64,000 bases of DNA from Sedimentisphaerales bacterium (lineage in GTDB: Bacteria > Planctomycetota > Phycisphaerae > Sedimentisphaerales > SM23-30), in assembly GCA_963666285.1 (NCBI GenBank), contig OY762711.1; one strand, written 5' to 3'. This document shows positions 1 through 64,000 of this stretch, one piece after another. Made by a program: the position numbers and the translations under genes. The notes below the pieces were generated by a model. It made no database searches and was not told the origin of the DNA. It saw nothing but the letters and a program-made list of their open reading frames with translations. Numbering within the stretch: position 1 is the stretch's first letter; each line of letters begins with the position of its first letter.

Positions 1-1537
1 AAATAGTGTCATTGTCAGAAATATAGATATCTGACAGATTTGGCTGTGTGATTAAGATGCCAAGTTCATCCGGCAATGCTTCGACGAGTCCATCTAGTTT
101 ATGCCAGGTAGCGCCGCCATCAAAAGAGAATTCTAGTTTAACTGGAAGCCTATTACCTTTTGTTGAAAACTCGTTAACATAGCTTAAACATTGCTTTAAA
201 CGCCTAGTAAATGGAGCATAATTCGGCTGTCCGCTAGAGGTAACATAGCTACTACCGATCACAGTAGAAAAATCAAACACATCTCCACGATTGGCAGCAC
301 CTGAATATTTGCCAGATTCGTTCAGGGCCCAACGTCTACCAACAAATGGCCTAAATCTGTCTCCTCTTGAATGATACAGCTGGTAGAACGTATAAGCATT
401 TGGATCAGTCGCTTGCTTAAGTTCCTTTTCAGTAAAAAATAAATTGCTAATATCCGGAACCAGGTTACTATCTAGCCAGCCTGGCACCAACTCTAGTGTA
501 ACCTCAAATTTATGTACGCCGCCAAGACCAACCGGCTGGTTGATCACGGGTGTAATATCTTCTGTCATTTCCATTGCGGCTAGAATCTTATCGCCACGAG
601 TGATAGCATCAAGGATTGACTCAGAAGCATTAGCCGCATAAAACTCGTGTGAAGTTGAATGCGTACAGGAACTGCCTCTTTTGAAGAATACTAATTTGTC
701 CCCTCCGGTTGTTTGATCCCAGTCAATTCTGAATGACCAGCCGAGTTGCCTACATATCGTGTCTATTGCTTCCAGCATGTTCATACCATCGACGCTAACA
801 GAAGCAAGCTCGGTATCAAAGTCAGAGTGATCTAATCCCATATCAGCAAATGAAGCTGTTAATAAATAAGGAAAATACGAATATGAGAGGCTAGAACTCT
901 TCAGAATATAATCTATCATCCTGCGTGCAGTCCAATACTCCGCCTGAGACTCAATTGCTGTAAATACCGGCATATGGATGTAATTACTATTGTATGTAAA
1001 TATTTGTGCCGTGTTGACATCTTTATTCGGCCTGCCGCCATCATTAAAAATACACCGCCTCCCAAGTAACCAGGCTGCAGGTGTCGGTGTAGTTGTTACG
1101 GTAGCTAAAGGTACTGTTTTCATATCATTTTGATACGCAGAAGCAAGCCTGGCGTATTGTCCAAAGACAACTTGCGAAACTGCCATCAGCCAGCGAATGT
1201 CCTGAATATCAGTTGAGAGATGCTGTTTGCAAGAATCCTGGTTGCCGCTGAAACCTCTATCCATCTTAGCAGAGATGCCGGAGAATAGAATCGTATTACC
1301 AGCTTTGACTCTCACCTTATCACACCTTCCTACAGGTGAGATATGCCAGTCTATCGCCGGAAAGCTTATAACGGCTCTTGACGGCATTATACCCATATCA
1401 TAGACAATAGAGTCTACCTTGCAGCCTGCGATAGGTGTCCACTCTCCCCAGGTAACAGGGCTGCCGGCAACAGCGGTTGCAACCTCAACTGTCAATGTTG
1501 TTGCTATGCGTTCTAAATTATAGCGTTGTGTTGTCAT
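1..1537 (-). CDS. Phage tail-tip/baseplate-hub-like protein, 3' end beyond window
   Basis: Missing from ORF track (no stop in window). Frame starts at ATG 1537 (MTTQRYNLERIATTLTVEV...) and reads to the edge (>510 codons); SVDGMNMLEAIDTICRQLGWSFRID resembles hub proteins. Confidence 0.7.
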   Translation of the reverse strand, partial: MTTQRYNLERIATTLTVEVATAVAGSPVTWGEWTPIAGCKVDSIVYDMGIMPSRAVISFPAIDWHISPVGRCDKVRVKAGNTILFSGISAKMDRGFSGNQDSCKQHLSTDIQDIRWLMAVSQVVFGQYARLASAYQNDMKTVPLATVTTTPTPAAWLLGRRCIFNDGGRPNKDVNTAQIFTYNSNYIHMPVFTAIESQAEYWTARRMIDYILKSSSLSYSYFPYLLTASFADMGLDHSDFDTELASVSVDGMNMLEAIDTICRQLGWSFRIDWDQTTGGDKLVFFKRGSSCTHSTSHEFYAANASESILDAITRGDKILAAMEMTEDITPVINQPVGLGGVHKFEVTLELVPGWLDSNLVPDISNLFFTEKELKQATDPNAYTFYQLYHSRGDRFRPFVGRRWALNESGKYSGAANRGDVFDFSTVIGSSYVTSSGQPNYAPFTRRLKQCLSYVNEFSTKGNRLPVKLEFSFDGGATWHKLDGLVEALPDELGILITQPNLSDIYISDNDTI

Positions 1538-1545
1538 AATTAAAT

Positions 1546-4500
1546 CTAAACCGTATTGGATATTATTGTGGCAGAAGACCACGTGCCAGGATAATTGCCT
1601 ATGTCACTCCAATATCTAACCCTATAACTAATAGATTGAGTTTCATCTTTAAATGTTGCCGACGCATATGAGGCTGAGGGTAAGCTTACTACCGATGTTC
1701 CGGCAGAGTCTGTAATTTCCAGCTCATATGTTAGCGAATCTTGATACCACGGCACCTTAAATGTAAGCATATCCTGAAAATTAATACTGTCCGATGTAAT
1801 CCTGGCAGCGGTTGCTATCACCGCCTGGTGCGGGAAAAACATCGTCTCTTCAGATAACGCCAGGTTGTCGGAATTAACCACATCGCTGTAATTATCCGGA
1901 TATGCTCCACCCGAAACAGAACCGTAATTATCATGCGCCACGCAGGTCATATATATCGCAGAATAATCATGGAACGCTTCTACCTGCCATAGCGTCTGGC
2001 TGCCGTCCAGGGACTTATCATAAAGATAAGTCTCATCATCTTCATCCATCGCCGTTAGCCAGGCAGACAGACCGGTCACACCGGTTTCATCGACAACCGT
2101 TTCCAAAGTAAAATCATACAGGGTCCCATGTCCGGCCTCATCCTGGACCAGAGTTACCCAGGCCCTGATTCTCCAATCAGGTTCATAATTCTCATCCTCA
2201 TAGTCACTATGTCCCATTCCTGCATATACAAGATTAGCATCACACAGCTCAGGACCTCTCACAAATTTAAGATCAGGGACAGGCGGTTCTGAATCTATTA
2301 GGTCTCCAAAAACTAAATCACATCTCTCATATAATCTTTTAAAAGAGCAATTGTTATATAAAGACCAGTCCACCTCGGCATATAAAGGCTGATTGACAAC
2401 TTCTAGCTCCATATGCCATATACAAACAGGGACATCATCAATCCCGTTAACTCCTGACTGAGGACCTAACTGATTAGGATTCCCCCAGGGAGGAAGGAAT
2501 TCAATTACATTACAAGTCTCTCCACTTATCTCAACTGTCCCTGTTATATTTGAAGCTTGCAAAGGAACTGATACATATTCTGTAGGTCTTTCTATAATTC
2601 CATTTGTTCCACCTTCAAGGTGTTCATATAAATATTCAGTTCCATAACTTGAACCATCTCTGAAGAGAAAAACAGGGTCATGTGCCTGCTGTTCAAAGTT
2701 ACTATATATCCCTGTCCCAGTATCATAGTCTGAAGTTACTGAGATTAGTCCGGCGTTATTAGCAGTTAGAGCCAGTAAAACATAAGTTGTATAACCAGCC
2801 TCAAAGGGACTAATCCCTAATACATCTTGGTAAGTGTTGACATCAACAACCATACCTGCTCTCTCTATACAGACTCCTCCTTTCCAGTAACCACTATAAC
2901 TATCAATGTAAGCTTTCCATCCTTGCCCTACTCCCTCTATCGATCCGGTGGTTATCCAGTCTTCCATACCATCAGGATAATTTGTCGCATACCAGCTCTG
3001 TTGATTAGCAAACATAATTGCTAGAGCCTCTTCTTTTGTTGCAGAGGTTGGTATGCTCGTCCACACCCAGCTATAGGCATCTCCGAAACTGCTCTTATCA
3101 AGACTAGCCTGAATGCTGCGAATTAATTTATGATAAGTAAATTCGCATTGGGCGCAAGTTAACAGGTTAAGAATTTCTCTGCAATGATTCAGGATCCTGT
3201 AAACTCTATCGTAATATGCAGGAGTCGCGAAGTCTCCAAAGTGCCGTTCATTTATCTGTGTATCACAATATAGCGTGCCGGTCGGCACTGCATCAAGTAA
3301 AACAAAAGTTTTCCCAGCCGTAGAATCATATCTCCTAGTCTTGACGGTATAGACCGTTGTAACCGCATCGATTGCATGATCTGAACCTGTGAAGCTCCAT
3401 ATCTTATAGCCCGGTCTGGGTGTTGCCTGCTCGCCACTGAACGATATCAAAGCCCCGCTTTCAACGGTATAAGAGGGCAACGCCGTTCCAAAATCTGTAA
3501 TCGCCGGTATACTCATTGCCTCCGCCGATGTATCCTGTTGTGGTGCGTTTGATCTCGATGTGTCTAAAATACTCCTGCCCGGCATGCGAACATCGCGACT
3601 ATTAGAATCGAACCAGTAAGTTTGCATTCCGCAAGGATCTGCACTGCTTCCATCTATTCTGATATCTTCATAATGTCCCAAGGTATATTTCCATGTTCTC
3701 CGCCAGGTGCCTTCAACAACAGGATAGCATGCTTCCGCAAAATCTGTCCAATTATCTAAACCTGTTACACTATTACAACTAGATGACTCATTATATGTCC
3801 CTGTGTCCTGTTTTATCTCCCAGCGTTCATCCATAATCTGCTTCCAGGTCCATTTAGTATCTGACTTATCGAATACCCAATCATAGTAGTCAGAGCCTAA
3901 TTTTTTTAATAGCAATTCAATTGCAGATTCATTCTCTCCCCAAAAAACATCATCAAGAGCAGCCCACTGTTTTTGAGAAGGATTCAGTTTAGGGAGCCAT
4001 GCTTTTGAAGTTCCTCCCCAATCTAAAATATCCCCATAGGTAGTGTAGGAACTAGGCATAGAATACTTGGATTCCAGATACCCTCTGTGAGCAACTGGAG
4101 CAGTTGTGTTCTCATGATACCAAAGCCAGTTGTCTATATAGTCTTCATCAGGCTTCATAACCCAGGTCCTGCCTGAGAAACCTGAAGAAAAATCATAACC
4201 AGAAACACCATCAAAACTCATAGTTGTTACTTGTTTCTGGGCTATGAGTTCAATCATATTTTGAACAGCTCCGTTAAACTTTCCTTGGCTCCATTTGTCC
4301 TCCCATTTTGATGTATAGTGTTGAGATGGAAACCAGCCAGCCTCTCCGTGATATCCCATGGAGCCTATCTCAACTTGATGTATTTCTTGATACTGTTTAG
4401 ACCAGCTTGCTCCATGGTGGTCTGAATCACCTGTCCCAGTTGAATAGCCTGTCTCCATACAACTATCATAAGGACCTAGTGAATCAGGGTCTGTAATCTG

Positions 4501-5670
4501 TAGCGGGTCTATTTGAACCTTACTCTTATATTTCCACTTAGACCCCAAATCTCCTAAATAAAACTTAGGTTCAATGATCTCTTTTGGGTCAGTTGGGAAT
4601 GGGAGGTAATCAGAAACAGGAAAGACTGCTGTATAAAAATCATACTCCCCCAGTGTCCTGCTCCCGGCAAAATCTCCATAGGTCATAAACCTATGAGAGT
4701 TAGTATCAAAACAATGATATACAGAAGCATTAAACCCTCTCACCCAGTCCCCATTATAATCAACTGCTAATATTCCTCCTGTTGGAGGTCTTCCATCATT
4801 AGGACCTCTTAGAACATCAGGACCATCAAGAGGATACCTGTGATACATATCTTTGTTGCTCCACCATCTTCCTGTCCTGTATGAGTCATATCCTAAATCA
4901 GAAATATTAGCCAAGTCAGCATGTAAATCTCCATTAGTTCCATTATACGCACTTCCTGATGAACCGTGGTTACCCCTGAATATCCACCAGTCTCCCCCAA
5001 AGTCACATATAGCATCAACTTCTGAGAATCCTGAACATGATGTTAATTGAACACTGTTTCCCTCTAAATCAGTTGGAGTTATATATAAATAACTTCCTGA
5101 GACCCTTAATGAACCAACTCTGTAAAAACCATTGTTGACTTGTTCCCAATTAGAAGAAGTTGAATTAATTTTAAATGGAGTCCCTATTCTGAAATCATCT
5201 TGAACAGCATACCATTGCTCTGTTCCTGATGTAGGAGAAATAGTTGAACCTGTTTGAGTGAATAACCCATAAGAGCTTATTTGGGAACCTAATGAAAATT
5301 TAAATTCTCCCAAGGGATTAGTAGAAGTATCTACTTCTAATACTTCATAACTGAAATTATATTCATACCAGCATGAAATTGAGCCAGGTTTAATACTCGC
5401 CCAATCAATATTATGAAGCTTATCAGTTGTGTCATAAACAATATCAGAAGTTGGATAAGGAAGAAGCATATCTTCCCAATTATTTAAATAATTCTGGGAA
5501 GTTATATAAGGATTTCCTGAAAAAGAGCTATGAATGGCTGGCTTGCCAAAGCCAATAGAAGCAAGATAAATAAACCTTCTTATGTCTTCGTGATTCAGAT
5601 GATGGATTACATCACCAGGCACGATTGGCCATTGACCTAATTTCCAGATTGCTTCAGATTGATTAGACAT
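1546..5670 (-). CDS. Large virion (tail/receptor-binding-like) protein, 1374 aa
   Basis: Size, W/Y/D/G/S/T-rich beta-type composition, position among late genes. Confidence 0.6.
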   Translation of the reverse strand: MSNQSEAIWKLGQWPIVPGDVIHHLNHEDIRRFIYLASIGFGKPAIHSSFSGNPYITSQNYLNNWEDMLLPYPTSDIVYDTTDKLHNIDWASIKPGSISCWYEYNFSYEVLEVDTSTNPLGEFKFSLGSQISSYGLFTQTGSTISPTSGTEQWYAVQDDFRIGTPFKINSTSSNWEQVNNGFYRVGSLRVSGSYLYITPTDLEGNSVQLTSCSGFSEVDAICDFGGDWWIFRGNHGSSGSAYNGTNGDLHADLANISDLGYDSYRTGRWWSNKDMYHRYPLDGPDVLRGPNDGRPPTGGILAVDYNGDWVRGFNASVYHCFDTNSHRFMTYGDFAGSRTLGEYDFYTAVFPVSDYLPFPTDPKEIIEPKFYLGDLGSKWKYKSKVQIDPLQITDPDSLGPYDSCMETGYSTGTGDSDHHGASWSKQYQEIHQVEIGSMGYHGEAGWFPSQHYTSKWEDKWSQGKFNGAVQNMIELIAQKQVTTMSFDGVSGYDFSSGFSGRTWVMKPDEDYIDNWLWYHENTTAPVAHRGYLESKYSMPSSYTTYGDILDWGGTSKAWLPKLNPSQKQWAALDDVFWGENESAIELLLKKLGSDYYDWVFDKSDTKWTWKQIMDERWEIKQDTGTYNESSSCNSVTGLDNWTDFAEACYPVVEGTWRRTWKYTLGHYEDIRIDGSSADPCGMQTYWFDSNSRDVRMPGRSILDTSRSNAPQQDTSAEAMSIPAITDFGTALPSYTVESGALISFSGEQATPRPGYKIWSFTGSDHAIDAVTTVYTVKTRRYDSTAGKTFVLLDAVPTGTLYCDTQINERHFGDFATPAYYDRVYRILNHCREILNLLTCAQCEFTYHKLIRSIQASLDKSSFGDAYSWVWTSIPTSATKEEALAIMFANQQSWYATNYPDGMEDWITTGSIEGVGQGWKAYIDSYSGYWKGGVCIERAGMVVDVNTYQDVLGISPFEAGYTTYVLLALTANNAGLISVTSDYDTGTGIYSNFEQQAHDPVFLFRDGSSYGTEYLYEHLEGGTNGIIERPTEYVSVPLQASNITGTVEISGETCNVIEFLPPWGNPNQLGPQSGVNGIDDVPVCIWHMELEVVNQPLYAEVDWSLYNNCSFKRLYERCDLVFGDLIDSEPPVPDLKFVRGPELCDANLVYAGMGHSDYEDENYEPDWRIRAWVTLVQDEAGHGTLYDFTLETVVDETGVTGLSAWLTAMDEDDETYLYDKSLDGSQTLWQVEAFHDYSAIYMTCVAHDNYGSVSGGAYPDNYSDVVNSDNLALSEETMFFPHQAVIATAARITSDSINFQDMLTFKVPWYQDSLTYELEITDSAGTSVVSLPSASYASATFKDETQSISYRVRYWSDIGNYPGTWSSATIISNTV

Positions 5671-6150
5671 CTATACCCACACCGCCACTATATGACCTGT
5701 TTCGCTGTTATGCCTGAACGATGATGTACTTTCTCCGCCGACATATTTTAACGGCTCATCCAGATACCATATCGTATCAGCTTCAGCCGCATCCCATCTT
5801 GATACTATTCTGACAATTGATCCAACTTTAAACCAGGGCAGCCAATTTCTGATATCGGTTGCATTAGCGTCATACCCCTCGTATCCCAATGCTCGGTCGA
5901 TAGTAATATTAGTTCCATCACCAACCCAGGCACCGGAAGTATTAACCGACGCCTTCTGCACGGTATAATGATCGGCGGTCGCCGAATCGTATTCCGGGAT
6001 CTCGGTTACAATTGCCCATTGGAGAGAAGCCGCCCCTCCGCCTTCAGGACGCACCGCCTGCTCCGCCTGGATCATGATCGCTCCGTCCGGAGTGCCTGTT
6101 CGTTCCAGCGATGCTTTACGTGCTATATTGTCTCGTAGTAATTGACTCAT
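5671..6150 (-). CDS. Hypothetical virion protein
   Basis: 159 aa ORF abutting neighbours in late operon. Confidence 0.6.
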   Translation of the reverse strand: MSQLLRDNIARKASLERTGTPDGAIMIQAEQAVRPEGGGAASLQWAIVTEIPEYDSATADHYTVQKASVNTSGAWVGDGTNITIDRALGYEGYDANATDIRNWLPWFKVGSIVRIVSRWDAAEADTIWYLDEPLKYVGGESTSSFRHNSETGHIVAVWV

Positions 6151-6758
6151 TCGCTCTTCAATACTCCGTTAATCTTATCTTGGATCAGAGCTGTAACATC
6201 ATCAACCTTTTCGAGTGCTGCATCTATCAAGGCTCCGCTGCCGTGAATCGTAACACTCTTGGCAAAAGCAAACAACAATCTAAACTTACCTCGTTTCCCA
6301 TTCCTTCGTCCAAATAATAACTGCCCGCCGCTACGAACAAAAAAACCATCTTCCACCTGGCGAGGTGAGGTAAAGCGAGGTACTCCGCTCGGCGTAAAAT
6401 TTTCGCCTGCTGGAATTGCCAGGTATTTACTTTTTTTAGGTGTGATAGTGACAGTCTCATCGCCAAGCAGCCATTTATATTGATCAACATTACTGCCGTC
6501 AGGTATTCCGATTGACACACTGTTAGCATTCTGCTGCCAGCTCATCACAGCTGCCGACAGCATACCTGTCCGCCGTTTGAGATATTGACCGCTTAGATAT
6601 TCAGTTACCAGGTGACCGGCGATCATCTGGCCGCCTTCGGCCAGGCCTTCGCTAGCAGCATCAAAAATAGACCTGCCTCGCCCGATCATATCCTGCTCGA
6701 ACGTCCGCCAGCCACTACCAAGTTCTATCATCAACTGCATCGAAAACCTTAAATACAA
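6147..6758 (-). CDS. Neck/tail-completion protein (Mu gpG / HK97 gp10-like)
   Basis: Basic protein, LKRRTGMLSAAV motif, follows head-tail connector; start may be 6740. Confidence 0.6.
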   Translation of the reverse strand: MYLRFSMQLMIELGSGWRTFEQDMIGRGRSIFDAASEGLAEGGQMIAGHLVTEYLSGQYLKRRTGMLSAAVMSWQQNANSVSIGIPDGSNVDQYKWLLGDETVTITPKKSKYLAIPAGENFTPSGVPRFTSPRQVEDGFFVRSGGQLLFGRRNGKRGKFRLLFAFAKSVTIHGSGALIDAALEKVDDVTALIQDKINGVLKSE

Positions 6759-7348
6759 AAACCTGCGGGGTTCCTAAATAATTCCAACACTTTCAACACT
6801 TCCGGCAAAAACGGCTTCAGCGTATGCAGCTGACTATCGCCACCGTCAAAGCTCTCGCCTTTACTACCGGGATTATTCCGCCTGGTCAGCTCACAGATGC
6901 ATTGCTTGATCGCCGCACCACGCAGCGACTCCGGCACCACCTTCTCTCCATCGCCAGGCGTATCACCAGCCGCCGTATACCCGCCGCGATAGATCACCTG
7001 TACGCTATCAGCCTGTTTCGGCCAGTCACAATCAAGTCGCTGTAAAACGCCGTTTAACCCGGCTTTAACAATACGATAATCCGAATTTGCCGTAAGGGCA
7101 GCAGCACTATCGAAATCATAGGCACAGGACTCCTTAACGCTAACAACAGACACTATCGGCCAGGCATTCACGTGCAGCACATTCCCCGGCCCCTGGTGAT
7201 ACTCCGTATAATCGCCAACAATAAATTTACGCTGACAATATTCCTCGAACTGTGCCGTCACGCTCTTGGCAATTTCCAGTAGCACAGCATCATCGCCGCT
7301 GCCGGTTTCGCCCATAATTGTTTTAATTTGTGCTACAGTACAAAGCAT
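6749..7348 (-). CDS. Head-tail connector (HK97 gp6/SPP1 gp15-like)
   Basis: TVAQIK..DDAVL..FEEYCQRKF..PIVSVVSV..VIYRGGY..VPESLRGA pattern. Confidence 0.8.
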   Translation of the reverse strand: MLCTVAQIKTIMGETGSGDDAVLLEIAKSVTAQFEEYCQRKFIVGDYTEYHQGPGNVLHVNAWPIVSVVSVKESCAYDFDSAAALTANSDYRIVKAGLNGVLQRLDCDWPKQADSVQVIYRGGYTAAGDTPGDGEKVVPESLRGAAIKQCICELTRRNNPGSKGESFDGGDSQLHTLKPFLPEVLKVLELFRNPAGFCI

Positions 7349-7356
7349 ATCTTCAC

Positions 7357-9510
7357 CTATGGATAAACTGTCTTGACATTAGATTTATTAAGCTCTGTAT
7401 TCCCATAATGTGTCACTGAATCCGGATACAAACTTTCTATGTCGTTTGCCGTTAAGCTACCAACGTATAACTGAGGGTCTGCAATATACACTTCGACGTC
7501 TTCATTGTCGTACGAACTATTGGAATCAGGGTAGAAGAATATGTCGTCATCTGTTGGGCTGGCTGCACAAAATCCTGTTGCGATAAATGGAATCCACTGC
7601 CCTTTCTTTAGAGCGTAGTAATCACTTCGCTGTGTACGTGATTCGTTGCCTGGTATAAACTGAAGGTGGAAATATGGCGATAGCATATCTGGATTAGTAT
7701 TGGTATCTTCACCTATATAAACCATATAGACAACCGTTACCACTTGTCCTGCATACTCGGCCACTTGTCCTGCTGTTAACTTAAGCTGGAACCCTGAAGG
7801 AAGTATGCCAGATACGCCTGCTTTCTTGCAAGAATTGTATCTTATAGCCTCAGTATATTTATCTTCAGGTATTCCCGAAGTAACTATATTCCAGATGGCA
7901 TAACCATCTAATGTGAAAGTAATATCTTTCCCATCAACAGATATTGTTTCACCCTTTTGGAAAACTCCAGAAAGGGCATCGATACGGAATCTACCAACCA
8001 AATCACCTCCTGCAAGAGAACCGCTTACAGTCGTGACAGTACCATCGAGAGTCAATGTTGCTCCTGAAGTCTGTCCGGTCATAGTGTCATTATCTGCAAA
8101 GCTATCCGTTCCAGAACCACTAGTAAATGTCATCGTCTGTTCAGAATTATACCCGGAAGTTACAATTTGATCTGCAATCGCGGTAGCAGTTATTATATTC
8201 CGCTTATGTGGGTAATGCCCGCAAATATGACTTGTGATATTGACCCAAACATCACCAGTCTCATCTATGCAACGATCCCCATAAGGGGGTCGGAGCATGG
8301 CAATACATTCTCCATTCCATTCGATGAACGGAGAATATAATGTGTGACTACTGTTGTCCGAATAACGAACGACATCAGTACCTACCCGCAAGGCTAAATT
8401 GATTTCATCTGTTGCCGGGTCAACGGCATATATCTCAAATACACCATCATTATCCTCTAACCAAGCAGAAGTTCCTGAATAACTGGCAGTGGACACATAA
8501 ATTAACCCATTACCGCCAAGAGCAGGGTCAGAATAATGCCCATAAAAACCTGTATTCTTAATATTCTCATCCTTTAGTAGAGTTATTGTTCCACCCGGCG
8601 AATCAGCAGTATCGCCCATATCAAGCTTATATATCTTCTGAGAATCTCCTCCGCCAAGTAATTGATAAGGTGGAGAATCACTCATAAAATAAGCTACAGA
8701 GCCATTAGTTGGCAGGTCAACGATTCTCCAATCCTGAGCATTACCGGCAACTATATAATCGGAAATAACTTTGTCACTGGTCCATGCGCTTCTTGCTCCT
8801 GAACCCAAGGCCCATCGAGTGAACCATGTTGAAGGGGAATCAATCAGACTAGGTATGTCTGCCTCTGCACAGAACAGAATAGAACTGGCCTCATCAGTAT
8901 CACCGGTGTACACATACAGACCTTTGCCCTCAACGTAGGTAGCTCCATGTACATGCGTAACAGCAGCAAGATCAACGCCGAATAGATCATCCCAATTACC
9001 ATTATCACCACAAGCAGCATCGGTCGCAACTGAACTAACGTAAACCCTGTCATGGAAAGCTCCGCCTACATCACCGGGGACAGAACGAGCGAAATACAAT
9101 AGAATCCTACGCTCCGCAGAACCACCTGCACCACCAGTTGTATCTAGGGTTACTGTATGTCTACCTAGATCGACTAAAGACCTGCCAAGAGAGTTTTTAG
9201 CGTCTGGGATGTCCGCAAGTTTCGTAAACGCAGTAGTGCCGTCAGGAGATTTCATAAGACATGAATTGTCTGATGTGTCACCATAGTTAATGAATAAACC
9301 TACTCCGTTAATACCCCATGCTCTGGCTATGTAGTTGTTAGCAACCAGACTTCCACACAAAGTGCCTGTGCCTTCATAGTCTATCATCACCAGAGAATTG
9401 TTGGAATCTCCTGCATCCCATTTTTCGCCGCAAACTATTGAATCGCCAAACCTGCACCAGGGAGCGTAAATTTTAGAAGCTACAGTGTCATTAAATGTCC
9501 ATTGTTTCAT
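7357..9510 (-). CDS. Putative head fibre/adhesin (propeller plus carbohydrate-binding-like domain)
   Basis: 717 aa; HVHG..LYVYTGD propeller-like motif; between capsid and connector genes. Confidence 0.5.
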   Translation of the reverse strand: MKQWTFNDTVASKIYAPWCRFGDSIVCGEKWDAGDSNNSLVMIDYEGTGTLCGSLVANNYIARAWGINGVGLFINYGDTSDNSCLMKSPDGTTAFTKLADIPDAKNSLGRSLVDLGRHTVTLDTTGGAGGSAERRILLYFARSVPGDVGGAFHDRVYVSSVATDAACGDNGNWDDLFGVDLAAVTHVHGATYVEGKGLYVYTGDTDEASSILFCAEADIPSLIDSPSTWFTRWALGSGARSAWTSDKVISDYIVAGNAQDWRIVDLPTNGSVAYFMSDSPPYQLLGGGDSQKIYKLDMGDTADSPGGTITLLKDENIKNTGFYGHYSDPALGGNGLIYVSTASYSGTSAWLEDNDGVFEIYAVDPATDEINLALRVGTDVVRYSDNSSHTLYSPFIEWNGECIAMLRPPYGDRCIDETGDVWVNITSHICGHYPHKRNIITATAIADQIVTSGYNSEQTMTFTSGSGTDSFADNDTMTGQTSGATLTLDGTVTTVSGSLAGGDLVGRFRIDALSGVFQKGETISVDGKDITFTLDGYAIWNIVTSGIPEDKYTEAIRYNSCKKAGVSGILPSGFQLKLTAGQVAEYAGQVVTVVYMVYIGEDTNTNPDMLSPYFHLQFIPGNESRTQRSDYYALKKGQWIPFIATGFCAASPTDDDIFFYPDSNSSYDNEDVEVYIADPQLYVGSLTANDIESLYPDSVTHYGNTELNKSNVKTVYP

Positions 9511-9511
9511 C

Positions 9512-9901
9512 TTAATACCCCTTCACAACAGTTATTGTTTTAGCACCAGATACTACTTCAACAGAAAGATATCGATTCGTTATTGTCACAGAGCCACTAG
9601 CAGTATTAGCTTCGACCAGCAGCCAAACATCATTGTCTGCCGTTGGAATCTGAACACCTGCCGTCCCTGCCTCTATTGACTCAATAGCAGTTTGTATATC
9701 TGCCAAACTAGCACCTTCTAACCTTAAAACATTATTTTGAATCAGTCCTTTTGTGCTTTCAGTAGTAATAACTGTACAATAACTATCAGTCATCTCCGCA
9801 ACGTAAACATCGTCAATATGATAGAACTCTCCCTCATTATAAACTCTACCATCGCTTGTCTTGTAAGTTCGCTTCATATATACAAATTTAAACATGAGCA
9901 C
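9512..9901 (-). CDS. Hypothetical phage protein
   Basis: 129 aa ORF coupled in late operon. Confidence 0.6.
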   Translation of the reverse strand: MLMFKFVYMKRTYKTSDGRVYNEGEFYHIDDVYVAEMTDSYCTVITTESTKGLIQNNVLRLEGASLADIQTAIESIEAGTAGVQIPTADNDVWLLVEANTASGSVTITNRYLSVEVVSGAKTITVVKGY

Positions 9902-10279
9902 CTACGCTTTCTTTTCCGGTTCGACAGTGTGATACGTACCTGGAGCAAGTTTTTCAGCATTATAGCAATGCTGCCACTTGCCCTTGCCGTTCTGGTATGC
10001 ATAGCCAACCTGACCTCGCTTAGTAACTAGCCGCTGGATTTCCTTCAGCTTAGCTTCTGGTAGCGGATCCAGTTTACCATCACCACTATTATTTTTAGGC
10101 TCAGCTTTTTTGTTTTTATCGCTGCGTTCCTTCAGCGGTTTGCCCGCTACGTCAAGTACTCTATAGCTGTTTTTTGGTAGCTGCTTGACCATAGATTGAC
10201 CAAGCTCATAGGTCATATTACGATAATATTGGCCCATGATACCTGCCAGCCTTACTGTTCGTTTCATTTGAATTTTCAT
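9902..10279 (-). CDS. Hypothetical basic phage protein
   Basis: 125 aa, RBS GAGGA upstream. Confidence 0.6.
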   Translation of the reverse strand: MKIQMKRTVRLAGIMGQYYRNMTYELGQSMVKQLPKNSYRVLDVAGKPLKERSDKNKKAEPKNNSGDGKLDPLPEAKLKEIQRLVTKRGQVGYAYQNGKGKWQHCYNAEKLAPGTYHTVEPEKKA

Positions 10280-10362
10280 TTTATTATCCTCAAAGTTGCG
10301 GAGCTCTCCAAAGAGAGCCCCGCCTCAGAAATAACATTTGGCCTATCGCCGTTGTTTTTACT

Positions 10363-10818
10363 TTACGCCTTGACCAGCTCTTCCAGGCCCATAGCCGCTG
10401 CAGTTTCTTCAAGCACACCTTCGCCCTTTGATAGGACGGCATAGGCACACATATTTGCACCTGTTGCGCCGTCACCGGCTGTTGGCGCATTGAATCTTAC
10501 GTAACGCTTACCGGCATGACGCATATTCAGATGGATCGCAAACAGCTTATTATCTTCGGTAGCTGCAATCGCATCAGCCAGAGCGGCACCATCGATATCA
10601 GTGTATACACCATCGACTGTATCACATTCTTCCAGCTTCAGAGCTGCAGACGCCGTCGTCGAGCCGATAGTAGTATCAAGAGCTCCTACACCAAAAACAA
10701 ACAAACCTTCACGAAAACCAGCGGTATCAGCCGCACCATTATTAGCAAAGGCACCATTATCTTTAAGTTGAGGTGGCACCAGACTAACTACTTTTATTTT
10801 TCCAAGTAAATCGTGCAT
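10363..10818 (-). CDS. Capsid decoration/cement-like protein
   Basis: Ala/Gly-rich 151 aa directly after capsid gene; DTAGF..LEECDT..KRYVR pattern. Confidence 0.6.
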   Translation of the reverse strand: MHDLLGKIKVVSLVPPQLKDNGAFANNGAADTAGFREGLFVFGVGALDTTIGSTTASAALKLEECDTVDGVYTDIDGAALADAIAATEDNKLFAIHLNMRHAGKRYVRFNAPTAGDGATGANMCAYAVLSKGEGVLEETAAAMGLEELVKA

Positions 10819-10919
10819 TTTTTATATCTCCGTTAAAAGAGTTTTAATCATATATTAAAGAGTGTTTTCTCCCTGCCGGGATAGTTTCAAAACAATCACC
10901 AAATTTAAGCCGCTGTCAA

Positions 10920-12287
10920 CTATCCAATATCGCCCAGCAGACCGACATAAGCACCGGCAGCTAACGTATCAGTATCTTCGATAGACTTCTGACCATGAAT
11001 CGTAATAGTTGACCTTTGAGTCCCAAGCAGAGTTACCTGGCCAATAGTAAACTTAACATGATCACTGCGAGCAATACCACGTTTACGCAGCTCGCCAAGT
11101 TTGGCAGCCTGTTTCAAATCGCCCAGGATAACCGGTATATGATCAGCTGCAGGCTTAACCTTTGGCATAACATGAGTCGTCTGCACTGGATAACCATGGA
11201 ACATCTTCTGGCGGCCACGCAGGCCTTCTATCATTTCTGTCAGAGTTGTGCCGCCCATATTAGAGGCAATATTCAACATCACACTATAATAGAAATTACG
11301 ATGACAGAAATACTTGGTATCGCCAGTATCAGCAAAGTCAGGCAAACGACCTTCAATACCAAGAAAATCTTTTTCAACCATCGCAGTCCAGTCACCAGCA
11401 GTCTTCTGGATCTGAATACCAGGATTATCAGAAGGGCTTTCTGTAACTCCCAGCAGCGACGGGATCAAACCCATAATATTGAAATAGCTCAAGGTGCCAT
11501 CACCCATAAAACCGATCTGATCTTCTTTCTTCGCAAACGCCCTGGCAAACTGCTGCATAATAATTGGAGCCAGTGCAATTGCTGAATCTTCCATCAGATC
11601 TTTACCAACAAACATCAGCGACATCCAGGTCAAAGCCTGCAGCCCTATACTGGCAGCCTTCAAATCAGCATCAGCCGGCTCAATGCCAAGAGCCGGACAA
11701 TACACCGGCAGATCGCCCATCAGCGACGGTGCAGACCCTTCCGGAGAACTCATCGGCCAGACAGTCGTATTAGCACGAAACGCACCGTAACTTTCCTGTA
11801 AGGCGATCAGTGTATTTATAAACTGGTCCGGCACAAAATATCCGCCGGTAATATTATCGCCGCCATCCATAGCCTTAAGCTCAACACCACGACTATCAAG
11901 AGTTTTGATAATACTATCTCTTCTTGACATCTGACCCATAGCTTCCTTGGCAATTGCCAGGACAGACAAACCAAATGCTTCAGCAGCATCAGTTGAGCCA
12001 AACATCTTACAAGAACTGACAAGATGACTTGAACTGCTCATCAGATGTTTAATCTGCTTACGCATAACACCGAGAGCCTCTTCAGCTTCTTTAACCTGCA
12101 TTTCGGTTTCGGTCAGTTTCTTATTAAGTTCATTCTCACTATCAGCCATCAGCTCCTGCAGGAACTTTTCAGAAAACTCCTTCAGGCCATCCTGCATTTC
12201 ATTTTTGGTAACATGGCCTTTAGAATACTGTTCCATAATCAGTTCAATTTTTTCTTCAATATCTAATTCATCAAACTTCTTTGACAT
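10920..12287 (-). CDS. HK97-fold major capsid protein
   Basis: N-terminal coiled coil, GGYFVPDQF, FMGDG, GYPV, ILGDLK; AGGAG RBS before ATG 12287. Confidence 0.92.
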   Translation of the reverse strand: MSKKFDELDIEEKIELIMEQYSKGHVTKNEMQDGLKEFSEKFLQELMADSENELNKKLTETEMQVKEAEEALGVMRKQIKHLMSSSSHLVSSCKMFGSTDAAEAFGLSVLAIAKEAMGQMSRRDSIIKTLDSRGVELKAMDGGDNITGGYFVPDQFINTLIALQESYGAFRANTTVWPMSSPEGSAPSLMGDLPVYCPALGIEPADADLKAASIGLQALTWMSLMFVGKDLMEDSAIALAPIIMQQFARAFAKKEDQIGFMGDGTLSYFNIMGLIPSLLGVTESPSDNPGIQIQKTAGDWTAMVEKDFLGIEGRLPDFADTGDTKYFCHRNFYYSVMLNIASNMGGTTLTEMIEGLRGRQKMFHGYPVQTTHVMPKVKPAADHIPVILGDLKQAAKLGELRKRGIARSDHVKFTIGQVTLLGTQRSTITIHGQKSIEDTDTLAAGAYVGLLGDIG

Positions 12288-12327
12288 AATATAACTCCTG
12301 TTATTTAATTTACTATTCAAGCTGTTG

Positions 12328-13113
12328 TTAATCAGCAGCACGCTGTTTGGCTATAATACTATCAATAGCCGAAATATAATCATTCACACCGCCTTTACCA
12401 TTTGTGCCATCAGAATCATCAGCTTCGAATTCGTCGTCGGTGTCATCGTCGCCTTCGACCAGTGAATCTGGATCACAAATCAACATCTTCAATTCTTCAA
12501 ATTTCTCTTCAAATCTCTGCTCAAGTTTACTCACCCTCTCATCTATCAGCTGACTAATACTACCTTCATTCTCCTGGGCATCCAGTGCCTTCTGCAATGC
12601 CTGGCGATTGGCCGGGACCGCTACACAGCTGATCTCTACCAGCTCTATCTCGGTAATAACATAAACCTTAACACCTCTGACAGTTTCCACGACAGCATCT
12701 CTAACATAAAATCCAATCGATACTGCCCGCATATGCTTCTGGCTATAAAGTTTGAAATACTCCTCAGCCAGCTCAACATCTTTTGCAAATATCAAATCCA
12801 TTTCTGAGTAGGTTTTATAACGCTTATAACTGTCAGTATCCCAGCTGCCAACAACCGTAGATCTCCCGGTCGAACTGCTATGCAGATGCACCGCCAGGCT
12901 AACCGGATTAGCTGAAAAATCTTTAATAGACTTCTCGACGGCATCCTGCTTAACAATCTCGCCATGACGGTCAACCTTCTCTGAAGATATAACAAATCTG
13001 ATACGACGTTCATCTTCAGATTCCGGCTGCTCTTTCGCCAAATAGCCAGCTGTATAAATCTTACTATTGATCAGCTCTTCAACGCTTTTGAATTTTTCTG
13101 TAGCTAAAACCAT
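12328..13113 (-). CDS. HK97-family prohead protease
   Basis: VDRHGE, NPV.L.H, AVSIGF, ELVEISCVAVPAN motifs. Confidence 0.92.
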   Translation of the reverse strand: MVLATEKFKSVEELINSKIYTAGYLAKEQPESEDERRIRFVISSEKVDRHGEIVKQDAVEKSIKDFSANPVSLAVHLHSSSTGRSTVVGSWDTDSYKRYKTYSEMDLIFAKDVELAEEYFKLYSQKHMRAVSIGFYVRDAVVETVRGVKVYVITEIELVEISCVAVPANRQALQKALDAQENEGSISQLIDERVSKLEQRFEEKFEELKMLICDPDSLVEGDDDTDDEFEADDSDGTNGKGGVNDYISAIDSIIAKQRAAD

Positions 13114-15518
13114 TATGCAGCCTTTCTTTCCATCGAATCAGCCAGTTGCTTAATACTTATCATCTTACCTTGCCTGTTAACATGCGGCACCGCCACACAC
13201 CTGCAGTGGATAACATTCCCGGCAGATCCAGATGGATCGCCAGGATACATTAGTTTCTCACCGCCAACTACAAAAGCTTCGCCAACCTTAACTATTTGAT
13301 TATTCGCCTTATGATGTGCATCACGCACAACGGTATCACCACTAGTCAGCCATCGTTTCTCTTTCACCCCAGACACCTTCATCGCCTGCTGACGGCCACT
13401 GGAAACAGCTCCGGAAGTTTGTGTCCTGGCAATACTCAAAGCTCGCTTGCGATTATCACCCAACTTATCTGAAATCTTATCAGCTATCTGCTGGACAGAA
13501 TTACCGGCACGAATAGAATCTGTCAGAGTCTTCTCGATAACTTTTTTCGTGTGCTGGTTGATCTTGCCGATTTTAGTATTACTGACAACGAGTTTACTTT
13601 GAATATATTTAGATCCGGTAACTTTATCAGCCAGCTCTTTAGCGACCTCACTCTCACCTATCTCGTTTGCGATCTGCCTGGCACCCAGCTCCGCACCCTG
13701 AACAAAGAAAGTTCGGTTTATAACTCGCAGCTTATCGTTCTCAACTTTCAGATCAAAAACAATCCTCATCACCACATCATCTGCCACATCTTTAGTCAGG
13801 CACTTTTGTTTAGGATCATATTGATAATCCTTCAGCAGCTTCTTAACCTGCTTAATAACACTGTTAGATTGACCTACCATATAACCACGAATTTTATTCT
13901 TATAGGCTTTCTCCAAACCAGCCCAGCTCTTTACCCAGCCATTCCAGTATCTTACTGCCTGCTGATCTTCCTCTTTTTTACGACGGCCCAAAATGTCATC
14001 TGCGATAGATTTTATCAATTCCTTCCTTTGCTCTATTTCTTCTTTACGCTCTGAATATATCCTTTGAGATTCAGCCACAGAATGTTTATATAGTTTCTCG
14101 CCCTCATCTTCACCATCTTCATCATCTGGCTCCTGCCCTTCAGGGAGCTGCTCCTCAGCGGGACCGCCATTAGCCTCATCTTCCATAAGCTGCTTATAGC
14201 TAACCTTTAGCCCATTAGCCCACGCATCATCACCCCATTTAACATGTTCAAACGGCAGATCATAAGCATCGATCAACTGGTTAAGAGGCACACCAGAATC
14301 AGAAAACTTCAGAACCTTTTCCGCCGTCTCCTGCATAAGCTGCTGCATAGTCGGATGCTCTTCAGCTGCAAACCAGACATACATCTGATTACCGTCATTT
14401 ACCGCATCTCTCTTAGCTGCCTTATAGCTTCTAAGATCAACCATCTTCTTAAGGCCAACTTTTGTATCAACTACCTTACTGCGAACATGCCTGGTTGATA
14501 CCGACGCCAACCTGGCAACCGGCCCATGAGTCAAAGACATACCGATAGTATTCAAAATCGGCAACACCGTATTAGCTATCAGTCTCTGCTGAGCCGGGCC
14601 ATGGGCATATTGAGCCTCAGAGCTAAGCCCCACACATTCAGGCGGCACATTAAATAACGCACATATCCCTTTAGCTGTGAAGTTACTGAGATTGATCATA
14701 TCAAGTTCGACCATCGTTTGTGCTATAGCCGATATCTTAGCACCGCCAGATAATACCGCTGTCTTACCGGCATTATTAGCACCGGCATGATATGCATCAA
14801 ACTGATTGCGTAAATACAGCTTCTGGTCATTAGTCATACTACCAGGTACTTCAACGACATTACCAACCTTACCGCCATTACGCAGTGCCGCTTCATTTAG
14901 CTGTTCTGCCTGGCGTGCCGTTGAGATCAGCAGCTCACCAGCTTTAACAGCCGGTACCGAAATCCAGGGCTGCAGCATATTAGGATTGAACCGACATTGA
15001 ACATGAATCTCTTCCGGGCTATATTGCTGCTGCTGTCCATAATCATCAGTCAACACCCAATAGCCTATCTCATTACCAACAAACTCAGGCCGCAGATGCA
15101 GCGGCGAAGCAACTATAAATGATTTAGGCCTCATCCCGACCATATCGGTATATACCAGGTAGTAACAGCGAAACAAAGCCAGATACCCAGCCATCTCTTC
15201 AAGCTTCTGAACCCACTTCATCTTGTCACGATATAGTAGATCTATAACCGGCCCAGCTTCGACAACTTCATCGTTAGCCGTACTGACCATCATCGGAATA
15301 GAATTACAAGCATCCAGAATAGCATTAATACAAATAAACACCCAGTCACTTTGCGAATACGGATCACTCACCAGATTAGCTTCACTACCGCCAGACTGAG
15401 CTGCCTGAATAACCCTCTGCAATGATTCATTACTCTTTATCTCAAGCGAGCCGTCACCGGCAGCTTGAATGTCACTTGTAATTATTGTCGATGTATAATC
15501 GTTCATTATTAAATGCAT
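13113..15518 (-). CDS. HK97-type portal fused to Mu gpF/SPP1 gp7 minor head domain
   Basis: Portal motifs (WVFICI, GANNAGKTAVL, ICALFNVPP), acidic linker, IARTQT..KRWLTSGD..VRDAH..LMYPGDP..HCRC. Confidence 0.88.
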   Translation of the reverse strand: MHLIMNDYTSTIITSDIQAAGDGSLEIKSNESLQRVIQAAQSGGSEANLVSDPYSQSDWVFICINAILDACNSIPMMVSTANDEVVEAGPVIDLLYRDKMKWVQKLEEMAGYLALFRCYYLVYTDMVGMRPKSFIVASPLHLRPEFVGNEIGYWVLTDDYGQQQQYSPEEIHVQCRFNPNMLQPWISVPAVKAGELLISTARQAEQLNEAALRNGGKVGNVVEVPGSMTNDQKLYLRNQFDAYHAGANNAGKTAVLSGGAKISAIAQTMVELDMINLSNFTAKGICALFNVPPECVGLSSEAQYAHGPAQQRLIANTVLPILNTIGMSLTHGPVARLASVSTRHVRSKVVDTKVGLKKMVDLRSYKAAKRDAVNDGNQMYVWFAAEEHPTMQQLMQETAEKVLKFSDSGVPLNQLIDAYDLPFEHVKWGDDAWANGLKVSYKQLMEDEANGGPAEEQLPEGQEPDDEDGEDEGEKLYKHSVAESQRIYSERKEEIEQRKELIKSIADDILGRRKKEEDQQAVRYWNGWVKSWAGLEKAYKNKIRGYMVGQSNSVIKQVKKLLKDYQYDPKQKCLTKDVADDVVMRIVFDLKVENDKLRVINRTFFVQGAELGARQIANEIGESEVAKELADKVTGSKYIQSKLVVSNTKIGKINQHTKKVIEKTLTDSIRAGNSVQQIADKISDKLGDNRKRALSIARTQTSGAVSSGRQQAMKVSGVKEKRWLTSGDTVVRDAHHKANNQIVKVGEAFVVGGEKLMYPGDPSGSAGNVIHCRCVAVPHVNRQGKMISIKQLADSMERKAA

Positions 15519-15525
15519 CCTTGCA

Positions 15526-16854
15526 TTAACCGCACATTAAAAGCTCTACCTCGCAGCCGCAATCGCTGGCCATCAGAGCCAGGGCACCTGCCCAGAATCT
15601 ATCGGCATGACCATCCTTGGTCCGCTCAGCATCAAACCGCACATTATTAGCGGCGGTCACTAATTTCTTAACACTATGTAAATCATCTCTCAAAACTCTG
15701 TCATTCGGAATCCTTACAAGCCTGTCCTCAAACTTGCGTTTCATCCTGCCAGCCAAATCCTGCTTGGACGGATTAGTAAACTTGACACCTTCAGCTCGGC
15801 TCTCACCCAAAAAGTCAACAACATCTTCTGCCAGGTTATCGCCAAGTCCGGTGCTATCGATACAGATCCTTTCAATATTCCATTTCTTCATGACCTGGAA
15901 TATCACCGCCTTCTGGTCTTTATACTTAACCTTAGGCAGCGTCAGGATCAGCCTGGTCCAGAACACATCACCGATTTGTTCCATAACCCACAAGACTGCT
16001 CTATCTCGAACACGGCCAACATCGTAACCAGCATAAAGCGGACCGTGCGGAGTGAAGTTATAAAGATCAATATCAAAATCTTCATATTCGATCTCGTGAG
16101 GCAGCTGTATATCGTAACAATGTTCGATCAGGTCATAAGTCAGCCAGGCAGAGGCATCATCAATAAACAGACATTCAAACTCCTGCTGCCAGGCATCGGC
16201 ATCGTCGATACCTTTTTTAAGCTCATCAATGTTATGCTCAACGCCATCTTTAACAGCCTGGTAAATGTCAACGAAATGCTTACTCCATCCGTTATCATTA
16301 TTCCATAGGCTGGCAAACTTATTACCCTTGCCCTGCGGTGTTGACACAACCCTAACCTTGTAACCCTTGGAGACGGTCGGAAACATCGCACGCCAGATCG
16401 CATCAGAATCCTTGTGGAACGCAAACTCGTCCAGAATAACATTAGCGGTAAAGCCACGAGCTGTATCCGGATTCGCTGGCAGGCCAATAATCCTGGCACC
16501 ATTCGGCAGCCACGCTGTCAGCATAGTGAGCTTGGTATCCTCGAAGTAATCGATCTCCATGCTTTCAGCCGCCATGCCGCACGCCTTTAAATGAGCGTTG
16601 ACCTTTGCCATCAGCTCTTTGCTCTGACGCTCACCGGCACTGAGCAGCACCCAGTCATTTCCAGTTTCAATCGCATCCAGTACAGCCTCAAGCGAAACCG
16701 CAAAGCTCTTACCGATCTGACGACACATCAGCCCGATCTTAAACCTGCTATCATCAGCCAGCCATCGCTCCTGATAGCCGTACAAGCCAACCGCACCTTT
16801 TTTCTTTCTCAAAGGTTTTACAGGCTCGCTAAGATCTCCGGCAGGTACAATCAT
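15526..16854 (-). CDS. Terminase large subunit (Mu gp28-like)
   Basis: YQ, RQIGKS, PDTARG, ILDEFAFH, STPQG, GYDVGR..D, IDSTGLG, HADRFWA. Confidence 0.95.
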   Translation of the reverse strand: MIVPAGDLSEPVKPLRKKKGAVGLYGYQERWLADDSRFKIGLMCRQIGKSFAVSLEAVLDAIETGNDWVLLSAGERQSKELMAKVNAHLKACGMAAESMEIDYFEDTKLTMLTAWLPNGARIIGLPANPDTARGFTANVILDEFAFHKDSDAIWRAMFPTVSKGYKVRVVSTPQGKGNKFASLWNNDNGWSKHFVDIYQAVKDGVEHNIDELKKGIDDADAWQQEFECLFIDDASAWLTYDLIEHCYDIQLPHEIEYEDFDIDLYNFTPHGPLYAGYDVGRVRDRAVLWVMEQIGDVFWTRLILTLPKVKYKDQKAVIFQVMKKWNIERICIDSTGLGDNLAEDVVDFLGESRAEGVKFTNPSKQDLAGRMKRKFEDRLVRIPNDRVLRDDLHSVKKLVTAANNVRFDAERTKDGHADRFWAGALALMASDCGCEVELLMCG

Positions 16855-16884
16855 TAAGGTGTCAATCCTCTATTCACTTGTTAA

Positions 16885-17157
16885 TTATGCCGGGTAAAAT
16901 TCCAAAAACTTGTCATCTAAAACACTGTGTTTTGGTATTTCCACCGAACGTTCTTCTATCTTATTTTCAAATAGATTCCAGTCGCTAGCTAAATATTGAC
17001 GACGAAACTCATCCATATCCAAGTTCTCTCTAATCTCTTCTGCAATACTTTTCCCATTACCAACAGGCTTAATAAATATCGCATCAGCAGGCGCAGCTGC
17101 AATTGCTCTGGCAGTTTTACCGACTGATCTTGATTCAACTTTAATCAACGATGCCAT
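16885..17157 (-). CDS. Hypothetical protein
   Basis: 90 aa ORF overlapping upstream gene. Confidence 0.5.
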   Translation of the reverse strand: MASLIKVESRSVGKTARAIAAAPADAIFIKPVGNGKSIAEEIRENLDMDEFRRQYLASDWNLFENKIEERSVEIPKHSVLDDKFLEFYPA

Positions 17158-17704
17158 AGATCTGCTCCTTAATAGCCTTCAATACTTCAGGACTGATTTC
17201 TTTCTTATATGTTTTTTCAATCTTCTCTGCCGCCGCCTTCGCCTTCTCCTCCACCTGCTGCCTGACATACTTATCAGAAGCAATCGCAACCTGCGTGCAT
17301 TCTTTGGCACACCTGGCAATATCTTTCAGCTCCAGGGCACTAAAGCTATCAGCATCGCTCACCAGCTCAATCAGGTGAGCTGTTATCATCTCAGCTGCCG
17401 CCTTTTGTGTCTGGCTGGCCTTCTCACCGTCCATCCCCTTCATCGTCTCACGAGCGATCAGCCCGGCGTTCCTCATCCTGGTCAAAGCTTTAACCCGCTG
17501 ACCGTACCTGCCCATCGCAGATTCTGAGATCTTATGCCCTTTAAGCTCGCAATAATTTACGCAATCGATATAGCGAGGCTTACCGATCCAGTCATCATCC
17601 GGACAGAACCCATCCGGCCAGACACCATCAATCAGCATATCATCGATAGTTGTCTTAACCTCAACTGGCAGCTTTTCAATTGTAGAATGTGTTCTTCTGC
17701 TCAT
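17141..17704 (-). CDS. Mu gp27/DUF3486-like protein (putative terminase small subunit)
   Basis: STIEKLP..ISESAMGRYG..IKEQIYGI pattern; upstream of terminase. Confidence 0.8.
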   Translation of the reverse strand: MSRRTHSTIEKLPVEVKTTIDDMLIDGVWPDGFCPDDDWIGKPRYIDCVNYCELKGHKISESAMGRYGQRVKALTRMRNAGLIARETMKGMDGEKASQTQKAAAEMITAHLIELVSDADSFSALELKDIARCAKECTQVAIASDKYVRQQVEEKAKAAAEKIEKTYKKEISPEVLKAIKEQIYGIVD

Positions 17705-17710
17705 GGGTGC

Positions 17711-17992
17711 TTATATCTCCAACGCCGGATCATCGATCAAGTCATCTGCAATTTCCTTCCCTTTAGCGGTCAGGATATACAGCTTCTCACCGTAAACATC
17801 GATCTCCCTTACATACCCCTTATCGACCAGGTACGCCAGGTCGCGGTTAAGCAAGTCATGGCTATAACCGTGCGGGTCAAGCTCGATCATAGTCCTATAG
17901 ATTATGTTCTTCTTCACCCTCGCCGGGTAAGCATCGTTAAGTGCCGCCAGTAGATCGTTTCGGGCCATCTTAATTTTTTTTCGATTGTCCAT
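17711..17992 (-). CDS. Mu gp26-like winged-helix protein
   Basis: LNRDLAYLVDKGYV..LTAKGKE; synteny with gp27-gp28; start uncertain. Confidence 0.7.
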   Translation of the reverse strand: MDNRKKIKMARNDLLAALNDAYPARVKKNIIYRTMIELDPHGYSHDLLNRDLAYLVDKGYVREIDVYGEKLYILTAKGKEIADDLIDDPALEI

Positions 17993-18323
17993 TCCAGTCC
18001 TTAACCTCATCTAAGACGTTCTTGGTTATCTCACCAACCATCCGAGGCAGCTTCTCGAATAGTCCAACACTTGTTTTAATTTCTGTTAGAGTCTCCTGCA
18101 GCTTCTGCATCGCCTGTCGGTTAATCGCCGCCTCGCGCAGATACTGTTCAATGCCGACGAAATTCTCGTTACAGTTCAGACGACATTGAGCCTGAGCTTT
18201 ATCCAGCTCATTGGTTCTATCTTCAACTCGTGTTATCCTGGCATCCATTTTCTTAATCTGCCAGATAATCACTCCGCCGACAACGCCGGATATTATCGAT
18301 GGTAACAACGTCACAAAATCCAT
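17970..18323 (-). CDS. Membrane-anchored coiled-coil protein (Mu gp25-like position)
   Basis: N-terminal TM helix then coiled coil; synteny. Confidence 0.55.
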   Translation of the reverse strand: MDFVTLLPSIISGVVGGVIIWQIKKMDARITRVEDRTNELDKAQAQCRLNCNENFVGIEQYLREAAINRQAMQKLQETLTEIKTSVGLFEKLPRMVGEITKNVLDEVKDWNGQSKKN

Positions 18324-18325
18324 AC

Positions 18326-18384
18326 ATTCGTGCCTATTCGTGTGAACCCTGCACTGTACGGTGCAAGGGGATTCGTGGTTAAAA
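18326..18384 (+). repeat. ATTCGTG decamer repeat element with TGCAC..GTGCA hairpin
   Basis: Near-identical to copies at 24124-24183 and 24965-25024. Confidence 0.85.
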
Positions 18385-18463
18385 TTTCTTGCCGTTCAAA
18401 CAAAATTTGGCGGAGCAGCAACAAGCTACCCCGCCTCGAAAGGATCTTCAACAGAAAAAGATA

Positions 18464-19147
18464 TTATGCTGTATTGGGAGTAGCCGTCGATAGCTTAACC
18501 GCCTGGACCTTATTCTCTCTCACCAGTGCCTCGGTACCCGCCGTCTGGTTCGCTTTCTGGTAATCCTTGAACCGATCGACCAACGCCGAATATCCGCTCT
18601 GTTCCAGCTCTGCAATAAACCCGTCATTAGCCTGCACAACTTCCTTAACCGCCGTCGCCGCCTGGCCGGCTTTCTTAACTGCTGTAACTATCCCACTGCT
18701 GCCCTTGAGCACCCCGGCTCCGACAAGAGCCATCGCCAGTGATCCGACCACACCTAGTCCCTGCTCAACCTGTTCGACAACCTCTTGCGTCTTTGGTCGC
18801 TGTGCAGCATCAAATTCCGCCTGTGCCGTTACCGTTTCATTCGTTAAAATATCTATATTTGATGTGTCGGGAATCGTCTCCGGCGGCCCGTAATACGTGA
18901 CAATCGCATCAGCCTGTCTTTCCGCATTATCAGCCAGCCTTCCTGATATTGGAGGCAGCTTTTCTCCTGCAACCAGCTTGCCGATCTGTCCGGCCAAAGC
19001 TTCAACAGTTTTCTTGTGAATTACCGCTGATTCCTTTTGAGCCTCGGTTGGTGCCAGACGCAATTTGTCACCGCAACCGCTAAGAAATACCAGGGAAATA
19101 ATGCATACCAGCATCAATAGAAATGAGCCAAAACCCGTTTTAATCAT
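18464..19147 (-). CDS. Phage lipoprotein (possible lysis/spanin-like)
   Basis: Signal peptide with LSGC lipobox, second hydrophobic segment; first gene of late operon; AGGAG RBS. Confidence 0.6.
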   Translation of the reverse strand: MIKTGFGSFLLMLVCIISLVFLSGCGDKLRLAPTEAQKESAVIHKKTVEALAGQIGKLVAGEKLPPISGRLADNAERQADAIVTYYGPPETIPDTSNIDILTNETVTAQAEFDAAQRPKTQEVVEQVEQGLGVVGSLAMALVGAGVLKGSSGIVTAVKKAGQAATAVKEVVQANDGFIAELEQSGYSALVDRFKDYQKANQTAGTEALVRENKVQAVKLSTATPNTA

Positions 19148-19213
19148 AGCTTAAACTCCTTTTTAAGCAATGTTAAAGCAGCATCATGCCGCCGTTTAAC
19201 GGGCTGTAAACAT

Positions 19214-19262
19214 AAAAAAAAGCCCGTATGCTAAAGTTAATATCAACTCAGTCACACGGGCT
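19214..19262 (-). terminator. Intrinsic terminator-like hairpin in late-operon leader
   Basis: Minus strand AGCCCGUGUG...CAUACGGGCU followed by U-tract. Confidence 0.75.
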
Positions 19263-19327
19263 GTATTGCCGTAAAAAATTAAATTGTTTTGAGCTAGGCC
19301 GTCACGCCATCATCGCTCGACATATAC

Positions 19328-19356
19328 CATTATCGGCTATCCCACCGAATTGTCAA
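19328..19356 (-). promoter_or_regulatory. Putative late promoter
   Basis: Minus strand TTGACA-16-GATAAT; contains GCCGATAA. Confidence 0.5.
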
Positions 19357-19573
19357 CACCTTTTTTTTTCTTAACCACGGATGAACGCAGACTCACACTG
19401 ACACACAGAGGATCCAGCAGAAGTAGTGCATTACTAAGCATTATATCACTGCCGGCCAGGAACCGACTGATAATTGACCGATTAACCCCGGATAACTTCT
19501 CAAGCTCTCTATAGCTGACCTCGTGCACTTCAAGCTGCTCTTTAACTAATTGCCTGATCTCTTCTATATCCAT
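19337..19573 (-). CDS. Small XRE-type HTH protein (Aca-like position)
   Basis: SYRELEKLSGVNRSIISRFLAG; start taken at ATG 19573. Confidence 0.8.
   Translation of the reverse strand: MDIEEIRQLVKEQLEVHEVSYRELEKLSGVNRSIISRFLAGSDIMLSNALLLLDPLCVSVSLRSSVVKKKKGVDNSVG
19367..19401 (+). repeat. 35-bp direct repeat, copy 1
   Basis: tttcttaaccacggatgaacgcagactcacactga; 34/35 identical to 20791-20825. Confidence 0.95.
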
Positions 19574-19653
19574 TTTTTTCACCACGAATAAAAACGCCCC
19601 GGCACCGTCGCGCCAGGGCAAAAAAACCTGTACCGCATGGCACAAGGGAAAGG

Positions 19654-19995
19654 TCACTTTTTTTCTCGCTCGAGCTGAAACAGCACGTTACTGTACATTG
19701 CTCTTGTCTGCGGAGTGTTAGCCAGCTCCACTCTCTCTAGCCACCGGAAGTAGATTTCCGCTGTTCCAGTGCATATATACGGCATCTGCCCGGCTTCTGA
19801 TAATAGTTCGGCGATTCGGTCGAACATCTGGCAATGTATCTCATAGGGCATCTCGTCAGCATCGCTGTAAACAGCGTTATAATCGTTCTCGCTCTGCCAG
19901 TGGACAATTGGAATAACGGTAGGACTGCCGCCTTGTTTGGCGACAACCCCCATAATATAATCAAATCGCTCTTGAGCTAACTGTTCAATGTTCAT
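19654..19995 (-). CDS. Small acidic hypothetical protein
   Basis: 113 aa, AGGAG RBS. Confidence 0.7.
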   Translation of the reverse strand: MNIEQLAQERFDYIMGVVAKQGGSPTVIPIVHWQSENDYNAVYSDADEMPYEIHCQMFDRIAELLSEAGQMPYICTGTAEIYFRWLERVELANTPQTRAMYSNVLFQLEREKK

Positions 19996-19996
19996 A

Positions 19997-20308
19997 TCAC
20001 TCTCCTGTCATCTTATTCCATAAGCCTCGTTTGGCGGTATTCTCTTTGTTTGTCACGCCATCTTTCCAGGCATCATAATCGCAGCCGCAATCGATGAAGC
20101 TTGCCAGCTCAGCTTTAAGTCTATCTTTTTTGTTTTGTTCGTTAGGGTAAGAGAAGCCGCCATTTACGAATAAGTCGAAGTATATATTAATTCTGCGATC
20201 ATCTAGTTCTGGGCCGCCAATTAATAAGTTGTTATCGGCTTCTACGGTTTTAACAAAATTTAATTCTTCGCTATATCTTTTTTGGAACTCGTTCATTTTT
20301 ATCTCCAT
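19997..20308 (-). CDS. Small acidic hypothetical protein
   Basis: About 100 aa; start 20308 or 20296. Confidence 0.7.
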   Translation of the reverse strand: MEIKMNEFQKRYSEELNFVKTVEADNNLLIGGPELDDRRINIYFDLFVNGGFSYPNEQNKKDRLKAELASFIDCGCDYDAWKDGVTNKENTAKRGLWNKMTGE

Positions 20309-20353
20309 TATTTCAAAAAAAAATTATGCCCCGGCTAACCAGGGCTTGAATTG

Positions 20354-20590
20354 TTAGTTAATAATTCTACCTTGCTCACCTGACCATGCAAACCTGTCAC
20401 TGTTGGCTTTTGCAGCTTCAATAACGGCAACAGGAATAGCTTCGACGACGAAGTCAGGACAAACTGCCATATTAACACCGTTGTGCACCATAGGCCTGTC
20501 ATTAGCATCAAGCATGACTTTATTGCGTTTACCAGCTTTAAATTCTTCTGCGATTCTGTTCCATGTTCTTGTCTTGGTTGTTTTTTTCAT
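20354..20590 (-). CDS. Small hypothetical protein
   Basis: 78 aa from ATG 20590 after AAGG RBS. Confidence 0.65.
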   Translation of the reverse strand: MKKTTKTRTWNRIAEEFKAGKRNKVMLDANDRPMVHNGVNMAVCPDFVVEAIPVAVIEAAKANSDRFAWSGEQGRIIN

Positions 20591-20655
20591 TTTCTTACCT
20601 TTCCGGCCCGTCGGCCATTTTGTTTTTTCTGAGGCCCCTTGCCTCATCTACCTAT

Positions 20656-20687
20656 AATATACCACAGTGGTTGTGTCAATGCAACCA
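20656..20687 (-). promoter_or_regulatory. Sigma70-type promoter with overlapping inverted repeats
   Basis: TTGCAT-17-TATATT with extended -10 TG; TGGTTG-N8-CAACCA (20668-20687) and ACCACAGTGGT (20661-20671). Confidence 0.7.
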
Positions 20688-20790
20688 TAAAAGCAAAAAA
20701 TATTTTCCCCATTCGTGCATATTCGTGTTAATTCGTGGTTAAATAAAGACTTACACTGCAAAACTTTTTCGTAAAATTTCGTGGCTTCTG

Positions 20791-20825
20791 TTTCTTAACC
20801 ACGGATGAACGCAGATTCACACTGA
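20791..20825 (+). repeat. 35-bp direct repeat, copy 2
   Basis: Matches 19367-19401. Confidence 0.95.
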
Positions 20826-21632
20826 TCAAAAATCTACAGAAGACTCCAACGCCTTTTTATGATCTAGTTCTACCCAGAGCTTAGCCCCAGCAAAATCATA
20901 TCGAAAAAAATAACTTGATCGCTTATATCTTACGCTATTGTGAGGGTAAGACCTATCATTCCATCTTTTTGTGCTTTCGACCCATAAATTATATTCATTC
21001 GGAAAGATATCCAATGCAACTCTTGCTGCATCTTCCGTTTTACAATTAGCCCACATGAATCCCATGTGATCTAAAACAAGCCCCATTCCAGTGCCGTCCA
21101 TCTTCCAAAAGCTAAAGACTTTGCAGCCATTATCGGCCTCGAAATCGAGCCTAACAGTGCCGATACAATCTTTGTTAACATTATAACCCTTTGATTCAAC
21201 ATGCCGCTTGAACTCATTGTAACTCATGTAAACAGGTTCGGTCGATGGCAAAGCTGTCCAGCCAACATCATAAATAGAAATACTGCCATTATAGATGCTT
21301 TGTCGCAATTCATCATAGCTTAATTTCAACAGATCAACCTTACTGGTTGTCGATTCTAGTATCACTCTATTGCTTGATTCAACAAGTTCCTGGTTTATCT
21401 CTTGCAAGGCCTTTACTTGCTTCATGCGGTGTTTATCCCCAAATTGAAACCCGGCAATACTGCCAACCAGAAGAGTAATTATAGCAATGATAACAACCAT
21501 ACCCGAATTGCTCTTTTTGCCTCCTGGAACAATATTTTCAATCTCGCAAACCGGGCATTTCAGAGACTGCCCAACCAAAGATTCAGGTGCTTCCATCTGC
21601 TCTTTACAGCGTTTACACTTAAAATATACCAT
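20826..21632 (-). CDS. Zinc-ribbon, single-TM membrane protein (moron-like)
   Basis: CKRC..CPVC, TM helix, C-terminal soluble domain. Confidence 0.75.
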   Translation of the reverse strand: MVYFKCKRCKEQMEAPESLVGQSLKCPVCEIENIVPGGKKSNSGMVVIIAIITLLVGSIAGFQFGDKHRMKQVKALQEINQELVESSNRVILESTTSKVDLLKLSYDELRQSIYNGSISIYDVGWTALPSTEPVYMSYNEFKRHVESKGYNVNKDCIGTVRLDFEADNGCKVFSFWKMDGTGMGLVLDHMGFMWANCKTEDAARVALDIFPNEYNLWVESTKRWNDRSYPHNSVRYKRSSYFFRYDFAGAKLWVELDHKKALESSVDF

Positions 21633-21948
21633 AACTCACACCTCATTTTCTGTTAAAATCTATATAATTTAATAACTCAGAAATATTTTTTAGAAATTTT
21701 CTGCCTTATTATATATCGGCAGTATCTTTATCAATACTGATATCAAAATTATTATCAGACCTGCAAGCACTCACATAATAAATTGTAAAATATATACTTG
21801 TGTTGCATTAAAAAAACATTAAAGTTTTTATATCTGGACTAAAATGATTCACTCATGAAAAGTTGGGGGTTTGCTATGGAAAAAATTGAAACTAATACAG
21901 ACGTAAAAAAACATAAACATTACGATCTAGTAAAAGAGCTAATCAAAC

Positions 21949-22197
21949 CTATAGCTCTCCAGATTCTTTTAGATCTAAAATCACCTGCCGTACTAAAGGC
22001 ACAAGAGAATTCGAGTCATCAAAACCGCCAGCCATAAGTGCTGTCTGAACCTCAGCAGGTAATTTAATCCAAAACTTTGCAGCTCCCTCAACAGCTCTTT
22101 TTTTTATATAGCCACGTTCTTCAACCTGGAGATCAAACGCTTTTATCACCTCAACGTCAATATCTCCACCAAAGTTTTTCTTTTTTTTTCCTGTCAT
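21949..22197 (-). CDS. Putative repressor, ribbon-helix-helix-like
   Basis: KKNFGGDIDVEVIKAFDLQVEERGYIKKRAVEGA strand-helix-helix pattern; divergent from early operon. Confidence 0.6.
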   Translation of the reverse strand: MTGKKKKNFGGDIDVEVIKAFDLQVEERGYIKKRAVEGAAKFWIKLPAEVQTALMAGGFDDSNSLVPLVRQVILDLKESGEL

Positions 22198-22207
22198 ATC
22201 TTAATTA

Positions 22208-22335
22208 TTCTCAAGTTCTTATGAGTTTTCAACGCATTTATCCTTGAGTTTTCTTGATTTTTCTTGATGTTTACGTTTGACACATTCCGATAAGGGTGTT
22301 AATATTCACTCAAGATTACTCAAGATTTCTTGATA
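22208..22335. promoter_or_regulatory. Divergent switch region with operator-like repeats
   Basis: CTTGA at 22243/22253/22263/22329, TCAAG at 22211/22310/22320; TTGACA-17-TAATAT from 22277. Confidence 0.7.
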
Positions 22336-22354
22336 ATTAAATATAGAGATCAAT

Positions 22355-22552
22355 ATGGCAAGAGCAAAAACAGTAAAAGCTATCACATTATCAAGCAACG
22401 TCTATCCAGAATTGATAGAACTGGCTAACGAAGCTGCCAGGGCTGAAGAGCGTTCCGTTCACGATCTTGCAAATCGTATTCTCACGGCAGAATTTCAGAA
22501 TATTATCAACGCCCATCGTCAATCTATCACTAACAAGAAATCAGCGAGTTAA
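22355..22552 (+). CDS. Arc/RHH-like regulator 1
   Basis: VKAITLS..LIELANEAARAEERSVHDLANRIL. Confidence 0.7.
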   Translation: MARAKTVKAITLSSNVYPELIELANEAARAEERSVHDLANRILTAEFQNIINAHRQSITNKKSAS

Positions 22553-22555
22553 TTT

Positions 22556-22735
22556 ATGTCAGACGAATATGTAAAATCCGTCAGCTTCAACCACGATACA
22601 GACCCCGGCATCATCGCCCTGGCCAACGAAGGTGCCAGGTCCGCCGGTTGCAGTGTCGCTGAATTCGTCCGCCGCGTCCTGACAGCCGAGCTGCCTCGCT
22701 ACGCACCAAATAGTAATATCAACTCAGTCCTATAG
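22556..22735 (+). CDS. Arc/RHH-like regulator 2, paralog of preceding gene (59 aa)
   Basis: Below ORF-track cutoff; MSDEYVKSVSFNHDTDPGIIALANEGARSAGCSVAEFVRRVLTAELPRYAPNSNINSVL aligns with the 22355 protein. Confidence 0.75.
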   Translation: MSDEYVKSVSFNHDTDPGIIALANEGARSAGCSVAEFVRRVLTAELPRYAPNSNINSVL

Positions 22736-23241
22736 CGGCTGAGTAAAAAACACCAGGCAGCGTCACCTGCCTGGCATAAATATAACCGGGCACGGATAGC
22801 CCGCAAAAATAATTACGGAAGGACTTGTTATGACCGCAAAAAACTTAAAACGCATCGGCATCGCCGAAACCATAACTCTTCACTCTTCACTCTTAGTTCT
22901 TCACCCAGCAAGGTTTCATCCTTCATAATTCATAATTCATTCGAATCTGCCTCCCCCGGTTCTTGCCGGAACGATTTAAAGCAGGCAGGGCAACTGGCGA
23001 GCTTGCCACATCCGTTCGCCACATATAGTAACTAACTTTGACAAGTAAATATAGACAGGTTCCAGTAGCCAGGTTTCAGGTTCCAGTGAAGACATAAAAT
23101 CAGCTTCGCCGAAGGCGAGACCTTCCCTAACACCTAATACCCAATACCTAACACCTGTTAAATCGACCTCCTTTTTCAAAGCGGCGAGCTCAACGCACTC
23201 GCCGGTAAACGTGGGGCCGGGGCGGCAGGGACGCTGCTCAA

Positions 23242-23697
23242 ATGGTTAAGGACGACCGCCCGGCCAATTTTATTATCCTGGCAGCTGACAGCTCATCGCT
23301 CGAAGCTAATCAAAACTTAAAACAGATTTTCAAAGAACAATACAACTATAGCACCGGCAGTTTATGCCGGGTAGATAAAAATAGAATGAATTTTATACCG
23401 TACATGATAATCACAATTATTACAACAGACCAAATCGGAGCGGTAGCCTTCGAGCTAGTCGAAAGACAGACCATGTCGGCTGCAGATGCTATACAGCAAA
23501 TCCAGGCAGTCGCCCTCGTAGGCAGCTCCGATTCTTTAGATCTCGACTCAATCGAGGCGATGTTGGCAGAGACTTACTCCGGTCAACGGGCAAACAACGA
23601 TCACTCCTCAGGCCAACCGCCTCACTTTGTTAATAACGTGACAATGCACACATTTTTGGATATCACAACTCAATGGCTCAAGCTCGCTCCGGATTAG
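23242..23697 (+). CDS. Hypothetical early protein
   Basis: ORF; true start probably later (23386 or 23404). Confidence 0.45.
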   Translation: MVKDDRPANFIILAADSSSLEANQNLKQIFKEQYNYSTGSLCRVDKNRMNFIPYMIITIITTDQIGAVAFELVERQTMSAADAIQQIQAVALVGSSDSLDLDSIEAMLAETYSGQRANNDHSSGQPPHFVNNVTMHTFLDITTQWLKLAPD

Positions 23698-23885
23698 CTG
23701 CCTGCCAGTAACCTTATGACGATCAAATTAAGATGAGCGATAGCGACAACCGGCCCTTATGCCTTATCCCTTATCCCTCATCCCTGAATTCATTAACCAT
23801 GTTACTATTGTTAAACATTAAGTATAAGCCGCTGTCGGCGGCGTAGCCGACAGCTTTTTTCAAAAACACTAAACCACAGATAAAC

Positions 23886-24116
23886 ATGCCAGAAATAAAA
23901 AATGGACAACCGATCAGAATCGACGATCTATCAGAAGTATTATCTGTATATCTTGCGATCAACGTAGGTTTAACAAGCAGAGGCGAACCAATGTGTAACA
24001 CTTGCGGAGCAATAGCCAAAAGAAAAAAAGGCAATCATTTCAAAGATGTCTCACATGCCAAAGGTTGTTCCGCTATCAAGGCGGTAGAAATCGCAAAGAT
24101 CCTTGACGAATTATAA
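23886..24116 (+). CDS. Small putative Zn-binding protein
   Basis: CNTC...H...C. Confidence 0.6.
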   Translation: MPEIKNGQPIRIDDLSEVLSVYLAINVGLTSRGEPMCNTCGAIAKRKKGNHFKDVSHAKGCSAIKAVEIAKILDEL

Positions 24117-24123
24117 ATTAATA

Positions 24124-24214
24124 ATCCGTGTTAATCCGTGTGAACCCTGCACCGGATGGTGCAAGGGGATTCGTGGTCCAAAAAAACAATCATCAAAGAA
24201 CAGGAAACTTAAAA
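24124..24214 (+). repeat. About 90-bp direct repeat, copy 1 (includes RBS)
   Basis: Near-identical to 24965-25054. Confidence 0.9.
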
Positions 24215-24217
24215 CAA

Positions 24218-24490
24218 ATGTTACACGCAAGCGACAAATATAATGGCCGCATTATCGACAAGGAAGGATTGATCCCGGCTGATGAACCGGTGTTCTTGTT
24301 ACGAGCGCAGGACCCATTATCGATCGATCTACTCGAAGACTATATCGAGAAACTGGAACAGGAACTGGACGAGCGGGTACCTAACATTACAGATGACAAC
24401 GTACAGAAGCTGGACGATCTCAGACCTCACCTTGACCGTTTTCGAGATTGGCAAGCATTGCACCCTGATAAGGTAAAACTTCCAGACTAA
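24218..24490 (+). CDS. Hypothetical phage protein (DEPVFLLRAQD motif)
   Basis: ATG 24218 after AGGA; upstream extension in ORF track is repeat DNA. Confidence 0.7.
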   Translation: MLHASDKYNGRIIDKEGLIPADEPVFLLRAQDPLSIDLLEDYIEKLEQELDERVPNITDDNVQKLDDLRPHLDRFRDWQALHPDKVKLPD

Positions 24491-24494
24491 TATT

Positions 24495-24758
24495 ATGAGC
24501 AAATTCAACAAAATGAAATCAGATTTTCAAAACTGGATGGACAACAAACTAGAATCCAGGCAGCTGAAAAACCTTAACCGGCATACTTCTATCTGCCTCG
24601 ACCTGGAACGCAAGGAACCGTTCAAGATCAAACAGATAAAGCCTGATTCGATTTGCAGCTCTGAAACCAGTATCAGTTTCAACGAAGCAACCGCTAAACA
24701 GCTTTACGATTTCCTGGAAGAGCTATTCAGAGAAGAGGAGGTCAGCAATGGCAAATGA
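24495..24758 (+). CDS. Hypothetical early protein
   Basis: 87 aa coupled ORF. Confidence 0.6.
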   Translation: MSKFNKMKSDFQNWMDNKLESRQLKNLNRHTSICLDLERKEPFKIKQIKPDSICSSETSISFNEATAKQLYDFLEELFREEEVSNGK

Positions 24759-24972
24759 TATTATTTCAGATGACGCTTGGCTATATTTTATCGATAGATG
24801 GTTGCATCCGAGTAGGCCAACGACTGCCCTGGTGTACAGAATGATGATCCTTGAAAATAAAACATATAAACATGATTGGAAAATCCCATCATTGTCAACC
24901 ATGTACAGGTTAATCGAAAATCGTATTTCAAAAAAAACTCAGAAATATTTCCGTAAAGGAATTTATTCGTGA
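24748..24972 (+). CDS. Stand-alone Mu transposase I-gamma-like DNA-binding domain
   Basis: Aligns by eye with an internal segment of the 26667 transposase; GGAGG RBS. Confidence 0.75.
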   Translation: MANDIISDDAWLYFIDRWLHPSRPTTALVYRMMILENKTYKHDWKIPSLSTMYRLIENRISKKTQKYFRKGIYS

Positions 24973-25054
24973 CCATTCGCGTGAACCCTGCACCGGATGG
25001 TGCAAGAGAATTCGTGGTCCAAAAAAACAATCATTAAAGAACAGGAAACTCAAA
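24965..25054 (+). repeat. About 90-bp direct repeat, copy 2
   Basis: Near-identical to 24124-24214. Confidence 0.9.
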
Positions 25055-25246
25055 ATGAAAGGACTATTAACAATAACAATATGTATCGCACTCGCCTGGC
25101 TGCTGGCAGCTATCGGGGTATGGCTGAACATATGTAAAAGAGACTTTACCGTAACCGGCATGATAGTAATCTTATGCCTCATCGGCATCGCCTGGGACCT
25201 GACATGCAGCAAGAGCAGCGACAACCAAGAGACTACTGGCCGATAA
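25055..25246 (+). CDS. Small two-TM membrane protein
   Basis: Two hydrophobic helices; RBS inside repeat. Confidence 0.6.
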   Translation: MKGLLTITICIALAWLLAAIGVWLNICKRDFTVTGMIVILCLIGIAWDLTCSKSSDNQETTGR

Positions 25247-25452
25247 TCAACCGGCTCTACGCTGCCGGTAAGCAACTGACCTGGCCGGAGCAATGCTTCA
25301 TCAGCCAGTGCAATATAGCCCGCCAGACATACGGTCATGCCATGCAGCTCAGCGATAAGCAGTTTGACTGGCTCGACAGATTAAAAGAAAAATACGAACA
25401 CTTAATAAAGGATCATCATGATAAACCTGGAACTAACAAACGATCAGTTTAA
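25174..25452 (+). CDS. Hypothetical protein
   Basis: LTWPEQCFI..LSDKQFDWL pattern; start possibly 25204. Confidence 0.55.
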   Translation: MPHRHRLGPDMQQEQRQPRDYWPIINRLYAAGKQLTWPEQCFISQCNIARQTYGHAMQLSDKQFDWLDRLKEKYEHLIKDHHDKPGTNKRSV

Positions 25453-25594
25453 CACAATCATGCTCGCCTTAAAGAGCGAGCTGAATCAGCACATGCGGTC
25501 AGGCAATATGCCGAAATCCGAGCAGGTTGTAGTAGATGTAATAGACACAATCGAGCAACAGGTAAAAGCTCAGGTAGAAGCAGCCGCAGCTTAA
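25418..25594 (+). CDS. Small hypothetical protein (58 aa)
   Basis: MINLELTNDQFNTIMLALKSE..., AAGGA RBS; below ORF-track cutoff. Confidence 0.55.
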   Translation: MINLELTNDQFNTIMLALKSELNQHMRSGNMPKSEQVVVDVIDTIEQQVKAQVEAAAA

Positions 25595-25664
25595 TTCGTG
25601 ACCATTCGTGGTCAAAAATATTCCCAGCAAGGACGCTGGCATAACTAATAGGAACGGACGCCTT

Positions 25665-26153
25665 ATGTTAGATAAGGACACAATTGAAGTGAGTGACGAT
25701 CATCTACTACTGAGCAATAAGCTGGAAGAACATAATATCACAGTCCAGCAGCTTTCAAACATGACAGGGCGTGCCTGCTCAACCTTATATAGATATTTGA
25801 TGGGCGGGCAAACTATTCCGTCAATCGTCTGGCGTGTTATATACCAGAAAACCAAAGACCAGGAGATCTTAAAACTTATCACTGGCGATCTGCCATTAGT
25901 AATAGCTGACATGTCGGAGATCCTGGACCCGAATTTCGGTATCCCGGAGCTCCGCAAGATCATGGAGATGCGACAGGCCCAGCTCGACAGTGAACAGAAC
26001 ATCGTTAACATTCTAGCCGATGGTAAGATAGACGCCAGCGACCGGAAAGAGATCGAGGAATATCGCAAAAACATCAAACAGCAGCTCCGCACCGAATACC
26101 AGATATATCTAACCATCGACCGTTTATACGAAAAGGCTATAAGAAATGCTTGA
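25665..26153 (+). CDS. HTH regulator, phage CII (P2/186)-like
   Basis: N-terminal HTH (VQQLSNMTGRACSTLYRY), C-terminal LADGKIDASD. Confidence 0.65.
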   Translation: MLDKDTIEVSDDHLLLSNKLEEHNITVQQLSNMTGRACSTLYRYLMGGQTIPSIVWRVIYQKTKDQEILKLITGDLPLVIADMSEILDPNFGIPELRKIMEMRQAQLDSEQNIVNILADGKIDASDRKEIEEYRKNIKQQLRTEYQIYLTIDRLYEKAIRNA

Positions 26154-26568
26154 ACAATATAATGACATTAACATACCTTGTCCAGTGGAAGATTGCGACG
26201 GGCACCTGACAGAGCCGCTCATCTGGAACAATGAAATAATTACAGGCACCGCCCCAACCCGCCGGGTTTTCGGCTCTTGTAATTGTTGCGGCTGCGACAT
26301 CAACCTGGAGCAATATCAGGCCCACCACCGCTGGTTCATCAGCCGCTATTATATCAGCGGCGAGATGGACGGCACCGGTCAGATGCCAAGCGACACTACC
26401 TGGCATGATATTCAGCCGGTCCCGAAGACCGCTGTGCTGATCCCGGTCGAAGCTTTCGAGCGGGTAGAACGTCAGCGTGAGCTTACCAAAGACCAGATCA
26501 CAAATCTTTTGGACACCTTTAAACAGACATTAACAGACATTCAAAGACTAATCAAAAATAATTTATAA
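26146..26568 (+). CDS. Cys-rich hypothetical protein
   Basis: CPVEDC..CNCC; coupled ORF. Confidence 0.6.
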   Translation: MLEQYNDINIPCPVEDCDGHLTEPLIWNNEIITGTAPTRRVFGSCNCCGCDINLEQYQAHHRWFISRYYISGEMDGTGQMPSDTTWHDIQPVPKTAVLIPVEAFERVERQRELTKDQITNLLDTFKQTLTDIQRLIKNNL

Positions 26569-26666
26569 CGGAGATAAAATGAGCCATCAGCGAAATATCA
26601 AATCAGCCCCGCCCCAGGCGGCACCTTCCCTGATGCCTTATCCCTTATCCCTTATCCCTGTATAAC

Positions 26667-28661
26667 ATGAAATACTTAACCGTAAAACAAGCAGCCGAAA
26701 AGCTGAAATTGAACGAAGGCCACATACGCAGGCTATGTGCGTCCGGCGACCTCCTGGGAGCAGCACGCAAGGGTAAAAGCTGGCAGATCCCGGTATCTGC
26801 TCATCCGGATCTGCGCGGAGCCCTGGCACCGGCAGTCAAAGACGATCCAGAAGAACTGCTCAAGGTACCGCTGCCGAAACGTCAGCAGGCAACAGAGCGG
26901 CTCGGCCTGTTAAAACAGATGGAGAAATATATCGGCGGCTATCTAAACCACGGCGGCAACCGTACAGACGCTATCGCCTGTTTCGCTGACATGCAAGGCT
27001 GCTCGGTCCGGTCGCTTACCAGATGGTCCAAGCGATATCGAGAGCAGGGCATACTTGGCCTTGTTGATGCCAGGGGCGGCAGAACCGACGACGATTCAAT
27101 TAGTCCGGAAGCCTGGGATATATTCAAGGACATGTGGCTCGACCAGCGTCGACTGAGCGTACCGACCTGCTATAAGAATTTGGTATATCTTAACCACTCG
27201 CAGCAGCAAAACTGGCAGCTCCCATCCGAGCGAAACATGTATCGTCTCATCCATGAGCGGATCCCGATGCCGGCCCAGGTATTGCATCGGGAGGGCATGG
27301 AAGCCTACAACGCCAAGTGTGCCCCTTACATAATAACAGACAGAGAGGCGATCGAACCGGGCAGCGTCTGGATCGGCGACCATCATCAATGTAACTGCTG
27401 GGTGCGAAATCAGGGCCGATGGATAAGGCCATGGCTAACAGCTTGGGAAGATATGCGTAGCCGTGCATTGGTCGGCTATTGCGTTACAGCCAGCCCTAAC
27501 CAATCAACCATCATGCTCGCCTTCAGGAAAGGCTGCCAGGACTACGGCCCGCCCGAATCGGTAAAGATCGATAACGGTAAAGATTACGATTCCCAGATGT
27601 GGACCGGCACCACAAAAAAACAACGCCAGAAAAAACGCGGCAAGGTTTTGGACGACCAGCAATGCCAGGCGATCATCGGTTTGTACGCTATGATGAATAT
27701 CGACGTAAGCTTCTCGATTCCTTACCACCCTCAGAGCAAGGCAATCGAGCGGTTCTTCGACAGCTTCGACCGTCAGCTCATCAAGTCATTTGACACTTAT
27801 TGCGGCAAAGGCACCCACGCCAAACCGGACACTCTCAACGACTACCTGAAAACGGACAAGGCCATCGCCGCCGCCGACGATCTCGAGAGCTTCGCCGCCA
27901 AGGTCGACCGATATCTAAAGGTATATAACTCTCAGCCGCACTCCGCGAACAAAGGCCAAACCCCGGCATCTGTCATGTCAACCCGTCAGAGCCGCCGTGT
28001 TATAGCCGACGGAACAATGGACCTTCTCTTACAGGTCTGGTCTGGCGAACTGACAATTGGCAAAAACGGCGTCAAGTTCGAAGGCAACTGGTACGGCCAG
28101 TTCAACCCTGAACTATTAAGACGTCAAGGCCAGAAAGTTCGGGTAAGCTACGATCCAGACGACATCACAGAGGTCCGGGTCTTCACCAAGGATTTCGAAT
28201 TTATCACAACCGCAACCCAGCACGAACTGGAGCAGTATGGCAAAGTACACCAGTCAAGCTTGCGAGAAGCTATGAAGCAGAAACGCAAAGCTGCTAAGGA
28301 TATGAAGTCATATCGCAAGACAACCAGGATCGCCAACATGCGGCTATCAGATCTGACAATCGAAGCAGCAGAGCACGCCGCTCAACTAACAGAGCAAGAT
28401 CAGCAGCAGCGAACACCACAGCCGCCAACTATCAAGCCGGTCCAGACCCCGCTCGACAACGCGGTAACAGATGTTAAACGTAAAGAACAACAACAGCAGC
28501 TACGGAAAGCTGTCGGAGCAGACACCGTCTCGGCTATCGATCTGGATTTAGATAGCCTGACCCAGCCGGTCAGCTCCTCGGAAAACTCGTTTAGCTTTAA
28601 CCTATCGGCTTTAGAGCCGAACGAAGAGCCGACCATAAGGCTTTTCGAAAATGGACAATAA
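26667..28661 (+). CDS. Mu-like DDE transposase (MuA)
   Basis: WIGDHH, IDNGKDY, SKAIERFF catalytic core; V.YDP.D C-terminal domain; N-terminal HTH domains. Confidence 0.95.
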   Translation: MKYLTVKQAAEKLKLNEGHIRRLCASGDLLGAARKGKSWQIPVSAHPDLRGALAPAVKDDPEELLKVPLPKRQQATERLGLLKQMEKYIGGYLNHGGNRTDAIACFADMQGCSVRSLTRWSKRYREQGILGLVDARGGRTDDDSISPEAWDIFKDMWLDQRRLSVPTCYKNLVYLNHSQQQNWQLPSERNMYRLIHERIPMPAQVLHREGMEAYNAKCAPYIITDREAIEPGSVWIGDHHQCNCWVRNQGRWIRPWLTAWEDMRSRALVGYCVTASPNQSTIMLAFRKGCQDYGPPESVKIDNGKDYDSQMWTGTTKKQRQKKRGKVLDDQQCQAIIGLYAMMNIDVSFSIPYHPQSKAIERFFDSFDRQLIKSFDTYCGKGTHAKPDTLNDYLKTDKAIAAADDLESFAAKVDRYLKVYNSQPHSANKGQTPASVMSTRQSRRVIADGTMDLLLQVWSGELTIGKNGVKFEGNWYGQFNPELLRRQGQKVRVSYDPDDITEVRVFTKDFEFITTATQHELEQYGKVHQSSLREAMKQKRKAAKDMKSYRKTTRIANMRLSDLTIEAAEHAAQLTEQDQQQRTPQPPTIKPVQTPLDNAVTDVKRKEQQQQLRKAVGADTVSAIDLDLDSLTQPVSSSENSFSFNLSALEPNEEPTIRLFENGQ

Positions 28662-29811
28662 CAACAACAACGACAATGAGCTTGAATATCTAAAAAAAGG
28701 ATTGTCATTAGAGCAGAATCTAATTTTGGAAAGGATTCCAAAAGTGTTCACAGAAGAAAACACAGCAAAAGCAATAGCCAACATAAGATCGTTTATGAAG
28801 GACCATTCCTTCACCAACAAGCAGCTCGCCGACCGTTGCGGCTTCAGCCAGACAACAGTCAGCCAACTAATCAACGGCAAATATCCAGGCGACACACCAA
28901 AAGCGTTAACAACTATTATTAAGTTCATGAACGCTCACTGTCGCAATAAGCTGCACCACAACGAAATGCCCGAATATGTCGAGACCTCAGTCGCTCGTGA
29001 GATCGGAGCACTCATCACCAACACCACATCCTTCAGCCAGAGCGAAGGCAAAATCGGCCTGGTTATTGGAGATGGCGGCCACGGCAAAACCCACTGCCTG
29101 CAAGCCTGGTGCAAAGTCAACCCGCACAACTATTATATCAGGCTGCATTCCTGCATGACCAACAAGGATATCATGGTAGCGATCGCTAAAACAGTCGGCA
29201 GCGATTATTCCGGCAGCATCGCTTACATAATAGATAAGCTCGCAGCGGAACTGGCCGACCGGTTTGCTGTCATAATTATTGATGAGGCCAGCAACCTCAA
29301 GGTCAAAACTCTTGACCTGCTCCGCCAGGCTATATGCCTGGAATGCGGCTGCCCGATGATTCTGTCAGGCAACGCCGCTCTAATAAAAACAATCCACAAA
29401 GATTCAGCTCGCAGCGGCTACGAATCAATCGATCAGTTTAACAGCAGAGTTATGCGAACCTTGAACCTTGACCTGGCCGCCTCAACCAGCACAGACCCGA
29501 ACACAGGTCTCTATACCGAAAAGGATATTATCGATTTATATCAATATCAGGGTATCGGACTGGCCAAAGATGCCGTCGATACCCTGCGTAAGATCTGCCA
29601 GACCCCACACTCCGGCAGATTGCGTGTCTGTGCCGATATCATCAAAGCCCTGCACACCAGCCCAGACATATACAAAGCTCAACTGATCACAGGCCAAAAC
29701 ATAATCACAGCTATTCGCATGCTGCAGCTTCCATTCGCCGACCGGCTGCCGGTCACAGTTGTCAAACCAAAACATCAAACATCCAGCCAGCAGGCCAAAG
29801 CCACAGCATAA
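28651..29811 (+). CDS. MuB-like transposition AAA+ ATPase
   Basis: HTH with GKYPGD, Walker A GDGGHGKT, Walker B IIIDEA, GRLR. Confidence 0.93.
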   Translation: MDNNNNNDNELEYLKKGLSLEQNLILERIPKVFTEENTAKAIANIRSFMKDHSFTNKQLADRCGFSQTTVSQLINGKYPGDTPKALTTIIKFMNAHCRNKLHHNEMPEYVETSVAREIGALITNTTSFSQSEGKIGLVIGDGGHGKTHCLQAWCKVNPHNYYIRLHSCMTNKDIMVAIAKTVGSDYSGSIAYIIDKLAAELADRFAVIIIDEASNLKVKTLDLLRQAICLECGCPMILSGNAALIKTIHKDSARSGYESIDQFNSRVMRTLNLDLAASTSTDPNTGLYTEKDIIDLYQYQGIGLAKDAVDTLRKICQTPHSGRLRVCADIIKALHTSPDIYKAQLITGQNIITAIRMLQLPFADRLPVTVVKPKHQTSSQQAKATA

Positions 29812-29823
29812 CAGAGGTTTAAC

Positions 29824-30318
29824 ATGCCATTAAACTATAAAAAAGTACAGCTCTTACAAATCGCTATGAAAGCAGCCGGCCTGCGTAAACCGGAACGTAC
29901 CGAAGCGAGCGAAGCTCAGTACCTGTTCTACCTGGCCCAGTTCAAAGACAGTAAGGGCAGCCCCATCACCAGCAGCAAATATCTGTCGAACGCCCAGATG
30001 GACACCATCCTGGAAACATGCGAGGAGCTCGGCTGGCGAAATCCAAACAAGAGCCGCCGCAACTACCACGGCGAGATCAGCCAGGCAATGATAGATGGTA
30101 TCAATGCCCTGGCCGGAGATCTCGGCTGGCAGCCTCACCAGCTATCAGGCATGGTCCGGAGGATGACCAGGCAAACCCAATCAGATCCCAGCGAGCTGAC
30201 AGTTGCCGAAGGCCGCAAGGTAATCGAAGCAATGAAAGCTATGCTCAAGAGACACAACCCGGACATCACCGGCAATAACTTAACCGACATTCAACAGAAA
30301 TTTGAATTTAATTCATAA
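29824..30318 (+). CDS. Mu gp16/GemA (DUF1018)-like protein
   Basis: SSKYLS..LGW..LTVAEGRKVIEAMKAM. Confidence 0.75.
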   Translation: MPLNYKKVQLLQIAMKAAGLRKPERTEASEAQYLFYLAQFKDSKGSPITSSKYLSNAQMDTILETCEELGWRNPNKSRRNYHGEISQAMIDGINALAGDLGWQPHQLSGMVRRMTRQTQSDPSELTVAEGRKVIEAMKAMLKRHNPDITGNNLTDIQQKFEFNS

Positions 30319-30332
30319 CGAAAGGAAGTATT

Positions 30333-31082
30333 ATGGGCATAAATGAACGCAGAAAAACAAAATATACGCCATCACCTTGGCTAATAGCTGAAGATGTATT
30401 CGATAAAGAAAAGTTTTTAGATTTTTGTGAGAGCGTTTGGGATGCTACTCAATCTAACGGGAACCTTTCAGATACATTTAAGGTGATACAAACTTCTGAA
30501 GAGACAGGTTCTCTTACTATAGCTGTGATTGGAAATGGACCTCAATCAGAAGGAAACTCAAAGCTAATTGCTTCAGCTCCGGAACTTCTAAGAATGCTAG
30601 ATAAAACATCTGCCTACATTGCAAGAGGTAGTGATCCTGCATCGCTTCTTGATGAGATTGCAAAAGTCATGAGTAAAGCAACTGGCGTAACTATCACACT
30701 TCATCGTAATGCACCATCTGGTCAGGTCGATTTAGATTCATTAGAATGCTTTCTGGATGAGCTGGGTCGCGGACTGTTAAACACTATTTGCAATGTTATC
30801 AATTCCCTCGTTAACAGTGCAGCAAATAATAAAATACACCACGCTGTCAAAGTTGCCGACAACTGGGAAAGTCCAGATATTAAAGCAATCATCAACTACA
30901 ACCGAGAGAGCGACATCGAAAAGAATCTAAGCGAAATCAGCCAGAATATCAGAATCCACTGGAAAAATTATTTCGAACACAACTATAAAAACATAATCAG
31001 TAAATATCCCGGCCTGACAGACAAATCGGTAGCGTCAGACCAGACATTAGATACTGGCTCTAGTAACTGTCCGGATGAATAA
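30333..31082 (+). CDS. Hypothetical phage protein
   Basis: KYTPSPW...NSKLIASAPELL motif typical of phage accessory genes. Confidence 0.7.
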   Translation: MGINERRKTKYTPSPWLIAEDVFDKEKFLDFCESVWDATQSNGNLSDTFKVIQTSEETGSLTIAVIGNGPQSEGNSKLIASAPELLRMLDKTSAYIARGSDPASLLDEIAKVMSKATGVTITLHRNAPSGQVDLDSLECFLDELGRGLLNTICNVINSLVNSAANNKIHHAVKVADNWESPDIKAIINYNRESDIEKNLSEISQNIRIHWKNYFEHNYKNIISKYPGLTDKSVASDQTLDTGSSNCPDE

Positions 31083-31384
31083 ATCCGTGGTTCAAAGATT
31101 AAATTATTCGTGTCTATTTGTGTCCATCCGTGGTTCAAACAGACAAGGAGTAAATGAAATGATAACCTCAAAAGACTATCATATAAAACCGGCCACCGCC
31201 GACCAGACCAAAAACACCCAGCAAGCCGCCGCTCGCCGGGTATTACTCGAACATAACCGCCAGAAGCAACAGCGTAAAACTGGCCGTGAGCGATAGCGAA
31301 CACCTTAACTATTAGTTTTTAGTTATTAACTATTAACTTGCCAGGCGTGATGGACCACGCCGCAGCATAGAACGGAGTCTTATT

Positions 31385-31888
31385 ATGGCAAAACGCACCA
31401 AATCTAAAACCGACCTGATCCAGATCGAAACCTTCGATCAGGCTGACAAGCTATTAAAAAGAGCTAGCGAACTACAAGCCTCTATCGATCAGGCAAACAA
31501 CGAACTGACCGCCATGATCGACCAGCTAAAATCCCATACCAAAGATACAGTCGGGCCTCTCCAGCTTGAGATCGACAAGATTACTAAATCCCTTCAGGCA
31601 TACTGCACCGCCAACAAACAAGAATTTGGTAACGCCCAGAGCAAAAAACTAAACCACGGAAAGTTAGGTTGGCGCAGATCTTCCAGTATCACCGTCAGAA
31701 ATGACACTTTAGACCTCATTAAACAGCTATTCAAACCTGCCTTAAAAAAGGTTTGTATCGTTGTTAAAGAGACCGTCAGCAAAGATGCCCTGGCAGATCT
31801 AACCGATGACCAGCTCACCGACATCAACGCCAGGCGTAACCACAAAAACATATTTTTCATCGAACCGGAAAAGGTTGAGATTAAATAA
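31385..31888 (+). CDS. gam: Mu Gam host-nuclease inhibitor
   Basis: Coiled coil then KKLNHGKLGWR, KETVSKDAL, FFIEP. Confidence 0.88.
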   Translation: MAKRTKSKTDLIQIETFDQADKLLKRASELQASIDQANNELTAMIDQLKSHTKDTVGPLQLEIDKITKSLQAYCTANKQEFGNAQSKKLNHGKLGWRRSSSITVRNDTLDLIKQLFKPALKKVCIVVKETVSKDALADLTDDQLTDINARRNHKNIFFIEPEKVEIK

Positions 31889-32157
31889 TGGACAAACACG
31901 AAATAGCAGCAAAACTATTTCCCCAGCTCGAAGAGTTGCGAGAAATCATCGAAACCAGAATCGCGGTAGTATCGGACAATTATCCATGCGAGCCGACCTG
32001 TTTTTGGATGGTCATCCGCAACAAAGAGCTTATCTGTGTCTGGTCCAGGAATCTGGCAAAAGATGATAAAAAGATAATCAGACTCTGGGACCCGGCCAAA
32101 GGATTGACCTGGCACCAATGGTACCAGCTATGGCTGGCCTGCCATGAATATTTATAA
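31888..32157 (+). CDS. Hypothetical protein
   Basis: 89 aa coupled to gam. Confidence 0.6.
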   Translation: MDKHEIAAKLFPQLEELREIIETRIAVVSDNYPCEPTCFWMVIRNKELICVWSRNLAKDDKKIIRLWDPAKGLTWHQWYQLWLACHEYL

Positions 32158-32240
32158 TTAAGCGTGAGCGGAGCGAACACCGCCCCTAACACCTAACACC
32201 TAATACCAAATACCTTTTATAGCGACAAAGGATTGAAGCT

Positions 32241-32621
32241 ATGAAACACTCAAAACCAATCACAACCCCATCACAGCAATCCGAACTGCTGCACATCCTG
32301 CAGGCAGCCGCCGAGCCTGCGCCCGCAATCGACCTGGCCAACACCGCAGGTCTGTCCGGATCCCACGAATCCAAACGCCGCAAGGTACGTGATCTCATCA
32401 AAAAACTCCGAGACAATGGCCACTGGATAGTTGCGACGATCCAGGGCGGCTACTGGCTCACTAAAGACAAATATTTATGGCAGCAATACAACGAGCATAG
32501 ATCAATCGACGCCAAGGTTATCCTGGCTGATATCTCCCGCCGCAAACAGGCTCAGCGTGACCAGCCTCAGGGCATGCTCTTCGACGTAACTAATTTAAAC
32601 GCTATAGCAGGAGGATTTTAA
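32241..32621 (+). CDS. Winged-helix protein (possible middle/late regulator)
   Basis: RKVRDLIKKLRDNGHWIVAT..GGYWL. Confidence 0.7.
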   Translation: MKHSKPITTPSQQSELLHILQAAAEPAPAIDLANTAGLSGSHESKRRKVRDLIKKLRDNGHWIVATIQGGYWLTKDKYLWQQYNEHRSIDAKVILADISRRKQAQRDQPQGMLFDVTNLNAIAGGF

Positions 32622-32836
32622 TGGCAGGTCATATCCAAACAGATTACATGCACATTGATGGTACCCCGATCATTCTATCACAAGGCTTAAATCCAAATAG
32701 CGGCGAATGGCGTGCATACAAAAAGAACAACCTTACAAAGATCGCGGCCATCAAGCCCGGCACAGTTGATTTCTGTAATCGGCAGATGGCAGAAGGCAAA
32801 AGCAGAGTCATTATCCCTAAAGGAGCGAAGAAATGA
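32621..32836 (+). CDS. Hypothetical protein
   Basis: GGAGG RBS, coupled ORF. Confidence 0.55.
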   Translation: MAGHIQTDYMHIDGTPIILSQGLNPNSGEWRAYKKNNLTKIAAIKPGTVDFCNRQMAEGKSRVIIPKGAKK

Positions 32837-33327
32837 GTAATATATATACTGATTGTGCCAACGCCGCCATCGCCGCCGCAACAGCCCTGGAATTCACCGA
32901 AGGCGTTGCACTCTTTAAGACCGTCGAATTCTGGAACTCACAGTTTGACGCTTCTGTCGGCGGCATGAGCAGCTTCGACCGACTCGCTCCGTTTTTCTTT
33001 ATCGAACCGGCAGCAGACGGCGGCAGGCGTGCCGGTGACGGAGATCTGAACGCGCCGGTAAACTTAAATATTATGATCGGCCAGAGCATGACCGGCAGAA
33101 GCGATAACGTCAAGGTCGGTGATGCCTATAACCCCGGCATCTTTGACATGCTCGAAAAGGTTATGCAAACCTTCGACATTTGGCATCCAAACAGCGTCGA
33201 TGGCTTCAGCGGTATTACTGTAGATGAATTCCGCTATCAGGCATCCTACGAACAGGCCGACGAAAAATGTAAACGGGCATTATACCAGATAACTTTCACT
33301 AGTAACTACATAGTACCAAGGAGTTAA
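32833..33327 (+). CDS. Tail terminator-like protein (Mu gp37-like)
   Basis: Acidic 164 aa ending in YQITF, directly before tube gene. Confidence 0.55.
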   Translation: MSNIYTDCANAAIAAATALEFTEGVALFKTVEFWNSQFDASVGGMSSFDRLAPFFFIEPAADGGRRAGDGDLNAPVNLNIMIGQSMTGRSDNVKVGDAYNPGIFDMLEKVMQTFDIWHPNSVDGFSGITVDEFRYQASYEQADEKCKRALYQITFTSNYIVPRS

Positions 33328-33332
33328 ATTAA

Positions 33333-34226
33333 ATGGCTAACCAAAGAACCCACAAGGCCCAGGCCGCTACTATCAACGGAGTTTCGGCAGGCGGCCTTAC
33401 CACCGTTAACATAACTAAAGGATACGACAACGTTATCTCGTCCGAAGCTGACGGACTTGAGATCCCGCTCGTCGATAAAGAGATCCAGTTCTGTCGCGGC
33501 AGCGTTACCACCCAGGACATCACCCAGGCAATCAATCTTTTAACCGGCGAAGTAGGCACCTTCGTCTTTTATGAAATGGAATCAGGTGTAGCTACTTATG
33601 TCAAGCATACCATCACCAACCCGGTCATCCACCAGGTAAGTTTTAATATCGCCAAGGGCGGCTACGCTACCTGCAGCTTTAATTTCGAATGCAAAGCCGC
33701 CGACGCCACCAAAGGTTTCGCCGACATGCATACTGTCCTACGCGAACAGGCATCCCCGGATTATGTCGCAGCTAATCGCGGCGGCCACCGTGTCAAAACT
33801 CTGGCCTTATCTACTGTCAACATCCTGCATGTTACCGGCATTTCATTCTCACTGGCTCTGGAACTCAGCCGGGCCTGTAACGATAGCGATATTGGTTACA
33901 CCGTTGTCGATGCTATCCTGCAGGGCTATCAGCCGGGCGGTAGTATCGCTTTCGAAGATTCCGGCCCAACCGCCGCCCAGGACTTATCAGCCGACATCCT
34001 GTCAGCTGCTCGCGGCAGCCTGGTAGCTACAATCGCAATGGCCCAGGGAGCCACTGACAAAGTTATCACAATCGCCGGCGTCGAGTCCACCCAATGCAGC
34101 CAAAGCTCCTCTTCGTCCGGCGGCTTTACTACTTATGAAGGTAGTTATATAGTAACAAACAACACCATGACGCCGTTAACCCTGGCAGGTACCAACAAGA
34201 TCATCACTATCGCTAACGCGGCATAA
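33333..34226 (+). CDS. Major tail tube protein (putative)
   Basis: Thr/Ala/Ser-rich beta protein, strong RBS, precedes tape measure. Confidence 0.6.
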   Translation: MANQRTHKAQAATINGVSAGGLTTVNITKGYDNVISSEADGLEIPLVDKEIQFCRGSVTTQDITQAINLLTGEVGTFVFYEMESGVATYVKHTITNPVIHQVSFNIAKGGYATCSFNFECKAADATKGFADMHTVLREQASPDYVAANRGGHRVKTLALSTVNILHVTGISFSLALELSRACNDSDIGYTVVDAILQGYQPGGSIAFEDSGPTAAQDLSADILSAARGSLVATIAMAQGATDKVITIAGVESTQCSQSSSSSGGFTTYEGSYIVTNNTMTPLTLAGTNKIITIANAA

Positions 34227-34238
34227 TAAGGTAATATT

Positions 34239-35849
34239 ATGGGCAAAGACCTAAACATTGAAATAACCGCAACCGGCGTTAATGTCACCAACGAAAAATT
34301 AAAAGGGCTCGGCAAGACCGGCAAGAAGGTCGGCGAAGAAATCCAGCAAGGCAGCCAAAAAGGCAAAGAAGGTTTAGAAGGACTTGACCAGCAAAGCAAA
34401 AAAACAGAGAGAGGTCTAGGTTCATTTGTCAAATCTATAGGAGACTTTAAGACCAAAATCTTTTCTGCAGTTGGTATCATTACCACCCTGATCGGCATAC
34501 TCAAAATATGGCTTGACTATCTTAACAAAATCGCCGCCGCCCAGCGTGAAATCGCCGAACAGGCTAAAAGCCTGGATTCCGCTGCCAAAGCTCTTGCCTC
34601 CCAGGCCGGTATCATGAGCACCGAAGGGGGGATCGCCGCTTCCAGGGAACAAATAATTAAAATAATGCAGGGCGGCAACCTTTCAGACGTCGGGCTCGCC
34701 GAAGGCATCGCCGTTTCCACCCATTCAGCTTTTGGCACAAAAGGCCAGGCTTTGACCGACTCGCAGGTTGGTATCGCTTCAACTGTAGCTGACTTTGCTC
34801 AGCGTAAAGGCATCAGTGCCTCCGGAGCTGACCAGCTCTTCAAAGTCTTAGCCGCTATGGATGTCTCCGACCAGGCGTCAGCTCAATCGGCTATCCAAAA
34901 GATATCCTCCGTCCAGCAAGCATCCAAAGCCAAAACTTTCGAGCAGTTCATTACCGGCGGTGTAAAATCTCTAATCCCGGCCATGGCAATGGGAGCCTCC
35001 CCGGAGCGAGCCCTGGCAGATTTTGCAACTACCCTTAACGCTTCATCCTCCGCCGAAGAAGGTGCCACAACGGCCAGCCAGCTCTCCAGGTTATTACAAA
35101 GCCCTGACGCGATCGCCGGTATGACAGCAGGCACCGGCCTCTCTGAAGTACAATTCCGCAACCTGCCCTACGATCAAAAGATGGGCATGCTCGACCAATT
35201 TCTTAAAGGAAACTCTTCTACCGGTGAAGGGCAGATGTACCTGCAAAGTTTAGGCCTGACCGAAGAGCAAATGAAGGCAGCCGTAACTTTATACAACCCG
35301 GCAAACGTTGCCGCACGCTCAAACTTTATGCAGCTCGGTCGAACCTCGACCGCTGCCGAATTCGCCAAAGAATCTGCCGGTTGGCGCAATACCACCCTGG
35401 GCCAGGTTGAGACCATGGACTCCCAGGCAGCTATTGTTTCGATGCAAGCTACACGTGACCAAAGAATCGGCTTAGCTATCAAAAATCTGGCAGAAAAACA
35501 TTTTCAGCAATACAAAGCAGCTGGCCTAACAAGCATTCTTGCTACAGATAAAAAAGATCAGCAAAACGAAATAATATTCAAGCCGTTGTGGGAAGAATTT
35601 ATCAAAACTACAGATGGCAAATCCTTCATCAACTGGACGCCAGAACAGAAAGACATGCGAGAAAAATTGATTAAGCTCAAACGAGCTAACCTAGACTCAG
35701 AAGTGCCTGTAGGAACTATCGGTGAGGTGGTTGAAGATTTCGAACAATTTACAGGAAAAAGTGCAACAACGGTAATAAATAACTATATGGCGCCGATATA
35801 CAACCGTCAGGATTCCGGCAGTCCGCCGCGAGTCTCACCCACAGATTAA
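34239..35849 (+). CDS. Tape measure protein (short)
   Basis: LNIEITA N-terminus, Ala/Gln-rich helical body, hydrophobic segment, TTVINNY C-terminus. Confidence 0.75.
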   Translation: MGKDLNIEITATGVNVTNEKLKGLGKTGKKVGEEIQQGSQKGKEGLEGLDQQSKKTERGLGSFVKSIGDFKTKIFSAVGIITTLIGILKIWLDYLNKIAAAQREIAEQAKSLDSAAKALASQAGIMSTEGGIAASREQIIKIMQGGNLSDVGLAEGIAVSTHSAFGTKGQALTDSQVGIASTVADFAQRKGISASGADQLFKVLAAMDVSDQASAQSAIQKISSVQQASKAKTFEQFITGGVKSLIPAMAMGASPERALADFATTLNASSSAEEGATTASQLSRLLQSPDAIAGMTAGTGLSEVQFRNLPYDQKMGMLDQFLKGNSSTGEGQMYLQSLGLTEEQMKAAVTLYNPANVAARSNFMQLGRTSTAAEFAKESAGWRNTTLGQVETMDSQAAIVSMQATRDQRIGLAIKNLAEKHFQQYKAAGLTSILATDKKDQQNEIIFKPLWEEFIKTTDGKSFINWTPEQKDMREKLIKLKRANLDSEVPVGTIGEVVEDFEQFTGKSATTVINNYMAPIYNRQDSGSPPRVSPTD

Positions 35850-35915
35850 TTACAACGAGCTACAGAGCTGCGAGTACCGCAGCTTATTACTTATATCTTA
35901 TTACTGAGTTTAAAA

Positions 35916-36281
35916 ATGGCAGACATCAACACAATTTTTGGTTATGAAACCAGGGTTATAGCTACTCCAGGTAAGGTCAGAAGAATTCTGACATCAATCC
36001 CAGGCTCAGATATTCGCCTTTGTAGCAATCTCGGCAAAGCAGGTTACACCCTCTATGTATTCTCAAACATTCGCGGTCTTACTCGCGATGCCACGGCAGC
36101 TATATTTGAATCGCTGCAAGCCATGCAGTCAAATGCCCCCGAAACCTGGACCTACGGCTCAGATACTTTTTACAATGTCATAATGACCGGAGTCCGCCCA
36201 ATTGGCGACCGAATGTACACCTATTCTGGAAGTTCAGGCACCTGGCTCTGTCAGGTCATGGCAACCCTGGAGGAACTGTAA
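35916..36281 (+). CDS. Distal-tail-like small protein
   Basis: 121 aa after tape measure. Confidence 0.45.
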   Translation: MADINTIFGYETRVIATPGKVRRILTSIPGSDIRLCSNLGKAGYTLYVFSNIRGLTRDATAAIFESLQAMQSNAPETWTYGSDTFYNVIMTGVRPIGDRMYTYSGSSGTWLCQVMATLEEL

Positions 36282-36674
36282 ACAAGTGAAGAACGAAGCC
36301 AAAATAGAATAAAACAGGTCCCACCGCAGGCGGCACCTTCTCTAATACCAAATACCTAACACATAAAACTTGTTAGAGTTTTTTCTGCCGGTATAGCAAT
36401 CGCGATGCCAAAGGCGACAATTGAATAACCAGGCAGCCAGCCGGACAGTAATTTTTGAAAGAGAAAAACACTGAATCCGGCCATAGGTATTTTTAAACAC
36501 CTGATTTCTACTATTTTAACCCAAAATCCCGCGCACGCAACGCGCACGGGCGCACGATACTGGCGCACGAAAGAAATAAAAAAACGGCAAATTATTAAAT
36601 CTAATAATCGCCGTTTATAGTGCCGTTAATGGCCTTTTAAACGCTTTTAAATTGTTCTCACCTGACTATACTTT

Positions 36675-36836
36675 TTGGCCATCTGTCTTGTCATAGATCA
36701 TAATCTAACGCCATTTTGGCCATCTTTCGATTGCTCGGACAATCGCCACAAATCTTTCGTAAGTCTTTTCATTCCCACGCATTATCGGCTATCTCCCTTC
36801 AATCCCGCAATTGGCCATCTAGTCTGTCGGTTTACA
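36675..36836. repeat. Prophage right end: three TTGGCCATCT sites and terminal CA
   Basis: Copies at 36675, 36716, 36811; ...GTCGGTTTACA at 36836. Confidence 0.75.
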
Positions 36837-36888
36837 CCAATATGAGCTTTGTCTTTCATATAGAATAAAAATATCCCCCCCGGTATTT

Positions 36889-37323
36889 TTAGACCCATTT
36901 ATTATAACTTTTGAGGGTAACGAAGGTTTCTGTGCGGGCGATGCCGGAGACCTTCGAAAGCGATTCGGTCAGAAAATGAACCAGCCCCTTATTGGAATCG
37001 ACCAGTACCTCAATGAACAAGTCGTATCTGCCAGAAGTAATCGAGACAGAAAGCACATCATCAAGTTCGGCAATCTCCTTTGCTTTTTCGGTTAGCAGGC
37101 TGGACTTTTCCACGTTTGCCATAATGGTCGCCAGCTGCTGGTTCTCCAGCAGGTTTGGATCTCGCAGTCCCCTGATCTTGAGGATATTATTGTCCTGAAG
37201 GCGTTTGATCCGCTGTCGGACAGCACCTTCAGAAAGCCCGATGATTTTAGCGATCTCGGTATTGGTGTAGTTATTTTCCGATAAAAGGTTAATTATTTTC
37301 CAATCGGTTTCGTTTGGCTGCAT
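36889..37323 (-). CDS. Lrp/AsnC family regulator
   Basis: HTH GLSEGAVRQRIKRL, SGRYDL; next to ald. Confidence 0.92.
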   Translation of the reverse strand: MQPNETDWKIINLLSENNYTNTEIAKIIGLSEGAVRQRIKRLQDNNILKIRGLRDPNLLENQQLATIMANVEKSSLLTEKAKEIAELDDVLSVSITSGRYDLFIEVLVDSNKGLVHFLTESLSKVSGIARTETFVTLKSYNKWV

Positions 37324-37334
37324 TATACCCCCCT

Positions 37335-38450
37335 CTACTGCAAAACACTCTCTACCGGGTAATATTCAATATCCAGGCTTTCTGCAACATTCTGATAGAC
37401 ACATTTGCCAAGATAAAGGTTGGCACCCATCGCTATTGCCGGATGTTCCATACAAGCCCGTTCGAACCCTTTTTCTGCAATTAACAGGCCGTAACGAAGC
37501 GTGGTACCGGTAAGGGCCAGAGTGGAAGAAAGAGCAACGGCGCCCGGCATATTGGCAACGCAATAATGTACAACATCATCTACTATATATACCGGGTCAT
37601 TGTGGGTAGTCGGCCTGGTAGTTTCGGTACAACCGCCCTGATCAACGGAGATATCAACAATAACCGAGCCCTTTTTCATCTTCGGCAGATCGCATTTTTT
37701 GATTAGACGAGGAGTCTTGGCACCGTGGATAAGGACCGCGGCAATAACAAGGTCGGACTGTTCCAGAACATATTCGATATTGGCATCGTTACTATATAAA
37801 GTAGTAATCTGAGTGCCGAAGATATCGTCAAGATAAGCCAGCCGGTTGGAATTAACGTCCAGTATAGTAACATCAGCACCTATGCCAACAGCCATCTTGC
37901 AGGCATTGGTTCCGGCGATACCGCCGCCTAATATAGCAATTTTACCGCGTCTGATGCCAGGAACGCCGCCAAGCAATATGCCGCGACCGCCGAAAGGCTT
38001 TTCGAGATATTTGGCACCTTCCTGAATAGAAAGCCGTCCGGCGATCTCACTCATAGGCTTCAGGCAAGGCAACTGACCATCCGGAGTTTCGATAGTCTCG
38101 TAGGCGATCGCCTTTATCTTTTTGGCCAGCAATGCGTCGGTAAGCTCTTTATCTGCGGCCAGATGCAGATAGGTATACAAAATCTGCCCCTCATGGAAAA
38201 GATCGTACTCTTCCGGCAATGGCTCTTTGACCTTAACAATCATATCACAGGTATCAAAAATCTGCTTTTTCTCTGAGATTATCTCGGCACCGGCAGCAGT
38301 ATACTCGCTATCAGTGAAACCGGCGTTCAAACCGGCATCTTTTTCGATAAAAACTTTATGCCCTCGAGCGATATATGCCTTGGTACAGGACGGGGTCAGG
38401 CCAACACGATATTCGTGAGTCTTAATTTCTTTAACACAGCCAATATTCAT
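37335..38450 (-). CDS. ald: Alanine dehydrogenase
   Basis: KEIK.HEYRV, KVKEP, YLHLA, DQGG, VANMPGAV. Confidence 0.97.
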   Translation of the reverse strand: MNIGCVKEIKTHEYRVGLTPSCTKAYIARGHKVFIEKDAGLNAGFTDSEYTAAGAEIISEKKQIFDTCDMIVKVKEPLPEEYDLFHEGQILYTYLHLAADKELTDALLAKKIKAIAYETIETPDGQLPCLKPMSEIAGRLSIQEGAKYLEKPFGGRGILLGGVPGIRRGKIAILGGGIAGTNACKMAVGIGADVTILDVNSNRLAYLDDIFGTQITTLYSNDANIEYVLEQSDLVIAAVLIHGAKTPRLIKKCDLPKMKKGSVIVDISVDQGGCTETTRPTTHNDPVYIVDDVVHYCVANMPGAVALSSTLALTGTTLRYGLLIAEKGFERACMEHPAIAMGANLYLGKCVYQNVAESLDIEYYPVESVLQ

Positions 38451-38603
38451 AATGTTTATCCTTTATACAAAAGTGTCAAATTAGTTGTCATGATGTATTA
38501 ATACTACTATTTTCGTAATTAATCAACTAAAAATATACTAATTTAGTAGATTTATTCAAAAAAATCACAGTTTTTGACAACAAAATTGGAATTTTCGATA
38601 CAT

Positions 38604-38638
38604 AAAAAAAGGCAAGGCTCCAAATTGGAACCCTGCCT
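38604..38638 (-). terminator. Intrinsic terminator after gltD
   Basis: AGGCAGGGTTCCAATTTGGAGCCTTGCC followed by T7. Confidence 0.8.
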
Positions 38639-38716
38639 GAATATCTTCTCAAATTTGAATTTGTCTGTCGCTTAGCGGCAAACAACTCCTTATTTATTAT
38701 ATATATATTAGCCGGT

Positions 38717-40147
38717 CTATTTCTTATCTGCGAGATAGCTGCTGATAGCAGCGGCGGCCTGACGACCTTCCCAGATACAATGTACCACAAGGGAAGCACC
38801 ACGATTGGCATCACCGGCGGCAAATACGCCCGGCACACTGGACATATAATTAGCGTCCAGCTGGACATTACCGCGATTGTCAAGTTCAACGCCAAGGTCT
38901 TCGAGTAAACCGTTATGAACCGGATGGACAAAACCCATCGCCAGCAGAACAAGATCTACATCAAGTTCGAACTCGCTGCCCGGCACTTCGCTCATCTGGT
39001 AACGGCCATCGACCATTTCCCATTTAACTTCACAGCATACGGCTTTCTTAACTACGCCGCCTTTGCCGATAAGTTTTTTGGTATTGATGCACCAGCGACG
39101 CTGGCAGCCTTCCTTGTGTGAAGAACTGGTACGCATGATACGCGGCCAGTACGGCCACGGGTTAGAATTATCATCGCGTGCTTCCGGCGGCTGAGGCAAA
39201 ATTTCGCACTGGGTAACACTTTTGGCACCATGACGGATAGAGGTACCAACACAGTCGCTACCGGTATCACCACCACCGACAACCAGCACATTCTTGCCCT
39301 TGGCAGAAATGATCTGATCGGCTGGTATCTTATCGCCCAGGTTGATCTTAACCTGCTGGCCAAGAAGCTCAAGGGCAAAATGAACACCTTTCAGTTCACG
39401 GCCTTCGACGCCGAGGTCACGAGGCTGGCCGGCACCGATAGTAATACAAATCGCATCGAAATGGCTCTTCAGATAACTAACGGACAGGTCTTTACCAACA
39501 TTTATGCCGGTTTCAAATTTAACGCCTTCAGCTTCCATCTGCGCCAGTCTGCGGTCGATAACGCTCTTATCCAGTTTGAAGTTCGGGATACCATAGCGAA
39601 GCAGACCACCAATCCGGTCATCTTTTTCGTATACGGTAACATCATGCCCGGCACGAGCCAGCTGCTGAGCAGCCGCAAGACCGGCAGGACCTGAACCGAT
39701 AACAGCAACCTTTTTGCCGCTTTTAACTTCGGCCGGTTGAGGTACGATCCAGCCTTCTTCCCAGCCCTTCTCGGCGATCTGATTTTCGATATGACGGATC
39801 AATACCGCATCGTCGTTCAGGTTAAGGGTACAAGAAGCCTCGCAAAGAGCCGGGCAGATACGACCGGTAAACTCGGGGAAATTATTAGTAGCATGGAGAA
39901 TATCCAGTGCCTTTTTCCATTTACCCTGATAGATCATATCATTAAAGTCCGGGATATCATTGCAAAGAGTACAGCCCATCCCCTGGCAGAACGGTATGCC
40001 GCAATCCATACATCGAGCAGCCTGAGTTCTCAGGTCTTCTTCGGTAAGGTGAACTTCAATCTCATTGTAGTCTTTTACCCGGTCATCTACCGGGCGATAG
40101 CCTACTTCCTGTCTTTTATATTCTATAAATCCTGTAGGTTTAGCCAT
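38717..40147 (-). CDS. gltD: Glutamate synthase small subunit
   Basis: [37 protein letters not shown]. Confidence 0.97.
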
Positions 40148-43100
40148 TGTTAAAAACCTCCTCCGTAGCTGGAGTTTGTTCTGTCAATCTAGATTCTTTT
40201 TCTTTCATTTGCTGAAGTGCCCTGCGATAATCGATAGGCATTACCTTAACAAACATTCCTACCGCTTCATCCCAGTTGTCCAGCAGCCGCTTAGCCTGCT
40301 TTGAACCGGTCCACTTATAATGTTTCTGAACAAGGTCCAGCAGAAGTTCCTTATCTTCATCGAGCCAGACGTTCTCAAGGTCAACCATGTCCAGGTTGCA
40401 AAGAGTATCGAACAGCTGATGTTCATCATATACATAAGCGATACCACCGCTCATACCGGCGGCAAAGTTTCGACCGGTTGTACCCAGTACAACAACCACA
40501 CCGTTTGTCATATATTCGCAGCCATGATCGCCGACACCTTCTACAACGGCACGGGCACCACTGTTACGAACACAGAAACGCTCACCGGCAAGACCATTGA
40601 TAAATACCTCGCCACCGGTCGCACCGTAGAGCAGGGTATTACCAACGATAATATTATTATGAGCTTCAAACGGACAGGCTTCAGGAGTCTTAACAACGAT
40701 ACGACCGCCAGAAAGCCCTTTACCCAGATAGTCATTAGCATCGCCAGTCAGGTTCAGGGTAACACCCGGACACAGCCAGGCACCAAAACTCTGTCCGGCG
40801 GAACCCTTGAGCTTAACTTCAAGAGTATTGTCCGGCAGGCCCTTGGCACCATGTTTCTTGACGATCAGGTTACTCATTATTGTACCAACTGTACGATAGA
40901 TGTTTTTGGTTTCCATCTCAACGACAGTCTTTTCTTTATTTTCAATCGCAGGTTTGGCCTGTTCGATGATCTTCCAGTCATAGCTTTGCTCCAGCGGATT
41001 TTCCTGCTTCTTGGAACAATACAGAGTCTCACCTTCATGAACTTCAGGCACCTTAAAGATCGCACTGAAGTCCAGGCCTTCTGCCTTCCAGTGGTCGATA
41101 GCCTTTTCACGGGCCAGGTACTGAACCTGTCCAACCATATCTTCAAACTTACGGAAGCCAAGCTGAGCCATAATCTCGCGAACTTCTTCTGCTACGAACA
41201 TCATGAAGTTCACCAGGTGGGCAGGATCGCCGTTGAATTTCTTACGCAGGCAATCAGTCTGAGTAGCAACACCAACCGGGCAGGTACCCAGATGACATTT
41301 ACGCATCATAACACAGCCAAGAGCGATAAGAGCCGTTGTACCGAAACCGAATCTTTCAGCACCGAGTAATGCCGCGATAACAACGTCGCGACCGGTCTTG
41401 AGCTGACCATCCGCCTGAACAATGATCCTGTCACGCAGGCCATTCAGCACTAATGTCTGCTGAGTTTCGGCCAGGCCAAGTTCCCAAGGCAGTCCGGCAT
41501 GCTTGATAGACGATAGCGGGCTAGCACCGGTACCACCGTCATAACCGGAGATAAGCACCTCATCGGAGTTTCCTTTACTAACACCGGCGGCAACAGTACC
41601 AACACCAACTTCTGATACCAGCTTAACCGAAACCTGGGCACCATTACCGGCACACTTCAGGTCATAGATCAGCTGGGCCAGGTCCTCAATAGAGTAAATA
41701 TCATGATGAGGAGGAGGTGAGATCAGAGTCACACCCGGAGTAGAGAAACGCAGTCTCGCGATCTCTTCAGAAACCTTGTGGCCGGGCAGCTGCCCGCCTT
41801 CACCGGGCTTGGCACCCTGAGCCATTTTGATCTGTATCATTTCAGCACGGGACAGGTAATCCATTGTAACGCCGAAACGACCGGACGCAACCTGCTTGAT
41901 ACGGCAGGAACGGTCATCACCGTTAGGATCAAGAGTATAACGGGCAGAGTCTTCGCCACCTTCACCGGTATTACTCCTGGCACCAATCCGGTTCATTGCG
42001 ATTGCCATTGACTCGTGAGCTTCCTTACTAATCGAGCCATGCGACATCGCACCGGTACAGAAACGTTTTACAATTTCGTTGGCCGGTTCAACTTCATCAA
42101 TAGAGACCGGGGTACCGGGGATGAACTCGAACATACCGCGAAGAGTACAGCGGCGTTCGGCCTGTCTATCTATAATAGCTGAATACTTTTTAAATGTGGC
42201 AAAGTCGTTATTACGAATCGCCTGATGGACCAGTGCTATCGCTTCAGGTGTCAGCAGATGCTGTTCACCGCTCTTGCGATAGTGATACTCGCCGCCATGT
42301 TCGAGATCCATCGCCCCGATTTTTTTAGGGGTAAACGCTTCGTCATGACGCTTGATAGCTTCAGCAGCTATCTGGCCGAGTCCGATACCTTCGATACGAG
42401 AAGCGGTACCGGTAAAGTATTCATCGATAACAGCTTTATTTATACCAACACATTCAAACAACTGTGCAGAATGATAACTGCGAAGGGTCGAGATACCCAT
42501 CTTCGACATAGTCTTGAGGATACCTTTCTTGATCGCAGCTATATAATTATCAACATAAACGGTATCTTCCTTATCAGCCGGCAGGTCACCTTCCTGTTTC
42601 AAAAGGTGCAGAGCTTCAAATGCCAGGTAAGGATTAACAGCATTGGCACCGTAACCGCACAGCAGGCAGAAGTGCATAACTTCTCTAGCTTCGGCTGTCT
42701 CGATTACCAGCCCGGCCTCACCACGCAAGCCCTTATTGAGCAAGCCATGGTTCAGAGCCGCAGTTGCCAGCAAAGACGGGATAGCAGCTTTTTCTTCATT
42801 GAAGCCCTTATCGCTTACAATAATCAGCGAAGCACCATCTTCGATAACCTTCTCGGCATCAGCGAGAAGTTTATCAAGGCCTTTCTTCAGAGCCTTGCCG
42901 GGGTCAGCTGCCTTGGCATCGAACAAAGCATCGATAGTAGCGACCTTAAAGTCTTCCCTGGTATTTGCCCTGAGCAGGTCCATATCATCACTAGTCAATA
43001 TCGGATGAGGGATCTTTAACTGTCGGCAATGTTCAGGAGATTCCGTCAGCAGGTTCTGCTGCTTACCGGTAAATGACATCAGGCTCATTACCAATCCTTC

Positions 43101-44696
43101 ACGCAGCGGATCGATCGGCGGGTTGGTTACCTGTGCGAACAATTGCTTGAAGTAGTTGAATAAAAGTTTAGGACGATTACTCAATACCGCCAGCGGGCTG
43201 TCATTACCCATTGAGCCGATAGGCTCCTGACCGTTAACCGCCATCGGCTTCATAAGAACGTTCAGCTCTTCGCGGTTATAACCAAAACCTCGCATCAGGC
43301 GAGTGGTTTCTTCCGGGGTGGCAGAACCAAGCTTTTTAGGCTGGAACATGCCGCGAAGTTCGATACGATTTTCTTCCAGCCATCTGCGGTAAGGCTGCTG
43401 GCGGGATATTTTACTCTTGATTTCATTATCAGTAATAACACGACCGGCTTCGGTATCAACCAGGAACATCTTACCGGGCTGCAGTCTGCCTTTACGCTGG
43501 ATCTGCTCATCGGGGAATTCCTTAACACCGATTTCACTGGCAAGCACCATAATGCCGTCGGTTGTGATTACATAACGACAAGGACGCAGACCGTTACGGT
43601 CGAGGGTACCGCCAACCAGGCGACCATCAGTGAATACCATCGCCGCCGGGCCATCCCATGGCTCCAGGACAGATGAATGATACTCATAGAAAGCACGTTT
43701 ATCTGTACTGATATGATACCTGGCACCAAACGCTTCAGGAACCATCATCATCATGGCATGCGGCATAGAACGACCGGCCTGTACCATAAGCTCAAGAGCA
43801 TTGTCAAAGGTAGCAGAGTCGCTGTCACCCTTGGTCAGAATCGGCTTGATAGCGTTGAGGTCAGCACCGAACAATTCGCTTTCAAAGCGTTTCTCGCGGG
43901 CACGCATACGGTTGAAGTTACCACTGAGGGTATTGATCTCACCGTTATGAGCCAGGCAGCGGAACGGCTGAGCCAGACGCCAGTTCGGGAAGGTATTGGT
44001 ACTGTATCGCTGATGAACCAGTGCCAGAGCGGTCATCATCCGTTCATCATGCAGCTCCGGATAGTAAGCGAACAGCTGAGGAGCGAGGAACATACCTTTA
44101 TAACAGATAGTCCTGCAGGACATACTGGTTATATAGAAATCTTCCGCTTCCTGACCGAAAGTCTTCTGCACTGCCAGCTCAGTTGCCCGTCGAGCAGTAA
44201 ACAGCTTGCGTTCAAACTCATCGCCGGTCATGCCGCAGCCATCGATAAACATCTGACGGATGCTCGGCTCGGCACTCTTGGCAATCTTGCCCAGGCATGA
44301 GCTGTCGCCCTCTACCTCGCGCCATCCCAGAACCTTCATGCCGTATTTCACTACGGTATCTTCCAGTTCCTTGTCACAGCGATGGCGTAATGCGGTATCT
44401 TTCGAGCCAAATACCATAGCCACGGCATATTTGCCCCGTTCCGGCAGATCAAACCTGACTTCTTCTTTGAAGAACTCATGAGGGATCTGGAACAGTATGC
44501 CGGCACCGTCACCGGTCAGGCCGTCACTACCGGCCGCACCGCGATGCTGGATATTCATTAGTATCTCGCTGCCGATTTGTATGATGTTGTGGTCTCGCTT
44601 ACCGGATATATTACATACCGCACCGGTACCACAGGCATCATGCTCTAACTGCGAGTTATACAAGCCAAATTCTTTGGGTTGTCGTCGCGAACTCAC
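40140..44696 (-). CDS. gltB: Glutamate synthase large subunit
   Basis: [28 protein letters not shown]; probable GTG start 44696 after AAGGAG. Confidence 0.97.
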
Positions 44697-45229
44697 TGGA
44701 TTGTCTCCTTGTGTTAACTTCAAGCCATTATAATTATAGTCTCGCCGGAGTACCCTTCGCTTTTCAGCGAAAGTGGCGGAACATTATTCTACCGATCCTT
44801 CAGCAACTAATGCCACTGTCTCCCTACATTTTTTCCTGCTATGAAACCACTCTCCGAGACATACAAGTCCTGTCTCTTTAAGTATATACATACAGTCCAA
44901 CTATTATACCACCGTTACTAAACCTGTAAAGCGACATTTATGTAAGAAATCACATCTTTGTAACTATTATGCTCTTAATTTATTCAAAAATCCCAAGTTA
45001 GAGCGACTATTTTTTCAACTTTTCTCAAAAAATTCTCGAAAAAAGATCAAAAACGACAAAAAAGTCTCGATTTTTTCAGACCTCATTTTTTCAATTCTAC
45101 AGAAAAGTGATCTAAATAATGGGCGTATTTCTCTGGATATATTATTCCGAAACTATATGATATAAAATGTCGGTTTTGGGCCGGATATATGTGATAGTTT
45201 CTAACATAATCGTAAATGGAGAATCTGTA

Positions 45230-48148
45230 ATGGAACCGTTATTATATTTTGCCGGGATATTTATATTTCTAAAGGTAGCTCAAATCGCTGCTACTGCCAA
45301 CAATCTCAGAAACATAAGGTTTAAATATGGAGATAGCAATGTAATAGAAGTTGATACTGTTCCAGAACATATCAGGCACTTTTTTGAGCAGCAAGCAAAA
45401 CAAATTACAAATCTAGGCTTTAATTTTTCTCACTGCCAGCTAGCAGATGAACCGGTATCTTCTGATTATTCCAAAGTATATGAATTTATCTATTTTCATC
45501 CGGAACATAACAGCTATGCCAACCTGGTTCAACATGAAGCGCCAGATAAAATAAGTCCCATAAAGTATGAGTTCAGCACAATATTGGATGATAATTCAAT
45601 TATCACCACCTTAAATGGAATACTGCATTGTTCGTTTAATACTCCTAACGTTCAATACTATGACCATTATGTCGATTCAGTTGAAAAACAATTCCAGCTT
45701 CATATTAAAAATGTATCAGCCAATATCGGTAGCAGAAAGACAACCGTACTACTTCCGGAAGATTATGCCAAGCTTGAAAAACATCAAATGGCAAAATATA
45801 TTGACCAGTCCATAGCCAACGGCGAGCTAAAACCGGCACACGAAGAAAATACATATAAAATGAGTTTTATCTTTTCTTTAAGATTCGCGAGCAAAATGAT
45901 TTCCGGAATGCCAAAATCAACCAAACGTCATAATGCAGTTAAAGCTCAGGCCAAAAAACAAAATATAGTTTTGCAGGACGTCCCGGTTGAACTGGAAGTC
46001 GAAGCATTCCAAAAAAATAAACAAATCACAGAAGCTAAAAAAGGGGGATTCGTTCCTAATCTTATCATATTTATTATTAGTATGCTGGCCTTTATGATAT
46101 CATTCAGGGTGAGCTTGTCACTGGCAATTATCCTCCAAATGGTAGTTGTATTATTCATCCATGAGCTTGGCCATTATATAGCCATGTATATATTCAAATA
46201 TCAAGACCTGAAGGTTATGTTTATACCATTTCTGGGCGCCGCAACAATCGGTCAGGGTCATAATAAAACATCTGCTCTACAAAAAGTTATTGTTTACCTT
46301 ATGGGTCCGGCGCCAGGTATTATCATAGCAACTGTTCTATTGATATTTTTCCAGGATAAAGCACCTTTTATCAGGGAATTTGCAATTATGATGCTGACCC
46401 TGAATTATATTAACCTTTTACCAATTCTTCCACTGGACGGCGGCAGACTGTTTGAACTGGCTTTATTTTCCAAGTACAGATTTTTGAAAACAGGATTTAT
46501 TGCAATAAGTATCCTACTACTGGCAGCCGGAGCTGTTGTAGCGAATACCCCTATTTTATGGTTTCTGCCTATTGCCCTGCTGGTAAACCTGATATCACAA
46601 ATGAAAAACGGTAAGATAATATCAGAAATAAACAAACAAGTTGAAAATGAAAACCTCGAAAATAGTGATAATGTTCTGCTGCCAAGAATATTTAAGGCTT
46701 TACAAAAAGAACCTTTCAGTGAGATGAAATATACCCAAAAAAGCGGTATTGTAAAGAATATCCTAGCTGCCATAGCAATAAAAAAAGTGTCACTAGGAGA
46801 ATCTATCCTGGCGTTAATACTCTACGGTGCAGTTTTCATTTCTCCATTTGTTATAATTATTATTGCCGGTTTTACCATGGGACTCTCTGGAATATACTCA
46901 AATAACTCTTCCGGTGTTTATTCCATTTCCCCTTCTCCAAACAAGGAAATGTTCATCGTCAACGGTAGCCATAATGCATTCAGTCAATATAATTATATAC
47001 TTGACAGAGAAGGTAACAAAATAATGGATCTTGATAGAAATGCAGTTTTTAACAACTATCTTTGCTGGTCACCTAACCCAGATTCTAAGTTTATAGCTTT
47101 TTCATATCCCAAAAAAGGAAATCTGTTTTCATCAGAAAGCTCCGCTATAACCAGAGAGCCCCTTGTATTGCTTGACATGGAAACCAGTAAACAAATAACG
47201 ATTACAAACAATGCCATCTCGCAAGATTGTGGTTTTAACTACAAATATTGGGATAAACAAGGCAACTACCTGCTTGGTATCACCTTTGAAAAAGAAACAC
47301 CATGGCAAATAAAAGATCTGTTCCGTCATGAAATCGCCAGCAACACAATCAACAGTATTGATATTAGTGAACTGAACTGTACTACATATGCAGATATGAA
47401 TTTTACCGACCGCGATAAAGTAATATTAACTGTAGATCAAGACGATTATGATTCTATCAGCATGGAATTTGCATCTGTTAATATTGGAACTAAAGAGATA
47501 AAGAGGTATAAATACGAAGACGCAATCCAATGCAAACTTTCAAACGATGGTAAAACTGTTTATCTCCTGGATAAGATATTTGAAAACAATATCGTAAAAT
47601 ACCAAATTGCAAAATCTGAGCTGGATGATTCTAACCGATCTGAAACTGTGATAATCGACTCCAGCCACTTCCCTCAATTCAGCTTTGAAGATGCAGCACG
47701 GGGAAAAGAGCTAGACATATATTTTGAGCTATCACCCAAAGAAAACTGGCTCTGGTTTGAACTTGATAATTCAGAGGAAAAGACCGCTACACACATTTTC
47801 AATTTAAAAAATGAAGCAAATTGTATTCTTTGCGAACAAAACAGCAATTATTATTCCAACTTGTATTTCTCAGACACAGAAGATAAGATCCTGTTTAACT
47901 GTTACACCTTTGACTATGACGATACTGAAAACAATGAAGACCTCGTCTATCTATTTGATATGAAACAAGAACCCCCTGTCAGAACTATACTAAGTGAAAG
48001 TCTGGCCAAATGCGACAGCTTTGAATTCATCAATAACAGCCAGATATTGCACATTAAAGACATTCCAGGCGAAACAGAAAAAGATACAACCAGGGAATTA
48101 TGGCTATACGATATTGAAACAGAAGTGAATGAACCTTTTGAAAACTAG
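45230..48148 (+). CDS. M50 (site-2) membrane metalloprotease with C-terminal propeller-like domain
   Basis: HELGH, NLLPILPLDGG, multiple TM; GGAG before ATG 45230. Confidence 0.88.
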   Translation: MEPLLYFAGIFIFLKVAQIAATANNLRNIRFKYGDSNVIEVDTVPEHIRHFFEQQAKQITNLGFNFSHCQLADEPVSSDYSKVYEFIYFHPEHNSYANLVQHEAPDKISPIKYEFSTILDDNSIITTLNGILHCSFNTPNVQYYDHYVDSVEKQFQLHIKNVSANIGSRKTTVLLPEDYAKLEKHQMAKYIDQSIANGELKPAHEENTYKMSFIFSLRFASKMISGMPKSTKRHNAVKAQAKKQNIVLQDVPVELEVEAFQKNKQITEAKKGGFVPNLIIFIISMLAFMISFRVSLSLAIILQMVVVLFIHELGHYIAMYIFKYQDLKVMFIPFLGAATIGQGHNKTSALQKVIVYLMGPAPGIIIATVLLIFFQDKAPFIREFAIMMLTLNYINLLPILPLDGGRLFELALFSKYRFLKTGFIAISILLLAAGAVVANTPILWFLPIALLVNLISQMKNGKIISEINKQVENENLENSDNVLLPRIFKALQKEPFSEMKYTQKSGIVKNILAAIAIKKVSLGESILALILYGAVFISPFVIIIIAGFTMGLSGIYSNNSSGVYSISPSPNKEMFIVNGSHNAFSQYNYILDREGNKIMDLDRNAVFNNYLCWSPNPDSKFIAFSYPKKGNLFSSESSAITREPLVLLDMETSKQITITNNAISQDCGFNYKYWDKQGNYLLGITFEKETPWQIKDLFRHEIASNTINSIDISELNCTTYADMNFTDRDKVILTVDQDDYDSISMEFASVNIGTKEIKRYKYEDAIQCKLSNDGKTVYLLDKIFENNIVKYQIAKSELDDSNRSETVIIDSSHFPQFSFEDAARGKELDIYFELSPKENWLWFELDNSEEKTATHIFNLKNEANCILCEQNSNYYSNLYFSDTEDKILFNCYTFDYDDTENNEDLVYLFDMKQEPPVRTILSESLAKCDSFEFINNSQILHIKDIPGETEKDTTRELWLYDIETEVNEPFEN

Positions 48149-48264
48149 TTCAATATTGATGTATATAGAATAGCAACCACCAATTTACCCGGTAAGTTTA
48201 GTAAGCTCATTAATAACCCCTACGGCTAAAGCCGTATGTTACTTAAAATTGGAACCGGGAATAA

Positions 48265-50748
48265 TCAGTCGGCCGGCAGCCAAACAGAAACGGTTGTACC
48301 TTTACCTACTTCGCTATCGATATCAATTTTGCCGTTATGTCTTTCGACGATAATCATATGGACGATATCCATGCCAAGACCGATTCCCTCGCCGGCAGGT
48401 TTGGTGGTAAATAAAGGTTCGAAAATCCTGGCCTGAATTTCCGGCGACATGCCGTAGCCCTGATCGATAACTTTGACAAGCACCCCATTATTATGGGCTT
48501 TTACGTCGATTCTGACTTTGCCGCTGTTATTCATGGCATGGATTGCATTTTGAATAATGTTTGTCCATACCTGGTTGAGCTGATCGGGATAGCAAGGAAT
48601 TTGAGGTAGATTTTCCTCGCATGTAATTTCCAACTCAACAAAGAACTTAAAGGTATTTTGAAATAACTGCAGTACTATCTCTATACCTTGTCTAATATCG
48701 GAAACAACCTTATTTTGCGTATCACCTTCTTTGCGAGTATAGCTGCGCAGGGCATTGACAATCTTTGAAGACTTATCAACAGCGGTTTTAATTGTATTGC
48801 AGGCAACATAGGAATCCAAAACGCTTTTAATAACACTCAGTTTATCGATAATATCATTCTGTCGAAGAAGAGGTAAAAAGTGATCCATCTTATCACATAC
48901 ATTAAACTCAACCAACACTGTTCCGATTTCATCGGCATTGTCAATACGGTTTTCTTTCAATCGAGCAATAATATCAGAGCGAACTTTCCGCTTTTCACTG
49001 AAACTCATTGTATTATTAATAGTGCTGCTATCCATTAATTCCGAAAGTAAATTTCCGTCAGTTTCGTTCAGCCACCGAGAAATATCGGTAATATGACTTA
49101 CCAGCAATTTTATGCCTTTTTCCAACAGTTCGCGAGAAGAATCAATCGCTCCCAGCGGATTGTTAATTTCATGTGCAATACCGGAGATAAGATGGCGTAA
49201 AACAGTCATCTTTTCAAATAATATAAGCTGGCTCTGGGTCTCCTGCAATCTAAAAATAGCTTCTTCCAGATCGGCGTTTTTCTTTTTGAGTTCCTCGGTA
49301 CGCTGCTGCACCCTTTGTTCCAGTTCGGCATTCAATCTACTGATCTTTTCCTCAGCCTGCTTACGCTCGGTAATATCCTGAGCAGCACCAAAAAGACCAA
49401 CAATTTTCCCTTTAGAATCAAATTCAGCTTTGCCATAAACCCACATCCAACCCTTACCACCTTCATTTCGAACGGTTTCAAGCTCTAGTTCATACGGCAC
49501 CCCTGTTCTAGCAGTGTTATCCAATGTAGATGTCAACCTTTCCCAGCTATCAGGAGTAAACAGTTTTTTGTGCTCAGGATACGGCGGCGGCGGTTTGGTC
49601 GGGTCAAAACCATACATTTTATATAGTTCCTCTGACCATACCACTTCGTTACTGGCAATATTCAGATGCCAGCTGCCGACATGAGCGATACGCTGCGACT
49701 CTCTCAGGTCTTCTTCACTTTCCTTTAAAGCTTTTTCAGTCAGTATTCGCTCGGTGATATCTAAAAATATAGTAGCAAACCTTCCCGGTTCAGGCGAATA
49801 TGCTGTAACATGGAAATATTTATCCAGTACTTTACTGTAATTTTCAAAATTAATACCCTTGCCGGTAATGACAACTTCACCATAGGTATCAATCCAGTGT
49901 TGTTCGCCGCCCGGCAGCGCCTCTCTGAAGGTTTTGCCGATCAAATTATCTGCTTTTAGACCCGTAAGCACTTCAAAGGCTGGGTTAACTTCCAGAAACC
50001 TGAAGTCGCAAGGCTTCCCTTCATCATCTAATATAATTTCATGCAGGGCAAACCCGGTCGAAAGATTACGGAATAGCAACCGATATGTTTCTTCACTTTT
50101 CAGAGCTTTTTTCCTGGCCGTGGTAAGCTCCGCATTAATTTCAACATATTTTCTATTCAGTCTCTCATATTCTTCATTGATCCTTTTCAGATTCTGCTTT
50201 TCTACCTCTTTTTGCCTGTTCTGCTCAAGAGCTACAAGATTTTCCAGACCGATATTACCTACAATTTCAGTTAATTGGACCAGAAATGAAATATAAGACT
50301 TTATCTGCTCCTCGGAAAAGACAGGAACTTTTGCCAGGTCATCCAGGTATGCCTTTTCATCGAAATTATATTTTTTCGCCTGGTTCCGAAAATATTCAAT
50401 ATCCGGCTCTTCGGTAAAAAATTGACCTGTGAAGAAATTTCCAATGTGATTATTACCGACAACAATCGGCATTGCAACATCCATCAGCCCGTTTTTGCAT
50501 TTATAGACATTATACTTTGAACCGCTCTTTAGATGACCGGCAAGAACAGTATCGCTTTCGGTACATAATTTCGATGTTTCAGGGTGTACCCGGTGGAATT
50601 TCGTACAGATCGGCTGCCAGCCGGTAGCAACATGGACATTGCCCTCAAGGTCAAGAATTGCAGTTACCACACCTGTAATATTAGTAAAACTTTCACATAA
50701 CTCATGCAATTCTTCTATATTATAAATATCGGTCAGATGATATTTCAT
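48265..50748 (-). CDS. Cytoplasmic histidine kinase, PocR-PAS-PAS
   Basis: CTKFHR..C..SD..YKCKNGL PocR domain; AHEINNPL; NIIQNA, DQGYG, FTTK, GIGLG. Confidence 0.92.
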   Translation of the reverse strand: MKYHLTDIYNIEELHELCESFTNITGVVTAILDLEGNVHVATGWQPICTKFHRVHPETSKLCTESDTVLAGHLKSGSKYNVYKCKNGLMDVAMPIVVGNNHIGNFFTGQFFTEEPDIEYFRNQAKKYNFDEKAYLDDLAKVPVFSEEQIKSYISFLVQLTEIVGNIGLENLVALEQNRQKEVEKQNLKRINEEYERLNRKYVEINAELTTARKKALKSEETYRLLFRNLSTGFALHEIILDDEGKPCDFRFLEVNPAFEVLTGLKADNLIGKTFREALPGGEQHWIDTYGEVVITGKGINFENYSKVLDKYFHVTAYSPEPGRFATIFLDITERILTEKALKESEEDLRESQRIAHVGSWHLNIASNEVVWSEELYKMYGFDPTKPPPPYPEHKKLFTPDSWERLTSTLDNTARTGVPYELELETVRNEGGKGWMWVYGKAEFDSKGKIVGLFGAAQDITERKQAEEKISRLNAELEQRVQQRTEELKKKNADLEEAIFRLQETQSQLILFEKMTVLRHLISGIAHEINNPLGAIDSSRELLEKGIKLLVSHITDISRWLNETDGNLLSELMDSSTINNTMSFSEKRKVRSDIIARLKENRIDNADEIGTVLVEFNVCDKMDHFLPLLRQNDIIDKLSVIKSVLDSYVACNTIKTAVDKSSKIVNALRSYTRKEGDTQNKVVSDIRQGIEIVLQLFQNTFKFFVELEITCEENLPQIPCYPDQLNQVWTNIIQNAIHAMNNSGKVRIDVKAHNNGVLVKVIDQGYGMSPEIQARIFEPLFTTKPAGEGIGLGMDIVHMIIVERHNGKIDIDSEVGKGTTVSVWLPAD

Positions 50749-51146
50749 ATTATCCCTATTGTTTGAAAGACACAAATGCATAAATTACCTAATTAGTTAC
50801 AAATAAGAAACTTAAGAGCCGATTAGCCACACAGCCTCAAACAAAACATACCATATATATATATATTATCGACTTATATATGACAGAATATAAATAAATT
50901 ACATCCATAATGAAGAACTCACTAAACAGACATATTAGCATAAAAACTGAAATTTAACACTGAAATACTAAAATCAATAACCGATTTCATATTATTGATA
51001 TCGTAATCGGTAAATATTGGAATTTTATTGGACGATTACCAGAGCATTTTACTGGATATAGCCGGACCAAAACTATATCATTTAGGATGTCGGTTTTGGG
51101 CCGGAAGAATATAGGAAATTCAATATTAACTCGAGAAGGATTTAAC

Positions 51147-53411
51147 ATGAATTCATTACGTATCAGATTATCACTCGTTATTCTACTTACATTTAACCTG
51201 GTAACTGCCTGGGCGGCGACTACATCATCAGAACTCGCCCGGCTTGTACCTGACAATACCATTTTTCTAATCTCTTGCAGCGGTGGCGAAAGCCTTAAAG
51301 CCGATTTCGAAAAAACTATTATAAGTAAGGTATGCCAAGACCCGCAGGTAAAGGTCTTTGTCGAGCAGCTGACAACATCACTCCAGGTAAGCAGTCCGCA
51401 GGTTAACGGCGCTATAAATATGCTGCCGCTGATAATCACTCCCATCCGGGATAGCCAACTGTTGAGCGAACCGCTGGTAATTGGTGCTGCTTATGACAAT
51501 CTTGACATTGAAAATGAGAAAGTAAACGGCTGTATTTATATCGCTGCTGCCGGCGGACCGGATAAGCGTGCGAAAATCCAGAATATGGTCCAGTCGTTCA
51601 GTTTCCTTACCGGCCAGCTAATGAGCCAGGACCAGACCGCGGATGATTACTACCAGTATGACTTCCCCGGAGCGAAATTAATCATGTCAGGCACAGAGTC
51701 CTGCACATTTATAACATTTGGAATGGCTGATAATGCCGATAAATATATGTCCGGCCTGATCGCAACCGCAAAAAAAAGTAACACCCGTAAGCCGGAGATT
51801 ATAAATATATTCGATAAATTTTCCGGCAGAAGCAGTGATATAAAAATTGCGATAAACACTCCCCTGATAATTTCCGAATTGAAGAAACTGCTCGAAATAC
51901 CTGAGATCAAATCCAAACTGGAAAATGATAGCGATGACGCAAAAATTGTTTATGGCTTACTCGACATCATTTCGCCGATGGGCAAGATCGGAGCCAGGAT
52001 CGGATTCAACGACAGCCAGATCGAAGTGGAAAATATTTGCGAGAATTTCGGCAATGTCGTCTTGAATGACTGCATGCTACCGGTCAACAAATCAGTTTTA
52101 AGAGCAGTTTCAAAAGACGTAACCGGCTTTTATCTAACCAATGTAAACCTGGAGAAGGTCATAGAGCAGGTAAAGTCACTTATCTTACAGTTTGACGGAC
52201 AGGAAACCCTGGATGATATAGCCGAAGGACTGGAAGATGCTAAAAGTGAAACCGGTATCGATCTCAGTAAAACCATCTTTACCAACTTTACCGGTGAGCT
52301 GCTTTTTTCATCAAACGGCACACAGACAGCAGCCATGCTCGGCAGTTCAGGCTATGCCATACTCGGAGTTAAAGACTGTGACCTGATGATAGAGACTTTC
52401 CAGAAGCTTATCGAGCTATTAAAAGAAAAAGCCGGTGCCGATATGAAAGTGAGCCTAGTCAAGTCTGAATACAACGGATATGAGATTAATTCTCTAATAT
52501 TGCCGCAGGTTTCGATAGTCGGTCTGCAGCCGGCATTTGCGAAAATTGATGATAATCATATCCTTATCACGAGCAACATATCTGAAGCAATCCCGATAAC
52601 ACAGCTTCTGAAAGCGGCAGACAGCAGTAACAGTATTTTGTCAAACCCTAAATACATTGCCGCTTCGAGTGGATGCCCTGATAACGCTTTTTCGGTTTCT
52701 TATTCCGATACATCCAGAAGCTGGAACGCCTTGAACACCCAGCTTTCAGCCATTTGGCCACTGTTGTCGATGGGGCTGGCCGAACAGGGTATCGTTCTGC
52801 CGCCGATGCTGCCGAATGTATCGTATCTTATGGCTGACGCACCTGGTACTATTTCATGGTCGGCCTTTAAGGATAAGGACTTGATATCGTATAACCGCGG
52901 GCTGGCTGTCAACACATCGATGATGAACGTCAATGGCGGCAGCGCAGCTATAGCAGTATCAATTCTTATGCCGGCATTGTCGCGGGCAAAAACACTTGCA
53001 AAGAATACTGTTTGTCAGACTAACTTGAAGGGGATCGGAGTTGCTACAGTAATATATATGAATGATCACAAGGGAAAAGCACCTGATACTCTTGAAGAAC
53101 TTACCGAAGCAGACCTCACGGAGAAATCAATGATCTGCCCGGAATGTGAAGAGAAATATACCTGGTGCGGTAAGGGCCTGGATGACAGCTGCCCATTTGA
53201 CGCTGTTCTTGCCTACTGCGAATGCCATCTTGATGACGATCTGGGCTATAATGTTCTGTATGCAGACGCTCATGTCGCAAAAGTGGACGAGGAAAAATTC
53301 ATCGAAGTTATGAAAAAGAACAATACAATTCGCAAGCAGCTCGGACTCGAACAGATCGACATACCCGGCACTATCGATGAAACGGAAGTTAAAGAACTCG
53401 ATACATTTTAA
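51147..53411 (+). CDS. Exported protein with C-terminal pilin-like/H-X9-DG (DUF1559-like) domain
   Basis: Signal peptide; ILMPALSRAK..CQTNLKGIG; H...NVLYADAHV. Confidence 0.8.
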   Translation: MNSLRIRLSLVILLTFNLVTAWAATTSSELARLVPDNTIFLISCSGGESLKADFEKTIISKVCQDPQVKVFVEQLTTSLQVSSPQVNGAINMLPLIITPIRDSQLLSEPLVIGAAYDNLDIENEKVNGCIYIAAAGGPDKRAKIQNMVQSFSFLTGQLMSQDQTADDYYQYDFPGAKLIMSGTESCTFITFGMADNADKYMSGLIATAKKSNTRKPEIINIFDKFSGRSSDIKIAINTPLIISELKKLLEIPEIKSKLENDSDDAKIVYGLLDIISPMGKIGARIGFNDSQIEVENICENFGNVVLNDCMLPVNKSVLRAVSKDVTGFYLTNVNLEKVIEQVKSLILQFDGQETLDDIAEGLEDAKSETGIDLSKTIFTNFTGELLFSSNGTQTAAMLGSSGYAILGVKDCDLMIETFQKLIELLKEKAGADMKVSLVKSEYNGYEINSLILPQVSIVGLQPAFAKIDDNHILITSNISEAIPITQLLKAADSSNSILSNPKYIAASSGCPDNAFSVSYSDTSRSWNALNTQLSAIWPLLSMGLAEQGIVLPPMLPNVSYLMADAPGTISWSAFKDKDLISYNRGLAVNTSMMNVNGGSAAIAVSILMPALSRAKTLAKNTVCQTNLKGIGVATVIYMNDHKGKAPDTLEELTEADLTEKSMICPECEEKYTWCGKGLDDSCPFDAVLAYCECHLDDDLGYNVLYADAHVAKVDEEKFIEVMKKNNTIRKQLGLEQIDIPGTIDETEVKELDTF

Positions 53412-53525
53412 TTCCTGAAATATGAGCAGCCTGCATAAATACGTGCGGGCCAGTAACATATAGCCTAGCGAACCGGTGCGGTTCGGCAAATAACATGCCC
53501 CACAGCTGGTTCATATATTAAACTA

Positions 53526-53554
53526 TTGACATTGCTCATTTATGTCGATAGACT
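53526..53554 (+). promoter_or_regulatory. Sigma70-type promoter of metG leader
   Basis: TTGACA-17-TAGACT. Confidence 0.7.
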
Positions 53555-53600
53555 AATATATAGTAATAAACAAATAATGGCATTTACCAAGGAGTTTGTT

Positions 53601-53702
53601 ATGCCGAGCAATTTGACAAAATCAGAATTTCGAATGATGTCTCATATGGAGATGTCAAGGCGGACTCGGTTTGTCTTCTGCTCGGGAACTATGATACTTT
53701 AG
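53601..53702 (+). CDS. Met-rich leader peptide (33 aa)
   Basis: AAGGAG RBS; MPSNLTKSEFRMMSHMEMSRRTRFVFCSGTMIL. Confidence 0.75.
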   Translation: MPSNLTKSEFRMMSHMEMSRRTRFVFCSGTMIL

Positions 53703-53723
53703 ATTCTCTCAGAGCAGAAATTC

Positions 53724-53761
53724 AAGCCCGGAAGTCCCCAAATAGCTTCCGGGCTTTTTTT
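53724..53761 (+). terminator. Attenuator terminator before metG
   Basis: AAGCCCGGAAG..CTTCCGGGCTT followed by T-tract. Confidence 0.85.
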
Positions 53762-53802
53762 ATTTATATAATCATACACAAAAATATAAAAACGAGAATC
53801 AA

Positions 53803-55236
53803 ATGAAAAATCAAATATATATAACAACAGCAATTCCATACGTAAACGGAGACCCGCACCTGGGTTTCACACTCGAACTCGTCCAGGCAGATGTAATCGC
53901 CAGGTACTACCGACTGATAAACACCCAGACACTGTTTCAGACCGGCACAGATGAAAATGCGTTCAAAAATGTGCTCAGCGCCCGCCGGGCCGGCATAGAA
54001 ACCAGTAAATTTGTCAGGCATAATGCCGACAAATTCCTGCGTTTGAACGACAGGCTGAAAATATCGTTAGACAGCTTTATCAGAACCTCATGCAGCAGTC
54101 ATCAATCAGGTGCCCAGCTGCTCTGGCAGCAATGCCGTCAGGAAGACATATACCAGAAAAGCTATACCGGGCTATACTGCACCGGGTGCGAAGATTTCCT
54201 CAACGAAGGCGTGCTAATCGACGGGCTATGCCCCGAACACCGTCAGCCGCCAACCGAAACCAGCGAAACTAACTACTTCTTCCGCCTGTCAGCCTATCAG
54301 GACAAGCTCGAAAAACTTATCTCCGACGACACTATCAGGGTAGTACCGCTGGCCAGGAAGAACCAGGTACTAAGCTTCATCAGAAGCGGGCTGCAGGATT
54401 TCAGTATTTCCCGCAACAGCGACAGGTCCGGCGGCTGGGGTGTGCCTGTCCCGGGTGACCCATCCCAAACGATCTATGTCTGGATCGACGCACTGGCAAA
54501 TTATCTGACCGGGATAGGGTTCGGCACCAACAATTCCTGGCTGCAAACCTGGAACGAACATAGTAAAAAGATCCACGTTATCGGCAAAAACGTATGGAAG
54601 TTCCACGCTATCTACTGGCCCGCTATCCTGCTGTCTGCCGGGCTGCCGCTGCCGAACGAAATAGTCGTTCACGGGTTTCTAACTGAAAACGGATCGAAGA
54701 TAAGTAAATCGCTTGGCAACGCAACCGATCCAAATATACTGATCGATCAGTACGGCCCGGACCCGCTGCGATATTACCTGCTGGCTGAGTTTTCGCCCTT
54801 TAATGATGGCGACTTTTCACTCGACAGGTTTAGAAAGACTTATGAAACCAGGCTGGCTAATACGCTTGGAAACCTGCTCAGCCGACTGACAACTATCTGC
54901 CAGAAATCGTCTTTCAGTAAATTCGATCCTGCCGGCATCCCCCAGGCACCGGACGGATTCCATGATTTTATCGCACAATATCAGCTCGACAAGGCCCTGG
55001 CATTATTGTGGTCTGTCATAACAACACTTAACCAGGATATCGACAACGTAAAACCATGGATACTGATCAAGGAGAATAAACTGGAAACCGTAAGGGAAAT
55101 TCTGCCCAGGTGGCTCGCCCGGCTCGAACAGGCGGCGTACTGGCTAACCCCGTTTATGCCCGACACTGCCGGTACAATCCTAAAAACGATCAGGAGCAAC
55201 CCCATCACACCCGGCGAAATACTATTTCCCAAATAA
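53803..55236 (+). CDS. metG: Methionyl-tRNA synthetase, short form
   Basis: TTAIPYVNG.PHLG, GTDE, Zn knuckle, YVWIDAL, KISKS. Confidence 0.93.
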   Translation: MKNQIYITTAIPYVNGDPHLGFTLELVQADVIARYYRLINTQTLFQTGTDENAFKNVLSARRAGIETSKFVRHNADKFLRLNDRLKISLDSFIRTSCSSHQSGAQLLWQQCRQEDIYQKSYTGLYCTGCEDFLNEGVLIDGLCPEHRQPPTETSETNYFFRLSAYQDKLEKLISDDTIRVVPLARKNQVLSFIRSGLQDFSISRNSDRSGGWGVPVPGDPSQTIYVWIDALANYLTGIGFGTNNSWLQTWNEHSKKIHVIGKNVWKFHAIYWPAILLSAGLPLPNEIVVHGFLTENGSKISKSLGNATDPNILIDQYGPDPLRYYLLAEFSPFNDGDFSLDRFRKTYETRLANTLGNLLSRLTTICQKSSFSKFDPAGIPQAPDGFHDFIAQYQLDKALALLWSVITTLNQDIDNVKPWILIKENKLETVREILPRWLARLEQAAYWLTPFMPDTAGTILKTIRSNPITPGEILFPK

Positions 55237-55289
55237 CACCATACTATCAACAGCAATGCAAAGTTCAGATAATATGAGCTTTGCATTGT

Positions 55290-55754
55290 TTAGTTTTCTT
55301 TTATCGCTTCAGCCATATTTTCCGGCATGTCGGTAATAGTTATCTCGCGTGTGGTTTCGTTTATGTGTTTGATAGTGATATGGATCGGATCATAAGCGTC
55401 AACAATGGTATTAGTACGGTCAGCCCACTCTACCAGTACAATAGCCGGTCCGCAAAGCAGCTCATCGAACCCGATCGCCTCCAACTGGTCGGAGCTCTCC
55501 AGCCGCCAGGCATCCAAATGATAGATCATCAGCCGCCCTTCATACTCGTTCATCAGCGTAAAGGTCGGGCTGGTAACATCTTCAACATCGGGCACATCAA
55601 GCCCGGCGGCAATGCCCTTTATCAGGTGTGTCTTACCGGCACCAAGGTTGCCCACCAGCGACACCAGCGTGCCGGGGGCGACATTACGCCCGATCTGCTC
55701 GCCCAGTGCCAGGGTCTGGGCGATACTGGTACTTGTTATTGTTATACTGCTCAT
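55290..55754 (-). CDS. tsaE: t6A biosynthesis ATPase TsaE
   Basis: GNLGAGKT, VTSPTF, YHLDAWR, VEW. Confidence 0.95.
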   Translation of the reverse strand: MSSITITSTSIAQTLALGEQIGRNVAPGTLVSLVGNLGAGKTHLIKGIAAGLDVPDVEDVTSPTFTLMNEYEGRLMIYHLDAWRLESSDQLEAIGFDELLCGPAIVLVEWADRTNTIVDAYDPIHITIKHINETTREITITDMPENMAEAIKEN

Positions 55755-55843
55755 AGGGTCATATATGATAACAACAGAAACAGAAATTTAAACGAAAAAA
55801 TGATACCGCCAGGCGTTCCCCGACGGCAAAACAGGCAGGAAAA

Positions 55844-56719
55844 TCAGATTTTTCCGGATGATAACGCGACCCAACCGTCATTATCAGGATGAAAATACGC
55901 GTATATCCCCTTGCGGCAATGCTCCATCGTACTCTGCGGATAAAAACAGTTTGTATAGCAGTTACACGACTGGTACAGCTCTTCGACCTCGTCAATACCT
56001 AAAGCCAGGCATTCAAACTCCTCATCAACATCGGATATATACTCCATAACCTTATTGATAACCTGACGAGGCTGAACAACAAACTCGCGGCCAATATGCT
56101 CTTCCGTCAAAAGATAATCCATAACAAACATATTATGATTGTCGTCGGTACTGAACCGGTCAAACAAACCGACAAGGTCGTCTTTGGTCAGGAAATAACT
56201 CAGGCCCTCAGCAACAATAAAAGTCGGCTTGCTCCTGTTATACCCGCAATAAGATTCCAATCGCGAGACCATATCATCATCTCTGACATCGGCCTGCAGA
56301 AAATTTATACGGCCATACAACTCCGGTGCAATATCGGCATACAGCTGGCGTTTACTGATATTGTCAGCCAGATCAACCTCAATAACATTATCGAGCTTAT
56401 TGCCGTATAGATCCAAAGCTTCCAGCGCCAGCGGATCGGCCCCGGCCGCGAGAACAACAAGCTGAAAATGCCCTTCTGTCCGGCGGTTAAACTGTTCCAG
56501 CAGTTTACGGATATAAAACTTACGGTTGATAATAACCTCTGAATACCAGGGGCATATTATATTACAGGACTCTACCAGGTCATAACCCTCGCTAAGGTCC
56601 AACCGGTCAACATACGCCCGGGCGTAGCGATTGCGCAACGCCTCCATGCCCCACAACATCACCAGTGCTGCGGTATGCGATAGTTTTATCCCTGCTTTAT
56701 TTCGATCTGGCCCTGCCAT
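55844..56719 (-). CDS. SAM-dependent methyltransferase (LCM-like)
   Basis: QLVVLAAGAD, EVDL, PTFIVAEGLSYF. Confidence 0.8.
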   Translation of the reverse strand: MAGPDRNKAGIKLSHTAALVMLWGMEALRNRYARAYVDRLDLSEGYDLVESCNIICPWYSEVIINRKFYIRKLLEQFNRRTEGHFQLVVLAAGADPLALEALDLYGNKLDNVIEVDLADNISKRQLYADIAPELYGRINFLQADVRDDDMVSRLESYCGYNRSKPTFIVAEGLSYFLTKDDLVGLFDRFSTDDNHNMFVMDYLLTEEHIGREFVVQPRQVINKVMEYISDVDEEFECLALGIDEVEELYQSCNCYTNCFYPQSTMEHCRKGIYAYFHPDNDGWVALSSGKI

Positions 56720-56764
56720 ATATTACCCCAATCCAGATATATTCTTTAATTATCAGCGGTAAAT

Positions 56765-57169
56765 TTAGTCGCTGACTTTCTTTTTCATAATATTACCCGG
56801 TTCAGCTACTTTCCTGTAACCAAGCGCAATAATGATTTCAAGAATCTCGGTATAACTCGGAAATGGTTTATTATTAACCCGTTTATACTCATCAATAGCC
56901 TTGATAAGTTCGAACTGGTCATCGGTCATCTCGCCTTCTTCGGCACTGCGCCTGTCATCACAACGACGGCGACCGGGTCCGCGACGACGTTCCATAGCCG
57001 CGCGACGTTCCAGTTCTGTCTCTCTACGATCCGGACCATCAAACTCTGTTTCTAAACAACGTCTGTCCATACCGCTTCTGCGGTCTGATTTGCTGCGCCG
57101 ATCGGAACCTTTGCGATTTTCCTGATCTACCTTTTCATCCTGAAGTTCTAGTACTTCCTGTTCAGCCAT
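56765..57169 (-). CDS. DRR/ERR-repeat protein
   Basis: Tandem DRR/ERR repeats; EGEMT..F..AIDEYK..N.KPFP..TE..LGYRK. Confidence 0.75.
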   Translation of the reverse strand: MAEQEVLELQDEKVDQENRKGSDRRSKSDRRSGMDRRCLETEFDGPDRRETELERRAAMERRRGPGRRRCDDRRSAEEGEMTDDQFELIKAIDEYKRVNNKPFPSYTEILEIIIALGYRKVAEPGNIMKKKVSD

Positions 57170-57241
57170 TTCTAATTTCTCCTGTCCTTTACTAAGGAAT
57201 TAAATACCTTGTCTTTCTGCTATAATCAATGACATTTTGAA

Positions 57242-57652
57242 TCAATATAAGTCATCTTCGTCCATATACCCACCCGCACCATAGTCATCATCTTCATCGT
57301 AGCCGTCATCTTCATCGTAGTCATCGTCGTCGTCATAGCCCATTACATCATCTTTGATTTCTTCTTCTTCATCATCCAGCGGACTGTAATCTGAAAAATC
57401 GTCATCATCGTCGGCATCGCCGAAAAGCTTTTCATCCTCATCAATCTCGGCATTATCTTCCAGCTCTTCCTGCTGAATCAGAATATGCCTGGCATCTTCC
57501 AGCTCTTCCTCTGGTACCATCACCGCAATTTCATCTTCACTTTCTGTGTCAATCTCAACAGAAATATCATGATCTTCCAAAAGTGTCTGGTAAAATTCAG
57601 CCTTTTCCAAACTTTTAACATATACCAGAACTGACATATCCTGGGCCATCAT
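57242..57652 (-). CDS. DUF2007-like protein with acidic tail
   Basis: AEFYQTLLEDHDI..VMVPEEELEDA; D/E-rich C-terminus. Confidence 0.65.
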   Translation of the reverse strand: MMAQDMSVLVYVKSLEKAEFYQTLLEDHDISVEIDTESEDEIAVMVPEEELEDARHILIQQEELEDNAEIDEDEKLFGDADDDDDFSDYSPLDDEEEEIKDDVMGYDDDDDYDEDDGYDEDDDYGAGGYMDEDDLY

Positions 57653-58192
57653 ATTATTACCTCGCTCAAAACGTTGTCCTTAACAATATATTTCTCTTAT
57701 GAACGATAAACTTTTTCTTATAACAATATTAAATACAGAAACTTATAAACATTTTCAATCTGCCGGTATTTTATTATAGCACCTTGCAGCTGTATAAGTT
57801 TACTTTTACAATATTTCCATTCTTCTTTCTTTTCGGATTTATGCACATCTTCTTTTAAGAAAAAATGGATTTTCTACCGATAACTTTTCATCTTTAGGTA
57901 AAATACCTGATACCAATACCCATATTCACGATTATTCCGATTATCCATCGTTCCTGATAACAGGTGATTTTACTTATGGTTTGCTGATATATTCACTATC
58001 CCGCTTTTGAATTGATAATTATTTCATATCAGTTATATTTATATAGTCAGTAATATTTCGTCAGCCGGCGGCAACGGAAGTTATTATAATTAAATTAGTT
58101 AGCAATTATATAACCTTTACAGGTCTGCTGTTGCTTTGTGTATGAATATGTGGGGTATCATATTTTTCAATTGGCATATCAGAAAAGAGACT

Positions 58193-58855
58193 ATGAGCAA
58201 TAACAACTTAAATCTATTATATGAAACACTTTACAACCACTACGGGCCGCAGTATTGGTGGCCTGGAGATACCACCTTTGAGATTATGGTAGGTGCTATT
58301 CTGACCCAGAACACAAACTGGACCAACGTTGAAAAGGCTATTAAGAATCTTATTGATGCCGATGCTTTGTCTTTAGAAGTCATAAATAAAATGGAACATG
58401 ACCGGCTTGCGGAACTTATCAGACCTGCCGGATACTTCAATGTAAAAACCAAACGCCTGAAAGCTTTTACTGAATGGCTGGCACAAAACGCCGGCGAAGA
58501 CCTGGAATCTCTTAAAAGTTATTCGCTCAGTTCACTGAGAGAGCAACTGCTGGCGGTAAAAGGAATAGGCAAGGAAACCGCCGACTCTATACTCCTTTAT
58601 GCCCTGGGCATGCCAACTTTTGTCGTCGACACTTATACCTATAGAGTTTTTACCCGCCATCAGCTGATCGAACCGGAAGCTGATTATGACGAACTTCGAG
58701 ATTTCTGCATGTGGAACCTGGAAGAAGATATACAACTTTATAATGAGTTCCATGCCCTGCTGGTGATGGTAGGCAAAAATCACTGCAAACCAAAACCAAA
58801 ATGCCAGGGATGCCCGCTGGAACATTTACCTCACGAAATAGAAATGGATTTCTAA
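58193..58855 (+). CDS. Endonuclease III-related HhH-GPD glycosylase
   Basis: WWPG..GAILTQNT, GIGKETADSI, C..KPKC..CP. Confidence 0.9.
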   Translation: MSNNNLNLLYETLYNHYGPQYWWPGDTTFEIMVGAILTQNTNWTNVEKAIKNLIDADALSLEVINKMEHDRLAELIRPAGYFNVKTKRLKAFTEWLAQNAGEDLESLKSYSLSSLREQLLAVKGIGKETADSILLYALGMPTFVVDTYTYRVFTRHQLIEPEADYDELRDFCMWNLEEDIQLYNEFHALLVMVGKNHCKPKPKCQGCPLEHLPHEIEMDF

Positions 58856-58906
58856 ACCTGTTCTTAAAAGAAAAAGCAAATATGCAGTTATTACCAAGGA
58901 TGCAGC

Positions 58907-60298
58907 ATGAGACCAATACTGACAGATGAAATTAAAATCGCGATAAATGCCGTAATGAAAACCAGGATGAATAAGGCACTTATCCATGACGTCTCAATTG
59001 ATTCGCGCGAACCGCAAACAGATAAAATCTTTTTCGCCATTCGCGGCGAACGATTTGACGGCCATAGTTTCATCGACCAGGTGGTTCACAACGGCGCCGG
59101 TGCCATTGTCGTCGATCAAGATATTGCTATTACTCCTGTTATGAAAGACCGGGAAGTCGTGGTTTATAAGGTTAACGATACCATCGAAGCCCTGGGGAGA
59201 CTGGCCAGATATTATCGAAGCAAAATGATTGGTGCCGTACAGGTTATTGCCGTTACCGGCTCAAATGGCAAGACAACCGTTAGAGAGATGATCCATCACA
59301 CTCTTTCAACTAAATACAAATCCAGCCAATCGCCGAAGAATTTTAATAATAACATCGGTGTTCCACTGAGTATCCTTTCAGTCGAACATGATCAGGACTT
59401 TGCCGTTATCGAACTGGGTACAAATTCGCCCGGTGAGATACATTATCTTTCGCAAATTGCTCAGCCTGATATCGCCGTGATCACATCGATCGGCCCTTCC
59501 CACCTGGAAGGACTGAAATCTATCGACGGGGTATGCGCAGAAAAATCTTCGATTGTCTCCGGCCTGAAAAAAGGCGGAACCGTTATCTGTACCGCCTCCG
59601 CCCCGGATGCAATTACTCGACTGAAGCATAGTAATGTCAAGATTATTACTTTCGGCCTGAATCGCGACAGTGACGTTCATGCCGTAAATATCAAGACCGA
59701 CTCTGACGGCAGTATAACCTTTGAAACCAATGACCGCTGCCGAATCACCCTGCCGATACCCGGTAAACACAATGTCAGTAACGCCCTGGCGGCTCTTGCG
59801 GTCTGCAGAAAGATGGATATTACTACCGGGCAGTTCGCTGATGCCATCAAGAGTTTTAATGCTGTAGGCGGAAGACTGAACGTTAAGAAAAACGGGAATA
59901 TAACCATAATAGATGACAGTTATAACGCCAACCCTGCCAGTATGGAAGCAGCCCTGGATGTGATGGATGACCTGGAAGCGGCAAGAAGAATTTTCTGCTG
60001 CGGCGATATGGGAGAACTGGGCTCGCAATCTAGTCAGCTCCACCATACACTCGGCGACACAATTGCCTTGAGCAAAACAGATATACTGATTACTGCCGGA
60101 CAGCTGAGTAGAGAAACTGCTGATGCTGCGGTTGATGCCGGGCTCAGCAGCAGTAATGTATTTTCATTTGACGATGCAAATGAGGCTGCCGTAAAGCTGA
60201 CCGATATTGCACAGCCAGGAGATGTTATCCTGGTTAAAGGTTCACGAATGATGCAAATGGAAAAAATAGCAAAACGTGTAAAAGAATACTTCCAATGA
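58907..60298 (+). CDS. murF: UDP-MurNAc-tripeptide D-Ala-D-Ala ligase
   Basis: DSR, FDGH, TGSNGKTT, NNNIGVP, DSYNANP, KGSR. Confidence 0.95.
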   Translation: MRPILTDEIKIAINAVMKTRMNKALIHDVSIDSREPQTDKIFFAIRGERFDGHSFIDQVVHNGAGAIVVDQDIAITPVMKDREVVVYKVNDTIEALGRLARYYRSKMIGAVQVIAVTGSNGKTTVREMIHHTLSTKYKSSQSPKNFNNNIGVPLSILSVEHDQDFAVIELGTNSPGEIHYLSQIAQPDIAVITSIGPSHLEGLKSIDGVCAEKSSIVSGLKKGGTVICTASAPDAITRLKHSNVKIITFGLNRDSDVHAVNIKTDSDGSITFETNDRCRITLPIPGKHNVSNALAALAVCRKMDITTGQFADAIKSFNAVGGRLNVKKNGNITIIDDSYNANPASMEAALDVMDDLEAARRIFCCGDMGELGSQSSQLHHTLGDTIALSKTDILITAGQLSRETADAAVDAGLSSSNVFSFDDANEAAVKLTDIAQPGDVILVKGSRMMQMEKIAKRVKEYFQ

Positions 60299-61437
60299 AG
60301 ATAATAATCGCACCAGACTCATTCAAAGAATCACTCAGGGCCGAGCAGGCAGCAAACGCTATCGCTGCCGGCGCCCGCAAGGCTGCTCCTGGTGCCGCTA
60401 TCGAATTAGTCCCGTTGGCTGACGGCGGCGAAGGACTTATCAGCTGCTTCAAATTCAAAGATCACCATATCGAAACCTGCCATGTGCATGGCCCGCTTTC
60501 CGGGTATGTAACCGCTGAATATCTTATCTTCGAGGAAAACAAACGCAAAACCGCCGTTATAGAAATGGCATCTGCCGCCGGAATTGAACTGATTCCGACA
60601 GAACAAAGAAACCCGCTCCTGACTACGACTTATGGCGTAGGTGAAATAATATTTAATGCCTATAACAAAGGCTGCCGCAAGTTCTATATCGGGTTGGGCG
60701 GCTCTGCTACCAGCGATTGCGGCTGCGGCATGGCTCAGGCACTTGGCGTACGGTTTTATGACTCGCAGTGCAATGAAATTGAACCGGCGATAAACGCGGC
60801 TCTCAATATTCATATCAATTCAATTAATACGGAAAACATTTCCATTGATATAAACGATTGCTCTTTTACCGCGGTTTGCGATGTTGCCAACCCGCTGCTT
60901 GGCGAGCTCGGCGCCGCTTTTACCTATGCCCGTCAGAAAGGGGCTGATGACAACCAGATCATCCAGATCGAACAGGCTTCAACCTCGGTCGTTTCCGTTA
61001 TCGAAAAAGAAACATGCAAAAAGTTGAGGTATATTCCCGGCAGCGGTGCAGCAGGCGGCATCGGTGTTTCTATTGTCGCCTTCATGGACGGAAAACTCGA
61101 ACCCGGCATGGAAATAATTTTACGGGAAACTGATTTCTACAGTAAAATAAAGGATGCCGACCTGATCATAACCGGCGAAGGATGCATCGACCAGACTACC
61201 ATACATGGCAAAGTTATCTCCGGCGTTCTAAAAGCAGCCTCTGGGATACCTGTCATTGCCCTGTGCGGAGCAATCCAGGGCGATATCAAACCTCTATACG
61301 AAGCCGGGCTGACCGCCGCGTATTCCATTTGCCCCGGACCGGCCACACTTCAGCAGGCAATAAATGACACTGCACCTAACCTTGCCAGAACCGCACACCA
61401 GGTAGTAAAAACTTTTATTGCCGGAAATGGTTTATGA
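60295..61437 (+). CDS. glxK: Glycerate kinase
   Basis: APDSFKES, ADGGEG, GGSATSD, GAAGG, TGEG. Confidence 0.93.
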   Translation: MKIIIAPDSFKESLRAEQAANAIAAGARKAAPGAAIELVPLADGGEGLISCFKFKDHHIETCHVHGPLSGYVTAEYLIFEENKRKTAVIEMASAAGIELIPTEQRNPLLTTTYGVGEIIFNAYNKGCRKFYIGLGGSATSDCGCGMAQALGVRFYDSQCNEIEPAINAALNIHINSINTENISIDINDCSFTAVCDVANPLLGELGAAFTYARQKGADDNQIIQIEQASTSVVSVIEKETCKKLRYIPGSGAAGGIGVSIVAFMDGKLEPGMEIILRETDFYSKIKDADLIITGEGCIDQTTIHGKVISGVLKAASGIPVIALCGAIQGDIKPLYEAGLTAAYSICPGPATLQQAINDTAPNLARTAHQVVKTFIAGNGL

Positions 61438-61474
61438 AGTTGACCATTTTTTTTTGCATCGGTCACACTCAAGC

Positions 61475-62551
61475 TCATTCTATCCAGCCGCCGCCAAGAA
61501 CATACTCACCATCATATACCACTGCCGCCTGACCCGGAGTTACCGCTAATATCGGCTCTTCAAACTCAACCTTCATCCTGCCGGTATAGTTATCACCATC
61601 CCAGATCGGGATAATCCTGCCCGGTTTGCCCGGCCTGTTATTATATCGTATCTGTACAAGCGAATCGAAAGGCTCACGCGGCGGCTCAGGCATCAGCCAT
61701 ACCATATCACCGGCAGACAGTTCCGGGCTATGTGCCTGTTCCTTGTTGCCCAGCACGACAGTATTAGTCTCTGCGTCCAGCTTAATAACATACGCCGGGT
61801 CACCCAGCGGAATCCCCAGGCCCTTTCGCTGGCCAATAGTAACCCTGTGTATGCCGTTATGCTCGCCCAGTACTTTGCCGGTGGAATCAATCACTTTGCC
61901 CGGCCGGTCAAGCTCTGGTGCCCGCTCTGCCAACAGAGCAATATAGTCATCATTAGGAACAAAACATATCTCCATCGAATCACTCTTGGCATGAACCGGC
62001 AAATCCATATCTTTGGCTATCTGGCGAATCTCATTTTTATGATAGCCGCCGGTGGGAAGTATCACTCGCTGAAGACGTTCCAGCCCCATGCCAAAAAGCG
62101 AATACGACTGATCCTTACCCATATCTGCCCCACGTCTCAAACGCTTACCGTTCGGACCATCTTCAACACGGGCATAATGACCGGTAGCAACATAATCAAA
62201 ACCCTGGTCAAGGGCATAGTCTGCTATCTTGCCAAACTTCAAACGGCGATTACACATCACGCAAGGATTGGGGGTACGACCGGCCTGGTATTCCGCAACA
62301 AAATAATCTACTATCTTTTCTATTTCGCTGCGATAGTCGACAACTATCAGCTCGATGCCAAGCTTATCGGCAACATCGCGGGCATCAGCTTCAGCAACAT
62401 CCTGGTCGGAGCCGGAGCTTCGGTTCTGGCCCAGCTGCATAAACAAACCGCTCACCCGGTATCCCTGCCGAAGCAGCAATCCGGCAGTTGCCGAACTGTC
62501 TACCCCGCCACTCATTGCCACCAGTACTCTTTTATTATCTGCATTTGTCAT
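61475..62551 (-). CDS. mnmA: tRNA 2-thiouridylase
   Basis: AMSGGVDS, TPNPC..CN, ATGHY, KDQSY, PGQ. Confidence 0.96.
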   Translation of the reverse strand: MTNADNKRVLVAMSGGVDSSATAGLLLRQGYRVSGLFMQLGQNRSSGSDQDVAEADARDVADKLGIELIVVDYRSEIEKIVDYFVAEYQAGRTPNPCVMCNRRLKFGKIADYALDQGFDYVATGHYARVEDGPNGKRLRRGADMGKDQSYSLFGMGLERLQRVILPTGGYHKNEIRQIAKDMDLPVHAKSDSMEICFVPNDDYIALLAERAPELDRPGKVIDSTGKVLGEHNGIHRVTIGQRKGLGIPLGDPAYVIKLDAETNTVVLGNKEQAHSPELSAGDMVWLMPEPPREPFDSLVQIRYNNRPGKPGRIIPIWDGDNYTGRMKVEFEEPILAVTPGQAAVVYDGEYVLGGGWIE

Positions 62552-62645
62552 GATTAAGATTATATGACATAAATATGAAAAATGCAAACATACTGTTAAA
62601 GTAAGAAATTGAGTAACTCTTTTTTAATTAATCAAATTTTTATAA

Positions 62646-62954
62646 CTATCTTAGTAACATATTAAAAATCATAATAAATAAAAATAATAACCCAAAAGTA
62701 AATAATATTTTCCCAGAATTAAGATACTTTTTCTTTAAATGTTTTAATTTCGCATCTGAAAAATCTTCACTAGAACGAATGAATTTTCTCAATTTATATT
62801 TATTAACTGTCTGGTGATGATAGATAATTTCTAACCTTTCAGGATAGTTTTCTTTTAAGTATTTTGTTAGTTGAAAAAGAGATTTTATATTCCAATAAAA
62901 ACAAAGGAAATACAATATAATAAAAATCACAATAAGAATATATAAATAGTCCAT
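62646..62954 (-). CDS. Small AT-rich two-TM membrane protein
   Basis: Hydrophobic termini. Confidence 0.55.
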   Translation of the reverse strand: MDYLYILIVIFIILYFLCFYWNIKSLFQLTKYLKENYPERLEIIYHHQTVNKYKLRKFIRSSEDFSDAKLKHLKKKYLNSGKILFTFGLLFLFIMIFNMLLR

Positions 62955-62971
62955 AATAATAACCGAAAAAT

Positions 62972-64000
62972 TTATTCCATCTCTTTCCAGAGTTTCTCTT
63001 CTGCTTTCCGGAACTGGCTGAAGCTCATCTCCAGTTCCGACAGAACATTATTGATCTTTTCAGGAACAATATTTTCTCCCATTTCACTCACTGTTTTCTT
63101 TAAGGCAATTGCCGCACTGTCCAGCCTTTCAGCCCCGGATGCAAATGCCGCTGCTGCGTCAACCGTCGACTGGAGTTCCATCTCCTTCTGATTCGGCTTA
63201 TAGAGCAGCCGCCAGGGCGCCCGACGAACCTCCTGGCTGACAAGTTTCAGATTAGAGCTGACCTCTGTTATATTATTTATCATCAGGTCTATCCGATCCC
63301 GGTTCATTGCGATCGTTTCCCCGGCACCTATCGCTGCTTCCTTTAACTCTGCCAGTGCTTCCCTGGCAGTATCAAGTCCGCCGTTTGCCTTGTCCATTAC
63401 CTGGCCCATTTTTTCCACTATTGACGGTAATTCAGTTTCAATTACTTTGGCAGATTTCTTTAATGACTGAATTGTTTCGCCTATGCCTTCCTTATTGTCA
63501 TTCACTATCTCTTTTAGTCCGGCCATCGAATCGTCAAACTTTGTCAGCGAACTCAAAACCTTTGCCAGTAAAGCTTCGTTATTGCCTTTGTCCATTTGGA
63601 TGCGTATCGAATCTGTTAACTCTTCCAGGTTTTCGGCGACATGCCTCAACTGTGCCAGAAAGGTACCGTCAAACTGATCATTAATTTCCATCTCATGCCT
63701 GATCGTATCGGTAACTTCTCGTATGTTTGTTGCGGAAGTGGTAAGAGAGCCGAGAAGCGAGTCCGGATTATCACGGTTCAGCTCCTGCTTCATTGTATAC
63801 ATAATTCCATCAGGATTAGTGATATCAAATTCCTTTTTGATCTTGTCCAATACACCATCTGCAAGGTTAAGCGTCATTGTATCGCCGTCAGACAACTCAT
63901 GACCCTGACTGCCTAAATTTTCAACTGCCAGTATCGCTTTTGCCCCCAGGATATTCTGTTCCGGTGTCAGTATGCAATCGTCATACAGCTTATACTTAGC
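62972..64000 (-). CDS. MlaD/MCE-like protein, 5' end beyond window
   Basis: Frame open to 64000; helical coiled coil with VRRAPWRLL. Confidence 0.65.
   Translation of the reverse strand, partial: AKYKLYDDCILTPEQNILGAKAILAVENLGSQGHELSDGDTMTLNLADGVLDKIKKEFDITNPDGIMYTMKQELNRDNPDSLLGSLTTSATNIREVTDTIRHEMEINDQFDGTFLAQLRHVAENLEELTDSIRIQMDKGNNEALLAKVLSSLTKFDDSMAGLKEIVNDNKEGIGETIQSLKKSAKVIETELPSIVEKMGQVMDKANGGLDTAREALAELKEAAIGAGETIAMNRDRIDLMINNITEVSSNLKLVSQEVRRAPWRLLYKPNQKEMELQSTVDAAAAFASGAERLDSAAIALKKTVSEMGENIVPEKINNVLSELEMSFSQFRKAEEKLWKEME

Follow-up and report, generated by a model that had tools for sequence, protein, structure and literature searches.

A candidate trans-acting RNA antiterminator at the late operon of a Mu-like prophage

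The window, the whole 64,000-nucleotide stretch of DNA that was analysed, carries a Mu-like prophage whose early and late operons diverge (Table 1). It has the full set expected of a Mu-like transposable phage: DDE transposase A, AAA protein B, Gam, GemA and gp27. The late genes run on the − strand from 19147 downward and the early genes on the + strand from 22355 upward. A 16-mer lies on the + strand both at 19238-19253 and at 22714-22729, and a genome-wide search returned exactly these two copies in 6.35 Mb; since the late and early loci are read in opposite directions, the two RNAs are therefore complementary, as the preliminary description of this DNA had stated. A REP-like host repeat was ruled out, two copies in 6.35 Mb being unlike the true repeats nearby. 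One other non-element exact 16-mer repeat is present in the prophage (2731/14678).

Table 1. Features of the prophage referred to in the text (positions in the window)
Feature	Position	Strand	Remarks
First late gene, lipoprotein-like	18464..19147	−	Followed by gp27-type small terminase, terminase, portal, protease, capsid
Late-leader intrinsic terminator (predicted)	19214..19262	−	Hairpin 19262-19221 and U8 tract
Early-RNA target	19238..19263	−	16-nt core 19253-19238 (upper 5′ arm and loop) and basal extension to 19263
Late promoter, sigma70-like	19329..19356	−	−35 TTGACA, 16 nt, −10 GATAAT; probable start ~19322
Small divergent gene, candidate repressor	21949..22197	−	Role suggested by position
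Early promoter	22277..22305	+	TTGACA-17-TAATAT, extended −10
First small early gene	22355..22552	+	Akin to the 22556..22735 gene (41% over 41 aa)
Small Arc/RHH-like early gene	22556..22735	+	3′ end holds the antisense segment
Antisense segment	22714..22744	+	Toehold 22714-22721 and hairpin H1 (22722-22729 with 22737-22744)
Hairpins H2 and H3	22753-22774, 22787-22803	+	3′ of an A/U-rich linker
Mu-type transposase A and B	26667..29811	+	Diagnostic of a transposable prophage
Last early gene, winged-helix protein	32241..32621	+	Ends QG(M/L)LF; a candidate co-regulator protein for the late genes

The late promoter is the sole 11/12 match within positions 1-19400; it is kept in the related sequence G003, and its −35 box matches at no fewer than five of six positions in 46 of 54 family loci. 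The leader that follows contains a hairpin (19262-19221) with a minimum free energy of −22.6 kcal/mol (z −5.4; 0 of 200 shuffles), and this fold bears out the earlier claim that the 16-nt match covers the 5′ upper stem and loop. A homologous leader hairpin was found in all 20 discovery loci, and the U tract after it has at least five U of eight in 51 of 54 loci and is weak (four of eight) in the other three. A segment further upstream in the leader was considered as a cis antiterminator and dropped, its conservation being limited to the window and G003.

The complementary segment sits at the 3′ end of the small Arc/RHH-like early gene, whose product gave a profile match to pArc (E 0.006) and a two-helix model with Arc, CopG and NikA among its top fold matches, none of them at E≤0.001. 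Folding of the early RNA left the loop-complementary part single-stranded and placed the remainder in the hairpin 22722-22744, reproducing the toehold-like layout proposed from the sequence at first sight; just 29 of 50 family models leave over half of the toehold unpaired. U-G pairs in the antisense segment and H1 favour the + strand. The linker that follows is U-rich in the family loci (216 U, 140 A and 104 G+C), and H2 and H3 beyond it are probably a stabilising or processing scaffold, H2 having one compensatory pair between the window and G003, a comparison of two sequences that is not significant. A minus-strand terminator at 22777-22744 was rejected as a functional element, its U tract being missing in G003.

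The preliminary description had cautioned that a 16-mer repeat could arise by chance, which is fair for one genome: some exact 16-mer repeat appeared in 28 of 100 simulated 36.6-kb sequences. For a fixed 42-nt hairpin the expected number of matches is about 2e-4, and chance is excluded by the homologues. Among 54 related prophages, 51 have their own partner 1-4 kb from the leader, one of them in a variant layout, and the partner is absent in L072, L075 (contig end) and L230. The best duplex falls at the end of a small early ORF in 47 of the 54, with three more loci keeping the same hairpin scaffold and one being the variant. The 50 loci compared have 50 distinct loops, and the cognate pair tops its row in 44 of these and outscores the swapped pair in all 25 disjoint sister pairs. 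Four close relatives (81-97% identity over aligned blocks) carry four different loops, each with its own matching partner, and in G003 both copies carry an identical two-base change, a further change giving G.U. Differences between copies comprise 43 G.U-compatible and 18 opposite transitions, plus 15 transversions, a bias whose p value of 0.002 is overstated, the loci being related. The covariation in related prophages that had been suggested as a check is thus present across about 50 loci, and sequence comparison makes it highly probable that the two RNAs are matched for pairing with each other.

Of the 20 discovery loci, 15 reached a score of at least 12, compared with 2 of 89 hairpins (terminators) from the host and 0 of 20 loci in each of three internal controls, and in a blind held-out test 19 of 36 loci were positive vs 0, 2 and 1 in the controls. 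Single-protein scans of viral contigs returned no homologous loci, family alignments being needed. Outside the family, 14 class-level loci of distant Mu-like prophages yielded no match of 12 or more except one edge artefact, hairpins at distant gp27 loci were matched in 0 of 17 cases, and a distant transposase set in 4 of 97, where L291 is a close family member and the match in L295 lies in coding sequence. No leader was found in six more close-transposase contigs (L076-L081), most of them short.

The duplex is longer than the shared 16-mer. In the window it takes in the terminator base (19263-19259), which pairs with the 3′ arm of H1 (22737-22741), and across the family pairing extends over 17-29 bp, spanning the hairpin from stem base to loop and ending there. 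The stem-base extension is cognate-specific and beats shuffles in 48 of 50 cases (p≤0.05 in 26). In 49 of 50 duplexes pairing goes no more than 2 nt into the terminator's 3′ arm; 3′-arm pairing as counted over whole-hairpin duplexes (mean 6.5 nt) was discarded as a signal, there being no excess over the shuffle control. The loop is paired in most duplexes, the contiguous match lying in the stem and not the loop in L061, L067 and L073, and no loop base being paired in L214. Median binding was −16.7 kcal/mol to the nascent leader vs −6.1 kcal/mol to the finished one (−15 to −16 vs −4.2 kcal/mol in the window), and 13 of 50 partners still bound the finished leader at −10 kcal/mol or better. These modelled energies would favour the antitermination direction, without amounting to proof, since an unfolded leader binds better for any hairpin. 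Equilibrium folding of the variant L097 gave a terminator probability of 0.9995 with the target blocked and 0.06 with the target free, values that would tend to speak against a relay.

We consider it likely, at a probability of about two in three judged from sequence, that the late operon is gated by a natural trans-acting RNA antiterminator, one that works as synthetic STARs do (small transcription-activating RNAs that are antisense to the 5′ side of an intrinsic terminator). Unlike MuC-dependent promoters, which PMC12867686 describes as having no −35 box, the late promoter carries a consensus one, and the gate would therefore be the terminator. In the lysogen the promoter would be active and polymerase would halt about 100 nt on, at the leader terminator. 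Induction would free the early promoter and give an RNA with the toehold and H1 at the end of the small Arc-like gene. The toehold would nucleate on the loop and upper 5′ arm of the nascent leader, H1 would open and both of its arms would pair along the 5′ arm of the terminator, which would be blocked, letting polymerase enter the packaging and capsid genes. The active species would presumably be a processed fragment guarded by H1-H3, and terminated leaders might, speculatively, also titrate the early RNA, imposing a threshold or a delay. Complementarity, phage-specific covariation and the extent of pairing are established by comparison of the sequences; synthesis of both RNAs, their co-transcriptional pairing and the read-through outcome we infer. 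Of the trans antiterminator first proposed, the RNA-RNA pairing thus stands, well supported by covariation, and read-through of the late leader is the outcome that geometry and modelled energies suggest. One point against the model is timing: an activator RNA encoded at the head of the early operon would be expected to work very early, and a hypothetical delay would be needed.

The same pairing might instead work in the reverse direction. The terminated leader RNA, produced constantly in the lysogen, would then bind the early transcript where the small gene has its stop codon, and termination, cleavage or decay of that transcript would support lysogeny or phage-specific immunity, like P4 CI RNA or StxS. 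We judge this unlikely. The finished terminator is bound weakly in net terms, pairing in several variants is largely or wholly confined to the buried stem, and the basal extension requires a completed H1 3′ arm, even if 13 of 50 partners do bind the finished leader well and pairing of the loop in most duplexes would permit loop-first binding to a folded leader. In 41 of 47 loci the early strand lacks a terminator past H2/H3, with a U-rich tract following H1 in 17 of 47, and a constitutive promoter and terminator would be left without an opener. What speaks for this direction is the rapid divergence of loops among close relatives, as for immunity determinants, together with two published precedents, terminated late leaders acting as sRNAs (StxS, PMC7547250) and antisense pairing by P4 CI RNA leading to termination (PMC4825925). 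Somewhat less likely still is control shared between both transcripts, for instance by opening a weak H1 terminator or creating a double-strand cleavage site, with a protein as the main late switch, most likely the winged-helix protein (32241-32621) or a host NusG paralogue. H1 itself may be a regulated terminator, given the U-rich linker and the presence of at least five U of eight directly after it in 17 of 47 loci, but the window has A6 at this point and G003 one U of eight. The conserved winged-helix gene that closes the early operon could be the real late regulator: it was found in 14 of 20 discovery loci at the Q or C position, and its QGxLF tail resembles the clamp-binding motif of Mor/MuC. 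However, its product matched none of the Mor, C or Q families, and its fold matches are NiaR/BirA-like with none at E≤0.001. A second NusG-family gene occurs in four of five hosts, although the NusG matches of G000 lie outside the prophage, and no protein explains phage-specific base complementarity.

Very improbable is an explanation at the level of DNA, either operators for a phage protein, akin to the shared protein-binding site named in the preliminary description, or repeats for recombination or conversion. The copies do form a direct repeat on the same strand and Arc-like proteins are encoded at the locus, but the repeat varies freely between phages and yet is matched within each, and this phage specificity, with the excess of G.U-compatible changes (43 vs 18), disfavours a common binding site. 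The repeat is non-palindromic; its late copy lies 65 nt or more past the −10 box, and its early copy 400 nt away from the promoter of that operon. It sits within RNA hairpins at both loci and shows G.U polarity, and an internal loop offsets the basal extension, an arrangement that is sensible only as an RNA duplex.

Returning to the antiterminator, its nearest likeness is to STARs, which are synthetic and function as engineered, and of which 10.1101/022772 says that natural small RNA activators of transcription were unknown at its date. Here too, on paper, a trans RNA can pair with the 5′ side, and not the 3′ arm, of an intrinsic terminator that fold and U tract predict upstream of the regulated genes, and the phage pairs resemble orthogonal STAR/target pairs in being sequence-specific (44/50; 25/25). 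The prophage RNA differs from those in that paper in being natural, lying inside the 3′ end of a coding gene, being mostly folded in a hairpin and covering the loop as well. A literature search, with most subscription journals outside its reach, turned up no natural case of an intrinsic terminator being overcome by a trans antiterminator and nothing on these prophages. If the favoured reading is right, a natural RNA activates transcription in trans, by invasion of an intrinsic terminator, which we found described only as an engineered device, and phages have a new route for the early-to-late switch; novelty of mechanism is limited to natural systems and hinges on direction. Under the reverse reading it would be a new variant of phage antisense control, and the RNA pair would still be undescribed. 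The natural variants would offer ready compensatory controls and candidate orthogonal activators.

In pT181-type attenuators, an antisense RNA from the target locus promotes termination in a mobile element, and HK022 put is a cis-acting, processive antiterminator RNA that works without protein. P4 CI RNA (PMC4825925) is likewise an antisense RNA controlling termination in a mobile element, but it promotes termination and is encoded on the target locus, same or opposite strand, whereas the prophage partner lies 1-4 kb away and is predicted to prevent it; canT of Tn916 (PMC11658703) is RNA-based, protein-free antitermination in a mobile element that acts in cis and processively, whereas the prophage RNA would act in trans by sequence-specific pairing. 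In T-box control (PMC7430163) a trans RNA also decides termination at an intrinsic terminator, but tRNA is read by shape and short pairings and an antiterminator is stabilised, in place of 17-29 bp paired with the terminator arm. Rfam release 15 (T-box, C4, CI-like, put and others) searched over 17000-27000 gave four matches, all at E≥1.5, far below gathering scores and none at either site. With rpoS sRNAs and SraL (PMC6582626), trans base pairing in a leader permits read-through, but by blocking Rho, whereas the prophage target is an intrinsic hairpin and Hfq (PF17209) was found in 0 of 5 host genomes (88-98% complete).

The layout recalls lambda pR′-tR′-Q with StxS as described in PMC7547250: a constitutive late promoter, short leader, intrinsic terminator and an opener from the early operon. 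No Q gene was found, however, and the opener predicted for the prophage is an RNA that works at a single terminator, in place of a protein acting processively; PF06530 and PF03589 were found in 0 of 5 host genomes, with positive controls detected, and no scanned window protein matched any Q family. The prophage shares with Mu (PMC12867686) the transposase, B, GemA, Gam, gp27 and a last early gene with a clamp-motif-like tail, but differs in having no Mor/C match, a consensus −35, a leader terminator and divergent operons; Mor (PF08765) was found in 0 of 5 host genomes. We think it fairly probable that in this phage lineage a protein late regulator (Q or C) has been replaced by an RNA in the 3′ end of the first early gene, a natural STAR with at least 50 key-and-lock pairs that prevent cross-activation of the prophages' late genes. 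Profile scans of the window proteins gave no family match for the product of the small divergent gene (21949..22197). TCAAG-type repeated boxes surround the early promoter and, by eye, resemble repressor operators.

Most of a Mu-like transposable prophage, with no second element of its kind in the 6.35-Mb genome, lies in the window. Its early (+) and late (−) operons are divergent, with the late promoter, cargo genes, a candidate repressor and the early promoter lying between them. The preliminary description had reported a 16-mer shared by the late leader and the end of an early transcript. Both copies are present on the + strand where it placed them, and nowhere else in the genome; since the two loci are oppositely transcribed, their RNAs are complementary. 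Its structural layout also held: by folding, the late copy occupies the 5′ upper arm and loop of a terminator hairpin (−22.6 kcal/mol, 0 of 200 shuffles as stable) followed by eight U, and in the predicted early RNA fold the first 8 nt (the toehold) are unpaired and the remainder lies in hairpin H1. The early copy overlaps the final codons of a 59-aa gene with a weak Arc-like match, and H1 is followed by H2 and H3. Rfam contained no family matching either site. Because 28 of 100 simulated sequences of prophage size contained some exact 16-mer repeat, the single case is suggestive only, a caution the preliminary description had itself raised.

Coordinates of features in the window
Feature	Position	Strand	Remark
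Late promoter	19356-19329	−	sole 11/12 match in 1-19400
Late-leader terminator hairpin	19262-19221	−
16-mer, late copy	19238-19253
First late gene	18464-19147	−
gp27-type small terminase, terminase, portal, protease, capsid	from 19147 downwards	−	late operon
Strongest hairpin below leader	18435-18409	−
TCAAG/TTCTTGA repeat cluster	22200-22340
Early promoter	22277-22305	+
Small gene, 59 aa	22556-22735	+
16-mer, early copy	22714-22729
Toehold; H1; H2; H3	22714-22721; 22722-22744; 22753-22774; 22787-22803	+
Terminator-like hairpin	23831-23854	+
74-aa gene	24748-24972	+
Transposase A, B, GemA, Gam	26667-31888	+	Mu-like early-side genes
Last early gene	32241-32621	+	conserved; winged helix, NiaR/BirA-like (weak); C-terminal QG(M/L)LF
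Tail genes	32833-36281	+
REP-like repeats, first list	18326, 19362, 20786, 24124, 24965, 31110
REP-like repeats, second list	23097, 23749, 26600, 32156, 36312

Related prophages, labelled for example Anaerohalosphaeraceae, Sedimentisphaerales or Phycisphaerae, were collected in two sets. A gp27 search of 401 genomes of the order gave matches in 25 genomes (29 places), from which 20 regions were taken, leaving out the window, the same-genus genome G003, one short contig and the six weakest gp27 matches; 18 of these (two with another layout being excluded), the window and G003 formed the discovery set of 20 loci. A blind rule, the best hairpin with a U tract 0.9-2.6 kb before gp27, recovered the homologous terminator in all 20, that of L075 being second best and picked by hand. 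The partner score, taken as the best antisense run to the hairpin 5′ arm plus loop in the 5 kb upstream, reached the cut-off of at least 12 in 15 of 20 loci; 2 of 89 host hairpins did so, and none of the 20 in any of three internal controls. Metagenome and viral contig scans yielded 160 further loci, 55 with adequate identity and flank, and removal of 19 redundant loci left 36 held out for scoring (L160 duplicates L147). With the rule unchanged, 19 of 36 scored at least 12 (controls 0, 2 and 1) and 25 at least 10.5; the rule chose a non-family hairpin in six, of which a wider search rescued five, L217 being the exception.

Across the combined loci the leader has its own partner in 51 of 54 (51 of 55 counting L217), none being found in L072, L075 (contig end) or L230. 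Terminator and partner lie 960-4060 nt apart, with duplex energies of −31 to −46 kcal/mol, and in 47 of the 54 a small early ORF has the best gapped duplex at its 3′ end. Three loci (L060, L108, L173) have the same hairpin scaffold and L097 a variant. In L073, L161 and L222 the scaffold follows small genes unlike the Arc-like type, that of L073 reading like an HTH/Ner-type protein, which suggests that the RNA module persists when the accompanying small gene is replaced. The pattern was not seen in the distant Mu-like phages examined; within the data searched, it therefore seems restricted to this clade.

The covariation check that the preliminary description had proposed came out in favour of pairing. 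The comparison covered 50 direct pairs, no two of them sharing a loop, with gp27 identity of 28-93% (median 49%). The cognate partner beat one swapped from another phage in all 25 disjoint sister pairs and was top of its row in 44 of 50; in 49 of the 50, no other site came closer than 3 kcal/mol to the partner duplex. In four close relatives (81-97% identity across aligned blocks) the loop differs each time and has a matching partner in its own phage, and two loci removed as redundant from the held-out set turned out to be such loop variants. The G003 prophage, whose transposase is 72% identical to that of the window, carries an identical two-base change in the loop region at both sites, which replaces one residue of the protein encoded by the small gene; a further, third difference gives a G.U pair. 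On neutral scoring, differences between the DNA copies were G.U-compatible in 43 cases, opposite in 18 and transversions in 15 (15, 7 and 4 in the discovery set alone), although the P value of 0.002 for the G.U-compatible excess is overstated because the loci are kin. This excess and the phage-specific matching fit an RNA duplex rather than an operator, which makes the shared protein-binding site once offered as an alternative, with the copies acting as DNA sites, very improbable. By these comparisons, conserved, phage-specific RNA–RNA complementarity is almost certainly what joins the two sites.

The most probable role of the pair is that of a natural antiterminator acting in trans on the late operon, and we put at roughly two in three the probability that the early RNA acts in trans to block the leader terminator. 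Pairing of the H1 3′ arm with the terminator base outdoes that of shuffled sequences in 48 of 50 pairs (P≤0.05 in 26) and is cognate-specific (0 of 20,000 permutations); in 49 of the 50 the duplex reaches no further than 2 nt into the terminator 3′ arm, and pairing there does not exceed that of shuffles. As pairing runs from stem base to loop only, the partner covers the first-emerging RNA and nothing past the loop; for L061, L067 and L073 the uninterrupted match is in the stem. Net binding has a median of −16.7 kcal/mol to the nascent leader and of −6.1 once the leader is finished; for the window the maximum is −15 to −16, weakening to −4.2. A contrast of this kind is expected of any hairpin. 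The finished leader is bound well by 13 of 50 partners, and only 29 of the 50 models leave most of the toehold open. L097 has two tandem leader hairpins, the early RNA matching the first, ∼60-100 nt upstream of the leader terminator, and the 3′ arm of the first can pair with the 5′ arm of the second; this match suggested a relay, with which equilibrium folding at full length did not agree.

The reverse direction, in which the terminated leader RNA acts on the early RNA as modelled by StxS (PMC7547250) and P4 CI (PMC4825925), appears unlikely, and two-way or protein-led control somewhat less likely still. Mor/C, Q (two families) and Hfq had no match in any of five host genomes, with positive controls. 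MuC promoters are described as having no −35 box (PMC12867686); the late promoter −35 matches at least 5/6 in 46 of 54 loci, and 31 of the loci reach 10/12 or more for the promoter as a whole, 9/12 matches being frequent by chance. On the protein side, the QGxLF tail of the last early gene product resembles the clamp-binding motif described for Mor/MuC (PMC12867686), and this winged-helix protein could be a co-regulator of late genes or, possibly, an unrelated late regulator using the sliding clamp. Below the leader a simple scan of the late strand listed only short or weak-tailed hairpins, so antitermination by the early RNA, opening one site, may suffice.

The predicted design is that of synthetic STARs, small transcription activating RNAs that open intrinsic terminators in trans, whose 2015 preprint described no natural sRNA transcription activators as then known (10.1101/022772). 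Natural trans-RNA antitermination in the papers covered is Rho-directed (PMC6582626) or, in T-boxes, tRNA-read (PMC7430163), and canT, unlike the trans action predicted here, works in cis (PMC11658703). One review states in general terms, with no example alongside, that antisense RNA may induce an antiterminator; another counts antitermination as one of the things that sRNAs do and names STARs as an engineered case. The literature covered, including few subscription journals, contained no natural trans antiterminator of an intrinsic terminator and no paper on these prophages. The RNA pair is real and, in that literature, undescribed.

Several other features of the prophages were observed. TCAAG/TTCTTGA repeats, likely operators of small Arc-like proteins, cluster around the early promoter, where G003 has different repeats. 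Two families of short REP-like repeats are scattered through the prophage, one repeat lying just upstream of the late promoter. A strong terminator-like hairpin lies inside the early operon, 3′ of the antisense segment, and the product of the 74-aa gene consists of just a Mu transposase I-gamma DNA-binding domain, with 33% identity to the transposase of the same phage. Homologues of the first late gene occur in 42 of the 61 related genomes searched, many more than have this prophage, and the gene possibly belongs to a host-shared lipoprotein family. Three extra contigs (C2-C4) of genome G000 have near-equal sizes (65.6, 65.6 and 66.6 kb), and the related prophages L063 and L070 carry transposase and gp27 on one strand. 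Tail tube-like, tape-measure-like and adjoining structural genes stand at the early-strand end, apart from the head genes; G003 shares this arrangement, as do L058 and L073 in part.

Follow-up and report, generated by a model that had tools for sequence, protein, structure and literature searches.

The window analysed here is a 64,000-nucleotide stretch of contig OY762711.1 from a Sedimentisphaerales bacterium, and all of the features described lie on its plus strand. A metG gene (53803-55236) is preceded by a promoter-like site, a short leader reading frame and a predicted terminator. The promoter-like site, TTGACA-17-TAGACT (53526-53554), is of the sigma-70 type and matches the consensus at 10 of 12 positions. 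It was the joint best of 13 sites across positions 52500-56500 and, because 6.2 such sites were expected in shuffles, the call is weak on its own. Among homologues, 32 of 51 had a site with at least 9 of 12 matches no more than 95 nt from the leader start, as compared to 2 of 48 for the next interval upstream. A Shine-Dalgarno (SD) sequence, AAGGAG (53589-53594; predicted duplex of −7.5 kcal/mol with the anti-SD motif), was read from the sequence ahead of a leader open reading frame (ORF) of 33 amino acids (53601-53702). Its six Met codons are the start and five internal codons, comprising a cluster at codons 12, 13, 16 and 18 (53634-53654), where a scan of ribosome positions places the putative stall site, and a terminal Met at codon 31 (53691-53693). 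An in-frame ATG at 53577, which would give 41 amino acids, was rejected as the start: it lacks an SD sequence, and homologues begin at the M-P-S position. The peptide matched no family in NCBIfam or Pfam. The promoter, the AAGGAG site and the peptide with six Met residues had been proposed in an earlier, sequence-only reading of this DNA, and each was recovered in place by inspection and with tools.

Alternative helices of the leader RNA

Three segments of the leader can enter into competing helices. Segment 1 (53604-53620) coincides with the M-P-S codons and is the 5′ arm of a protector (anti-antiterminator) identified by cognate pairing and covariation; 53604-53610 pairs with 53679-53685, and 53615-53620 can pair with 53670-53675. 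Segment 2 (53662-53685) holds the 5′ strands of the antiterminator (53662-53673) and of its inner stem (53676-53683), as well as the 3′ arm of the protector (53679-53685). Segment 3 (53712-53737) holds the 3′ strands of the inner stem (53712-53719) and antiterminator (53723-53737) and overlaps the 5′ arm of a predicted, covarying intrinsic terminator (53724-53761). The latter consists of a 12-bp hairpin (53724-53756; −19.9 kcal/mol) and a U run; its loop of 9 is missed by a simple terminator scan with a loop limit of 8. The antiterminator and terminator are mutually exclusive, and the protector competes with the inner stem. Seven bases near the leader stop, an anti-SD element (53702-53708), are complementary to the metG ribosome-binding region (53794-53800). 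The 215-nt leader fold had a z value of −4.45, none of 200 shuffles being equally stable, and no T-box, SAM riboswitch or other Rfam family matched at gathering score within the window. The terminator, antiterminator and inner stem pair as the sequence-only reading had described; the protector and the anti-SD/metG pairing, both of them conserved, are absent from it.

Conservation of these helices was examined in an alignment of homologues. The terminator was paired in 92% of cells and had two-sided changes at 7 of 9 pairs; the corresponding values were 89% and 6 of 9 for the antiterminator, in the register of the leader family, and 88% and 6 of 9 for the protector. Slid registers of all three helices scored far lower for two-sided changes than the true registers. 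The antiterminator register of the window itself is shifted relative to that of the family. Partner strands were also compared between loci, a comparison in which the z values are overstated because the homologues are related by shared ancestry. A homologue's own partner paired better than foreign partners in 41 of 43 homologues for the protector (z −10.5), in 35 of 40 for the antiterminator (z −8.8) and in 25 of 43 loci of the Met-cluster type for the anti-SD element and metG start region (z −5.2); five control pairings gave z values of −1.0 to +0.5. Pairing of the segment after the stop codon with the leader's own SD sequence was ruled out (z +0.5 and +0.4).

The leader belongs to a family that precedes one clade of short methionyl-tRNA synthetases (MetRS) in at least six phyla. 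Carriers were found in the Armatimonadota, Chloroflexota, Planctomycetota, Spirochaetota, Lentisphaerota and Bdellovibrionota. A short SD-led ORF with at least three internal Met codons was present at 45 of 68 clade loci and at 1 of 46 other metG loci and, when ORFs were chosen by SD strength alone, Met made up 10.4% of codons in the clade and 1.2% elsewhere. The Met cluster and the terminator occurred together at 41 loci and were both missing at 10, each being found alone at only 3. Eight loci on one branch (SH-aLRT 99) have neither but keep the protector, the terminal Met and the anti-SD element; of the two regulatory layers, a branch seen in Bdellovibrionota retains only the anti-SD one. 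Throughout the family, a terminal Met lies close to the leader stop (38 of 40 scanned terminator-bearing leaders and 8 of 8 terminator-less ones). The reading frame was kept in all 42 motif-anchored homologues despite 10 different lengths; this frame was free of stops in 42 of 42, and the other two frames in 3 and 21. Conserved residues outside the Met run were MPS, RAWS and SG. A DNA profile of 38 homologous leaders, with the window row excluded, had a single match in the genome, the window locus (E = 1e-16). The sequence-only reading had suggested looking for Met-rich upstream ORFs before homologous metG genes, and these are indeed conserved, in frame and SD led, together with a covarying antiterminator and terminator.

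The distribution of the clade is patchy, with 4 of 60 relatives carrying it at E 1e-60; no further carriers were detected at E 1e-125 among 400 genomes of the phylum other than G000. No gene neighbour was conserved in more than 3 of the 68 loci, arguing against a Met-pathway operon or a producer cluster. A sister clade is located on Rhizobium and Streptomyces plasmids, and cultured hosts therefore exist. All eight sister-clade plasmid loci retrieved had a Met-run leader of their own, sharing little with the main family beyond the Met run, and encoded enzymes with 0 to 3 internal Met residues.

A second, Met-poor MetRS

The predicted metG product of 477 amino acids scored 395 bits against TIGR00398 (cut-off, 336), and its closest relatives of solved structure are MetRS. 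It contains HLGF and KISKS, variants of HIGH and KMSKS, and has DENAFKN, GKNVW and KISKS in place of DEHG.KI, GKDI and KMSKS. Met-pocket residues were matched by motif to those listed in the available portion of PMC9071491, an Ile there corresponding to Val264 here; P12, D50, W227, A230, L231, Y234, F267 and H268 were invariant in 15 rows. By profile, pocket and class I motifs the protein is predicted to be a MetRS. The sequence-only reading was right in naming the downstream gene metG, but this is not the housekeeping gene. Another metG was found in the window genome, encoding a long, type 2-like MetRS with DTHG, and in 14 of 15 carrier genomes.

The window enzyme has one internal Met, at position 452. 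Clade enzymes had a mean of 0.7 internal Met residues (39 of 62 had none), as compared to 6.5 in 46 other MetRS, and 60 of 62 had KI[SG]KS instead of KMSKS; a separately retrieved set of 109 clade proteins had a mean of 0.57, with none in 73. In this set the change from DEHG.KI to DENA.KN was fixed in 100 of 109 proteins and that from GKD to GKN in 105 of 109. Sulfur sparing was rejected as the cause of the Met loss because Cys was not depleted (ratio of clade to other MetRS, 1.24 for Cys and 0.11 for Met). Base composition was ruled out by a same-genome control, only 2 of 747 frames of 400 to 560 amino acids being equally Met-poor, although Lys and Arg contents are different in the comparison set. 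The purge suggests independently that the protein is produced under a shortage of Met-tRNA, and it represents cognate avoidance, here in a synthetase and to a degree that has rewritten a class I signature.

A search of the literature on cognate bias returned biosynthetic pathways only, and one on KISKS turned up only a human MetRS structure paper. Biosynthetic enzymes required when an amino acid runs short avoid that residue, TrpA lacking Trp, but in the survey in the available text of PMC4209129 the cognate bias of Met was not low (median, 0.1; P, 0.2). The bias of the MetRS clade differs from that survey in affecting a synthetase, in being about ninefold and in including the KMSKS motif.

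Predicted switching and its alternatives

Ribosome positions were scanned in 40 terminator-bearing leaders using truncated-equilibrium folds and an assumed footprint of −18 to +11. At equilibrium, the terminator was ahead by 11 to 16 kcal/mol on average whatever the position of the ribosome; equilibrium energies of the terminator and antiterminator hence gave no switching, and any switch must be kinetic, depending on folding order. At the decision point, the antiterminator was predicted in 32 to 38 of the 40 leaders with the ribosome 2 to 6 codons before the last cluster Met, in only 4 with the ribosome on that codon, where it already covers segment 2, and in 1 to 5 once the ribosome was past the cluster; without a ribosome, the figure was 20. 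The antiterminator became available again in 26 of 38 leaders with the ribosome at the terminal Met and in 30 of 40 at the stop codon. In the window leader, its strand was free again with the ribosome on codons 32 to 34 (probability of about 0.9). The proposal that full translation melts the antiterminator was consequently borne out for a ribosome on codons 21 to 28 or so, but not for one at codons 32 to 34 or at the stop. The protector formed in 35 of 40 naked early transcripts, with a probability of 1.0 in the window; in naked window RNA truncated at 53740-53748, the antiterminator had a probability of 0.92 and the protector 0.00. The off state likely needs the protector between the first codons of the leader and codons 27 to 29. 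Accessibility of the metG ribosome site was scanned in the window and the eight terminator-less loci. The lock formed by the anti-SD element is weak in the window, with an opening cost of 4.7 kcal/mol that a ribosome on the first cluster Met lowers to 2.9.

The anatomy, conservation and covariation, second-copy status and Met depletion demonstrated here are, very probably, best explained by a transcription attenuator that is read by the ribosome, senses charged elongator Met-tRNA and would switch on a Met-poor back-up MetRS. With Met-tRNA plentiful, the ribosome would run through the Met cluster and cover segment 2 while segment 3 is transcribed; once it had left, the protector would hold segment 2, the terminator would form, ending transcription near 53760. 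Under a shortage of Met-tRNA, the ribosome would wait at codons 12 to 16 and block the protector, and segment 2 would be free to capture the 5′ arm of the terminator before the 3′ arm emerges, allowing read-through into metG. In the long message, the leader end would pair with the metG ribosome site as a weaker second lock, loosened by a ribosome on the last Met or, via the inner stem, by one on the Met cluster. Because the back-up enzyme needs few internal Met-tRNAs at most, its synthesis could continue while that of most proteins stalls, and its activity would restore charging and close a feedback loop. Starvation and an inhibitor appear about equally plausible as the trigger on this model.

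The same switch may serve defence. The back-up enzyme would then withstand a natural inhibitor, a toxin or an amino-acid analogue by which the housekeeping MetRS is blocked, and the leader would report the resulting loss of Met-tRNA, in the manner of the auxiliary TrpRS of Streptomyces. We consider this purpose a real but less than probable alternative; it divides the preferred explanation rather than replacing it, and is about level with plain starvation. The patchy spread of a second copy beside the housekeeping enzyme, the lack of conserved neighbours and the plasmid location of the sister clade are in its favour. The fixed DENA.KN changes affect residues of the inhibitor-binding auxiliary pocket of Staphylococcus aureus MetRS (Asp51, His, Gly, Lys56 and Ile57 in the available part of PMC9071491), which is only suggestive of inhibitor insensitivity. 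Against defence, we know of no natural MetRS inhibitor, and a literature search for the MetRS resistance mutations I57N and G54 found no paper. The known auxiliary-pocket drugs are synthetic and, from what is accessible of PMC8165550, act poorly on type 2 MetRS, which the long DTHG housekeeping copy resembles; moreover, none of the four annotated plasmid copies has an annotated biosynthetic cluster next to it. Somewhat more tentatively, the locus might represent a mobile two-part rescue cassette, spread over at least eight phyla, that protects against a natural MetRS inhibitor or toxin and combines a Met-codon attenuator (transcriptional and translational, or translational only) with a Met-purged, pocket-remodelled synthetase. 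If so, the leader would be a ready-made reporter for finding the compound against which it protects.

Control might instead be mainly translational, as in cat/erm-like systems, with the metG ribosome site unmasked as the leader is translated or as the ribosome pauses at the terminal Met, and the terminator setting a low basal level. The segment after the stop codon pairs with its own metG start region not only in the cluster-type loci but also in the terminator-less ones (z −3.6), where the protector, terminal Met and anti-SD element are kept and the mean cost of opening the site, 9.9 kcal/mol, fell to 7.3 or 6.7 with a ribosome on the terminal Met. Yet three of these eight loci (L129, L134 and L158) showed almost no drop, the effect in the window was about 1 to 2 kcal/mol, foreign partners were beaten in little more than half of the cluster-type loci, the terminal AUG may be kept partly through pairing with the start region, and the covariation of the antiterminator would be left unexplained. 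We therefore regard this as improbable. General ribosome slowing or an arrest peptide, with PRAW and SG residues acting in the exit tunnel and Met codons incidental, would account for the conserved positions outside the Met run. These positions are paired strands that change in a compensatory manner, the sister-clade leaders have little but the Met run in common, and Met is the residue specifically lost from the downstream protein, so that such a mechanism seems very unlikely. A scan of the 6.35-Mb genome for short SD-led ORFs with a terminator-like hairpin after them found 58, two of which have four internal Met codons as compared to the five of the window leader, the highest number. On a chance reading, the leader would be a commonplace one whose terminator is premature and whose ORF is not translated, but the frame, Met codons and helices kept at about 45 to 68% enzyme identity, the promoter position and the co-occurrence of Met cluster and terminator make chance hardly credible. 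Counting against the preferred attenuator, the Streptomyces ilvB and leuA leaders are attenuator-like but failed mutation tests (PMC1262725, in the part available).

Relation to known systems

Leader-peptide attenuation has its textbook gap at Met, since AUG opens every leader anyway and the Met genes are known to be controlled by T-boxes, SAM riboswitches or MetJ. In the mostly open-access main texts searched, no Met-specific leader-peptide attenuation was described, in agreement with the sequence-only reading, which knew of no well-characterised Met example. A conserved, covarying family of Met attenuators would fill this gap and is already open to testing, as cultured Rhizobium, Sinorhizobium and Streptomyces carry related cassettes. 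The leader could also be used as a biosensor, either for natural MetRS inhibitors or for the charging of Met-tRNA.

An auxiliary, antibiotic-resistant TrpRS of Streptomyces coelicolor, trpRS1, is reportedly under attenuator control, as described by Vecchione and Sello in 2010. It shares with the window a second-copy synthetase, a cognate-codon leader and, as proposed for the window, ribosome-mediated transcription attenuation; it differs in sensing Trp rather than Met, it is not known to have cognate-residue depletion or an anti-SD layer, and resistance of the window enzyme is hypothetical. Where T-boxes or SAM riboswitches control met genes, a premature terminator likewise precedes a Met-related gene, but the window has no Rfam match and what is conserved there is a reading frame that stays open and contains AUG codons. 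Of the cat/erm type, the locus has cognate-specific pairing at the metG ribosome site, with modest and uneven predicted opening.

Of the classical type, it has an SD-led ORF under frame selection, a cognate codon cluster, a predicted terminator, an exclusive antiterminator and a protector. The 1:2, 2:3, 3:4 logic, codon run and U-tailed terminator resemble those of Escherichia coli pheM-pheST and trpL/hisL/leuL/thrL, and pheST (named in the accessible text of PMC1262725) is also a synthetase target. Unlike these, the window leader would sense AUG, uses its own start codons as segment 1 and has an ORF spanning all of segment 2, and its target is an accessory, Met-purged enzyme. Leaders before duplicated synthetase genes outside the Proteobacteria have likewise been found by comparison, with His leaders preceding hisS paralogues in bacilli (PMC2965389, available part) and predicted trpS2/leuS attenuators in Streptomyces (PMC1262725). 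Neither metG nor methionyl occurs in the accessible portions of these two papers, and the latter, in that portion, reports no conserved RNA element upstream of actinobacterial Met operons.

Anatomy and conservation of the leader

A sequence-only reading had proposed a methionine-sensing attenuator upstream of metG, and every element that it listed was found in its place on the plus strand by inspection of the sequence and of predicted folds: a promoter-like site (53526-53554), an AAGGAG Shine-Dalgarno (SD) sequence (53589-53594), a 33-codon leader ORF (53601-53702) with Met at codons 1, 12, 13, 16, 18 and 31, a predicted antiterminator (53662-53673 with 53723-53737) enclosing an inner stem (53676-53683 with 53712-53719), a predicted terminator (53724-53761) and the metG start (53803). 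All of 200 shuffles folded less stably than the leader (z −4.45), and its ORF contained the most internal Met among 58 comparable short ORFs of its own genome. No Rfam family was matched by the leader. The stretch separating the promoter from the upstream gene holds two short inverted repeats (53424-53490), probably the terminator region of that gene.

Homologous metG loci were collected from genomes (80), metagenomes (80) and relatives (3 more), with two duplicates dropped; the metagenome loci were retrieved with the pattern GKNVWKF, which is present there by construction. A start was located in 154 loci, the window included, of which 94 encoded the motif D[ED]N[AS].KN, defining the clade, and 60 did not. 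Removal of loci with <300 nt upstream or ≥90% identity left 68 clade and 46 comparison loci, and 66 clade rows formed one side of a branch (support 100; quick tree of 88 rows). An SD-led short ORF with at least three internal Met preceded metG at 45 of the 68 clade loci versus 1 of the 46 others, where a leader could sit further upstream if metG is in an operon. ORFs chosen on SD strength alone had Met contents of 10.4% and 1.2%, respectively. By eye, the leaders share the layout M-P-S, a variable stretch, a Met run, P-R-A-W-S-V, S-G, a last Met and a stop. In a frame test anchored on DNA motifs, with no ORF calling, the distance from the start to the last ATG was a multiple of three in 42/42 loci with both motifs, across ten lengths; frame 0 was free of stops in all 42 and the other frames in 3 and 21. 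Met-rich ORFs are conserved before the metG genes of this clade. A promoter-like site lay within 95 nt of 32/51 leaders versus 2/48 further upstream, and the CGATA motif opening the −10 box (53546-53551 in the window) was common to 22/51 leader promoters from several phyla.

Some loci departed from this layout. Upstream of the clade metG, L107 (2200-2500) and L115 (2160-2500) carry two tandem attenuator-like units whose leaders have His runs next to the Met codons, possibly a His-plus-Met sensor or a double Met sensor. In the last 200 nt before metG, L125, L126, L128, L132, L138, L140, L145, L146, L151 and L156 have shorter leaders with a weak or absent SD and the terminator still downstream, several of them having just one internal Met; these are possibly leaderless variants. 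An inverted-repeat element between terminator and metG (30-210 nt before metG) shifts the attenuator upstream in L111 and L123.

Paired helices and the predicted switch

Pairing was assessed in 43 cluster-type leaders, picked by eye from 63 called, using own versus foreign partners and mononucleotide shuffles. The own partner was better in 41/43 leaders for the protector, in which the first codons pair with the S-G codons (z −10.5), in 35/40 for the antiterminator (z −8.8) and in 25/43 for a post-stop segment with the metG start region (z −5.2), z values that kinship and GC content inflate. Five control pairings gave z values of −1.0 to +0.5, indicating that kinship and GC alone were not the source of the signal. 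In a 40-row alignment, the protector, terminator and antiterminator were 88%, 92% and 89% paired, with two-sided changes at 6/9, 7/9 and 6/9 pairs; slid registers scored far lower, a comparison favouring these helices as they were defined from one row (L086). In the window, as in the two relatives closest to it, the antiterminator register is shifted; this register is the one originally described.

For modelling, the ribosome was assumed to cover −18 to +11 relative to the A site, and the transcript was cut where the terminator 3′ arm emerges. The antiterminator was predicted to hold the 5′ arm in 32-38/40 homologues with the ribosome 2-6 codons before the last cluster Met, a zone containing the first Met codons, but in only 14/40 and 4/40 at the last two cluster positions; the figures were 1-5/40 over the ten codons past the cluster and 20/40 without a ribosome. 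The original proposal that stalling frees the antiterminator thus held in the model for the first cluster Met codons but not the last. Its corollary, that full translation melts the antiterminator, fitted the window, where the helix was predicted to persist with the ribosome through codon 19 and to be lost at codons 21 to 28, but failed further on, the strand being free again with the ribosome at the last Met (26/38) or the stop (30/40). At equilibrium, moreover, the finished terminator was predicted to win at every ribosome position, by a mean of 11-16 kcal/mol. These two results oppose a simple attenuation picture, and in the model the switch must be kinetic. Shut-off would then need timing and the protector, which was predicted in 35/40 ribosome-free transcripts cut at the leader stop, and some basal read-through would be expected.

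For the window's read-through RNA, two alternating states were predicted: the protector together with pairing of the post-stop segment to the metG ribosome site (0.54), and the inner stem (0.41). With codons 12-13 occupied by a ribosome, that post-stop pairing would be abolished (0.10, 0.00), with a small predicted gain in access to the site.

A branch of eight loci (support 99), three named Bdellovibrionota, retains M-P-S, the protector and the last Met and has neither Met cluster nor terminator; a ninth similar leader (L116) was placed apart. Across 57 clade loci, a count omitting six mis-called leaders and five without a call, cluster and terminator were both present in 41, both absent in 10 and present singly in 3 and 3. 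The post-stop segment paired with its own metG start in 7/8 loci of this branch (z −3.6). The mean predicted cost of opening that start was 9.9 kcal/mol and fell to 7.3 or 6.7 kcal/mol, depending on the footprint, with a ribosome on the last Met; three of the eight loci showed little change. These predictions no more than suggest translation-only control.

The window leader showed all of the sequence features of classical attenuators and, in the model, part of their stall geometry; it would work like pheM-pheST and Streptomyces trpRS1. The observed arrangement is real, and we consider it very probable that it acts as an attenuator that senses Met-tRNA and controls a back-up MetRS. Neither a Met leader-peptide attenuator nor a Met-free MetRS was found in the literature searched, mostly outside subscription papers.

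A second, methionine-poor MetRS

The 477-aa metG product scored above the TIGR00398 cut-off, and its nearest structures are MetRS. The same genome (G000) encodes a long MetRS with 30% identity to the short copy, KMSKS and 15 internal Met; the leader profile had no match at that gene. The closest named relative (68% identity) belongs to a Sedimentisphaerales genome, making a planctomycete of that order the probable host. Few kin have the short type (4/60 relatives), and at E 1e-125 it was found in 0 of 400 phylum genomes besides G000. Named carriers have a scattered distribution, in Armatimonadota, Chloroflexota, Planctomycetota, Spirochaetota, Lentisphaerota, Bdellovibrionota and one Candidatus Moanabacter genome, and 14/15 carrier genomes checked had another metG, the exception being a fragmented assembly. 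Any one neighbouring gene recurred in at most 3 of 68 loci, indicating that promoter, leader and gene move as one unit. Clade metG frames are broken at G001:C1:936703-938134 (L088, L089; another genome), L009 and L017, through assembly error or decay. Next to the window's metG, a gene at 51087-53411 (+) encodes a 774-aa protein that matches DUF3352 weakly and has a C-terminal segment that is pilin-like by eye; such segments are common in planctomycetes. A 16-bp hairpin (55252-55290) between metG and the convergent tsaE is likely a two-way terminator.

The window enzyme has one internal Met. Clade proteins averaged 0.7 (residues 4-470), with none in 39/62 proteins of at least 400 aa, versus a mean of 6.5 and a minimum of 2 in other short MetRS (n = 46). 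Depletion was strongest for Met (ratio 0.11), followed by Lys (0.43), with Cys at 1.24, and KI[SG]KS replaced KMSKS in 60/62. A separate search gave 119 proteins in order of similarity to the window protein, an ordering that at 52-78% identity cannot force a Met-poor result; the 109 with a usable anchor averaged 0.57 internal Met, 73 having none. Only 2/747 same-genome frames of similar length were as low. As branch lengths inside the clade are long, the low Met content is maintained and goes beyond simple inheritance. Cognate bias of this sort has been reported for biosynthetic enzymes, with none for Met pathways (PMC4209129). Met pocket residues, matched by motif to PMC9071491, are retained. 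The clade changes are DEHG.KI to DENA.KN and GKD to GKN, the former site falling at an auxiliary pocket used by synthetic inhibitors (PMC9071491). Outside the clade, a Pacearchaeota MetRS (L070) has DENASKV with GKDI in a KMSKS-type context, a partial parallel.

The host probably makes Met itself, because G000 encodes homocysteine methyltransferase domains and a Cys/Met PLP enzyme (G000:C1:5786456-5787292, 297616-298449 and 3943615-3944877); the leader profile had no match before these genes. Starvation and defence against an inhibitor are about evenly balanced as the purpose of the system.

Cultured relatives

MetRS 41-44% identical to the window's are encoded on plasmids of Rhizobium, Sinorhizobium, Agrobacterium, Streptomyces and Embleya, and formed the sister group of the clade (support 99; quick tree of 41 rows). 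In the eight examined of 33-34 matching plasmid records, all enzymes had 0-3 internal Met and all leaders had 15-23 codons with two or three tandem Met. Five proteins inspected for motifs had DDNSLKN and KI[SG]KS. These leaders did not match the DNA profile of the window's family. A hairpin is predicted at the end of the rhizobial leaders, mostly with a U tail; in the two streptomycete leaders the hairpin lacks a clear U run. By eye, the sister-clade leaders look leaderless, with a −10-like box right before the ATG.
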